From assembly GCF_009834535.1 (NCBI RefSeq), contig NC_045705.1:40920001-40984000 (forward strand): DNA of 64,000 nt. The letters are read 5' to 3'. Source of the DNA: Camelus ferus. Taxonomy: Eukaryota. Position numbers and translations under genes: made by a program. Position 1 is the stretch's first letter; each line of letters starts with the position of its first letter. Below, one piece after another: positions 1-64,000 of this stretch. The notes beneath the pieces are model-generated. The model was not told the DNA's origin, did no database searches, and was given only the letters and a program-made list of their open reading frames with translations.

Positions 1-885
1 AGACATTTTTCTAGAGAAGACATAAAGATGGCCAACAGGCACATGAAAAGATGTTCAACATTGCTAATCATTAGAGATACACAAATCAAACCCATAATGA
101 GATATCACCTCACACCTGTCAGGAAGGCTACCATCAAAAAANNNNNNNNNNNNNNNNNNNNNNNNNNNNNNNNNNNNNNNNNNNNNNNNNNNNNNNNNNN
201 NNNNNNNNNNNNNNNNNNNNNNNNNNNNNNNNNNNNNNNNNNNNNNNNNNNNNNNNNNNNNNNNNNNNNNNNNNNNNNNNNNNNNNNNNNNNNNNNNNNN
301 NNNNNNNNNNTCTGAAGAAAAAAGAAAGAAAACCCTAATTCAAAAAGATACATGCACTCCGTTGTTCACAGCAGCATTATTTACAATAGCCAAGATATGA
401 AAGCAGCCCAAGTGTCCACCAACAGATGAATAGATATACAATAGCATATTACTTAGCCATAAAAAGAATGAAATTCTGCCATTTGTAACAAAATGGATGG
501 ACCTAGAGAGTACTATACTTAGTGAAATAAGTCACTAAGAGAAAGACAAATACTGTATCACTTATACATGGAATCTAAAAAATAAAACAAACAAATGTAT
601 ATAACACAATAGAAATAGATTTACAGATACAGAAAACAAACTAGTGGCTACGAGCAGGGAGAGGGAAGAGCGGAGGGGCAAGATAGGATGGGGTTAAGAG
701 ATACAAACTACTATATATAAAATAAACAAGCAGCAAGGATATATTGTACAGCACAGGGGATTACACCATTATTTTATAATAACTTTGAATATAACTTTAA
801 ATAATCTATAAAAATATTGAATTACCATGCTGTACAACTGAAACTAATATAATATTGTAATCACCTATACATACATACATAAGTA
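1..885 (+). mobile_element. LINE-1 fragment (ORF2 C-terminus and 3' UTR), truncated by the window start
   Basis: Contains the L1 ORF2-end peptide [16 protein letters not shown]...RYHLTPVR and the hallmarks catgcactccgttgttcacagcagcattatttacaatagcc and atggatggacctagag. Confidence 0.9.
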
Positions 886-3800
886 AAACTAGTGATGGAA
901 CACTAGGATGCTGTTGCAGAAAAGCCTAATGTCTCCAAGAATGTGCTTGGCAGAAACAACAGCCAAAGCAGGGGGAAACGACCCCTGCGTCATTTGCATC
1001 TTCCAAATATAACTGCAGAGGAGTCTGGCAAATATAGTTTGTTTTTGTGTTTCTCTTATTTTAGCTTTTCCATTTCTACCATATAAGAAAGCAAAACATG
1101 TTAGAAGAGGGATTGAAATAGATGATGAGTACCAATCTATCAAATCCTCCTCAAAGATCATGACTTTATGGTACTTCATCATCAATACACACATTTATTG
1201 GACTTTCTATAGCAGCAGGTTGGAATACAGATGTTAGGGAAGGCAGCTGAATCAGGGCTGGGGTTTTGCTGAGTAGGTACAGCAGAAGGATGAGTACTAC
1301 AGAGGCCAGAGTGCTCATTTCCATATAGTTTGCCTGTTTACTAATGAAGTATTATTTGTAAAGGGTAGGGAGTATGACCATGAGGGGATTTTATGACTGG
1401 ATGAAAATTGAAGAATGACAGTGTCTAGGGTACTGTAGGATTTGTTTACAAGAACTATCTATTTGCATGGATTATGTGCAATTCTCAGTGTGCTAGCTGT
1501 ATTTCCATTCCTTTATTCTCCTCTCAAAAAAGCATTTTAGAAGGCAAATGAATGAGACTTATAGTATTGTGGACAAATCTGAAATCTCATTTCTTTTACT
1601 TTAAAATGACCAACATTCATAACCAACAAAAATAGTAACAAATTACTGGTATGCTTTCCAACTAATCAAGCCCCATAGTTGTTGCCCCTGAAGTGGAGAC
1701 TTGCTACTTCGGTGGGGAAAGGGACAGCAGGTGCAGAAGTTTCGGTGTTAGATATTTAGGAGGGTAGGAGCAGAGCTTTCCCTGTTCTGATGCGAAGGAC
1801 TCCACTTCTCAGGTGGAAAACTGCCTTCTCTCTCACTCCAGGCACCCCAGAGCCAAACTTGGCTGAGCAGCTCTTGCTTCCTATTGCCAGTTTCAAATCA
1901 TTCCTTTCCCTCTCTCCTTCACAAAGCTCAGCTCTTTAATTTTTTTTTAATACTGAAAATCTGCAGTCAAACACCGAGCTAGAGAAAAGAGTATACTGAA
2001 TCCCTATATACTCCTCGTCCAAATTTAAGTATTATCAAGATATACACTTTGCTAAAGTTGCTACAACCCCCTGCCTTTTTTTGCTGAATTATTTTAAAGT
2101 AAAAATCCTTAACATCATGCCATTTTCCCTCTACACATGTTAACATACATTTTTAACTGTAAGGTCATTTTCTCTGAAACCACAATGTCATGACTGCAAC
2201 TAGTCAAATTGTTATAAATTTCTTGGTTATCATTTAACCCCAGTCAATATGCAATTGTGTCAAAAATTTCTATCTACAGATGGCTTATTGAATAAGGATC
2301 CAAACAATTCTATGCATTCCTTATATCGCTCAAACTTCTTTCAATCTAAGACAGCATCCCTCCACCCCCTTTACACCACTGCCATTTGATTTTCTGAAGA
2401 AGCCAGGTCAGCTGTCCTGTTGAGTGTCCCATTTTCTGCATTTGTCTGCTTTCTTGTGGTGCTGTTTTACTCCCCACCTCCCCCTCTTCCCAGCCCCATA
2501 TTTCCTGTAAGCAGGAAGTTAGTTCTCAGAGCGCAGTTAGCTTAAGAGTCAACATTTTTGGCCAGAATACTTCCTAGGAGGTGCCACTCTTCATGGTGTC
2601 TCACATCAGGAGTCATATAAAGTCCACCTTTCCCATTTTCAGTGATGCTAAGATTGATCAATGTTTTCAAATGGTGACAGTCTAATTCCTCCATTGTAAA
2701 ATTCTCCATTAATCTTTTTCCTAATGGTTTCATCTAATGATAATCAGTGCCTGAATAAATTATTTCACTGGCTTACTCTTATTGCTTTACTTTTATTATT
2801 TGGTATTCTTCTGTGAAAAGCAACTTTATCTTACCACATATGGGCCATTTCGTTACCCTGAAATACAGGGAACAGGAAAAGTAGGATAAATGCTTACTCA
2901 CTGAAACTCTCTGGTTTCCTCTTCACCCAGTAAGATCTTATTTTAGGTCACCCAGTAAGTGACGTGATTTGAATCCAGGCAGTCTGATGCTAATGCACCC
3001 CTTCCCTCATTGCACTAACACTTTGGCTAGTTTCCTGATCACAAATCTGGGTTTCCAAAGGGCCTAGTGAAAGGATTTGACTGGGGTTGGGGGATGGGGA
3101 GGACTGAGCCAGATTATGAAGGCTTAGATTTCTGTAAGGGATGGAGGTAAATATGGATGTGAGCGTAATGGGATTAATCTAGCCACAGAGTCTTTTGTTA
3201 GAGTCTATTGTGACTGCTTATTCTGCAGCCCCGGATGGTGTGGCTGTTATGAAAGCAGTTTTCTTACCAAGAACAGGAAGTGCTATGAAGGCTTCAGAGC
3301 TACTTTCATGTTTTTGTTCTCTCTTCTCTTGGACAATTCTTACACATTCTACAGGCTTTAACTTAGCCACTACTAGGAAAAGCTTTCCCTAACTTGTTCT
3401 GCCTTATGTTAAGAAACCCTGCTGTGCACTCCCATGTCATTCTATCCTTCAGCATTTTTCTTACCCACTAGGATGCAAATTCAGTGAGGATAAGGTCTCT
3501 GTGTTGCTCATACTGTGTTCTAGTACTTAACACAGTGCCTAGCCAATAAATGGCTCTCAAATATATGTTAAATTAATGAGACGTATTAAATGAATGAACT
3601 ATTAATTAAATTTGAGTGATCAAAATGTCTTGGCCTGCCCTATCTCTACCATCTTTTCCTTTGCCTGTTAGGGTGAAACCAAAAACCAATACCCAATGCC
3701 TAAAAACTTGAATATATGAGAAAGCAGGCTTCCAAAATCTAAAATTCAAGTCTCACACAGACATGTGAAAAATCCATGAGAAAAGTTAATACATTCAAAT

Positions 3801-4399
3801 CTTTAAATATAGGAGAGAAATAGTAATCATTAGGAGACACTCCTTAGGGTAGAAAAAGATATAATCATTAACTGTATGTTGCTGAACACTTATGAAAGCA
3901 GCAGCTTCCAGCTGAATGGCCTGACCCAGATCTGTCAGGCCATATTTGGCTCTATATAAAACATGTCTTGTCTACTCAGTTCTTGGGGAAAGAAAAATCT
4001 GTAGGCTTTTTGAGTCATCTACATAAAAATAGAGCTTACTAGGAAGCAGTTATGTGGAAGATTCTTCTATTTTTAATTTTAATTTTATTATATTTTTGAA
4101 CTAATATATTCATATGGTTCCAAAGTCAAATGATATAAAATGGCAGACATTGAGAAGTTTCCTTTCCACTCCTATCCCTAACCATCCCTGCCCCCACACT
4201 CCTCTACACCACTAATAAACACTTTTATTAGCATTTACTTTTTCCAATATTTATACAGATGGAGGTACATATCTTTTCATTCTTATCCCTCTCTCATTCT
4301 CTCCCCCTTACACAAAGGTAATATATGACAGATATTCTTCACCCTGTTTTTTTGCCCTAATATATCCTGAAGGTATTTCTGTATCAGTACATAAAGAGC

Positions 4400-4480
4400 T
4401 TCTCCTTCCTTCCTTCTTTCTTTCCTTCCTTCCTTCCCTCCTTCCTTTTTCCCTCCCTCCCTCCTTTTCTTTCTTTCCCC
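4400..4480. repeat. (TTCC)n/(TCCC)n polypyrimidine repeat within an old L1 relic
   Basis: Read directly from the sequence. Confidence 0.85.
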
Positions 4481-5481
4481 TTTGCAATGTATTCCAAAGT
4501 ATGGAGGGCCCACAGTTTATTTAATTGGTTGCATATTGAAGGTATATAGGCCATTTCCATTCTTTTGCTATTACAAACAATTCTGTAATGAATAATCTTA
4601 AACATGAAAGGGAAGATTATTTTAGACTAGTGCAAATAAGAGTGGATTAGAGGATTAAATAGGGACAGTCTGGCAAATAGCTAAAACAAGTCCCTTTGTT
4701 GAACTGAGGAGTGAGAGGATACCGTAGTTAGCTGAATGCACAGTGAATGACCGGGGAGATATGTCCAATGGAAATTTTTTTTTCTTGGATTAGTTTTTTC
4801 CAAGTGGGATAAACAGAAGGTTTGGAAAGAACAAAATCAAGTAGGGAGAGTCATCTGTATAGCCCTAGGCCCTTAAATTCAATAAGATGTTGGGAAATAG
4901 CATCCAGTTTGTCCTTAGAGAGATGGACAAATTATTCGAAAAGCCCATTCTTGGCCAACTCCCCAAATTCCAACAACTTTTTTAAGAGGCTGAGATTTAT
5001 TAAAAAAAAAGAAAAAAGACTCCCTGCCTCATAAGGCCCTGTCAATCTAAGTGCAACAGAAACTGTTGAGGACCACCCAACATCTCTCTCCCTTATCCTT
5101 GCTGGCAAAGCTCTGCCTTTGTCAGGTAGCCTCATCTACTATATGCCATACAGACTGGCCTCAGGTATGTTGGTCTGCTTTAGAAAAGAGTTTTGTTTTG
5201 TTTTTTAAATTTCCCCTCAAGGGCAGTAGTTTGGAGGTGGTTGATTTACATTTTGTCAATTTGTTCCAATAAGCATCACTTTATAGGTCAGCATACCACA
5301 ATCACTAGTTGCTCATCCCCTAATCTGGTCTGAGTCACAGAGTAAACACATGATAAGCACTGAGAGAGTGGAACATAAAGTGCTGAGGAACACAGAGGGT
5401 GGAAATGCCTTTTTGTGGCTTGTTAGAAGTTAGTTTGTACAGTGGGAAAAACATGGGCTTTACAGCCAGAAAGTGGATCTA

Positions 5482-5620
5482 GGTACCTAATCTGCAGTGC
5501 CCAGTATAAAATGAAAATGTGGAGCCGCCTGCCACACAATTACTAAGAATCTCAAGGCAGTGGCCATAGAACCAAATGTGAGGTCCCTGTGCAGGTGCCA
5601 CACCCATGAAGCAGGTCCTG
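5482..5620 (-). mobile_element. MER91A-like hAT-Tip100 element
   Basis: The reverse complement reads caggacctgcttcatgggtgtg...ttttcattttatactgggcactgcagatt, matching the MER91 pattern. Confidence 0.65.
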
Positions 5621-6229
5621 CAAGAGGAACTTGGGTTCAAACGTCACTCTTGCCACCCCAAATCTCCCTGGCTTTGGGCAAGTCACCCTGAGTCTCACTT
5701 TTTTCATTTATAAAATAGTGATAACTGAACCTCCCTTGAAGAGTTGGTATGAGGGTGACAGGTAAAGCACTTGACACATGACAGGTTCACATTACTCTTA
5801 CTTTTTTAGTCTGTGTTGTGGGCTCTTTTCCTCAGATGTTCTCTGGGCATCCATCTTTCTGTTCTCATTACCCACCTTCTTTTTAGTATCTTTCAAAACG
5901 GTATTAGAGTGAACATTATGAAGTGGCTCATATCTAATCATTTGTGACCTACAAATTGGCAATTTTGTATGGTTCAGCCTAACACAAACTCCTTAGCATT
6001 ACTTTGAACAGGTCGGTCTTTAGACCCAGGTAACTAAGACCCTTTCTTTGGGCCCACGTTTTCGGGGCATGCACCTCTGTCCCCTTACCTTACCCACAGC
6101 CCATCCTCTTCCAAACACATCCTTCCTCATCTAACAAGGAGTCCCAGGGGGAAGTCCTCTACTATCCCACACTCCTGTACAGGGACCTCAGAATTCCCTA
6201 CCCAAATGGCCCTCGGCCCACTTCCAGGA

Positions 6230-6500
6230 CCGAGTTGGCCTCTTTTCAGCAGCCTCTTCCTCCTGCTTGCAGGCTGGGCACAAAACTTAAACGGGGGAGA
6301 CACTCAGGGGACAGCTGTTTACGGCGAGTGGGCGGAACCTGCACGGACAGGTGGGGGTGGAGGGGTGAAGGCAAGGTAGGAAATGCTGGCACGCATGCGT
6401 GCTAGGCTCCTCGCAAAGCTGCCGGAACCAGGGCGGGAGAAGGGCTAGTCTGCAGCTCCTGTTAGTGCGCTGCCCGTCTCCTCCTGCCTCTCCCCACAAT
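6230..6500. promoter_or_regulatory. Small CpG/GC-enriched promoter-like patch
   Basis: Local CpG excess, GC boxes (GGGCGG), an ETS core CCGGAA near 6422 and the 14-bp palindrome GCACGCATGCGTGC at 6389-6402. Confidence 0.5.
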
Positions 6501-6786
6501 TTAAAGGGCCAGAGGCTCTTTATATTCCGTCCAAACCTACTCTTCGTTTTATCTGTAGATGTGCTTCTCCATACCTCCTTCTAACCACTTATGATTTCCC
6601 CACATATTCTGGACATTTCAAAAAACCTCCGTGACTTTCTGTACGATGCTGTCTCAAACCTTTCTCCCTTTTCTCCATCTGATAAAATTCCACTATTTAC
6701 AAATCAGCGTAATATCAACTCCTGTGTTGGTCATCCCTGGCAGTCCTCTCTACCATCCCAACCCTAACCCCCAAACATTTTAGCTG

Positions 6787-6787
<1 letters not shown>

Positions 6788-6827
<40 letters not shown>
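6788..6827. repeat. (TG)20 microsatellite
   Basis: Twenty perfect TG units. Confidence 0.97.
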
Positions 6828-6831
<4 letters not shown>

Positions 6832-8306
6832 ACTCACTGTGATCTCATAACACTTCTTGAGAAAACACATCACCCTGTATGTAATTGCTTTTATGCCCCT
6901 AGAGTAGACTGTGCACAGGGAGCTTTTCTAGGGAAGAAAACTTGCATCTTCATGCTTATTCTTGGTGCCTACCCCCAGAGATTAGCACTCAGTAGACAAG
7001 TGAATGAAACTTCCAGTGTGATGTTGTCATCAAAATCCCAGCTCCCCAGTGGCCAAGTGGCCTTGAGCAAATTATTGAATCTGTTTCCTCTTCTTTGAAA
7101 TAGAAATGAACATAATTACCTTTGTCAGTGGTCTTAAGGATTAAATAAAACAACAGTATCCAAAGTGCTTCAGCACAATGATAAATAGTATGGCATAGAT
7201 AAAGGATAACCATAATTAAATTAGCTCCTATATTCTGACACTTGGTGATGTATAAGAGGAAGTAAATAGTCCTTTCAAGCCAGAAATGTAGATCCTTGAA
7301 ATTTGTATTTAAAATTACAATCTTAATAGAACTATGAGAAAATAGGTTTTAAAAATTGCTTTAGGTAACATAAGCGATGCTTAAAATTGTTTATTAAAAA
7401 GGTACCAAGTAATATTTTTAAAGTAAATCCAAATCACTAGGGAACCCTTGGCACTCTTGGCATTAAATGGGTGAGGAAAATACTACATCACAATTTTGAG
7501 AAGTATTCATAATAATGTTTCTATATCACTTAAATACAGGGAAATAAGGAAGCGTGTTAAAAACTTTATATAAGTATATAATAATTATTGTCTTTATAAC
7601 TACATTTAAGTATTCCTACAAAAAATGCTGTTAAGTATACATATATACGTTCCATTTAGATGATCTTCTAAAAAAGGAAATAGCTGCAAGAAAATACGCT
7701 AATAGAAACAGAACAATCAGTATTTGTTGCTATGTGTATCATATCCAGTCTGCTATGACTTGTTACCCCAAATTGGGGACTTCTATTAGCATATTGTGCA
7801 ATATTAAATGACACTACTGATATTTGCATTTTTGCATCTCTAAATCCTATTTTTATTAAGGCGAAAACCCAAGAAAATGGAATGTGATCTAAGCTTGCAG
7901 GAAAAATTTAAACTGGTTGATTTCACCTATTTGAATCTTACTGCTTACATAAGATGACTATAACAAAGTATGCCTACCTTGGAAAATAAATTAATGATCT
8001 CAATCTTCATTTTCCAAGCTAGCACAAATGAAGTGAAATGAAATGAAATGAAACAAAATAAAAAGGATACTGCCATATACCAGGTGAAACAAGCAATGGT
8101 TTGGCCAATTGCAAAATCAGATACTTTTTTTCCTGCAAGTTAGCCATGCTATTATTATGCTGGTAGCTATTTTAGCTTACAATCTCTACTACACTACAAG
8201 CCTACCTGTCTACATTGACTAATTATGCTAATTTTTTTCACAGTAGCACATCCCATTGCACACTTAAGATTCACTTAATTCCATAAGAGCTGCTAATTTT
8301 AAATCT

Positions 8307-8354
8307 TATGAAGATATCTGAGGTTGAGAATATGAAGATACCTGAGGTTGAGAA
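8307..8354. repeat. 24-bp tandem duplication with one mismatch, 3' of CCDC89
   Basis: TATGAAGATATCTGAGGTTGAGAA / TATGAAGATACCTGAGGTTGAGAA. Confidence 0.95.
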
Positions 8355-8628
8355 TGAATGAGCTATGAGGGAGGTGGAGAAACTGACAGCAAACAGGAAG
8401 ATTTCAAAGGCACAAAAAGAAATTTGGTAACTTGTGTATTTTAGGTAGTAGGACTGAAAATTAGTGTTATCTTTAACAATAGCAACAACAACATCATAGT
8501 AGTTTTTCTTTGAGTTGCCTTTTGTACTTAAAAGTATAATAAATGGAATACCATCTTTACTCTCGCCATTATGCAAAGGCACAAATATTTGAATTCTAAA
8601 TTAGAGGCGAGAGGAGGCAGAAGCTTCT

Positions 8629-9790
<1,162 letters not shown>

Positions 9791-9827
9791 CTACACGGTC
9801 TCCCCCTGACAGATTTCAAAAGCCACA

Positions 9828-9860
9828 CTGTTGCTAGGGCCTCTTGGCACTTCCTAGCAG
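9828..9860. promoter_or_regulatory. RFX (X-box)-like sites just 5' of CCDC89
   Basis: CTGTTGCTAGGG at 9828-9839 and an inverted partial copy CCTAGCAG at 9853-9860. Confidence 0.4.
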
Positions 9861-10789
9861 TTGTTTTTCATCTAGTAAGGAGCCCTGTGATTGGTAGACA
9901 GGTCTTCAGAATGCTATGAAGTAACAACAAGGGGGAGTCTACAACCAATCTGGACAGGTTATGCTTGCCTTTCTAACCAATCACAGGTCTCAGCTCACAG
10001 CCCAGTGACTGGCCTGTACTGTACAGAGATGCCAGCCCCACTTGGTTTCCAGCCAGCATCAAGGGAAGAAACCTGACTCCACCTAATTTCTAGTGGGAGT
10101 AAACAAATCACACTGGCAGTGACATATTCCTCTTCCCTCTCCCTGCTTCAGTGGGCATGAGAATAAGGTCCTGTCTGTGGAAATGGCTGGCTCCTTAACG
10201 TTTCCAATCTATAAATACAAAGTAGCAGTAGCACTCTGTAAGGACCCTAAATGGCTGTGAGTTTGTACCTGTAGTGTTGAACACAGCTCAGTGAAAGAAC
10301 GAACCTGTGAAATTTCTTTTGTTTTCTTTAGCATTGTCCCCAGCTGGGATTACATTTTATTAGATATTGAGCACTTCCTGTTTTTACCTATTAGCACAAC
10401 AGGGTTACAGAAAGAAGAACAATGTAGATGTGATAAACATTAAAAGAGAAAAAAGATCTAAATGAGGCTTATGGTTATATTCATCAAAGTCAATTCCAAA
10501 TGGATTTAATAGTTAAATGTAAATAGTAAAATTTAAAAAGTATGAAAAATGGAAACTAGAGGAAAATAAAGGTAAGGATAAAAGCTCTGGTCAGGAAGGA
10601 CTTTCTAAGCTTAAATATTATAAAATAAAGAGATAGATGACGTAAAGCTTAATTTGGCTTAGTTGAACATCTAAAGTTATATATAATTTAAAAAATTATG
10701 TGACCCTGAAGTTCTCTCTCTTCCTCTGGACTTGCCTGACATTTTACTCCCTGGCCCAATCCAGCTACTGAAGTTCCCCTGGCTGACCT

Positions 10790-11140
10790 GCATTCTGGCT
10801 CTGTCTTTAGGTCTTCCCTCTGCTTGAAATGCCTTTTCCCACCTTGTCCCTTGTCACTGTAGTATACTCAGCGTTTTATGCTAAGTTAAGAATCATCTCC
10901 TCTGTGAAGCCTTTCCTGGCCCCTACCCGTAGACTTGACCACTCACCTCTTTTAGTGCAGCCACTCTAGCCTATTTGCACTTCTAGTGGACCTTGTGAAA
11001 GCCTTATTGCCTTATTTTTTACCCACTTGCCTGCCTCTGTTAAACCTGGAGATCCTTAAGAGCAGGGACTCTGTTTCATCCTTGATGACTAGACCACTGC
11101 CTTTGGGAGACTCAGATAAATGTGTGTTGAATGGATGTTG
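10790..11140 (+). mobile_element. LINE-2 3' fragment
   Basis: ccctctgcttgaaatgccttttcc...ctcctctgtgaagcctttcctg...ctcagataaatgtgtgttgaatg. Confidence 0.65.
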
Positions 11141-11839
11141 AAGGCAAAATTCAAGTTGAGAAAAATATCTACTATAAATATGACAGACAATAGATTTATA
11201 TTTTTATAAAGAGCCTGTACAAATCAAGAAAGCATTAGCATCTTGAAAGAGAAATGAACAATTAAATTCACAGATGAGGGGACAGAAGTGGCCAAGAATT
11301 AAACCCTATCAGTGATCCAATAAATATAAATTAAAATTAGATATCATTTTACCTATCAAATTAGTCAAAAACTTCTTATTTTAAGACAACATCAAACTGG
11401 TAAGGGTATAGTGAAATAGGTACTTTCTTACTACTGTTGGTGAAAGTCAATTGATGACACGTATTGAGGACTTAAAACATCTTTAGGCATTTTGAACTAA
11501 TGATTGCCCTTCTGGGAAGATCTTTGCTCAGGAAATAGTCTGAAAGAAAAAATTTTGTTCAAAGTTTTTTTTTTTTTTAATCGTAGTGTGGTTCATACAA
11601 CTAAAAGTTGGAAAACGATATGCCCCTAAAAAGAAAATGTTAAGAAAATTATCACATTTTCATATAATAGAATATTATGTAGACATTAAACATTATTATG
11701 TTCATAGGTAATTTAATGGCATGAAAATGTGTATGTTAGGGAGGTAACTGAAAAAGGATTAAAAACGTTAAAATTCAGAATGATCATAATGATCACTAAG
11801 TGAAAATTTAAGCATAGAGTAAAGAGTTAGCTTATTCCT

Positions 11840-13306
11840 AGAAAGCCCAGAAATAAACCCACATACTTATGGTCAATTAATCTTCGACAAAGGAGGCAAG
11901 AATACACAATGGAGAAGACAGTCTCTTCGCAAGTGGTGTTGGGAAAATTGGATAGCAGCATGTAAATCAATGAAGTTAGAACACTCCCTCACTCCATACA
12001 GAAAAATAAACTCAAAATGGCTTAAAGACTTAAATATAAGACAAGACATGATAAATCTAGAAGAAAACATAGGCAAAACGTTCTCTGACATAAATCTTAG
12101 CAATGTTCTCCTAGGACAGTTTACCCAGGCNNNNNNNNNNNNNNNNNNNNNNNNNNNNNNNNNNNNNNNNNNNNNNNNNNNNNNNNNNNNNNNNNNNNNN
12201 NNNNNNNNNNNNNNNNNNNNNNNNNNNNNNNNNNNNNNNNNNNNNNNNNNNNNNNNNNNNNNNNNNAGGCTTAATTTCCAGAATATGTAAACAGCTTATA
12301 CAACTTACTAACATAAAAACAAACAACCCAATCCAAAAATGGGCAGAAGACCTAAACAGCAATTCTCCAGTGAAGACATATGAATGGCCAATAGGCACAT
12401 GAAAAAATGCTCAATATCACTAATTATCAGAGAAATACAAATCAAAACTACAACGAGGTATCACCTCTCACCAGTCAGAATGGCTATCATTCAAAAGTCC
12501 ATGAACAATAAATGCTGGAGAGGGTGTGGAGAAAGGGAACCCTCCTACACTGTTGGTGGGAATATAGTTTGGTGCAGCCATTATGGAAAAAATTATGGAG
12601 ATTCCTCAAAAAACTGAAAATAGACTTACTGTATGATCCAGCAATCCAACTTGTGGATATACATCCAGAGGGAACTCTAATTCGAAAAGATACATGCACC
12701 CAATGTTCACAGCAGCACTATATACAATAGCGAAGACATGGAAACACCCTAAATGTCCATTGACAGATGACTGGATAAAGAAGCGGTGGTATATTTCTAT
12801 AATGGAATACTACTCAGCCATAAAAAAGAATAAAATGCCATCTGCAGCAACGCAAATGGACCTAGAGATTGTCATTCTAAGTGAAGTAAGCCAGAAAGAG
12901 AAAGAAAAATACCATATGATATCACTCATATGTGGAATCTAAAAGAAAAGGAAAAAAAAGGACACTGTAAACTCATCTACAAAACAAAGTTTCACAGACA
13001 TACTAATCTTATCGTTACCAGGGAAAGGGGGTGGGAAGGGATAAATTTGGGAGTTTGAGATTTACAAATGTTAGCCACTACATATAAAAACAGATTTTTT
13101 AAAAAGTTTCTGCTGCATAGCACAGGGAACTATGTTCAATATCTTGTAATAATCTTTAATGAAAAAGAATATGAAAATGAATATAGGTATGTATGTACAT
13201 GACTGGGATATTGCCTGTACACCAGAAACAGACACATTGTAACTGATGATACTTCAATTAAAAAAAAAGAAAGTACCCAGGATATTGAACAAATTAAAAA
13301 AAAAAA
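11840..13306 (+). mobile_element. 5'-truncated, relatively young LINE-1 with a poly(A) tail and an imperfect target-site duplication
   Basis: Degraded ORF2 peptides are present at 11970-12942. A-tracts lie at about 13258-13268 and 13296-13306. The flanks are aaagagttagcttattcct (11821-11839) and aaagagttaggtattcct (13304-13321). Confidence 0.9.
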
Positions 13307-15519
13307 GAGTTAGGTATTCCTGCAATCACTGTTTATGGTGGTTAGACTTAATCTCTCTCTCACATGACAAAAAGGAAAAAGCAGGGGCGTTATCACAGAT
13401 GTTGGATGGATTTTTATATGCTTCAGATTTCACTGGGAGCAAAACAGATCTGAAAGAAGAGTTTGAAATTTTCCCTTTGGTCTTAAAGATCAGGATCTCA
13501 CTTCCCAAATCCTGACTCTCTTGTGTATACAGGGAGAGCAAGGTTGAGGACGAGGGAAAGCTCCTGAACTCAAATTTTAATAACTACTTAAATTATAGGA
13601 TATTTAGGATTTATGAAAGTAGGCTCCAAGACTAAAAAAAATGTGAATTAAACTTATTTTAAATTTCCCCCTCATTTCTCTTCTTCACTTTTCCTGAAAT
13701 TTGAAGCTTCATATACTAAAATGCAACTTGTAAAGTTGAGGCACGTGACTAGAAAATTAGAACAGTCACTCTCATTTAAATTAAAGGGCCATACATACAT
13801 TGAATATTTTATTTGCTGCTTACCATATATGGTTGTCTGATGTAGTAAAGTGAATTCACAGGACGTATTTCCTAGGAAAAGAAAAAGAAGGCAGGAGAAA
13901 TACTCAAAATGTTAATAGCACTTGTTTCTTGAGGAGCTTATGGATGCTTTCCCCACTTTTTCTACCTTTCTAAGTCCCATGCACACAGCGGATGCTCAAT
14001 GATATCTTTGATTAAATAGATTTTCTACATTAAGGATATTTTATATCTCTTCTATGTTAAAATTATTTTAAGTAATATAAAATCCATAGATTACTTGTCA
14101 AGGTTAAGAATCTTACAAGTTCTTAATCAATATTCATTAACTTATTCAAACATTTGCAACGTATAGCACAGTGTGAGATACTAAGTATGCATTAATAAGT
14201 TAGATGTATCACTCTTCTCAGAGAACTTACAGTTTAGTAATACCTTTTGGCTCCTCTCTGCCATGGTTTTCTTTGTTCTACTGGTTTTTCCCCACCTGCC
14301 TTTGATCCTGAAGGTATCCAGTGTATTCCTTTCCTAGAGACTGAAGTCATAAACCTTGGCCAACATTCTCCCTAGTGGTGACCAACGAGTTCCCCCTACT
14401 TGTCTTTGTTAAGTCTTTTAACTTCTCTTTTTTTAAGCTACTATTTACAGAGTTCTTCTATATACCCTACATAGTACTAGGCATTTGTACATCTTCTCTC
14501 GTTTAATTCTAACAATAGTCTTTTTAAATTGAAGCATAGTCAGTTTACAGTGTGATTTTAATAATATTCTTGAAAGGAAGCATTATTATTCACATTTTAT
14601 AGTTAACAGGGAACAAAAAAATTAAAGCACAGAAAGGTTAAGCAAGTTGCCGCAAGTCACCCAGAGATAAGAGATAGAGACAGAATTCAAACCCAGATCT
14701 TTCTGATACCAAAGCTTACGGCCTTTAGTTCACACTTCATTCATTCACTTGCTTATTTATTCTTTCATTCGTTCAGTTCACATACTGAGAAACTGTTATG
14801 TCCAAGGTTTTCAGTCCCAGCTCTTAAGATGTTTCAGTCTGATGAAGGAGACAAATAGAAAACAGCAATTCAGTGTGATAACTGCTAACATAATTGTGAA
14901 TAAATTAGTCACTATCACTCTTCTCAAAGAATAAAGATAGGGGTGCAATAATCTAAGGTCCATCCTGACTCAGGTGTGGAATATGGACAGTGAGAGTCTT
15001 CTTTTTGTAAAGCTGAAGGAAAACAAATTCTTTTGGAACAAGTCAGTCAAAAAAAGGTGGCAGGAATGTTCTGTGATTGGATTTAAATATGTGGGGACAT
15101 TTTTTAATGTGGAAACCAACTAGTGAAATTAGTGAATGAGCCTGGGAGGGAGTAGAGACAGAGAGAGGAGATGGAAGAGCAATCCCAGCCTAGAATGGGA
15201 GTAAGAGCACAGGAGGAGGCAGATGTTCATTGACTTTTTACTTAGATGATGAATACGGATGAGAGATGTGCAAAGAAGTCCAAGCAGGCTCCCTGGAAAT
15301 GAGCCGAGGCTAACAGCATTGCTTTTGTGGACTTCTAGGCCATGTGAGCCGGCCAGGATCCTCACCATCTACTTAGAAGCTGCAGCAGTCATGGTGGATG
15401 AGGAAATTTAGGCATCTCGGAAAAAAGTCGGCAGTGATTCTTTGACATATTCGTTTTTAAAATAATGGAATTTTGAAGTAATTTCACCAGAGGGAGACAC
15501 AAATTGCATGGTTGCCTAG

Positions 15520-15910
15520 CCCTTGACTTCTTCAGTGCTCCTGTCTATATCATACCCCATTCTTCTGATAATGAATCACTTCTCCCTGGCCACAGGGTAG
15601 ACACATAATCCAAACAGGCTCAATCATAAGGTCTTACCCTATCCATTCCTGGCCACAGTGAGTGGTCCAATAGGTGGGGACATGACCCAAGCCTGGCCAG
15701 TTACTCCCAGAGCTCTTGCAAGCTGAACCTAGGAAAGAAAGAAGTGCTTTAACTGAGAGGTTGTGATACTGATGCTGCCTGTGGTGCTATCTCCCAGCCC
15801 CTGAGGATGAGGATACGGTATCTGAGTTCCTGGTTCCAGACACTGAGTCCCCAAAGTAACCTGTGTTCCTGCAGGGCTTCTTTAATTCCAGTGAGCTAGC
15901 TAGAACCCAT
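15520..15910. mobile_element. ERVL-MaLR (MLT1-like) solo LTR relic
   Basis: cctggccacagtgagtggtccaataggtggggacatgacccaagcctggcc is typical of MLT1. Boundaries are approximate. Confidence 0.55.
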
Positions 15911-16628
15911 CTCATTAGTGCTTCAGAGCTGACTGGATGCTGGGAGATCGCTGAGCAAGTAACTGAAAAAAAGGCTGAGAAAGTAGTTTGTACTGTGAAG
16001 TGGCAGGAACTGTAACAGGATTTGGGCTTTGGTTCCAGATCAACCTTGGAGGGGTGTCTCCAATCAGCTTATTTTGCTCCTCCCCACATTCAGAACAGAA
16101 AGAGGAAATAGAGCTAGATTACACATCCTCTTAAAAGACCTTGAGAGACAATGGGGGGAGGGTGTTGTTCTAGGTTAGTGGCTCAACCAGTGGGTTGAAG
16201 GTTCTAACATCTGTTTGGGGGAGGAGGCAAGCACTCTAGCTGTTTTCAGTGACATTTGTTAGACACCTGTTGTAGGGTCTTACTCTCTCCACCACCATCC
16301 AGGTTTCCCCTAAACCCACATTAAATCCTATGCTTGTCTTGAGAATGGCAACCTAGTGGGGTTCTCAGGGAGAGTAATGCTGTATGTATTAAATGCGCCA
16401 AAAATGTCTCTGTGGAAAACTTTAAGAATAAATGTTAACTTACCTTCAACTACTTTTTAGAAAAGGAAATTCTACTCTTGATAACATAGCTGAAGCTTCC
16501 CACTTAAAGAAATGATGTCCAGAGTTGCAGTAAAGACTGAAGAAATACTAACTCAGAGCAGAAGTTCTTTAGCCTTATTAGGGAATTCTCAGTTTAGAAT
16601 TCTTAACAGGAAGTATTTCATTTAAAAT

Positions 16629-16678
16629 AAAAAGTCACATTAATTCGACAATAAAATTAAATCATATAATAATTTATT
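16629..16678 (-). terminator. Probable SYTL2 polyadenylation site
   Basis: AATAAA at 16678-16673 on the minus strand is followed by a GU/U-rich element (gtgacttttt, 16638-16629). The 3' UTR also has a UGUAUAUA Pumilio-type element at 16841-16834. A proximal AATAAA is at 17310-17305. Confidence 0.55.
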
Positions 16679-17600
16679 CTAAGGGTTTTTATAAAATACT
16701 TCATGAAAATTATACATATAGGAAGTACAGTATAATTTATCAATTGACATTCTAATTAAAACTTTGTTACAAGGCATGTCTGTGAATACTCCCATGCTGC
16801 TTTCATATAGTAGTTATAAGAAAAACAGAATCTTATATACACAAGGTTTTTGTTTTTGTTTTTACGTACAGGTAACTCTATTACAAAATACAGGCATGAG
16901 ACTTGTTTTAGGAGAAAAATTAAGCCAAAAATGGAATTCCACCTATGGCCAGTGGGTGGCACCAAAGCACATTTGAGACTTCAACACCGGAAAAAGGGAA
17001 AGTTTCTAAAGGCAGAAATACATGCAGTATTCAGTTTCATTGCCCTAACATGGAATTCTATATTTCAATAGAGATTACAGAGTAAATAGTTTTCTTACAG
17101 TCGAATTCTTTATCATCACTGATATTCTACCCGTTTTTCCCCTTGTAGGAGTATCTTTCTGTCATCTTTTCCATGACCAACTTGTTCAGTTCCTGTAAGG
17201 GTTTTCAATGCTCAAGTGGCAGGCCCTCCTAACTGTATTGTGGTGTGAAACACATGATAGCAAACTGAAAAAATTTGCTTATTAACAACATCCTATATCT
17301 AATTTTTATTTTCATTTTTGGCAGCTTTTTCTTTGGCAGCAGCAATGGGTTGATTTTCTTAGCTTTCTCAAACATCTTCTTTAATGTTGGAGTCATGAAT
17401 AAGTTAAACATCTTGTTATTATTTAAATCTCTTGGGCCTTGTAACCAAAGAAGAACATGCAGGTTGACTTTAACATACTGTGTAGCATTTGTTAGTGGCA
17501 GTAGATAAAAGGTGAGGATCTCTGTCAACATAGTCAAATTTTCAAGATCAAATTCCACCTGCTTAGTAGTTTTCAGTGAAGAAGCCAGTGGACTTTGGGT

Positions 17601-17746
17601 TCATTTGGAAATCTTGGCGATCAACAGCATTCTGAGAGGCAGGGTTGCTTCAATCCAAGTGTTGGGGGAATTTACCATCTTTTCCCAGAGAGCAACTTCC
17701 TCTGGAGTGGAGTCCATCCAATCCACTTCAGTACCATAGCTTTTAC
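17601..17746 (-). CDS. SYTL2: SYTL2 terminal coding exon, (G)[47 protein letters not shown]
   Basis: Acceptor ttcccag. The TGA stop is at 17603-17601. Confidence 0.96.
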
Positions 17747-20700
17747 CTGGGAAAAGAGGGAAGCTTTGCATTTAGAAAGGAATAGCTCATTGAGGGGAAA
17801 AAAATAGGTCAATACCTAATTATAATTACCAATGGAAGACAGGAAGAGTTTTAATATCACCAGGAGGGCAGATCTGGGACTCGATATAAGAAAAGAACTG
17901 TTTAACCATCTGAGACATACAACAGTGGGATTATTCTCATTACTGCCAGAGTAATGATTTCTCTTCATGTTTATGTAACAGGTAGATGAGAATCTGTCAG
18001 GTGCATAAGGGAGTAGTAGAGAGGATTCCTGTATTGCGCTGGAGGTGATCTCTAAGGAAGTGTGGCTTTAGTGTCTAACAGACTCAGTTTTGAATCTTGG
18101 CTCTGCCACTTATTAGCTGTTGCTTAATTTTTTGGAACATCAGATTCTCTGGGGATAACATTAATAACAACTCATGGAACTGCTGTGAGGCTTAAATGAA
18201 ATAATGCAAATAAAGCACTCAGTACAGTGACCAGAATATAGCTCTATAAATATTAGTTACTGTTATTACACAAAGCACACTTTTAGCCAGGAAGGGCCAT
18301 AAATGTTGTTTCAGGAATAAGTAACAATGAAGGCTTTTCTGTTTCCCTCCACAATAACTTAAGCTTTGTGCGGACAGACATCGCATCCTGTTAATCTTCA
18401 CATCTAGAGTCTTTGGCACACAGTCTGACACTCCTTCACTCATTCATTTCACTTAACAGAAGCAGAATATCTGTTTTCACTAGGAAGAAGCAAAGCAACA
18501 AACCAACCAATCTCTAGTGTCTCCCAGAAGCATTTGACTCATGGAAAATTAAAACTGTAACAAATGTTACCTGTTCCGAAACCAATCCGAAGACCTCCTA
18601 AAAACTGGTTGGTTAATTTGTAATGGTCCCAGACGGTAAGCTCTATACAGGCTTCCGTCAGATCTTCAGGCCTGAACCCATCGTACACCATGGTGTGGTT
18701 GAAGACAGGGCTGGCGGTTTTCCCTACAGCTCTTGTCTTCTGGCGACTTTTCCTACTTGTATCTGGAAGGATGGTACTAAAAAGGGAACAATATTGTGAG
18801 GGCATTTTAATAAGATAGTAAACATTCGTGCTTTCAGTGCACTTCAGCTACTGAGGACTGGCAGGAGGAACTGGAAGAAAGAAGAGTGTGGAGAGATGGT
18901 GATGGCAGGTGGGGCATCCTGCTGGAAAGACTGTGTGCATGAGAGTGGACCAGACTTGCTTTGAATCCTGAATCTGCCACTTAATGGCTGTGTGTTACAG
19001 GAAATTTACTTAACCTCTCAAGACACTTGCTTCCTCATATGTAGAATGGGAATAGTGATGTCTACTTCATAAGGCTAATGTTAGAATTATATATTATGCA
19101 AACAATTTAGTTCAGTGTCTGCATTTAGTAAGGGTTTACTATGTAGCAATTGTTTGAGGATTCCTTTAAAATTTGGAAGCATGGTCTATTCCTGATTATA
19201 TGTGATAGCCTAAGAACTGTCTTGTACAGAATTGAAAAAGAAGAGAAACATCTCCAACTTGCTAGATTTGACTCTGGGAATAAATTATATATGCAATCAT
19301 TTACATTTAATTTATAGTAATAACTGAATTGACTTTAGCCTACGGTGCCTCTTGTAAAGGCAAGGTCTGAGACTAGTCTTGGAATGGGAGACTGACAAAC
19401 TTACCAGTTGACATCTATGAAGAATATGTACAGGGAAAATCATACATAATGTCATATAAACTTAAATACCTACAACTGGGCTTGTGGTAGAATCTATATA
19501 GATAAAAATTAGTCAAGAGAGAGACAAGACAGCACACTATATCTGTTTAGTTACTATTTTTTAGATACCAGGCATTCCTATTATAACAGAGAAAAAAGTT
19601 TGCCACTTAAAAGCCCAAACTGTCTTAAGCTCTTATGAGCCAACTATTAGTATGGGTCTGTTTAGCAAATAACTTCCCAGATACTTACAAGCTGATAAAA
19701 AAGCCATTTGCAAATGGGCCACAAAACAGGTGCTCTACAAAGGAGCCAAGGGGTGTGGCATCTTACCATTAGACAGTTCATAAATTCTTTAGTACTAAAT
19801 ATTGTCCTCACCAGCAGATGTACCTCCTGGAAAACATCACATATATGAATATGTGCTCTCTGGTTTCAATTGTGTGTGTGTGTGTATACGTGTGTGTGTG
19901 TGTACGTGTGTGTGTATACCTTCTTATCTTTGTGATTTTGAAACTAAACGAAGCCTTGGGAGGGTTCATGTCACAGATCCTTCTAGCTCATGTCATCATT
20001 GTCTCAAGTTATTTCATTTATACTGTGAATGATGAGTTTCAGCATCACAGATGCAGAGAACTAAAACCAACCAGCGGGCCAAGCTATTATAGAACAGAGG
20101 GAGGTAGAGCTATCAATGCTGTTACCATTTAACAAAAGAATTTAGATGGCTGCCCCTTAGCAGTGGTAGATCAAGGCATTCCTTCACCCAGATGTGCACT
20201 TCTCCAGTTGTAGGAAGCTTTTTACCTGTAATAGAAAAAAAAGACAGAAAATGAAATCCCACTGCCAATCCTCTCTTGGCAATACTGCATCCAAAGATGC
20301 CAATCTAAAAATGGTCTGGCACAGCGATGCTGGCTAGAGCTTGATGCTATGATACCAACTGATTATATCTATTCTTAACTCTATCCTTCAAAGTCTGGCT
20401 GTACTGAGCTCAGATAGCTCTATGAAAACAATTTTATTGATTCTAAGTGCATGGTATTACATCATTCTTTCTGGGTTTTGTTTGGTTCAACAAAATCAAT
20501 TATAGATATCAGGTATGTAAATCATCCATTCACAGTCAGATTCAAAACTATTCAATGAAATGCATATACTTTCAAATATTAATACCAATATCAACTGGTG
20601 CTTATGGGAGGCATTTTAAACATATTTGAGTATAAAATAACAAAAACAGGTACTGGTTAAAGTATAGTCACTCTTCTTGTCAAAAGTAGTCACACATTTT

Positions 20701-23700
20701 ACAGGACTACTGTATAGACACATATAAGAGCCAATATTATGGACAGGGAATCACTGAGCGGTTGGCTTAGTCTGAAGTTGTTGACTAGGTTGGGTGCACA
20801 TGGACGGAGGAATACTACCATATTTTTCTGGACAGGTTAACCCAATCAGTCAACCAGCCAGTATTTATGAGCATCTAATGAACTCAGCCCTGTGCTAGGA
20901 ATGTCACTAGATATACCAGAAACACAAGAAACCTATGTCCTTGGGAAATGTTAATAGTTAAGAAAGAGAGATTAACAATAAAGACTATAAAAATGTAATA
21001 TAGAATGAAGTGCCCGGTTATTACTGTAATGTTCTAGAAGATGATGTCATTAATGAGGGTAAATATATTCAGGAAAAGTTTTATGGAGGAAATGGGACAT
21101 CATCTAAGTCTTCGATAGGGTGAGAAGAAGAGGAAGCTGCAGGGAGGAGAAACCACATGTTCAAAAAGTCAGACAAGGTGGAGCCCATCACAACACACAG
21201 TGCCCCTGCCCCCTAGCCAAGAAATGATAGTGGGGAAAATGTGAAATGAGAATGGCAGAATTTCTATGCATGCTGACCATAAATGACAGGGTATAAATTA
21301 TACATAAAAGAATCTGCCTTTTAGAAAGATCCAGAAGTAACAAGTTGGTGGTTTGGCAGCCCTCTGGCCTAAGGATAGGATATGTTTTACTTGCCCTCCA
21401 ATCTTGGCTTTTTTTTTTTTTTAACTGAATTAGAATGCCTTTCTCTAGTTCAGTCACTGTCCTCACCATCCATCATGTCTGTCATCCCACTAGCTGCGCT
21501 GCCTGCTGACTAAAGCATTTGAGTTTGCAACCCCTGATTTCAGTCATAACATTCACATAGATTCTTAAGAAGAACCGTATGGGAACGGACAGCGGGGGCT
21601 AACACTCATTTCCTGACAGTCTTTTGCTCCTTAACTGCGCTGGAGATCTGAGGCCCTAACATCAAGGATGCAATCAGTAATTTGGAAGGGAAAGCTTTCT
21701 CTCCTAAGGAGACTTTGAGAGGAGAGGACAAATGAGCTCAAATTTCTTTGGGGCTTTATATGAATTCTTTCCTGTGGCAAAAAAACAAACAAATGAAAAA
21801 AAAAAAAAAAAAACCAACCAGCAAACAAAAAAACCCACTCTGATTCTATTTGTATCACAGCATTATCAATAAATCCAAATTCTGAGTACAGGAAAGACCA
21901 TTCACACTGTGCAGACACAAACTTTTGGGAGAGTGAACTGAAAGTTAAAACAACAACCATAACCTGGACAGAAAAAAAAAAAAGAATTTTTCTCACAGAA
22001 ACAGAAAGTAGAATAGGGTTACCAGGAAGGGGAACCTGGAGAGGAAGGGAAGAGGGGAGTTGTAGTTTAATGGGTACAGAGTTTCAGATATACAAAGATG
22101 AAGAAGTTCTGGAGAGCTGTTTCACAGCATTGTGAATATACTTAGCACTATTAATGGCATGCTTAATGGTTAAGAAAATTTTTATGCTGTATGTTTTTAC
22201 CACAATAAAAAAAAGAGAAAAATTTCTAGTTTACAACTGTGGATTGACTTGTTTGGTCTATACCACTCCTAAGTCTGTAAGTTTATTTAGGACTTCACCT
22301 TTGAAAATATCATACAACCCTAAGAAATCCTTGGAAAGGGGGGGATAAGAAAAGGGCATAAATCAGGACAGAAAATCACTACATACCAGGAGCTGGCTCT
22401 GGGACATACTGGAGAGCTAACTTCATTTCACCTCTCTTTTCTGCTTCAAGGGCAACTGGTGCTGTCTGAAAAAGGAATGTCAGCAGGTTGAGACAAAAAC
22501 CATTTACCCCATTTGTTAGTACTCTGTTACTGGGCCATATCTACCCCATGTCTGGGACTAGGTATCACTCCTGAGTGCCCTGGATTAAAATTTCCCTTCC
22601 CATCAGAGTTAGACTGTCGCTTTCTATCTGGGAAAGCTATACTGTGTATCTTGGAAAATCTTGCAGGGTACCCAGAAAACATTTCAAGGCTTGTAGTCTC
22701 AGAGACAATGGAGAGACCAGAATGGCTTTCAATGGAGAGGTGTTCTGGGATGCTTTGGTTTTTATAAAAACACGTCCATTTTATTAGTCATTCAGTCAGC
22801 ACATAAAACGACTTGTTTGTATTCTTTTTCTTTGAAGGAGTAAGAAGAGTAGGGGAGGCAACCAAAAAATACATTTTCAAAGCTGCATTAATCAGATTAT
22901 TTTAGACCAAATGAGTAGAATCACAAAGACTGAACAATAATTTTAAAATATATACCTATTATTTTCAATTACAAGTGACAGTTTTACTTTCAAATTCTGG
23001 TCCTTTAGAGCCTTATTTTCAAAACATGGCTGTACAACAGAAATATAAGGGAAGTTAGTTAAAAATGAGATGCTTTTGACATCTTCTGAGGAATTCAGAT
23101 CTAACAAATCTTGGGTAGACCTAGAAATAAGTGCTTCAGGTGATTCTGATGTGATATTTGGGAACCAATTCTTAAGTGGAACTGTTTTATTGTGTAGATA
23201 CTAAATAACAGTTTGTATTAATTGTATGTGTCACTAACAGCTATAATGGACTAGCTAGGATCACACCAACCCTCACACTGAGAACAACTTAAAAAACTGG
23301 ATTAAGAAAATCTACTTGAAGGTGCTGAAGAATTGTTAAGATAGACAGGACTCAAATGGACAAGATGTCGGAGCCTGACATCCTCCGCTTTCCACTTTGA
23401 GGCATTAGCTGATTTTGGCAGCAAATTAAGCCTAGCATAAAAGAGACTGAGAAACTGAGCAGAGCCCAGTCTCACAGGGCTGGGGAGGCAAAAACCGGAG
23501 TCCATGGCCAGCTAAGGAGAGATGGCCTCGAGAAATACTCTAGACCAGTGGTTCTCAAAGTACGGTCCCCCAGGCCAGTAACATCAGCAATGCCTGAGAA
23601 TTTGTTAGAAATGCATACTTGGCTCAGATCTTATTGAACTAGAAACCTAGGACTAAGGCCCAGAAATCCGTGTTTTAATAAGTCCTTTGGGTGAACTGGA

Positions 23701-26700
23701 TACATGCTGAAATCTGAGAATGACTACCTAAGTTTTCAGTTGGAAGTCCTGAAAGACCACAGCCTAGAAACGTAGGCCAACGAAAACTACATCAGACCAC
23801 ATGAAAACTGAACCCCAGCTTCTAGTTAGTCTGGTAATCTAGTCATTAGTGGGCTAAAGTGGTGTGTCCCTAATCTGCGTGTCAGATGCAAAAGATAAAC
23901 TCTCAAGTTATCCCTAGAATTTTTCAAGTTCAATGTCCAGAATGCAGTAAAAAAATGAACAGGCATACCAGAACAAAGAACCAAATGACCAGGTTAAGAT
24001 AAAAACATTGATAAGAGAGATTTACAAATGTTTAAGGTATTGAAGTTTTCAGATACATACTTGAAATAACTTAGATTAACAAAATTCATAAAAATAATGT
24101 TATGATGCAGAATTTTAGCAGGGAAGTGGAATCTACAACAAAATCAAATGAAAATATAAATCTGAAAAATATAGTAATTGAGAACCTGTCCATGGGTGTA
24201 ATAGCAGATAAGAAAATCATTAAACTGAAAGATAGACTAGCAAAAGATAGCCAGCCTGAAGAATAGAGAGGGGGAAAAAAAGAATAGAAAATATAGAGAA
24301 AAGCATAAGAAACAAATGGAACAGAGTGTAAAGATATAATGATCTCAAACTACGGCTAAGCATCCTGAATAAAAATGCAATTTTATAGCAGCTTTCTCTT
24401 ACATGCCAGGCCCCAAACCAATCAACCAACTAAACAAACAAACAGAAAACTCTGAATTTACCTTCCGCTTCAGAGGGTACCACTTCAATTGCTTATTTTG
24501 TTTGTTGTCCCAGTCCCAAGTTTCCAAATCAAGTTCCACTTCCCCTAGGAAACTATTGCGCTTAAATGTATCTCGATGCCAAACAGACACGTTCAGCTTC
24601 TGTGTCTTTAAGATTTGCTTTTCAATTTTATACTGGAGTTGAAAAAAGGAAATTAAAGTGGTAAATAATATTATTTTATGCCAAAGTTATGAAAGAGATG
24701 AAGAAAAAAGTCATCTGTGTAGATCAGGTTTTCTCATCTATTAGGTTTCAAGTCTCAAGAATATTGCAAAGTCATCTTATTCTAAGTGTCTTATTTCAAA
24801 GAGCTAAAATCCATCTTTCACACAGCTGATTTTCTTTCCTCCTTTGGAAAAGCAAACCATGGCTCAAATATCATAGCCGGTAATAGCTCTCTAAAAACAA
24901 AAGACAATTATTCAAGTCGTACTTTTTTAGTTATTTACTTACTGTCTTTAGTTTTTAGTTCTAACCAGATATAACAAATCAAATTCTGTTTAAAAATACA
25001 AATGATGTTTAATCTAATGGTCTGTTTTCTACCCACAAGGTATTTTTCTTAACACACTTTATTTTTTAGAGCAATTTTAGATTCATGCAAAATTGAATGG
25101 AAAGTACAGACAGTTCCCATGTACCACCTGCCCCATATACATACAACCTCTTCCACTACTGGTGTCCTGCAAGGACAAGATATTTTTCAAGAAAGATATA
25201 CATGGTGTTTTGAGGTATTTTTGTTTTTGTTTTTTTTTGGCATCCTAACAGTTTTTCATCTAAAATGTAGTCAAGCCTTGATTATATATAATCATGGAAG
25301 GGATAATAGTCCTTCTAATCTAAAAATAATCTCTATTTGGCTCTATGATACACTACTTGAATGTCCATTTTGGTTGTAGCAGACTTGCCTTTCTCTGAGT
25401 TTACCATTTAAATTAGCTTTTCCTGAGTATGGGGTTGAAGTAGCTGACCTAGAAATAGCCTGGGTACTGAGGTATATCACAGTCAAACTGTAATCAAAAA
25501 CTTGTTAAAATTTACCCATGATGATTGAGAGTTAACTTAATTCTGCCTCTTTTCTCAGAGGATAACCAAATACTTGGAAAGAGTTTTCAGAAGGAGAGAA
25601 TGATCAACATTTCTTATACTAGTAGTTTTAAATAATCCGCTACTAAGGACAAAGGCAGCATGATGCAGTTTGAAGGAAAAAGGAATACAGGTTTTTGAGC
25701 TGGTTATATTCTCCACTCATCTGTCCATCTATCCATCCTTCCAATAAACATTTTTTGGATGCCCATCCCAGACACTGTACTAAGAGTCAACATTTACTAA
25801 GTGTTTAATGCATACTAACCACTTCACACATAGTAACTCTTAATGTTCACAACTACTGAGATAGACAGGTGCTATTCTTTTCTCCCTTTTGCAGTTCTGA
25901 AGTGCAGACGGATTAAGTCATTCGCTCAGGGGTACACAGTTTATCAAACACAGAATTGGTCCCTGCTGTCATGAGACACAATTTAATGGGAAAGCGGACA
26001 ATGAAACCGGTAGTTAAAGTGTGTTAATATAATTAGACTAGGCTAAAACAAGGAGACTGAGGCAGCAGACAGCAGGGAAACTTAGGGGTTAAGGACAGCC
26101 TCTCATAGGAAGAGAGGCTTCTCAGGCTGTAGGTCATTATGGATAGAATATGGGGGAGTATTCCAGCCTGAAGGAACAGGAAGTCCCAGCAGTGTAAGAA
26201 AATACAGTTCCTCCAAAGAGCAGAAAGGAATCAGGACGACTTGAACAAAGACTATGAAAGTGGAAAGATGAGGCCAGAGCTCAGGTTGTCAAGGGGCTGA
26301 CGTGCACATTGAGAAGGATGGACTGGACCTTAAGGGTAACGGAAATCCTCAAAGGTTTTAAGCAGAGAAACAACATGATCAGAATTAGGCTTTTCGGAGA
26401 TTATTTTGGCTGCAAGGCTCAACTGTATCAGCTGTGTATCCTTGAGCAAGTTACTTTCTTTCTCTAAGCTTCATTTGCCTCCTCTGTGAGATGCAGATAT
26501 TAACACCTGCCTGGCAGGGTATGGAGGGAGTGCCTGAGAAAATGCCTACAACATTCATGGTGTATTATCTCTCACAAAGCAGTTTCTCAAAAAAACGCTT
26601 ATTCCTTTCCTTCTTCTCTTTTGGTGACTGACTTCATCTGTAGAGATACTACCCAAGATGCCATGGCCTTTTACATGCACAGGTCACCATTTAAGATTTT

Positions 26701-29700
26701 CCCAGATAGAGAGGTCATAGATACCCTCAGTATCTCGTTATACACAGGATTCAACGTTTTCTTCACTACAGGTGTTTTCTTCTTGCCCATTTTGCCCTTG
26801 TCTGGTAACAGGTAAGTCTTTATGTATCTAAAAAAAGAGAATTGAACAGACAAGGTCAGAGAAAGGAAAAGTGGTATTTTTACCTGTACTTTAAAAATGC
26901 ATTGGAAGCTGACAGGAATAATTATTTCATGACACTGAGAAAAGCAGGAAGTAATAATTGATCTCACCAACATCTTTAAACATTTAAAGTGATTTCAGTG
27001 GAATTGATCATTTTATATTGTTTTGAAAGTTTTTAAGAAATACTTCCTGAATTCCTTTTTCCCTTTTTCCTTAACTAATGTGGGGGAGAGAGAAGACAAC
27101 AGACCTCTAATGTGGTGCTTAATTCTGTTGGCTATTTTCCTATTCAGAAAAGGCTTTTTATGCTTGCAGAATTAAAAAAAAAGTTATTACTGTCTTTAGA
27201 AAAATAAAAAGCTTAGCACACACTTAATCAGACCAAATTCAATTTTTAAAAAAAGGATACTGAACCCAGTTGTTTTTATAATAAAACAAAGGATTGGCCC
27301 TATGCTAGCAAAATAATTAAGAATCCGACTTCTGCATAGGGATAAGTGGGGAATTCTATTCAACTTTTGTAACTAAATTGAAATGCAATTAAACGTGTGA
27401 TTTCAAAGATGAATTGGTAATTCCCCCTAAAGTTCTGTAGAATATAATTTAAATATGGAAACTACCTGATCTAGAATCTTAACTATTTCTGTACCACTTA
27501 ACATTATGAAATATGCCCCATATGTTCCTAATTTTAGAGAAAGTTTGAGAGCAAAGAGACCAGGGCTCAAGCCCTCATTCCTCATTTTGCTGCTGACCAT
27601 GTGAATTTGTGTAAATAGTGGCTTATCTGTTCTGTTCCTTGTTTCCTTGTCTGTAAAAAGAAGGAATTGGACAAGATGACCCCACAGGTCCCTTCCAACT
27701 TGGAACATTTTGTGCTTCTTTGACATTTCTATAATTAAGTTTGGTGTATGACTTTATAAAGTAAATAAAACAGCATTTTCCCTCAACTTTTCCCCCCCGA
27801 AACATTCCTTTTAAAGCAGTCACACACATACCCTTCCTTCAATTACTTTCTTTCATTCTCATTTCCTACAAGATTAAGAATAACTAAACATACTTACGGG
27901 TCCGAACGCTGTTTTTTAATATCTGCTGCTGCTAAGTCTTTACACTGGGCCACAAAGACATGCAGCTCCTTCAGTGAGTCCACATAGTCAACTGCAAACT
28001 GAATACTTCCTTTCACTTCCAGATTGCCAAAGTCTCCGCTATAAACGCTCATCACACTGCCGCTCACCTGAAAGCACGAGAAAGACGCAGCGTTTGTCTC
28101 TGTCTCATTCTTGAACCCAACACAAGGATCGTGGGTGTAATCCCTGCTTGCCATTATTTCTCTAGCTTGCACACAAAAGCAGTTAATTCAGTATGGCATT
28201 TAAAAAAAAAAGCATACCAACACAGACAACCTGACATGATACACATGACACGACTAGTGTTTTTTAAAAAATTGCCTCTAAGAGACACAGATGAAAAGTG
28301 AAATGCAAAGTTATTTAGATGCTGGCTCATTTCAAAGCAGGGTGATTTTATAGTAGAGGGCATTCAGAGTTCCATTTTTAGGCATGCTTAGAATTTTAAA
28401 TGTTAAAGAAAGAGGATGTGAGAAACCCCAGGCACACAAATCACAGTGACACATTGCTCTATCAAATTTCCAAGGCACTAAAAAGGAATTTTACTGTGTT
28501 ACTCATCCACTGAATCTAAGAAAATGCTTACTGAGCCATACGCTTTTAGAGGTCAGGAAGGGCAGAAAATGGATGATGGATGAAGGACGTTTAAAGCCTT
28601 CCCAAGGCCATACATTTGATTGTTATCAGCAGAAATTCAATTTAAATTGATTTTTTTTTAAGTTTGAGAAATGCAAGAATTTAAGCACAGCTTTATCATT
28701 TCTTCAGCATACCTGGTGAGATATGAGCATGTGTATGTGTATCAGAGAGATAATTGGATCTTTGCGGACATATTTATATTTATTTCTACACACATATTAC
28801 ATGCACAAACAAAACTATCTCACTTTATGAAAGTTCTATGTAAAGTTAAATTCTCAAAATCAAATCTGAGCAACTACATTTAGGGAGCTTTCCTTCGAAA
28901 AGCCTATTCTGAATCCTTCTGTCAGGTAAAGAATTGCCTCTCCTTATACGTGAATCAGTACATTTATTCACCAGAATAAAAGGCGTGCTAAAAGAGAGGT
29001 ACAATTCTATACCTGCAAATAGTATATAAAAACATATCTGATCTAAGCAGACTTTATAATAGTTACCTCATTTGTTGCACAGAAAAATTTAGTGGTTCAT
29101 CTTTTTGGTAATTTAGGTTTATTTTTGAAGTACTTACATCTCCCCAACCCAAAACCACATTTATTTATTTTGGATATGAACTCTCTTATGATTAAAAAAA
29201 GAGAAAAAAGGAAGATTTAGCTAGCTAGAAGTTAATGCTGGGTTAGAAAAAAAGCTTGTGCCCTTGGAATCTGAGAAATACAACAGAAGGCCATTTTACA
29301 GTAACCGAAGCATGGCAGAGCAGANNNNNNNNNNNNNNNNNNNNNNNNNNNNNNNNNNNNNNNNNNNNNNNNNNNNNNNNNNNNNNNNNNNNNNNNNNNN
29401 NNNNNNNNNNNNNNNNNNNNNNNNNNNNNNNNNNNNNNNNNNNNNNNNNNNNNNNNNNNNNNNNNNNNNNNNNNNNNNNNNNNNNNNNNNNNNNNNTACA
29501 CAAAGTTTACATTCAGAATGAGTCAAGATCAAAATCTGTTAGATTTGGGGGTTAGATAAAGATAGTATCTTGGTATCCTACTGATCTATGAAATTTTCCA
29601 AGGTCAAAGGGCACTAATGCTAACTACCAGGGAATGGTATTCAAGATGGGGTGGGTGGTCTGCCTTGGGACCTCACCAAAGAAAGAGAGCAATGCTTAAC

Positions 29701-32700
29701 TACCAAAATAACAGTGATTTTTTTTCCATCTACAAGGTGACTTAAAGGTGCTACAAAAGATAGCACTGCTGTGAGCTTTCTTGTAAGTATTCTCTTAATA
29801 TTATAAATTTATATTGCTTGGAAAACTCTGTGTGTGTGTGTGCATGTGTGTATACACACACACATATATATATGTGTATATATATATATATGAGATTAAC
29901 TTTACCTAGACAATAAAAGGTCTAAGATTTACTATCAGATCATAAAATATCATGCACAATTCCTCTCATTAACATAGCCTCTCATTAACCTTCAGCCTCC
30001 CTAAAAATCAAATTTTTTACTTGAGACACCTAGGGAATCAAATGCTAGTCTGATCTGTGTTTCAACTGTTATATGTATCTATGTATAACTTAGGCATTTC
30101 TGTAGTGCTGTTGTGCTTATCTTTTTGTTGCTATAGGGAAGTATATTAAATTATGCATTCTACTCACACTAAATTTTAACAAATTTTTGAAAAAAAGAAA
30201 AACAAAAACAAGATACTTATTTTAATTATGTCCCAGGAAATATTTCCTGGGTCAAGAAAAAAGTGGCAATAATAAACTTTATTATATTTAGATCTAAAGT
30301 TTATTAGATGGTAGCTTTAAACATTTGTGATTCAGAATGAGCTCTTTTTGGGGTTAGAGAGTTTACGGAGCAGTTCAGTGGCTCCTGGGGTTAGGGAAAC
30401 ACCTTTATGGAGGAGTGGTTAGTTCATGCCAACATATTACAGGGCCATGCAATTACATATCAATGTAACAAATGATCATTCTAATGCAGATTAAGAAAGG
30501 AGTTTAAAAAATATATGATTTATATGGATGAAAAAATCCTTCCTCAAGTTTGAAAAACATCCATATCTTTTTAACATCTCTACCGTCACACTCTCTCCCC
30601 ACATGCTTACAGACCACTTCTATCATAACTGTAATACATTGCACCTAGAACATCAGATCATTAGTGATATTGGAAGGATGGAACCTTGTCCTGATGACCT
30701 GGAACACTGGTTTTCACAAAGCTGGCACTCAACAAATGTGACTGAGGCTAAGCCTCAAAGGGACAGTGGACAAAGGAGCAAGGCCTGATTTCATCCCTAC
30801 TCCCTTTTACATTCAGTCCAACCCCAGGTACTTTGAGAGGTAAAATGATACAGCTTAATTTGGCATCTCTCTTGCACAAACTCAAACGATTTGGACTGTC
30901 TTTTGTATGGAGTTACGAGGGAGCAGGTTAAAACTGAAGGGAAAGAGAAACATAAAAAACCAGGACCTGGTATCATTTGCCTCTCAAATTATTATGTTTC
31001 ATTCATATGATGAACCAAGACCAAAGCATATCTACAAAGGCATAAAACCATAGGAACTCCATGAGGTACTTACTCTGGCTCCCAGCAAATGAGTTTCAAA
31101 GCATGAGTGATTCTTAGGGGGAGGGTATAGCTTAGTGGTAGAATACATGCCTAGCAGGCATGAGGTCCCGAATTCAATCCCTAGTACCTCCATTTAAAAA
31201 TAAATAATAATCTAATGACACCGTCCCCCACAAAAGAAAAAAAGAATGAGTGATTTTTTTCCAAAGGAACTGTAATGTGGGTTTTCAAGCATATGTGAGG
31301 GCTGAATATTTGTAGATGCAGTTCATCTAAGGCTCAAGAGTACACAGGATGCCCAGGAGGTGGGGGAGGAGGGATGTAATTTATATATTGTCCAGAGCTT
31401 TCCTTATATTCCATCTACTAAGAGAATGCTTGAGGATGAAGCTTTTATTTCACCATAAAAATCAGACCAAAACTGCAAACAGTAACAGCTAACGGTAAGG
31501 TACTTACTATGTGTCAGGCATGTGTTTTCCCTGCATTATCTCACTGACTCCTCATAACCCAATGAGGCAGGTACTAGGAAAGCACTTAGGGAAGCTAAGG
31601 AACTTGTCCCTAATACAGCAAATTAGTAGCACAGCCAGGACTGGGAATGTCTAATTCCAAAGCTCAGGCTCCTAACTACCTGGCTGCAAGAACACAGAAT
31701 CTCAGTCAACTCAAAGGACCTGAGTTAAAAATCCTAGCTCTACTTTTTAGTAGCTGTTGGATTAGGGGAAAGTTAATTAACCTCTTTGAGTCTCTCTCTC
31801 TCTCTTTTTTTTTTTAAATGAAGAAAATAGTACCTACCACAGTTTGTTAGTGAGTTGGATATCAGAATGAATATTAAGTGCCTGGTACTTACTAAGTATT
31901 AAATGAATAGTAGATAATAGTCATGTTCTTACTTGAAACAGCAGGTATAGTAGTTAACAGCAAGGGGTTCAGATCTGGGCTCCAGTCCTGGTTCAACCCC
32001 TTTCTAGCTGAGTGAGGTTACCTTGCCTCTCTTAGTCTGTTTCCTTATCTGTAATATCTGGGGATGATGATGGTGCCCACCTCCCAGGGCTGACAATGAT
32101 TAAAGGAGATGATGTATGTAAAGTGCCTACACTCAGTAGATATTCTTAAAGTTTGCTATGTCATTGTTACTTTATTATTTTAACATATGCTTTCAAACGA
32201 GTCATGCTACCTAGACTAAGCTCTCACAAATCAATTGTACTCTAAACTACAGAGGAATTCAAGCCAACATTTTTCTGCCTGGATTTCTTATTTTGTACCC
32301 ACTTTGAAACAAAAGTCACATTCCCAAATCTATGCCACTGACTTCACTACCAAAAAGAGTTACTGTATGAGTCAAATGAGACGTGCCTTGACTTGTTCCA
32401 GGATCAACAACACTACCTCTATTGATATGAGAGGCAAAGGTTGGTCCTGCTGGCCTTTTTGGTCTCTGCCATGGCTGAATATGAACATACCAATCTTGGC
32501 ATAGCAAATCCACCTATTTCGTTCCATTTTTCTGAACGTACAAAAGACAAACTTGCCTCATCTTGGAGAAATGCTGGAACAGACTTGCTCATCCTTTTGA
32601 GTTTGTCAGGGTGGGAAAACTGATTATCAGGTTGTGAAGGCACTGTGGAAACTAAACAGCAGCATTTCCATTCAAAATTATCCTCACAATTGTCAGACAA

Positions 32701-35700
32701 ATACAAGGCATAAGCTGAAAACACACTTTTCTTTCATCTATGAACAGAGATGTTTTTGTAAAATGGTTAAAGGTACAGTAGTTCACATGCACAGGACCAT
32801 AAGGTAGGCAACATGCAGTTTTCATAAACTATACAGAGAAAACAAGAAGGAGTTGAACCAAATAGAAAAACAAAAATTTAAAAACCATTAGTTTTGACTG
32901 GACTTGAGTTGGATTTGAATTATATTAAAATATACTACCAATGGGAATTGGCTTTATTTTTTCATATCAGAGCTTTGAACCACAGGATCTGCACTTTATT
33001 GGTTCATCTCCTTGAGATGTATTTTTAACATGCTGCAGGCTGAAAAACTATTTCATCAGACAGCAAGGATCTTTGTACACAACTCAGTCATAAAAGTATC
33101 CTGGCTATTGATTTGTTTAGTGATTGCTGGGATTACTTCTAAGAGTATTTCTTGACTCAGAATTATGAAAAACTACAACTTCAAAACTAATTGTGTTTTG
33201 AAAATAGAAATTACTTAGATACATGTCAACTCAAAATTTTCAACAGGGGTATCCCAAGGCCAAGTCTGAATGATTCAAGTTGATACTCTAAGAATTTAAT
33301 ATGAAAATATAGCATATGGTTTCTTTCTGATATAGTAAGTATATGTGTGGAAGTCACAATAAGATGATGAATTCTCTTCCTAATTTGTGCAACTCTAGTT
33401 AAAAAACTATTTTCTTCTTTGTCTAAGAATGACAACGTCTAAGTTTTCTTCTAGTGAATCAGAGCTTTTGTATTGAATGTGTTAATACTTTTCAAGGTAC
33501 TTAGAACACTGCCTGGCATATATTAGACCCTATATAAGTATTTGCTAAACAAACATGATAGAAAATCCTTAAGTTATCTTTTCAATGTTATATAAATATA
33601 CTGACTTTTTCACTGAAAGAGATACTAGGAAAACAAATAAAAATCAAATTACATTTCTATATATAACTCAAAAGGCTCAAATTTAGACTTTAAACATTAG
33701 CTAAAGAAATCTAATGAAGGGAAACTGAAAATTGAACTATACATATTAAATATTTGCTTATTCACATAATAGTTCTCACCTAGCTTTAGGCTCACCAATG
33801 TATCAAAATACATTTCTCGTGTCTCACGAGATGATGCCTGCTTTAATCACTTCCCATTAAACAATAACACATGTGTGTATTTGGGTGACTTATGCTGAAG
33901 CGGTATAAGGTTAGGTCCTACAAGGGCACAGTATAGTCCAATGAGCATGCAAAACATTTTTTTATCATAACACTGCTCACTATTATTGTCAAAGTATATA
34001 TCTACTACTCCAATTAGTTAGTTCTACATTTATTGGGCTTTAGTTATTTGTCTTTTGATCATGCACTTCTTTTTGTCTTGTGGTAAGAACATACTCTTCA
34101 CTAGAGAAAAGGAATAATCCCAGTCCAGGCATTAAGAGTCATCTTGGAAAATATCACAAAAAAGAGAGAAATTAATTTATCCAGAATTTAGCACATGATT
34201 AACCTATCTGCCTTGACCAGTAACTAAGCTAATCAAGAGGTCACCAATGAAGATGCATATATTAACATACATCATCTATGTCTCTGTTTTGTTTTCACTT
34301 TTCAGGCTAAATGTTGAACAAAACATAGGAAGATAAAATAAGATGCTCAAATTTAAGTGTCCAGTTGCCAGTTCAAAAGCAACTGGAGAAGCCTTTTTAC
34401 CCAATACCCCTGAGGGACAGAAGTCTTGTTTGCTCTGCAGCAGCCAGACACAAAACACACACCAAGCGCTGAAGCCTGGACTGCCTTTTTTCCTGGGTAG
34501 TTCTTAAGACCTTGTCAGGTCATGTGCCAAAGCTCAGCGCCTTCATCTCTGGCAGGAGAACCTCATGAGCAAAGTTTCAGATTTCAGATGAGATGTCACT
34601 GCCTTCAAGCATCAGCACTTATTCTCTATCTAATGGTTCATTCATTTGGCAGGCTCTTCTAAGAACCATTAGCACATCCAAAGACTGTTGGGAAACTGGT
34701 ATTAAAAATCCTGTGGACTCCTGAAGACAGGTATGTGTATCATTATCTTCATCCTTCCAGTGCCTCGGATTATGAAACTGGCTGAAACAGGGAAGCTAAG
34801 AGGACACACACTACATATCTGTATGCTCTGCTAGTACCCACAAACACTTACTTAATGCACTGTCTGTCCTCAAGACAATAGTCACAGTTAAGGATAGCAA
34901 TCTTAAGATTGAACAGAAAATAGTGAATAATCACCTTTTCTTGGTGGTGGATATTAATTAGTCGATGCACATTAGCTACCACTGTATACATACATTTCTT
35001 TCTTTTTTTAAATTAAAATATAGTTGACATACAATATTATGTTAGTTTCAGATGTACTACCCAATAATTTGACATTTGCATACATTATGAAATGATTACG
35101 ATGGAAAGTCTAGTAACCATCTGTCCCCAGTTACCACAGTATTAGTGACCATATTCCTTATGCTATATATTACATCTCCATGGCTTATTTGTTCAATAAC
35201 TGGAGGCTTGTATCTCTTAATCCCTTTCATCTATTCCCTGCCACCATGCCCACCTGACAGCCACCCTTCTGTTTTCTTTGTCTTTGAGTCTGTTTTTGTN
35301 NNNNNNNNNNNNNNNNNNNNNNNNNNNNNNNNNNNNNNNNNNNNNNNNNNNNNNNNNNNNNNNNNNNNNNNNNNNNNNNNNNNNNNNNNNNNNNNNNNNN
35401 NNNNNNNNNNNNNNNNNNNNNNNNNNNAGATTCAGATATTTACTTGCTTTATATGTTGAACATATACTATTTGAGCCTAGTTTTGAAACTCAGAGCTTAA
35501 ACCCTGGGCATTATAAAATTTGCTTCTATAGATTTGTGGAGAGGCATATACAACCATACTACATACTAATTGCCAAAGTGCAGTCCTTTCCTAGGTCCAC
35601 ATACATTATAAATTACTTCATGTCTATAGTCTTGTGTAAAGGCCATAAAAGATCCACTACTCAAGACCAGACTGCAACATAAAAGCCAAGTGATATTAGA

Positions 35701-38700
35701 AGGTGCGAACTTCATTTTAAGAAAAGACTCAAAGAGCAGAGAGACTGACAAAAGTATACTACTACTCAGCAATAATGTGTGTATATATAATCTATACTTA
35801 TACATAAAAATTAAAAAATACATAACTCTCCCTTGGTGGAATCATGAATTAACCTTTCAACACAGATAGCAGAGAAGTATTCTTAGTAAAACCCTTGTCA
35901 GAATGAAATAGTTTTGTAAGCTGCAAAACTTTAGTACAATAAAAAATGCTGGTATTAATGGGGTTAGTTATTTTAGTACATTTAACACCATGTAGAGTAT
36001 CAACATTTAGTCATTTGTGAGAAGGATCCTGCTACTCACTTCCTGGAATGCATTCATTTGTATCTGGTTCCTGATCTGCTTTTTGATCTACTCAGAAGAG
36101 CAACATTGAGAATAAATACCATTTTAACAGAAAGATTAAAGAGACATGAAAGTAAAACTCAAATGTCAGTTTCGCAAGCTAAGACTGCAGAATACATCTG
36201 ACAGGTTTTCAGCTTGCTTTCGTCCATTCCCCACTGTGACTCTTTCTTTGCCTCTTTAAGGTCTCCTCTTCAACTAAAAATCTAACACAAGCATAGGGGA
36301 TATTCAGCATCTTTTCCTCTCACTCACTGAACCATGGCATGGAGAAAGCAAGGAGCACTGGACTAGGAGTCATGCAGCCGAGATTCCAGTCCCCACCCTC
36401 CTACTGACTAACTACAGGAGCTTCAACAAAAGCACCTAATTTCTCTGAGCTTTTCTTATCTGTAAAATGATGATAAAAATCACTGCCCCACCTACTTCAA
36501 TGAGGTTGCTGTCAACGTAAAATGAGAAAGACAAAACTATTACATAAAAGTAAGGAACGACCTTTGAGGAGCTCATTGCTGCATTTTATACAGGAAAGCT
36601 TAGTTAATATACCTTTTTATTATTATAGTGCAGGCAATTTAGAAAACAAAATCCTAGCACACAAATATAAATTATATTTTGCATAAATGCTGAACCACAA
36701 AAATTAGACTCATTTCCATCCCTCCCCCCACTATTACCCTATTCATTCTGTAATTGATCAAGTAATCCCTGATCCACTGACAAGCTGCAAGACATTGTGA
36801 CTCCTTAACATTCAGAATCAGATAATTTCACCCTCAGCCTATACTTAGTTATTTACATGAGCAGAGGCAGGATCCCCACTCTTGCTCTGTGACCCTTTCC
36901 TTTGAACTTAAATTATTACCAATGATACCTAGAGACCTAAATGTTGAGACTTGAGAATCAAATACAGGAATAACCCAGGAATCCACTCCACTCTCCCTTC
37001 CTTCACAAGGAGTTCTGCAAGTCAGAGTAGCAAAAATCTGCTCATACCCACAGAAATAGAATTTCCTATTTATAGAAACCCTCGCTTCCTAAGGGTCTCT
37101 GATGAGATCCTCAAAACAGTATTACCAGCAGAAACCTTAAGAATACAAACAGTATTAAACACACCAAGTCAGAACCATTTTATAACTTAGGTACCATTCA
37201 TCACATAGTGACAAATGACGTTCTTCTATTTATCTAACAGCTGCATCCCGGTGACTGCCCAAACCACCCCAGAACCTAATACACAGACAGACATGCAAAT
37301 ACATAAAGATATTTACCATCTTCAGCACTACGTACTAATTCTTCTGGCAGATTATCTACTTTTGCTTGATCTGTGCAAGAAAAATTAACAAATGGTTAAC
37401 ACGACTGACCCTTGGCGAGAAAGAACAATGAGAGTGTCCCTGGAAGCCCCCAGAGTTGAAAGCAATTAGTCAAGATGCGGTGAGGGGTGCAACCAAGATG
37501 TCTTCCCCAAAATACTTTCTCTTTAGATTAGCTATTTGAGCCAGAGCCATAGCGGGAGCTCCCATTTCAGCCCCGATGCAGCTTACATCAGCACACTGCT
37601 GCACACGGACTCCCAAGGGTTAGAGGGTTAGCTCAGAGCAAGCAATCGGTCGGCAGCAGGAGAAAGCACGGGGCTGCTACAGCCTCTCTATTCTTCTGGA
37701 AAGGGTAAGATGCTAGCCATGACTAACACCTTCCCAAACCCATGGTCATTAACAAATATTTCTGTGCATACATCATCATTTGTGTNNNNNNNNNNNNNNN
37801 NNNNNNNNNNNNNNNNNNNNNNNNNNNNNNNNNNNNNNNNNNNNNNNNNNNNNNNNNNNNNNNNNNNNNNNNNNNNNNNNNNNNNNNNNNNNNNNNNNNN
37901 NNNNNNNNNNNNNNNNNNNNNNNNNNNNNNNNNNNNNNNNNNNNNNNNNCATTCCTGACTACTTTAAAACTGCACCATGGAAATAGCTCCATGCTTCTTA
38001 AACAAGAGGTTTGCCAAATTGGACAATTGTTGCTGGGCTTTTTTTCCCCTCCTCAGGGCCCATCACTAACATACGGAAGAACAATCAGGGCTATCCAACA
38101 AAGGATTGGACTCGCCTTCTCTGGAAGCATTCAGGCGGATGTGGGGGTTGGCCACCTGTTGAGAAGGCTTTAGAGGGAATTCCTGCATTGGGGGGAGTTT
38201 GGAATGGGTGACCTTCAAGGTTCCTTTCAACCCTGAGATTCCAAGATCTTTAGTAGGGTAAGGACTGCATTTCAAATTGGGACTACTGTCTTCAGAGCTC
38301 TGAAAATCTCTGAATTTTAGGAACTGCTTAGTGGCATGGCTTTTTCTTTTTCTTTTTCTTTTTAAATTCTGACTTTTCAGTCTCAGTTGCAGATGCATAA
38401 AAATATTCTAAACATGACAATGGTCATTTTTTAATCATATGAGTTTGGCAGGGGTTAACTTGCACTCAGTAACTTTTCTCATGACCATCTATAACCCCAG
38501 GGGTGTATCTTAGCTTAAAAATGAAAATAAAATTAAAAAAAACCCTAGAAGTCATAATTTCTAAGTCTGTTTGTCTGGTTCACAGGTCCTTGTATACATT
38601 ATGCTTTACGTCAGAAGAAACCCATCACTGATTAAAGCAGCAACCGCTGCGGAATAGAGTGCCTGAAGTGTTGCATGACAGGTAGTCTTTGGGCTTTTAG

Positions 38701-41700
38701 TTCCACTGATCAAAAGAAATGTGTGAAAATAAAGGATAAAAGAGAAAGCAAAGACCTTGAGGCCAAGCACTAATTCATCTCCATGTCATGCAAAACTCAT
38801 CAGACATCCAACACTGTTATATTTAACACGGTCACTTCATGAACGCTCTTGATAATAGCTGTTGATAAACGCTGTTGATTTTGAGTCTCAGCTCTGCTGT
38901 ATGACACGAAGCAAATTGCTTTACCTCTCTGAACTTCACTTTCCTCATCTGTAAAATGGGGATAACAATTCGTCCCTCATATGGTTGCTTATGTCAGTTA
39001 AATGAGGTAATTCATGTAAAACGCTTAGCCAAGTCTTGGCACATGGTGCTCCATCAATGGTAGCTATTATTACTAGACCCACTAGCTACTACAGTCTTAA
39101 AACTCACTATCCTTGAATAAACAGATTGGGATTCTTCAATTCAAAGAAATCTAGTGTTCTAGTAACCAAAAGTAACGCATTATTTTAAAAGAAAAGTTTC
39201 TAGGGTAAGTCTCTTCAGCTCACTCAGGAAAAGTTATTCTCATCTGTTAACCACCCCTTTAGGGGTTCCAGTGCACACAGCATGCAGTGAGGCCACAGAA
39301 GAGCACATAAGCATTTTTAAGCTTAGATGGGCGCATNNNNNNNNNNNNNNNNNNNNNNNNNNNNNNNNNNNNNNNNNNNNNNNNNNNNNNNNNNNNNNNN
39401 NNNNNNNNNNNNNNNNNNNNNNNNNNNNNNNNNNNNNNNNNNNNNNNNNNNNNNNNNNNNNNNNNNNNNNNNNNNNNNNNNNNNATGAATACTGCACAAT
39501 ACAAAATTAAAAAAACAAAACCCAATCAAATTCTTAATAACCAGTGGGTATTGAAATGGTAGATTGAAAGGAGGCACTAAGCCATAAGCCACTGTATTTT
39601 TATTTACTCTATGAAGTACTCCACAGAAGCAAATAAAATTTCTCCACTATTAGTATGTCCTTAAAAAAGTAACTTTCCTGGTCAAGAAACAGTTTTAAGT
39701 ATAAATGATACAGAAACAAGATTACCACATTAATTGAAATGTGATTTCTTAAGTCCTCTACACCTCTATTTTAGGCATGATTTGTTCTGTGCTGGACTTT
39801 GAATCTTTCCCCTTCACACTTCAGCTTTTGAAGACAGCCACAAAATGGTTTTAGAAGCATTAAAATAATTAGCTGAGAACCACAGAAGGCAGGATTCAGA
39901 TGTTTTAACATCTGTGTATAATCGGGTACACAGATGGGTGAATTCTCCAGATCAACAAATGTAGGCTTTTTGGGTTTCATGATCTGGTAAAATTTCCAAC
40001 AAAATGTTGACTATATGAGGTAGTCAACTTTTTATTTTACTTAAGTATTTTAAGGCATGGGGGGTGAGGGACATAGGGTGGGGAACTCCCTTTCCTTTTA
40101 TAAAAGGGAAGTCATTTTAGGACCACAAAGGAAAAAAGGAAAAGAAAAAGGGCACAACCACAGAATAAGAACAGTTCTTCAAATTAAATACATCTAATGT
40201 TTAAAAAAAAATCTCTCTAGAAAGTTCTTAATTTTTCCATTTTGACAGTGAAAACCCCGTCATGGACAAGCCCTCGTCTGAGTACTGTCATTCATCATTG
40301 TATTCTCAGTGCCTAGAACTGTGGCTGGCAATAGGCACTTCAAAAATAGTTGCTAAATCAGTGAATGATTCTATTAATGAGGCAATGAATTTGGGAACCA
40401 CTTCTCTAGATAATACTTTCCTGAAATGCATCCCAGTTTTGCCCAATGTTATTAGGCATTCTACAGTAAATGGATTCTAGGATGAATTAGATTTGGGATG
40501 CTCCGTGTTCAAAATTTAAAAGGTTTCTTACTACAGACCTTCTCAGTGACTTTAATATGCTTTAATACACTAATTACGTGCATTATCTCCCAGCATTCCC
40601 TCCTCTTTTTTAAAAAGAACATATCGAGGTATTGGTTAGTCACGAGCTCAGCCACAAGTCAAACATGTCAGGCTGCTCACCAAAACTATGGTGCCGTTGT
40701 TGTCAGGTTCTTCCCTATTCTCACTCCACCCCCACCCATTTATTTAAAAAATAATTTAGGTTAGAGGATATAAAATGTGACTGTACCGTTTTATACCTCC
40801 TACCTGGCTTAGAATTTAAAAATAACTTCTCTGGGCTCTGTCTGGGTGCTTATTTGATTATTTCAGTTCCAGATAGGCTTTGTGCTGTTCAGTGCTTTAA
40901 CACAGCTATGCACATTAAGCCATAGTCTCCAAAGTAAGTGCAAATTTTCAAGCTTTTCACTTCCTATGGGTCAATTTACCCTAGTAACTCACAAGGTAGC
41001 TTAGTAAAGGGCTACTTCAAGTTTAACATGCTGACTTATACTCTTGCCTGGTTTCAGAGACTGGAATTTCACTGCCGTTTCCTCACCAGTAACTAATGCT
41101 AAGGGGGCTTCAGCTTGATTAATTAGGATTAAAGGTATATTCTTTGGTTAGTGTTCAAGAGGCCCTACAGCTACTTGCAAAGGAATCCAAACCTCACAAG
41201 TCAGCCACTCAGTAAAGCTCATTTGTTTTCACTGACACTCAAGGGAGCTAGACAGTGACAAATTCTATTAATTTCCTACTAAGGAAGGTGATCAACACTA
41301 GTTGCTGTGCAACTTCGATTAAAATGTTCCAGCCAGAGAGCATCGTTTATCATTTTATCACCCTAATCAGGTAACTTCCTATTTGTTCCTGGATTTCTCT
41401 CCTAAAATACCCATGTTGATCAGAACAGCAAACTGAGACAAGCCCTGTGTTTTATAGCTTGGCTGAAACCAGTCCCTCCAAGTCCACTTAGATGAATGCA
41501 GTCATCGATTAAGATCTTCCTCCATTTAGCTAAGGCTAGAGCCAAAGAAATGCAGCAGGCCAGGCAATGGCCTTAGGTGGAATCAGGTGAAGTCATCTGA
41601 CTGAGTCATACTTTAAAAGGGGAATATTCAACAGATAATTGAAAGAGAGAGGGAGAGAGTGGGAATGAAAACACCACAGCACAAGGAATCTGAGGGAAAG

Positions 41701-44700
41701 TTCCAGTCTTGCACTTGGTTCCTGGTACTTAGCCATGACTATCGTAAAAATATTGCTCCTAAAAGGGAAATATGTGCCCATTTGTGCCACTTTCTTGTCA
41801 CAAATTTTACTAGAGACTTCTGTATGGACTGCCAATTAAGAAATTCTAAGTATTTCCAAAAGGAATGCTAGCTTGAATGTTTCAGAGTTACTCTCTAAAC
41901 CCTCAAAGTTCTTTTTAAAATATTTCTGAAATCTAAAAATTTTATTGTTGATTAGTGAGAATAAAGTCAGATTCTGAAACACTGTCTTATGGGTAAAGCT
42001 ATCTCAATGTAACACATCTGATTAAAGAATATAAAAGGAAATGTAATTTTTTAATTAAGAGAAGATAGGGAGAAGTAAAGTACAAAGAAGAATTTGGCAC
42101 CATTTGGGATTGTCAAATTAATCCCAACTTTAAAAACTATATCATCCTTTACGTCAGCATCACATAAATCAACTCATTAACCAAATGGGTTAAAAACTTC
42201 AAAATGCTCACTGGAAGAATCTCTCCAGCTTTCTGCATAAGAACCGATGTTCCCATCTGAAAAGTCGGAGTCAGAAAAACCTTCGTTTTCTTCCTTTTTC
42301 TCTTGTCTCTTACATGACGATGCCAAAATCAATTCAACTTTACTTGTTTTTGTAAAGTTTTCTTTGTTTGCTGGGAGAGGAATGGGTTGCATATTTCTGG
42401 GTACATTAATTGCCTCAGGAGCCTCTTTGAAGCCAGGCTCCTGGAAAGACCCTTCTGGAACTGCTGCAACCTCGCTTTCACTGTCCCTGTCCCCTGGGGG
42501 TTTTATAGTTTCAAAGGTCCCTACTTCATGGTCCACAGGAAGTGGTGAGGTCCCAGGGATCTCAACCCCACTTTCAGAACCACAGAGATCTACTGATAAA
42601 TCAGTCACAGCTTTGCCTCTTCTCAACACTTTATCACGTTGGTTGACCTGAGATTTGAAAATATTCCTCTTAAGCGTCATTTCAGAGGCCTCTGAGGCTG
42701 TCCAGTAAAGGGGGGGCGCTTTCCCCAAGAACCTGGCCTGCTTTGACTGTGAAGGCTCCTTCCCAGGAGCTCCTTCCTTTGCTGACACTTGGAGCTGATA
42801 GCAAGAACCGTTAGACATTTCTTTAAGGAGTTTCTCAAAACCAGTATCAAAAGCACTCTCAGTTACTGATGGAGCCTCAGACTTTTTTATTGTTTCTTTT
42901 ATTTCCTTAGGATGGAACTCAGAAGCAGCTTGCCTGGGCACCATCGTACTACCTATTAACCTTGCTGAATAGAGAGTCCCTGTATCGCTGTCGTATTTTG
43001 TACAGGAGGTTCCGACTGTTTCCTTCAGTAGTTTTTCTAAGCCAGCATTGAATTCAAGGAGCTCTGATTTAGGCTGAATAATAGTTTCCCTCACAATTTC
43101 TGTCACTTCCTTAGGTAACACTTTGCCATCCTGAGCAACAGTAGAACCAGATGAGCTAAGGGTTTGTTCTGATGGAGACATATGGGCAGCTAAGTAAGAT
43201 CCAACCTCATGAGTTTCATCAGGAACTACACTGGAAGAATAAAAATCCTTTCTGCCTGGAACTATGAACTCCATTGTAGCCCGTGGTGAGACAACTCCCA
43301 GAGAATTCTGGGGGTTACCTGCTACCCACACTCCTTCAGGAAATTCTGCTTTTACTTTTCCAGAAACTGCTTCCTTCCCAACTGGATAACTCAACAAAGC
43401 TTCTCTAAGTAGCTTCTGTAATACAGCATTTACATCATTCAATGCAGGTTTGGGTGGAAGAGTAACTTTTTCTATAGTCTCTGAGATTTCCCTTGGAGAA
43501 GGCAGTGCCTTATCCTGAGGAGCAAGATGAGCATCTCTGGAAGAAGGCATATCTTGAGGACAGTTGGCCATATCCCCCCAAAAACCCTTCCTGTGACGAT
43601 CGGAAGGCTGATCTAATAGGTGAGAACCTTCTGCAGCCATCTGAGATGAGCTCTCCGTGTTTAGCTGGCACTCACCACTTTGAGCTTCCTGGGAGAGAGC
43701 AGTATTTCCCAAAGTTTCTCCCCTCTCTGGAAAAGGAGCTATTATCTCTCTCTGATAGGCTGATGTGTTCTGACTCTGTTCTATCCCTTTTTCAAAAACT
43801 CTACTCTCTACAGACTCAGAGTTGATGCTAGTGGTAATGGGTTCACACTTGGTTTGCAAGGGAGAAGGTGGATTTCCAGTTGCTTCCTTCAGGAGTTTGT
43901 CTAGACTAGTAGTCAGAGGGTTCAGATTGACCTTTGGAGGAGCTACTGTTTTGTCTACATGCTCATTAATGATCTCCTTAGGTCTTTTGGCTTCTTTCTC
44001 AGTATTGGTAAAATCTGTTTTTTGAGGCCATGTCGTATTTTCAGAAACACCTGGTTCAAGTACTTGTTTTTCATGAAATTTTCCACCAGGAGGCTGGATT
44101 ACTGGTGATGCAGCTTCTGCAAGCAGCTTCTGTAAGCTGTCGTTAAACGTGTCTTTGTAGTCTTTAGACAAAACGGTTGTTTTCACTATGGATTCTTGGA
44201 TCTCTTGATCAGAGTAATCCTTTTCTTCCTTGAACGCTGGAGTAACAAACCATTCCGTATTTTTCCCCATGTTTTTCTTTGATGACTCATTTCCTGGCAA
44301 CTGATGAGTGAACTTTCTGGGTGGTCTCAGTGGAAATGTGGTTTCATCTGGTAACACCTGGAGTGTGCCCTCTGAATTTAATTTCTCTATTTCCTCTCTT
44401 GCCGGAACTTTTTTCTGGCTTAGAAGCATCTCTCTTTCATGGGTATTTTTCCCTGATGATTTACTATCACTGAAGTCTTTGTGTTTCTGGCTATTAAAAG
44501 GCACAGAATTTATTTGGCTTGTTGTGGTAGTTTTCTTCTCAATATTATCTTGATTGTTTGGATTGGCCTCTAAGTCCCAAAACTTTCTCAAATTCTCAAA
44601 TTGAGAGTGATTATAGACCTGTTCTGTACTGGGCTCATCCATTCTTTCTTTTAGGGACATAACTTTAAAGCTGGGGTTTGATTCACCAACTAGAGGTCTG

Positions 44701-47700
44701 TTTTCCTCCAGAGGAGTATGTATTTCACTCCCAACGTTTGAAGGATGTCGCAGTGGCAGTGAAGAAATGTCCTTTTCAGAACGTAAACTCTCTGTCACTG
44801 GTAATCTTTTTACAGGCTCAGTTGTCTTATTCTGAAACAGAGACACTTTAACTGACTGGTCAGCTGAAAGGTAATTTTTGGATGGACCTGATGTTTGGGG
44901 CCTGGTCTCTTTCGGTGTATTTGAGGAATAAAAACTGGAGAGATGGGCTACTTGGCCATCCTTATCTAGGACCACTTGTTTGACAGTGATTTGATTATTG
45001 TGTTTACTATGGCCAGTAGATAAACTGTCCATGGACGTCACAGGCTGACAGGCTTTAGCAGAAGGTCGTTCCTGACTGAATGAAGTTGTGGGTTCTTTAT
45101 GAGTCAACTTAGTAGCAGCTTTCTCACCTTCCCAAAAGGATATTCTGTCACTCACTCGTTTGTATTTCTCCCTTTGCACTTGGCTCTCGGGAACCTCACC
45201 AGCCTCTTGTAGTTGGACCTCAGGCTTCTTCCAAGGAGATCTGTTGTTGGCAGCACCAGGTGATGGCTCAGTATCCTCTGGTTCTAGAGAAGCTTTTAGA
45301 AGGTAAGTATCTCTTCCTTTGCACTCTCCCTCTGCCTTCATGCTGTCTTTCAAACTCAGTTCTCTGACAATCGTTGAAGAGTCAAAATTCACTTCTGATT
45401 TTCCTCTATTTTTTTCATAAACGTGAAGCTCAGGCTCTGCTTCACCTAAGCTGCCAACACCCTTAACATTGCATGGAACGTGGTCTTCTGCATCAGATCC
45501 TTTGCGAATGCTGTAGGAATAGCTATTGGTTGGAGGAAGTACCTCAATTCCTTCTCCTATGTTTTTTGAAACTTGGCTGTAGTCCACAGTTTTATTCTCT
45601 TGATTTGGGCTGTAGATTTCAAATGGTTGCAATATGCCTGGGCTTTCCTTGCCTTGTGGGGACAAGTGAATAGATTTGGGCTTGATATTCACAGTACCAT
45701 CTCGGCAATTTCCAGAAGGCAGCATATTTTCCTCAACCTGGAACATTGAATCAGATCCTATAGGTGTCAACTCAACTTTGGTGGAAAACAGAGCCTTTGA
45801 GCCATTTTCTTTTTGACTGGTATCATCCATCACCAAGGCAAGAGCAATCCGTGCCTCTGAGTCTGTTTTTTCTCTGGACTCTGTTCCTCGAGGATGTTGG
45901 AGAGATACCTCACTGCCATCTGAATGAGAACTTCGGTTAAACCAGTCTAGGACTTTAGATATGGAATCATCAGTTGTCTTCCTTATCTCAGTGGCATATG
46001 GACCAGAGCATGAAGACGTCTTAGCTCTCAGGGCCTTACCTTGCTGATGGTCTTTAGAACTGCAATCTGGCACCTGAGATGGCTCAGGCTCAACGTGAGA
46101 CAGTTCATCTGTAACACAGAAATGCTTTTCTAAATAAGAAAAGACAATGCTTAAAGAATTATTATTCAGTCACTCACATTTTCTTTTAAAGAGGCACTTT
46201 GTACTTAATACTTTTCACACAGTAGCTGTTTCCATCAGCATTTATCAGGAGTTATAATGTAAGCCATCCTAATTAAGATATTCTATCAAAGATGCTCTAC
46301 AACAATAAAGAAAGGTAAACACAGACAGACCCATGGAAGTAGGGGGTATAGGGAGAATTGGGAAATTTCTTTCAAGTCTCTGTTTTATTTTTAAAATTCA
46401 TGTGAATTTTGTATTCTGATCCACATTACATTTTAAGTATTAGTTTTCTCCTAGTCGCAAATCTTTGCATGTAACGGACACTCCAATAAGATACACCACA
46501 TTGATTTTATGACACCACCTATCCACTGGCACATCCATAAACCCTAGACAGGGCTTATGCTCAGGTTTGAGAAACACAGACTTAGATTTCAGGAGTCGGA
46601 AAAACAACTTTTAGGGAAAATGAAACAAGGAGTTCCCTCCAGAACATCAGAATGGCACAGTGAGGATATCTGCATTCCTGGGCCTTACTCCTGATATACT
46701 GAACCAGAATCTCTGAAGATGGGGCCTAGGAACCTTTCCTCCCAGCCATCCAGTGATTGCTTTGCTTACTGGGGCTTGAGGACCATGGTCTAAGAGGCTC
46801 CTCCACCATCCCCTACTTCCCTCCTACAGGTTTTAAGTTGGAGGTTGTTTTTGTGAGACAAAGTAAAATGAGGACTGATGGAGAATGTGATTTCTACCTG
46901 CCCCCTGATGTTTTCTAATCAATAGCTAGGAGGTTGAGAAGGATATTTAAGTTCTCTCTAAGCTGTGAAGAAAGCAGGGAGAGCCCTTGCTGGGCCCTGA
47001 TCACAGGGCGTGTGGTACGTGCAGGTGAGGGTGCTCAGGCTTTCTTTCCCTTTAGTTAAGACGCGGGTGTTTCAGCATTTCTTCCTCTTCCTGCTCAGCT
47101 GTAAGCTACACAATACAGGTTCCTGAAAATCATATGAGCTGAATTCTTACGAAATTCAGTTACATTTCAAATACACCAGAGGAGGTATCAGTTAATAAAA
47201 TTCTCTCTTTAATTTTAATCAGTCAACTCTGGCTAAATGTGAAAACAGTCTTATACAATAATTGGCATATAGTGGATACTGGTTTCCTTTCTGAATTATA
47301 CATTATATTATTAAATATATGCCAATAATGGTAAAGTTCCTTTGAGAAATCTTTAAGTATTCTTTAACTGTTAGTCTGTTTAACAAAAGACTAATGATGT
47401 GGGGGGGGGGGGGAAATGCTTGTAACATACTGTTAGCCAAGAAAGAAGTCTGGACAGTTAAAGCATAATTTTAAATTATATCCATACCTGAAAATTATTG
47501 AAAGGCCCTACAATGACATGTTGGCAATAGTTAATGCTGGGTGATGACATCACAGACGATAACTGTTTTATTCTGTGTGCATTTCTTTTCAAATGTTTTT
47601 ATACTTTTCAAAAGATTATGTATATTACTTTAAAAATAGAGTTTTTTAAAAATTCAATGCCAGGATGTTTTGTTTCCTTTGAGGAATCCTTTTGTTTTGT

Positions 47701-50700
47701 TTTCCTCTAGTATAATAATGAGTGTGATATTGATTGTCCTGAAACTCAGAGCTAGTCAAAGTCTTATAATTCACACAACTAGAGTTTACTATTTTTTGGT
47801 CCTGACTTTCTTTTTATGTTCCATTATTTACTTGCATATATTTTTGTGGTAAGCAGGGTATTAATGAGTAAGCAGAACTTAGTTTATAAGCTCTGAGGCC
47901 AGAAGGCTTATCTGTCAATCAAAATGGATTTAGCTGGGGTTTTCTTCCCAAATTTCATGGTAAGTTGGGATTTAAAAATCACAAATAAATAGTTGATACA
48001 AAATTATAAAGGTAGTCAGTCAGAAAGCAGGTGGAAAAACAGAAAAGGTTTACCAATTTTTTTCTATGGATTATAACAAATGAAAATATTACCATGGAAA
48101 TTTTTTTCATCTTTTGGATAAACATTTAAGCAAGCATCATCCAGTTAAGTGCTAGTGTTGACTCAAACTTTAGTAATTTCCTTAAAATGAGTTACTTTAT
48201 ATCTTGAAGAACCACCTGCTAATTTTTAATTAAAAAATATTTTGTTCTGTTCAAAAGATTTAAAATGTCCAGGGGGAGGGGTGTTGGAAATGCTTTGTCC
48301 TTTAAGAAGTGGATTGATCTGAACAAGCATGAAACTGTAGGGCTGGGCAAAAGTGACTAAGGGTCAACTTAATACTGCCTGATAAGGGAGGGGGAGAGCA
48401 AATGATTTAGTAACTTAACTGTTGCTATTGTAAATTTTCCTGACTATAAAAATTATCATAGGGTTGGATTAAGACTTAGTGAAGATGGGAGAGAGTATAC
48501 AAAACAATTTTTCCCATTTTTTTTTAAACATAAGAATTATGAAGTAAATTGTGTAGGTATGAGAAAGTGGTTTGAAGCATCTTCTGAGAGTTTTAAGATC
48601 TTTAAGAGAAGGCTAGGTAGCAGGTTAGCAGGAAAAAGCAGTGCTCTCACTGCCTCTCAACTCATACCAGCTGAAGGAGAAAGTTCCTTCAGAGCATTTA
48701 AAGTCTAGGAACAAATGGATGGAGGCCCTGGGCAGGCCAAAGTATGAAGCTTTTTAATAGTAAGCATTTAAAGTCCAGTTTTCCATCCTTTGAAGCTAGA
48801 GTGAAGCTTCTCCTGAAATTAAAAGAGAAACCAAAGTTTGGTTAAATGGTAATTGATAAATTTGCATTAGGTGAATAATAATATATTTACTCTGTACAAA
48901 GGTATCAGTGTATGTTTAATGCTCACTCTGTATGTACACCTTGATTTAACTTAAAGGACTATAATTTGTTTAGTTAAATAATTGATAAAATCACATTTTT
49001 CAGGATTAAGCATACTGGACCAGAAACTGTAGTATTTTTGTTCTTTTAGTTATTGGGGATTGAGAAAAACCTCCAAACCCATTAAGTGGTATAAACATTC
49101 CCCAGCGGCATCTGCCTGAATTTTAGCTGGAATACCCAGAAGGCAAAAAGAGGCTTCTTATCAGGCTGCTTGGCTGGCCTGGCCATCCCAAGCTCACTGG
49201 GTCAGTTTTGTAGCCTGGTAGTGACAGATCTCTTACCAGCAGGGCTCTGAGACAATTCTGATTCAAGGCTTGACAATTCTGATGAGTTAGCTTTCTGTTC
49301 ATCGATGGTGTGTGAATTCTCAGTGGACTGTGGTCTTGCAGATAAAACTTCCTTGGGAGAATCGTGCTCATTAATTGGAAAAGAGTCAGAAGTCGTTGGC
49401 TGATGTGTTTCAGTTTTTGATGTACTTGGGCTTGAGGCTGATGGCTGAAAAGGCAAAGGCTTTCTGTATTGGGAAGGCTTAGGGTCATTCCAAAAGTCAT
49501 CTAGGTCACCTGCATCTTCTGCTCCATTCTTCAACCTGTCAGATTCTAAAACACTGAATTCTCCCACTTCCCGGCCATGGATGAGTCCAGGACTCTGTGG
49601 GAGTTCATCCTTTACTGCAGAGAATCTCACGTGTTTTAATGGCTCCAGTGAGTTTGAGGAAGAGTCATCTTCTAGCAAATGCTCATGCTCCTTCTCAGAA
49701 ATTCTCTCGTGGATAGTTAGGACAGGAGACACAATCTTGCTTTTGGGTTCAAAGTTTTGATGAAAACGAACAGTTTCTGAGTCTGTGCTACTGGAACTGG
49801 AATTGCGTTTCAGGATCCCTCTTGGAGCCCCACCTCTGTTCAGGGAGTCTGCCCTTTGTCTAGGAAGAGACTGGTTATCATCCCGCTTTAAATCATGTGA
49901 TTTGTAGATCATTTTCCTGGCTTTGGGGATTGGAGGCTTGATTTGGGACCCATTCTCAGGACCTGGAAAAGTCTGCTTTGGTTTCTCTAACTTTTGGCTT
50001 GAAATGTTTGGGAGAGATGATTTTTCTTTTGATTCTGACAACTCACCTGAAAATTAAAACATATTAGATGATATACAAAATGAAGAGTAACGCTATAATT
50101 TAAAACGTCTATCATAGATAGACAATCTACATTTAGCAAAAGCACTAAAACATTAAAGACAATAAGGCATGTAGCATTAGTGCAGCATTAGTTCATGCAT
50201 GAACTTCACTGAACTGTACATGTAAGATTGCTGTGCTTTACATACATACTTTGTGGTATTTTCTACTCAATAACAAAATTTTTTTAAACAATTTAAAAAA
50301 ATTCCTCAAGGAGGGTAAAGGAAAAACACAAGTCACTTTAAAAAAATTCATGCATGGAAACCAGAAAATGGGAGCTCAATTTTTTAAAAAGGAAATCTTA
50401 ATACTTAAAACAAAAATTACTTTTGTCAAAAAGATAAAAAAAAAAAAGAAAAACAGGTAACATGTTCCAGTGACTTTTTCCTGTAAAATACTTTATGCTA
50501 TGTAAATTGTATACAATGCAGAGGAAAAATATACTAATATTAAAACAGGCTAATTGAAATTCTTAACTCTACTGTTTGTTAATTTTCTACCCTTTGCCCA
50601 ATCTTTAATGTTTGTGGAATCTTCTTACAGTTGTTTTTGAAGAGATTAAATTGTCTAATACTTCTTCTTAGTGGTGTGCAAGAATGGTAAAATTCCGTAA

Positions 50701-53700
50701 GAGGCAGACTTCAATCAATTAAGCCACAAACCTGATAAAATGCTTCTGAGACGCTGGGCTGATAATTACAGATTAGAGGATTGTAACATTGTCTAGTGGA
50801 TTTTTTTTTTCTTGAGGCAAACTCTTTGAATTTTAAATAGAGAACTGTGTCTGTACATGGTACATATCCAATAAGTACTACTAAGTGAATGATGGAATGC
50901 CTCAGGTCAAAAATTTTCCCAGTTCACTGAGGGGAACCCAAGGCACGGAGGTCACACAAGTGTCAGCTCCAAGACTGGAATGCATGAACTTCCAGTTTCT
51001 AAAATTTCTGCTTCCTTCCCTCAGGCAGGAAACCAATGGGCATAGGAGAAGAATAAGAAAACCATCAGGACTTTTCACTTTCTCTTGAAAGCTATTTTAG
51101 TTACAGGAACTCTGAGAATTTCCCCTAATCCATAGATAACAAAGATAAAAATATCTAGCCCATAAAAATAATATTTACCCTCTTTTGAAGTCTGAAAGAA
51201 ACCAGCCCTTCCATTTTCTGACTGTTCATTTTTGGTTTGTTGAGATAAGTGATCTTCTGGCAACATGGAGCTATTAAACGGATTCCTCCTTTGCTGGGGA
51301 AAAATATTGTTTATTAAATTCACCTTAAATGTCAAAACAGCAACTCAGTGTCAGCAAATGCTTATTATCTCCTATATTTGATAATTTTATCCAGTAAATT
51401 CTATCTGGAATGTTTGAAAAATGATTTTCTTAGTTAATCTGGTTAGCATAGAATTACCAATACATGCCATATCAGAAAAAAATCAAAACAACTGTAAAAA
51501 TATACTCCATTTCAGAGTCCTACAAAGTTAAACCAGAACCAAGCATTCCAATCTAACTCTCACAGAGGTGAGAAAACTTGAGCCTGAACATATCAAACAG
51601 CTGGTCAAGGTTAGGGTAAACCTGAGACTCTAACCAGGGCAGATTCCCACCAGTGCTCTTTCTACTGCATGAGACTCACTCCAATAGATGTTAAAGCTGT
51701 ACTAAATATAATTGTAATTGATCTTTCCTATAAGGATTTAAAAGACACATATCAAGGTATTGAAGCACTTCATAGTCACTATTATGATCACCCATTCTAA
51801 TAATAGACAGGGTATCAGTAAATAGAATTTTTTATTAACATAAGACTGTATATCAATGCTTACTCTCTGTAGTTTCATAAACTGACAGTTCCCTCCCACA
51901 GCAGACCTCTGACAGAGATTCAGGAAGCCATGAATAGGAATTAGGACTGACATGGAACTAATAAGCCACATTCCATATGCTTAAAAAAGGCAGCTCCCAA
52001 AAGCTTCAGACTTTTTATTCTTTAGGGCAAAAAATCTAGGTCTTCAGCAATGCAGTATCATGGTATTCATAAAATTTTCCACCACAAGAGTGATCTCTTA
52101 TATTAAATTGTAAAAATTATCCGTATTTGGTAGGAAAAAAAAAGTACTACAAAATCCTCTTTACTTCATGGTGCTTTGATAAAAAGAGAAAAATGGCATT
52201 CCTGCCCCAAATGAGACTTTCAAAGTCTGAGCTCAATCTACCTTGACTGGAGATGCAGCTGACTTCCTTGTGTCTTCCTGGGATGTATCAATCATGATGG
52301 AAGCTGGATTTACCACACTGGAACTGCAAACGAAACAGAAATTCAGAAAATAAAAACTCACCCTTGGAGGAAGCATAAATCATGCCTCTGAAGCCAAAAG
52401 CTATTAAGGCAGGATAGGAGAGGAAGTCTGTAAAATCAAACTGTCAGGAAGGGAGAGGGAGTGCGAACCTAGAGATGATTAAGCAGCAGAGCAAAGGCAA
52501 TGGTAGAACAGAAATGAAAGACAGGCATGAGACAAGACAAAGCCATCCATGAGAAGCCTTGATGCTTGTATCATGGTACCAGGCACACAGGAGGTTCGCA
52601 ATTTAAATTTGTAGAAATAAACCTGCCTCAAAGTCGGAAGCTAACAGCAGGTGCAGACTAGAAAGCGAGCAGTTGGTTTCAAGGAGGGAACGTCCCTGCT
52701 GAAATAAGGTCCCAGAGCATTTTAGAGATTCCATAGACCAGGGCCAGAATGGCAGTGCTTACTCTAACTCAGGTAGAAAAAAGGTGAAGAAAAGACTCAG
52801 GTGAGACAAGCGATTTGAATATGGAACAGAGGAAACAGCAGATCTAAGAGCTGCTTTGCCAGGAGAATGGCGAATGGGGACAACTTCCTGGGAACTCTCA
52901 ACCCAACTCTCCAGGCTGGCCAGGTGAGTTCCTGTTCAAATACAAGAGGACAAGCAGAGCATCCAGAAGACAGGGGGAGGTTAGAAGCCAGGAGCTGGCT
53001 TAGAGGAGTGAGGATTCTCTAAGGGCGGCCCTAGGGTGAGAGCATGGGGAGGGTGAGTAGAAAAATGTGAGTTGAGCCGGCTCCCTCCTGAACAACCACT
53101 CCCCTGGCCATTGAGTAAGAAGAGGAAACGAGGGCCCTCGAGAAAGAGGAAAATCACCTGCTCGGACTTCCTGTTCCAGTGGCCTTGCCTCAGGCATAAG
53201 ACGCGAAGTCACTATTGGCTGAAAGCACTGTGCCTGGTTAAACTCCACTAGTTCTCCTTACGGCATCAGAGTCAAGAACTTGGAAAAATACCTCGGAGAG
53301 AACTGGCTTTTCACCACTCGGCTAAGGAACTGGAGGTCGGGAAGGGGAGCACTTCGCCCGAAGGCCTCAGAGCCTTGCCCCAGACTATTGTCAGCAAAAT
53401 CGTGGGCTAGATGTTCCTGCAGCTTCATTTCCTTTCCTGCCCTCAGAACCTCAATTGTTATTTTTGTACAGAGTTAGTCCCAAGAACAGGCTGAACACTT
53501 GAGGAAGCCATGTTTCCTTCTGTTAGCCTCCTCACTGTTCCAGAAGGATTACCTCAACTCCAGCCAAGGCAAAAGGAGAAGAGGCAGATGTGTATCAAAT
53601 ACTGCCTGATCACCGGATGTGAGAAAGAGGGGAAAAAAGGATGGGGAAGGGAAGGGCAGGGAACAAGAGTAGGAGCTTATAATGGAGCCAGAATTAAGGC

Positions 53701-56700
53701 TAAAAGAAAAACACATTACAAGAGGCCTCTATTCTTGCAACAGGCGACCACAAATTTGAATCAAGTTACCTAGCAGCCAATGTGCAAAAAGAAACCTGGT
53801 CACTGATAGAATCCACAGTAAAAATAGCCAATAGCTCAGGACTAGAAAGCAGTGTCTCTTGAGTGTCATTTTAAGAAACCAGTGAGTGATATGAGGAACC
53901 TTACAGCAAATGCTGTGTCAGTTTCTCAGGGGTTTTGGATTATCTCCCTTAATAAATAAAGCAGTCACACAATCAGAGGACCTGAGCCAGTTGCTGATGG
54001 GTGGCGTCCCCATGGAACAGCCATCTTTTCCTGCTATCTTTCTCCTTCCCACTTCCCATTCACTAAGAATAAAGGATAAGCAGAGACTCTCACTCTCATA
54101 CCTCTGCTCTTTGGACATCCAGTTCCTGCGCCTCCTGGCCCCCAGCTCCGACTGCCTCTGTTTCACATCACATTGTCCCCTTCTCAGAGATGAAACCAGT
54201 CTCTCTCTTACTAAACTCTATGTAGCCATGGATTTATGCTATACAGCCTCATTCCATACATACATAGCTCACTTCTCATAGTAAACTGGGAGATCCCTCC
54301 AGAGTACCTGGAACATCTTTCTATCCCCAACAATGCCTTGTCCAGTGCCTGGTACCCAACTGGTGACTGAACAATTGAAGGGCAACTGAGCCAGTGCCAG
54401 GGAAGGCAGCATCAGACGGGGACCATGGTTTTGGTTTTGGTTTTTATCTCTGTTACCTGCCAAACTACAATGAGGAACATTATTTAGGTTTTAAACAAAA
54501 CGTCTGTTCCTGCTGTTCCGAAAGGTCTAGAGAAGAAACGAGGCACTCAGAACACACCATCGGACACTAAGATACCAGACACATACAGTATTCACTGGGT
54601 TACCTTGTGGTTGTGACGGACAGAAAATGGAATGAAGGTGGGATACCCTTAGCTACAGTCTGCAAATCTGCCTAACTAGTAAAAAATTAAAACAAGAGTT
54701 TGAGATACAAGACTCTGTCTCTGAAAATGTAGCTACTTCCTCGATCAGGCTCTGGCTTTGCTTCTCTTAAGGGATACAACAGTGTGTTGCTTGCCTGCCT
54801 TTTACTGGGCAGTCATCATTACAGCAACCATCTTATTCTCAATTGATTTTTGCAACATTCCTGTTTGAGGTATGTATCCTTCTCCCCATTTTACTTGTAG
54901 GAAAACTGAGGTTTTGAGGGGGTTAAGAGCAGAGTTACCTGTTCCTATGTTACAAAATTAATGAAAGAGTTGGAGATTTGCACCAGGTGTGTCTTTGTCT
55001 GGCTCCAAAGACAATCAGTGTAATGGCTGAGCTACACTGCCTCCAATTTCTTGCATTAGCAAAGCAGTTTACGGCAAGAAGACTGAAGTCTGGGTGATTT
55101 TTTTCCCCAGTGACTCTCACACCTGTCACTTCCTCTCCACCCCTACTGACTCCTCCTTTATTTCTGTCATCTCCAGCAGCCTCATATCTGACTTCTTGAC
55201 TCTCAAGTTCCAATTCCCCTAATCCTCTCAGTATGCCACCAATAAGCTGGAATGGTCTAAAACATAACTATGATCATATCCCTCTTCTGCTCATTACCGT
55301 TCCCCAGATCCCAAGCCCAGTGGAACAAAGCTGAGGTCTGAACTTCTCAGCAAGGAACTGGAGATGCTCCACCATCTGTCCTAACGCACCTTCCCACTCC
55401 TCCTTCCTGCTGACCCTCATCCAAACATGCCTCATCCCTCTCTGCCTCCGCCAGCCTTCCCTCAGCCCCTCCCACAAGTGTTTGCTCTGCTCTCTTGACC
55501 CAAATCCTCGCTACCAACTTCAAGCCCAGTCCAAATCTCACCTCCCTTGTGGTGCTGCTCCCGTTGACCCAGCTGGAAGTGGGTCTCCTGTCTCAAATTT
55601 TACAGCCCATTTTATCGGCACTTTGGAATTGGGCCTTGCTCCCTGCCTGGCATTATTTATTATCATGTGATCAGATAATCATATATGGATGCATTATTTT
55701 TCCTAAGAGAATATAGTCTCTTTATAGCCAGATGCTGTCTTTTGTTTCTCAGAACGCCTCTCAGAGGGATTAGATTTCTATTCTCAGATTGTGTCCTGAA
55801 TAAAAGATATTCAATACATTCCACATGATGAGTTCTTAAAACTGTACAGCAAGCCAAAGTTCCCACCTTGTGCTCTGTAATTTCTTCCCTCAGGCACCCA
55901 TCAAAAACTACCTGCAATTCTAGACGTAGCACTTAGACAAAATGCGTTTACTTCTGTAGGAAGATTATTAAAATATTAGACTATGATACTGCTGTTAGGG
56001 CTCCCCTCCTGAAAGTGTCTGCATTTTAATACAAATCTTTGAAAACTTAACTAAAAAAATAATAATAATGTTAGGTGCTGTGGTAGCTTTTGAATCTTGA
56101 CCAGCCTTTCTCTCTAGAACAGTTAAAAATAACAACAGACATACCTTCTTTTGAGATATTTTTCTGCTTAAATAGTAACAGTATCTAGAATCAGAAGCAA
56201 ATTTTGCAAGTGATTTTTTGCCCCATGTTTTTTGTTGTTGCTGATTTCTCCCTTCGGACTGTTAACACCCTGGAAGCTAATGCTGTGCCCATCCCCGGCT
56301 TCCAGCACTGTGCTAACACGTGGTACACTCCGTGAAGCTTGAACACGTGAACAAATACAGGAAGAAATGACTCAGGAATTGAGTGAAGCAAATCAGGAAA
56401 TATGCTATGCCAGCCTTTCAAGTCAGTATTTTTTTAAGTAAAATATTACTTCTCTGGTTCTACCGTACTTCATGCTACAGATTTATCTAACACAAACATT
56501 CCCAACCAAGCATAAGGCACTCTGATGTCACAGTGAAACTATCCTTCACAACTGATTTGGGTAAATCCAAGATCCTGTAGGATTAAGAAGGATTCTTTTA
56601 AGAGCTCAATGTAATTGATTCTGTGGGGCAGACCTCTGAGAAATGAAATGTTCACATCACTGAATCTGCGATCAATCCAAGGACAAAAGATCAAATGCAT

Positions 56701-59700
56701 TGTCCCATAGATTGGCTCATCTCTAGCCTGCCTTTGGGAGCAAGTGAAGTGCCTGACACTGAGTATTACTGAGGGTAAAGGCAAGTAGCTAATCCTTCTG
56801 GGAGAAGGAGATAGATATATACAAACAAAAGCCTTCCAGGAAAAAGCATTAGCGGGAGAACACCATTTCAGAGCTACAGACATGGTGTTAATTGATTGGT
56901 TCTCATTCAACAGAGGGTAGAAGGAGACTGGTGTCAGAAGTGTGTTATCACTGAAGCACAGGCAATGAAGCTCAAAGACTAGCATTTTGACCTCACTAAG
57001 ATGACTTTACAATGAAAGAGTATTTTAATTCTACCCAAAACAAAGTAAGGTGGGGATGCCGAGATTTTGCTTGCAAGAAAACTCACGGTTTTCTCATCAT
57101 TTCACAGAGAAGTTCCCAGAGGAAAACCTGCCAATGTCATGGAAAGAAACACCATGGTGCAGGCTTTATCTTCTTCTCCCTGACCTCATTTTAGAGACAT
57201 TTTCTAGGAATGTTTTTGATTAATGGACACTACAAACCTTGGCAGCAGCCAAGTTCACTTCTACCTCTGTGGCATCTAGTTTTCCATCTTGAATGCTCCT
57301 CTCTTGTAGTTGTCCAAATTTGAGAATTCCCCTCAAATTTTTTTTCATCTTTTATAATCACCAGAATTCATGGTATAGGAATGCAGTGAGGAATTCTTGG
57401 TAACGCAAAACAACGAAACCTGGACACTGCTGATGCCACTCTTACCTTACAGTTCAGTTTTTTTCCTCCCACCCTTCCTTTCTTTTTCTACTGTCTCCCC
57501 CTGGGATCCAAACCACTTCATTCACTAATTTATTACTCATTTGTTTATTCATTAACCCCTCATTCACCATTATTCTTTATTTCATAATTGATTAGCTCAT
57601 CAACTATTCTCATTTAATCACTCAATCTCTCAATCTTCATCTATTCATTCATTTATTCCACAAGACATTTGTTGGACATTGTTGTAGATGCTAGGGATAC
57701 AGCAGTGAACAAAATACATAAGCGAAAGTCCGTTTCTTCCTGGATCAGAGGGGAGTGGACAACAAATGCATACAAAGATAAATATATACTATTATGTCAG
57801 GTGGTGATAAGTTATGGAGGATTATAAGAGAGGGTACAGGCATTTATTCATTCATTCCATAGGTACCAAGTACCCACTATATGCTAGATACACTGTTACA
57901 GGCTTGGGGTATGTTGGTGAACGAGATGCAGGTTCTCAACCCAAGAAAGCAATGCTGTGACACTTAGCCCCAGAAACCTGTATTTTCAAAAGTTCCTTGG
58001 GCAATTCTGACACATAGATCACAACTGAAAACTCCTCATCAAGTAACCCACATATTCTGTATCAATTATTACATACCTCTGTGCATCCTACAAACACCTC
58101 ACATTTCTTCTAATCTCATCTCTAAAATTCTGTCAAGTGTCCTCTTTCCCCCATATCCTTAATTAGGCTCTCTCCATCTCTCACCTAAATTTCTGTTATA
58201 ATGTCCTTATGGAATTGAACCCATCCTCTACACAGTTACCAGAATGATCACTCTAAAAAGTAAACCTGATTCAAAGTCACTTAGTGGTTCCTTGTGACTT
58301 ACAGGAAAAAGTTCAGCCTTTTGGTCAACATTCAAGGCTCTTCACAATCTGGTCCCAGCCTCTTCTTTCAGCATAACTGCCCACCACTCATGCAGCATAC
58401 CCACCATACTAGACTCTTGCAGGTGCCAGGCCTACCGGACCCCCATGCCATCCCCTCTGCCTGTATTGTCCTCTCCCCATGTCTATCTAACAGAATCCTT
58501 CTCCTCCTTCAAGAACTGCCTTGTATGTGACTATCTTTAGAATGAGATCCTCAAGGACAGGGCCCACATCTTATTTCTCTTTGAGTTTGTAGCTACCATC
58601 TTGTATACAATACATACTCAATAATTATTGACTGAATAAATGACTGCAGGAAGAATGAATTAGTAACCCTACAGGATGATTTATTCTGCTGGGTGCTAGT
58701 AAGAGGTTAAGTCAGTGTTTTCAATCAATTGCCAACAAGGACATTTAAACACTTTATTTCCAATAAATACCCTACAAGTAAACCTAGCCAACCTATGCAT
58801 TAACGGTTCTGAACTCACTATTCACACCTATTTGTCTTATTTTTCTCACTCTTACACTGTCTTCCATCTGGCTTTTCCTAACTCTTCTGCATATGTCTCC
58901 AGTTGGCCCACAGTATTCTCTGTTAGTTTTGCTCCAGCAAAAGCAGTCATTGACCTCTGACTGAGTGACAGTTATTACTGGGGCTGGTTTATATATGGTC
59001 AGAGTAGGCTACCACTTCCTTAGTGCACGTCAGGGCACTGATGCCCACTGCCCCTAATATAACCTTCTTTGTACCTAGGAACTTGCTTCCTATGGTTGAA
59101 GGTTCTGATCTTTATCAGGATGCATTCTAAGAGTAATTCTTTAAACTTTTAGAAACCATAAGACAAGGAAAAAAGCTTAAAACCTTCATCCATACAGGCT
59201 AAGTTATTATAAAGTCAAGTAGGCCTTAGGGTGGAATGCATGTTAGAGCCTTTCAAAGGAGAAAGGAGAAGGCCACAAGGCAACTGAGGGATGTAAGATG
59301 GGCAAGAGTGTGGGAGGAGGAACCAGAAGAAGGAAAGAATTGGGAAGCTTGGAGCACACTTGCGGAACTATCATTTTTTTAAGAGACCTGGGATGGCCCT
59401 GTCTGTGACCACAGAGCCAAGATAATACAAGCCACCAGAGGGATCAGTCCTCAGAAAGGCAGTCTTCGGGGAAGAGATCAGAGAGACCACAAGAAACTAA
59501 AATGTCAGTCCACTTCTAGGCTCCTTCAGATCAAAACAGCGCCAGTAGTGGGGACATCTAAGGCCCTGATCAGTAGAGAGGCTACTAGACTCTCAGTGTT
59601 GCCCCAAGCACCCAAACTCATTTCACAGAACTTGTCATCTCAAGTAAAAAGGAGAGGTTTCTCATCCCAGAGCAGGCCTACCTCTCTAGTCAGGTATTTA

Positions 59701-62700
59701 CACGATTCCTGATTTGGGGGCAGGATCATGACCCACTTGGAGTTTCTCACATCTTCATTCTGTGCTCCCCATCTTGGCTCAGCCATGTCCTTTGGATCAC
59801 TGTATACCTGTTCCACAATTATTTTAGGGGGAGACATGATGTGCTATGAAGGTGCGGTTCATGGACCAGTGTCAGCATGTGAGCTGTTTGTTACTGGTTT
59901 ACAATGAGGTAAGTACAGAAATCAATATATGCGTTTAGAATCATTCAAAACAGTTTGCTGAGACATCCCGGCACACGATCACTGGGTTTATTATCTTGGA
60001 TGCCTTTGCTGTTTTCTGTATTTCATTTTCCTAGTATTCATATTTATTATTCTATAAAAGCTATCAATCTGTGATGATTAGAAATTAAAAAATTAAAAAA
60101 AACCCCAAAACACAGGTCCTTCACCACAGTTTGTGCCAGTACTATCCTGCTGAAGATTAGTAACCAGAACTAGAACTGTGAGCCTCTGGAGTTTTCCTTG
60201 CCACTCTAAAGAGAACCTCATTCTCTGCTCCAGTGTCCATCACACCTCTCTCTGCTTCCTCAGGTGCTACAGGTGCAAACAAAGATAAGTTCCAGAAGAA
60301 CACAGATAGCTTCCCACACTTGAGTACATGCTGAGTACCCACAGTGTTTTATTTATTCACAGGCAGAACCCCACAATGGAAGAAAAAAAATCTTGCTCTA
60401 GAGTCTGTCAGAAAAACTCCTTCAGAAACTGCAATATGCAGTCACTGTGGCCTCACACTCCCTGACTCCGGGCTAAGAAAATATTGACAGGTATTGAGTC
60501 ATTCTATTGAAGTTCACTTAGTCTATGAGTACAGGGCCCAAAATATACTTAACACACCCAGTTCCCAAGGTTAAAGTATAGGTGAGAAACTCTGCACAAA
60601 CCTGACGTGGAGTAAAGCAGTAATTTCTGACACGGAGAGGAGGAAGTAAATGATGGCTCCTTCTACAGTTCTGGGTGATTACCACTTGGGCCACGTAATG
60701 AGCAGAGCGCTGGGTACATCTGGCATTTTTATTCCTGCCTACTCAACCTACCTCATCTGTGTTATAATAACACAATTATTATGCCACCTGCAAATTGCTA
60801 CTTTTCGTTCATCCTGAGAAATGCTAAGTAGTTCCCACACCTCCTTTCACTTAATCTCATTACATCCTGGTGAGGCAGCTTGGTTCTGATGTACAGATGA
60901 AACCTGAACGACTCGTCTGAGGTCACACAAGGAACATAGAAAACAGAGCTGCAAATGTGGAAGTTGTATTAACAGCTTTAAATTGAGGAAGCGGGATGGG
61001 TACCCACCAGGTTACGTGAGTTCTAAGGAAAATCAGTTGAGCTACAAGCGCAGTGGCACCTCTGTCTGCAAGGCCCTTTGAGATGAAATGAGTTCCTGGG
61101 AGGACAGGAAGTAGACCCAGAAAAAACTGTGCAATGAGCTAAGTTTGTGTCTGACACCCCAAACCTTCTCCTGTCTGTGGCACTTGCACCCTCTTTCTTA
61201 CATCAGTCTGTGCTCTGACGTCCCCTTGCCCCATCAAGCCCAGCTCTTAGGAGCTGCTCTCAGCTCCCTGAAGGTGAATCTAAATGACTGTGTTCTCACC
61301 CCAAGAGTTTCTAATATTTAAGATCTCATCTTTCCCTGTGGAAGGCAGGCAAGCCTTCATCCTGTTAGGGAGGTTGCAGGCAGCTGGTTCATGTGGAGTC
61401 ATAAAGGGAAAGGGCAGGCTGTTCTCCACATCCTTTCCTGAGCTCCCTGAAAGTCCTGTATGTATGTGAGAGCCCGTGCTTCCGTTCCTTGAGCATCTAC
61501 TATGTGCTGAGGACTCTGTGTTAGGAATTGAATTCTACATTTACTAGCTAATAAACTTCTCAATAATCCTGATGGCAAACTATCATCATTCCCATTTTAT
61601 AGCTAAGGAAACAAAGGCCCAAGAAATTAAGTCATTTCCAGTGCAAGGTCACAGAATCAATTGTGGCTACTGTTAAGATGTTTTAACCTCTAGCAACATG
61701 GCCTCTTCAGACATAAAAGAACATTACAAATCATCCCAGAGGAAAAGAGTGCAGCCACCCACCCCGGAAAACAAAGTGAGTACTCTCCAACAGGGAAGTG
61801 GATAAATAACAGGCACCTTAATAGAATCAGTATTCCATTATCCATGTGACGTAACTTCACTCATATTTGACTCTGAAATGCCTGTTGGCCTCTATATTAT
61901 AGACCCTCTCCCTCACCTGTAAATTATGTTGGAAACATCCCTATTCCCCAGGTGCCTCAGCCTTGGACTCTGACTCAGTGGCTGTCCCACCAACAAATTC
62001 ATCAACTTCATTCCAGTTGGAGACTTTGAAATGAACTGTCTTCACTGAGGAGTTAGAGATAAAATGCAACTGCCCTCCCACCAAAGAGTAACAATTATAT
62101 CTCCAAGGGACAGACACCAATGGGAAGATCCTTCAGTACCTAAAAGCAAATCATCACGGTTCAAAAGGTTTGTGGCAACGTAGCCCCATGATCAGCTGTA
62201 TCACAGGAACCATGTACAAATGTACATTTTGATTGGCCAGATGATAAAATGTATGGGAAACACCAAAAAACCGAGACTGAAATATTGAGGACAATCTGCA
62301 TTCTTAAGAGGCATCTAATGAGTACCCACCATGTGCCAGGTATTCTACATACATTACATTACTGCTAACGTTCACCGTAACCTTTCTATAGGTTATGATT
62401 CCTGTCCATAATTAAGAAAAGAGACTCAGAGAGATTAAACGACTTGCCCATGGTCAAATGGCTAATAAACAGCATATTCAGGATTTGATTCATGTCTGTC
62501 TGGTTCCTGTGCCTGAGTTTCTTCTGCTGTACCAGGATGTTACAATTTGATCATCATTCATCTCTGTCTTGAAATGACTTATTCCCCTACGTTCATTTGG
62601 GAGTCCCTCTCCATCCACTACTAAGCAGAAGTCTTTAACACAAATAAAAAATAGCTCTGGTTGGTGTTGGAAGAAATCACCACTTAATATTCTAATTTTA

Positions 62701-63033
62701 TTTAATATGCAGATTTGTTAGAAATTCTGAAAGCTAGGGAAGAGTACTGCTCAGGCTTGTCCACATCAGAGCGCCCAGAAGCCTCTCATGCGTGCCCCTC
62801 CCCCAGGCGCACAAGACCAGTGTGGCATCTGCACTTGTGCAGCACACCACGCCGGGAATCCCACAGGCGGCCACTCTCCCCATGTGCTCTGTCTTACCGG
62901 GAGCTTGCTGGCGTTACATCTTCTTCCGGCTCTTCTGCAACACCAGCTAGCTCTGCAGGGAGGAGACCATCTTTGTTGACATTATTCACCCAGCTGCCCT
63001 TTGCCCCGTTTGCTCTATTCTTACTCTGCTCAG
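17601..63033 (-). CDS. SYTL2: Synaptotagmin-like protein 2 (Slp2), multi-exon and 5'-partial. The SHD-encoding first exons lie beyond the window end.
   Basis: The exon peptides match Slp2-a as I recall it: the linker [17 protein letters not shown]2A ([14 protein letters not shown]...[21 protein letters not shown]) and C2B ([14 protein letters not shown]...[13 protein letters not shown]...AKISK*). Splice phases are consistent between all readable exons. Confidence 0.97.
17850..18060 (+). mobile_element. L3/CR1 (MIR3-type) 3' relic
   Basis: gatataagaaaagaactgttttaacc...agaggattcctgtattg...gatctctaagg. Confidence 0.5.
18571..18776 (-). CDS. SYTL2: SYTL2 exon, 206 nt, C2[15 protein letters not shown]...LRIGFGT
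   Basis: Acceptor tttttag, donor G|gtaaca. It lies within ORF 18539-18805. Confidence 0.96.
18930..19145 (+). mobile_element. MIR SINE
   Basis: MIR core ttgaatcctgaatctgccacttaatggctgtgtg...ttcctcatatgtagaatgggaat. Confidence 0.7.
19871..19915. repeat. Interrupted (TG)n microsatellite
   Basis: Read directly from the sequence. Confidence 0.9.
20126..20225 (-). CDS. SYTL2: SYTL2 exon, 100 nt, C2B, (G)[32 protein letters not shown]
   Basis: Acceptor ttacag, donor TG|gtaaca. Confidence 0.95.
21990..22215 (+). mobile_element. LINE-1 3' UTR fragment (L1MA/MB-like)
   Basis: acagaaagtagaatagggttaccagg...tttaatgggtacagagtttcag...tttttaccacaataaaaaaa. Confidence 0.75.
22387..22465 (-). CDS. SYTL2: SYTL2 exon, 79 nt, [26 protein letters not shown]
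   Basis: Acceptor ttttcag, donor G|gtatgt. Confidence 0.95.
23290..24360 (+). mobile_element. Ancient L1 5'/ORF1-region relic, interrupted by MER5A
   Basis: Purine-rich degenerate ORF1-like sequence (aaatctgaaaaatatagtaattgag...aaactgaaagatagactag). Boundaries are approximate. Confidence 0.5.
23546..23726 (+). mobile_element. MER5A-like hAT-Charlie MITE
   Basis: 5' TIR cagtggttctcaaa follows a ctctagac target. Internal ttgttagaaatgca is present, and the 3' TIR is degenerate (tgagaatgacta). Confidence 0.8.
24462..24632 (-). CDS. SYTL2: SYTL2 exon, 171 nt, C2[35 protein letters not shown]...PLKRK
   Basis: Acceptor ctccag, donor AAG|gtaaat. Confidence 0.96.
25048..25160 (-). mobile_element. 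LINE-1 3' end fragment (L1MB-like)
   Basis: ttttttagagcaattttagattcatgcaaaattgaatggaaagtacagacagttccc. Confidence 0.65.
26725..26827 (-). CDS. SYTL2: SYTL2 exon, 103 nt, C2[35 protein letters not shown]
   Basis: Acceptor tttttag, donor AGG|gtatct. It contains the polybasic KKKT stretch of C2A. Confidence 0.96.
27898..28067 (-). CDS. SYTL2: SYTL2 exon, 170 nt, start of C2[21 protein letters not shown]...KKQRSDP
   Basis: Acceptor ctttcag, donor CC|gtaagt. Confidence 0.96.
29325..29496 (-). other. Assembly gap (172 N), probably hiding the ~120-nt SYTL2 cassette exon SDDRETDTASES...MTSLSS
   Basis: The peptide is absent from the readable sequence between 32556 and 28068. The minus-strand flank reads ttctgaatgtaaactttgtgta|N, which looks like a branch point and acceptor one base short of AG. 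Confidence 0.6.
29829..29891. repeat. Compound (TG)n(CA)n(TA)n microsatellite
   Basis: Read directly; it includes the self-complementary TGTGTGTATACACACA at 29845-29860. Confidence 0.9.
31117..31243 (+). mobile_element. tRNA-derived SINE, Vic-1-like (camelid)
   Basis: It starts ggggagggtatagcttagtggtaga, with A box TAGCTTAGTGG (31128-31138), B box GAATTCAATCC (31170-31180) and an A-rich tail. The TSD atgagtgatt is at 31103-31112 and 31246-31255. Confidence 0.82.
32557..32651 (-). CDS. SYTL2: SYTL2 exon, 95 nt, [31 protein letters not shown], with a GC donor
   Basis: Acceptor tgtttag, donor GAG|gcaagt, phase 1 to 0, which matches the downstream VSGSV exon. Confidence 0.92.
35002..35299 (-). 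mobile_element. LINE-1 3' end (L1MA-like), antisense to the plus strand, running into an N gap
   Basis: Matches the reverse-strand L1 3' UTR pattern aattaaaatatagttgacatacaatattatgttagtttcagatgtac. Confidence 0.8.
36040..36087 (-). CDS. SYTL2: SYTL2 cassette exon, 48 nt, (D)[15 protein letters not shown]
   Basis: Acceptor gagtag, donor A|gtgagt. It is symmetric (phase 1 to 1) and resembles the recalled alternative insert DEKPDQKPVTNEC. Confidence 0.8.
37317..37370 (-). CDS. SYTL2: SYTL2 exon, 54 nt, (N)[17 protein letters not shown]
   Basis: Acceptor ttcttgcacag, donor G|gtaaat, phase 1 to 1. Confidence 0.93.
38875..39075 (+). mobile_element. MIR SINE
   Basis: acctctctgaacttcactttcctcatctgtaaaatggggataac...ggcacatgg...tagctattatt. 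Further MIRs are visible near 5630-5790, 7030-7190, 18060-18250, 26420-26590, 31690-32165 and 36345-36530. Confidence 0.75.
39337..39484 (-). other. Assembly gap (148 N), probably hiding the SYTL2 SEEEPSPVLKTLER...SDSS exon
   Basis: That peptide is not found elsewhere between 42211 and 37371. The gap is preceded on the minus strand by a T-rich tract. Confidence 0.7.
42212..46108 (-). CDS. SYTL2: SYTL2 giant form of the variable exon, 3897 nt (1299 codons), low-complexity and probably disordered
   Basis: The ORF is uninterrupted over 42177-46073. The distal donor TCCA|gtgagc at 42211 is in phase 1, the same as the proximal donor. Confidence 0.88.
46040..46108 (-). CDS. SYTL2: SYTL2 short form of the variable exon, 69 nt, (D)[22 protein letters not shown]
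   Basis: Acceptor tacag at 46109, strong internal donor CAAG|gtaagg at 46039, phase 1 to 1. Confidence 0.9.
46640..46795. mobile_element. MER5-like hAT MITE
   Basis: tactgaaccagaatctctgaagatggggcctaggaacc...ttgaggaccatggtcta. Confidence 0.6.
47401..47413. repeat. G13 homopolymer
   Basis: Read directly from the sequence. Confidence 0.9.
49237..50046 (-). CDS. SYTL2: SYTL2 exon, 810 nt, linker containing GILK and KHVRF motifs
   Basis: Acceptor ttttcag, donor G|gtaaga, phase 1 to 1. It overlaps ORF 49202-50041. Confidence 0.95.
51179..51293 (-). CDS. SYTL2: SYTL2 exon, 115 nt, [38 protein letters not shown]
   Basis: Acceptor ttccccag, donor G|gtaaat, phase 0 to 1. It lies within ORF 51075-51335. 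Confidence 0.93.
52242..52323 (-). CDS. SYTL2: SYTL2 exon, 82 nt, [27 protein letters not shown]
   Basis: Acceptor tttgcag, donor AAG|gtagat, phase 2 to 0. Confidence 0.92.
58100..58645 (+). mobile_element. LINE-2 3' fragment
   Basis: ccagaatgatcactctaaaaagtaaacctgat...caaggctcttcacaatctggtccc...ctcaataattattgactgaataaatga. Confidence 0.7.
59838..60142 (+). mobile_element. hAT-Charlie non-autonomous element (Charlie4-like)
   Basis: gtgcggttcatggaccagtg...gtttgttactggtttacaatgaggtaagtacagaaa...ggtccttcaccacagttt. Confidence 0.55.
62898..63033 (-). CDS. SYTL2: SYTL2 exon, 136 nt, (A)[44 protein letters not shown]
   Basis: Acceptor tttcag, donor CG|gtaaga, phase 1 to 2. The peptide matches the post-SHD region. 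Confidence 0.93.
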
Positions 63034-64000
63034 CTGAAACAGGAAACAGTAAAGACAAGAAGGTTATCTATCTTTCACCTCCATGACCTACAGCTCTCAT
63101 ACTGGCTCTTATCATTGAAGGCTGGAAACCTGAACTCCAGGCCTTCCCTGAGTGCCCAGGCAGTCTCTCAGGTGTCTGGGGACCTGGGGTCAGAATTACA
63201 TCTACAGAAGTCAGTCGCTTCCTATGATGTTTTCTCCCTACAAGTCAAGTCTCAGGAGAGCGAGGGCGTAATTTTCAATGTGCAGGTAACTCCAGAGATG
63301 ATTAAAGCAAACTTCTGACAGTCTCAAGGTGAATCTGACCCGAATTGGGGTCAGGACTGACTGTGTATGGCCAGGGGATGCTCAGGGAAGGGAGTCGTCA
63401 TTGGGATGGAAGCACCATCATTACCAAGTATTTACTCAACAGCTATGATGTGTCCTAACTTGAGGCTGGGTTTTGGAATACAAAGGGGAAAAAAAAATGC
63501 TTCTGTTCTGAAAGGTTCCTCTTCACTGCCTCTTCATCCTCCTCCCCCAATCTCCACACATCCAACTTTCACATTTTCCTCAATAGCCAGCTCAGATGCC
63601 AGGGTTCCCAGAAAACCTCTGTGATCCTTCTTCAGGAAATAACATCTTTTGCCTTTAAACACCCAGGGCCTTTTACCTGCACTTCTCAGATAAATAGCAT
63701 CAACTGAGTGATGACTGAGCACCCAACACAGTGCTGAGTCCTTTGCAGGCATTATCCTATGAGGAGGGAACTATTTTCCAAGTTTACAGATTTGGAAATT
63801 GAGGATCAAAGGGTTCAAGAAACTTGCCTAAGGCCACAAAGCCAGTAAGTGACAGAAATAACTTTCATCAGTGTTAAGAAGGTGAAGCAAAATAAAGGCT
63901 CCCAATTTCCAAATACTCATATCCACGGGTCTCTTTACACATAAGTCTAGTTTCTTCAGCTGCAAAATGAGGTCCACAGAACTAACTTGTACCCTTCAGA

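What the first reader, a model, noticed from the sequence alone, without database searches (positions are those of the whole stretch)
42816..44204. Five cryptic ~31-aa repeats ending in LxxLL/LD-like helices inside the giant SYTL2 exon
Seen in the sequence: the giant-exon ORF contains five spaced, alignable units. R1 [31 protein letters not shown] (44204-44112); R2 [32 protein letters not shown] (43976-43881); R3 [31 protein letters not shown] (43490-43398); R4 [31 protein letters not shown] (43109-43017); R5 [30 protein letters not shown] (42905-42816). The consensus is roughly EI.E.I.K...P.K.....F...L.KLL.E, and the linkers between units are unrelated. Established: LxxLL (NR box) and paxillin LD motifs (LDxLLxxL) are short amphipathic helices that dock onto helical-bundle partners. 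Inference: only the long isoform would carry this multivalent docking array, placed between the Rab27-binding SHD and the membrane-binding C2 domains. It could act as a splice-switched scaffold. I know of no named domain for it, but I have not searched.
Basis: partly seen in the sequence, partly recalled or inferred. Interest (0 to 1): 0.75.

Follow-up and report, generated by a model that had tools for sequence, protein, structure and literature searches.

The report
Ancient helical repeat array in SYTL2
The five repeats are real: they are what remains of an old, previously unnamed tandem repeat found only in the giant optional exon of the vesicle-docking protein SYTL2, kept by selection from lungfish to mammals and probably serving as several binding sites for a partner nobody has identified.

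Summary
Observation confirmed and extended. The window holds a camelid SYTL2 gene.

- Self-comparison scores beat every shuffle, and each unit is recovered by a profile built without it.
- The units are more conserved than their linkers: identity 0.70-0.82 against 0.58, and dN/dS about 0.37 against 0.68 at similar dS.
- A profile search of 1.84 billion proteins found the repeat essentially only in SYTL2 of tetrapods and lungfish. I detected 1-17 copies per protein at E<=0.01 (up to 21 at a looser cut). Spacing is usually 58-85 aa, and ducks and pigeons carry fresh 65-aa tandem copies.
- AlphaFold predicts disorder everywhere except at the units. The robust element is an amphipathic helix, FxxGLxKLLKEASE, preceded by E[VI]xET[VI]EK and P[PS]K.

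The helices are real, but membership in the LD-motif or NR-box classes fails. Canonical LD matches 0 of 221 units, and LxxLL is kept in only 38%.

Pfam, the PDB and the searchable literature have nothing on this repeat. Its function is inferred, not shown: most likely multivalent docking of an unknown partner between the Rab27-binding SHD and the C2 domains of the long isoform.

The parts
42212..46108 (-). Giant cassette exon of SYTL2. It is 3897 nt (1299 codons), phase 1-1, and encodes P0001 residues about 470-1769.
   Evidence: tblastn of P0001 against the window. Acceptor and donor read. Open frame. No Pfam domain.
44100..44225 (-). Repeat unit R1, extended ([42 protein letters not shown]).
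   Evidence: (15.4 bits when left out). AF2 predicts helix-break-helix. Identity across 29 placentals is 0.82.
43866..43994 (-). Repeat unit R2, extended.
   Evidence: (19.5 bits). AF2 predicts the C-terminal helix only. Identity is 0.70. The unit is degenerate or lost in Tasmanian devil and shortened in guinea pig and naked mole-rat.
43383..43508 (-). Repeat unit R3, extended.
   Evidence: (23.7 bits). AF2 predicts the C-terminal helix, with block pLDDT peaking at 74. Identity is 0.78.
43002..43124 (-). Repeat unit R4, extended.
   Evidence: (27.2 bits). The single-unit AF2 model has pLDDT 81.9 with a helix over [21 protein letters not shown]. Identity is 0.82.
42804..42923 (-). Repeat unit R5, extended. 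Its helix starts GFEKLL, so it is not a strict LxxLL.
   Evidence: (8.5 bits, still above all 500 shuffles). AF2 predicts helix-break-helix. Identity is 0.77.
45903..45995 (-). Conserved motif W1 ([15 protein letters not shown]) in the same exon. It is the most conserved stretch of the exon.
   Evidence: Identity 0.95 in placentals. Recovered from marsupial, lizard, alligator, pigeon, newt, frogs and lungfish, but not from the caecilian or the duck protein tested.
45102..45194 (-). Conserved motif W2 ([14 protein letters not shown]).
   Evidence: Identity 0.94. The SFWE core recurs in caecilian, newt, birds and lungfish.
44553..44645 (-). Conserved motif W3 ([11 protein letters not shown]).
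   Evidence: Identity 0.91. Found as SNPSQFQSLRNFWD in birds, reptiles, amphibians and lungfish.
17604..63115 (-). SYTL2 gene body present in the window. It holds the exons for P0001 residues 75-2216: the end of the SHD upstream of the giant exon and the two C2 domains downstream.
   Evidence: tblastn exon map. Pfam FYVE_2 and C2 on P0001.

Best explanation
Shown:
- The five units are homologous copies of a roughly 40-residue repeat that is specific to SYTL2.
- Each unit has two conserved halves. The first is acidic and rich in beta-branched residues, (P)(Q/K)E[VI]xE(T)[VI](E)K[TS](V)(A). A P[PS]K turn follows. The second half is an amphipathic helix, FxxGL[EQ]KLLKEA(S)(E).
- The units sit in a disordered, net-acidic 1299-residue cassette exon between the Rab27-binding SHD and the two C2 domains.
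- They descend from an ancient tandem array with a period of about 60-85 aa. It is present in lungfish and all tetrapod groups sampled, and its copy number varies between lineages.
- In mammals five copies survive under purifying selection while the linkers drift.

Inferred:
- Each unit is a folding-upon-binding recognition element.
- The array gives the long Slp2 isoform several equivalent docking sites for one partner that has not been identified.
- That would add avidity or scaffolding to a long, flexible Rab27-vesicle-to-plasma-membrane tether.
- Skipping the exon would remove this capacity without changing the frame.
For: - Repeat reality: self-scan against shuffles, leave-one-out HMMs, exactly five copies.
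- Constraint in 29 placentals: unit identity 0.70-0.82 against 0.58 for linkers, which puts the units at the 78th-97th percentile of all 31-aa windows.
- Constraint at codon level: in 15 of 15 pairwise comparisons unit dN/dS (0.26-0.46, mean 0.37) is below linker dN/dS (0.42-0.89, mean 0.68). Mean dS is similar (0.35 against 0.37), so selection acts on the protein.
- Phyletic range: the profile search of 1.84e9 proteins gave 53 hits. All but one (a weak hit to a bacterial kinase) are SYTL2 or SYTL2 fragments. The 29 clusters that carry a source name are all tetrapods or lungfish.
- Copy number: 1-17 units per protein at domain E<=0.01 and 21 in P0123 at E<=0.1.
- Spacing between units clusters at 58-85 aa.
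- Camel units match Tasmanian devil units one to one. The match to alligator units is weaker but colinear.
- Structure: AF2 on 496 aa gives mean pLDDT 41, with helices only at the five units. A single-unit model built on a 65-unit alignment gives pLDDT 81.9 with a 21-residue C-terminal helix.
- Most conserved positions in the 65-unit alignment: E13, K17, F30, L34, K36, L37 and E40, at 77-98%.
- Isoform logic: the exon is 3897 nt and phase 1-1. Full-length intron-less transcripts carry SHD, exon and C2. RNA runs hold 98-100% of the exon's sampled words.
Against: - No partner is known or predicted. No tool here could test binding.
- Profile search of the PDB, Foldseek against the PDB and the ESM Atlas gave nothing.
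- The N-terminal half of the unit is modelled inconsistently: a low-confidence helix when modelled in context, non-helical in the single-unit model.
- The units may therefore pack on themselves or on each other rather than on a partner.
- Unit dN/dS of about 0.37 is moderate constraint, not strong.
- R2 is dispensable in several mammals.
- I have no direct read-level evidence for exon use in camel tissues, because the one read-laying run failed.
Confidence: 0.55

Rival explanations
1. The units are intramolecular or homotypic 'stickers'. The amphipathic helix packs against the unit's own N-terminal half or against other units. This would tune compaction, tether length or clustering of the long isoform and would need no external partner.
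For: - Both halves of the unit are conserved together.
- The single-unit AF2 model gives pLDDT about 82 to the non-helical N-terminal half as well, which suggests it is placed relative to the helix.
- Copy number is very plastic, from 1 to about 20, as expected if valency rather than unit identity matters.
- Hydrophobic stripes sit at i, i+4, i+8 in the first half and at i, i+4, i+7, i+8 in the second.
Against: - AF2 on the 496-aa region gives pTM 0.15, so no confident packing between units.
- One-to-one conservation of individual units between camel and marsupial suggests each unit keeps its own identity.
- The charged positions E13, K17, K36 and E40 are near-invariant. That fits a specific interface at least as well as generic stickiness.
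Confidence: 0.2
2. One reading: the C-terminal helices are true paxillin-type LD motifs or NR-box LxxLL motifs. They would dock onto FAT, vinculin-tail or parvin bundles, or onto nuclear-receptor ligand-binding domains.
For: - Four of the five camel units contain LxxLL, against 0.43 expected by chance in the exon.
- L0, an acidic or Q residue at +1, L+3 and L+4 resemble the first five LD positions.
- E at +6 is 97% conserved, and an inverse LD class with D/E at +6 exists (PMC7703752).
- The helices are amphipathic.
Against: - Canonical LD pattern 0 of 221 units, relaxed LD 3 of 221, LxxLL 84 of 221.
- LD position +7 is A/T/S instead of Leu.
- Position +1 is acidic in only about half the units.
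- The second Leu of the LL pair is 63% conserved, and camel R5 starts with Phe.
- The equally conserved N-terminal half has no counterpart in LD or NR motifs.
- By established knowledge SYTL2 is a cytoplasmic, membrane-associated Rab27 effector, not a nuclear coactivator.
Confidence: 0.06
3. The conservation reflects RNA-level signals, such as splicing enhancers needed to define a 3.9-kb exon, or mere compositional bias. On this reading it is not a protein function.
For: - Very long internal exons need extra definition signals (general knowledge).
- The exon is rich in E, K, S, T and P.
Against: - Synonymous divergence in the units equals that in the linkers (mean dS 0.35 against 0.37), while dN is halved (0.12 against 0.25).
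- The amino-acid pattern is kept across about 400 My although DNA similarity between units has almost vanished.
- Shuffles that preserve composition never reach the observed scores.
Confidence: 0.03
4. The helices are membrane-binding amphipathic helices that add lipid contacts to the C2 domains.
For: The helices have a moderate hydrophobic moment, 0.31-0.50.
Against: - Helix net charge is 0 to -2 and mean hydrophobicity is about 0.
- The exon has a net charge of -35, which is unfavourable for acidic inner-leaflet lipids.
- The conserved E40 and the EASE tail add further negative charge.
Confidence: 0.04

Closest known systems
Paxillin-family LD motif arrays (LDxLLxxL; 4-5 copies in a disordered N-terminal region)
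   Same: Several short amphipathic helices are spaced by unrelated disordered linkers in a scaffold protein. The units share the L-[D/E/Q]-x-L-L start, and the helix forms in isolation in models.
   Different: - The defining L+7 is absent (A/T/S).
- Position +1 is acidic in only about half the units.
- Canonical LD matches 0 of 221 units.
- Each unit carries a second conserved half (E[VI]xET[VI]EK-P[PS]K), so it is about 40 aa rather than 8-10.
- The family is confined to SYTL2.
- The proteome-wide LD screen does not mention SYTL2 in its main text (PMC7703752).
NR-box (LxxLL) arrays of p160 nuclear-receptor coactivators
   Same: The units are repeated LxxLL-like helices in a disordered region, and four camel units match the regular expression.
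   Different: - LxxLL is kept in only 38% of units across orthologues.
- The conserved K36, E40 and F30 are not NR-box features.
- The protein context is a cytoplasmic Rab27 effector.
Modular linkers of other Rab27 effectors. Examples from general knowledge, not tested here: the melanophilin helices that bind myosin-Va, and the Slp4-a/granuphilin linker that binds the SNARE machinery (PMC7857503 abstract)
   Same: These proteins share the N-terminal SHD architecture. In each, a disordered central region carries short partner-binding elements and determines what the Rab27 vesicle is coupled to.
   Different: - The profile finds no sequence relationship; no paralogue appears among the 53 hits.
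- SYTL2 repeats one element 5-20 times, whereas those linkers carry single, different motifs.
- The SYTL2 array sits in an optional exon.
Classical Slp2-a (910-950 aa), as studied in melanocytes, CTL and epithelia
   Same: It is the same gene, with the same SHD and C2A/C2B domains (PMC2329822).
   Different: By length the studied isoforms lack the 1299-residue exon (2216 - 1299 = 917). The repeat array and the W motifs have therefore not been examined in the papers I could search.

Membership tests
Paxillin-type LD motif | Core consensus L0-[D/E]+1-x-L+3-L+4-x-x-L+7 | tested here: not met
   0 of 221 units match L[DE].LL..L, and 3 of 221 match a relaxed version. Position +7 is A 60%, T 18%, S 9%.
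Paxillin-type LD motif | Acidic residue at +1 that pairs with basic residues beside the hydrophobic groove | tested here: inconclusive
   Position +1 is E 45%, D 6% and Q 38%, so it is acidic in only about half the units.
Paxillin-type LD motif | Forms an amphipathic helix in a disordered region | tested here: met
   AF2 predicts helices only at the units. Hydrophobic moment is 0.31-0.50.
Paxillin-type LD motif | Binds an LD-binding domain (FAT, GIT, parvin CH2, talin R8, vinculin tail) | not testable with these tools
   No multimer prediction or binding assay was available.
NR box (LxxLL) | All three leucines of LxxLL present and conserved | tested here: not met
   LxxLL occurs in 84 of 221 units (38%). 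The third Leu is 63% conserved. Camel R5 reads FEKLL.
NR box (LxxLL) | Nuclear coactivator or corepressor context that contacts the AF-2 groove of nuclear receptors | not tested
   By established knowledge SYTL2 is a Rab27 effector at vesicles and the plasma membrane.
Synaptotagmin-like protein (Slp) family, SYTL2 orthologue | N-terminal Slp homology domain plus tandem C-terminal C2 domains; orthology to annotated SYTL2 | tested here: met
   P0001 carries PF02318 (28.3 bits, cut-off 27.2) and two C2 stretches (134 bits). It is 99% identical to C. dromedarius SYTL2 X2. The exon map lies in the window.
SYTL2 giant-exon repeat (unnamed; defined here) | About 40-aa unit E[VI]xE.[VI].K...P.K......F...L.KL..E, detectable by a profile built without that unit | tested here: met
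   Leave-one-out scores are 8.5-27.2 bits against 6.0 or less in shuffles. 221 units were found in 48 proteins, essentially all SYTL2 or SYTL2 fragments.
Any curated Pfam family or solved structure | Significant profile match | tested here: not met
   Pfam gave 0 families for the exon even at E<=10, and only C2 and FYVE_2 on the full protein. The PDB profile search returned only chance matches at 19.6 bits or less. Foldseek against the PDB returned 0 matches.

The most novel reading that the evidence does not exclude
The unit would be a new class of bipartite linear motif: an extended acidic segment plus an amphipathic helix, with its own dedicated binding domain. Together with the three deeply conserved W/F motifs upstream, the array would make the giant exon a sarcopterygian-specific vesicle-tethering or scaffolding module more than 400 My old. 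That module would recruit several copies of an unidentified partner to Rab27 vesicles, a function invisible in all work on the 900-aa Slp2-a isoform.
Probability: 0.35. Interest if true: 0.7.

Novelty: new variant of a known kind. Interest (0 to 1): 0.5.

Why it matters
SYTL2/Slp2-a is a well-studied Rab27 effector in melanosome, lytic-granule, mucus and apical-membrane trafficking. Nearly all of that work uses the isoform of about 900 aa, which lacks this exon.

The exon more than doubles the protein. I show that it is not featureless linker. It contains an unnamed repeat family and three W/F motifs, maintained since at least the common ancestor of lungfish and tetrapods.

This gives precise handles for finding what the long isoform binds and where it is used:
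- the residues to mutate (E13, K17, F30, L34, K36, L37, E40);
- five defined peptides;
- a frame-neutral exon that can be deleted.

Proteome-wide motif screens that use canonical isoforms would probably miss this array, because by length the classical isoforms lack the exon.

Tried and rejected
- Pfam on the exon and on the full protein gave nothing in the exon.
- The profile search against PDB sequences gave only chance hits to designed PPR proteins.
- Foldseek of the single-unit model against the PDB gave no match.
- The ESM Atlas feature search gave scores of 0.54 or less, all uninformative. An earlier Atlas call failed on length.
- Tandem Repeats Finder found no DNA array.
There is therefore no read-level evidence.
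- Five literature searches covered repeats in the Slp2-a linker, a long SYTL2 isoform, large or giant exons, splicing, and KIAA1597. None found a description of this exon or repeat.
- The earlier-findings look-up returned only an unrelated CCDC89 note.
- From memory and by eye I compared the unit with other motif classes and rejected each because a key position does not fit the column frequencies. These were WH2/thymosin LKKT, MDM2-type FxxxWxxL, FFAT, LIR, the acidic dileucine signal, the clathrin box, B56 LxxIxE, MIM1, BH3, NES and AKAP helices. They are recalled consensus patterns, not tool tests.
- The first translation was in the wrong frame and was redone.
Full report
**1. What is at the coordinates**

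They lie in one long open frame.

tblastn with the best database match, Camelus dromedarius SYTL2 isoform X2 (P0001, 2216 aa, 99% identical), maps residues 75-2216 onto minus-strand exons between 63115 and 17604. One block, 46109-42210, covers residues 470-1769.

The sequence shows a polypyrimidine tract and ttacAG|AT at the 5' end of this block, and CA|GTGAGC at its 3' end. The exon is therefore 46108-42212, or 3897 nt. That is 1299 codons in phase 1-1, so skipping it keeps the reading frame.

P0001 has an N-terminal FYVE_2/SHD match and two C2 domains. No Pfam family matches the exon.

**2. Are the repeats more than chance?**

Yes, on three independent tests.
- I scanned the exon against itself with 30-aa ungapped BLOSUM62 windows. 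The nine best off-diagonal pairs all join two of the five units, with top scores of 68, 64, 56 and 51. In 200 shuffles the maximum averaged 39 +/- 4 and never exceeded 52.
- I built HMMs from four unit classes, each taken from 30 placental sequences. They find the omitted fifth class in the camel protein at 15.4, 19.5, 23.7, 27.2 and 8.5 bits. No domain in 500 shuffled proteins exceeds 6.0 bits.
- The complete HMM finds exactly five copies and no cryptic sixth.

At DNA level only short remnants of 19-30 nt at 80-88% identity remain, over the helix codons and the unit starts. There is no tandem DNA array. The duplications are therefore old.

**3. Are the repeats more conserved than the linkers?**

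Yes.

In an alignment of 29 placental orthologues the units are 0.70-0.82 identical to camel. The linkers between them are 0.58 identical and the whole exon 0.63. The units rank at the 78th-97th percentile of all 31-aa windows.

For codon-level rates I used six orthologous coding sequences: the window plus five Logan contigs, L001-L005. Unit dN/dS is 0.26-0.46 (mean 0.37) and linker dN/dS is 0.42-0.89 (mean 0.68). The unit value is lower in all 15 pairs. Mean dS is about equal (0.35 against 0.37), while mean dN is halved (0.12 against 0.25). The constraint therefore acts on the amino acids, not on the RNA.

**4. Where else does the repeat occur?**

I searched a 42-position profile of 58 units (A1) against 1.84 billion representative proteins. 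It gave 53 hits at E<=0.001.

Local comparison shows that all but two of the 48 new hits align to parts of camel SYTL2. Of those two, one is named SYTL2 by its source. The other is a weak, low-complexity hit to a bacterial kinase. The remaining hits are placental sequences already found.

I looked up 30 clusters, and 29 carry a source name. Apart from the kinase, all are tetrapods or a lungfish:
- a marsupial;
- duck and pigeon;
- alligator;
- lizards and a snake;
- a caecilian;
- salamanders;
- many frogs;
- the lungfish Protopterus.

No ray-finned or cartilaginous fish appeared.

Copy number differs widely at domain E<=0.01: 5 in camel and lungfish, 4 in Tasmanian devil, 7 in a caecilian and a lizard, 8 in alligator, 11 in duck, and 17 in an unnamed 3697-aa protein. 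At the looser E<=0.1 that last protein shows 21.

Start-to-start spacing clusters at 58-85 aa. Duck and pigeon carry near-identical 65-aa tandem copies, linkers included, so the array was amplified recently in birds. Camel spacings are 76, 162, 127 and 68 aa. Two of these look like double periods, which suggests lost units.

Camel units match Tasmanian devil units one to one (R1, R3, R4, R5; R2 is degenerate there). They line up weakly but colinearly with alligator units.

The camel's 'five cryptic units with unrelated linkers' are thus the eroded remains of an ancestral tandem array.

**5. Anatomy of the unit**

These are the column frequencies over 65 units from all groups (A3):

- First half: P, Q, E 82%, [VI] 95%, x, E 98%, T 51%, [VI] 96%, E 49%, K 80%, [TS] 72%, then two aliphatic positions (V/I/A and A/V/I/L).
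- Turn: P 69%, [PS] 75%, K 71%.
- Spacer: about six variable residues.
- Helix: F 77% (+L 15%), x, x, G 46%, L 89%, [EQ] 83%, K 92%, L 98%, L 63%, K 55%, E 97%, A 60%, S 55%, E 54%.

AlphaFold2 on P0001:1085-1580 with 19 orthologues gives mean pLDDT 41. The only secondary structure falls on the five units. It is helix-break-helix in R1, R4 and R5, and the C-terminal helix alone in R2 and R3. Block pLDDT peaks at 71-74 on the C-terminal helices of R1, R3 and R5 and at about 61-63 for R2 and R4.

A single unit modelled with the 65-unit alignment reaches pLDDT 81.9. It has a 21-residue C-terminal helix and a non-helical N-terminal half.

The helix hydrophobic moment is 0.31-0.50 with net charge 0 to -2. 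The exon has a net charge of -35 and is 55% P/E/S/T/K/Q/G.

**6. LD motif or NR box?**

The helices are real, but class membership fails. Among 221 units from 48 proteins:
- the canonical LD pattern L[DE]xLLxxL occurs 0 times;
- a relaxed LD pattern occurs 3 times;
- LxxLL occurs in 38%;
- [LFVM]x[KR][LI]xxE occurs in 73%;
- [FL]xxx[LF]xxL occurs in 84%.

The LD +7 leucine is replaced by A/T/S. Position +1 is acidic in only about half the units. The second leucine of the LL pair is 63% conserved. Camel R5 begins with Phe.

The LD-motif definition and the features tested come from PMC7703752. That paper does not mention SYTL2 in its main text.

The conserved N-terminal half of the unit has no counterpart in either class.

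**7. Isoform context**

2216 - 1299 = 917 aa, close to the 950-aa mouse Slp2-a used in the experimental literature (PMC2329822). The classical isoform therefore lacks this exon. This is an inference from length.

Two intron-less Logan contigs encode uninterrupted long forms containing the giant exon and the C2 domains. L001 is 7584 nt with a 2200-aa ORF, and its product also has a weak SHD/FYVE_2 match. L002 is 7377 nt with a 2077-aa ORF. Spliced long-isoform mRNA therefore exists in at least two mammals.

Camel RNA-type runs hold 98-100% of the exon's sampled words. I could not lay reads on the exon, so I do not know in which tissues it is used.

**8. Mechanism**

Shown:
- the repeat family is real;
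- it is under protein-level purifying selection;
- it is helical in models;
- its flanks are disordered;
- it is specific to SYTL2;
- it sits between the SHD and the C2 domains in an optional, frame-neutral exon.

Inferred:
- each unit is a recognition element that folds on binding;
- the array offers several equivalent sites for one unknown partner;
- this adds avidity or scaffolding to a long tether between a Rab27 vesicle and the plasma membrane.

I rate this inferred docking mechanism at about 0.55. The rivals:

| Rival | Confidence | Main reason |
|---|---|---|
| Homotypic or intramolecular stickers | 0.2 | Both halves are conserved together and copy number is plastic |
| True LD or NR motifs | 0.06 | Class membership fails (section 6) |
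| Membrane-binding helices | 0.04 | The charge is wrong |
| RNA-level constraint or composition | 0.03 | Contradicted by dS and by the shuffles |

**9. Novelty**

Pfam (copy dated 2025), PDB sequences and folds, and five full-text literature searches contain no description of this repeat or of the giant exon's content.

Arrays of helical motifs in disordered scaffold regions are a known kind of feature. This family, its bipartite unit and its phyletic pattern are new. I class it as a new variant of a known kind, of moderate interest, because it gives a concrete and testable entry to an unstudied half of a well-known trafficking protein.

Noticed in passing
window 45903-45995, 45102-45194, 44553-44645 (minus strand): Three W/F motifs are the most conserved parts of the giant exon in placentals: [15 protein letters not shown] (identity 0.95), [13 protein letters not shown] (0.94) and [11 protein letters not shown] (0.91). 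All three are recognisable in birds, reptiles, amphibians and lungfish. W2 and W3 share a phi-[KR]-x-FW-[ED] core, so they may form a second motif class. Their function is unknown.
   Followed up: partly
P0121 (duck) residues ~465-990; P0125 (pigeon) ~1204-1460: Birds carry 4-8 near-identical 65-aa tandem copies of the unit, linkers included. This indicates recent amplification or concerted evolution. Their linkers contain TPPPKPKR, a PxxPx[KR]-like (SH3-ligand-like) string that is absent from the camel linkers.
   Followed up: partly
P0123 (unnamed Logan protein, 3697 aa) and frog SYTL2 (P0141, P0146, P0151; 3163-3254 aa): Some SYTL2 proteins are much longer than the mammalian one. The frog proteins carry 4-9 units scattered over about 1.5-1.9 kaa. 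The unnamed P0123, whose species is unknown, carries 17-21 units over about 2.2 kaa.
   Followed up: no
window ~44642 (Met at P0001 959) and ~45725 (Met at P0001 598), minus strand: Several predicted primate and other mammalian isoforms of 1226-1270 aa and 1559-1602 aa start at methionines inside the giant exon. They lack the SHD but keep all five units and the C2 domains. If real, an SHD-less, Rab27-independent form also carries the array. These are gene-model predictions only.
   Followed up: partly
window ~42290-42250 (minus strand; exon aa ~1273-1287): A conserved acidic serine cluster, [15 protein letters not shown] (identity 0.81), lies near the 3' end of the exon. It looks like a casein-kinase-2-type phosphorylation cluster. 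I did not examine it.
   Followed up: no
window 142-310, 12131-12266, 29325-29496, 35300-35427, 37786-37949, 39337-39484: There are six runs of N in introns or flanks of the gene. None touches the giant exon. I left them as they are.
   Followed up: no
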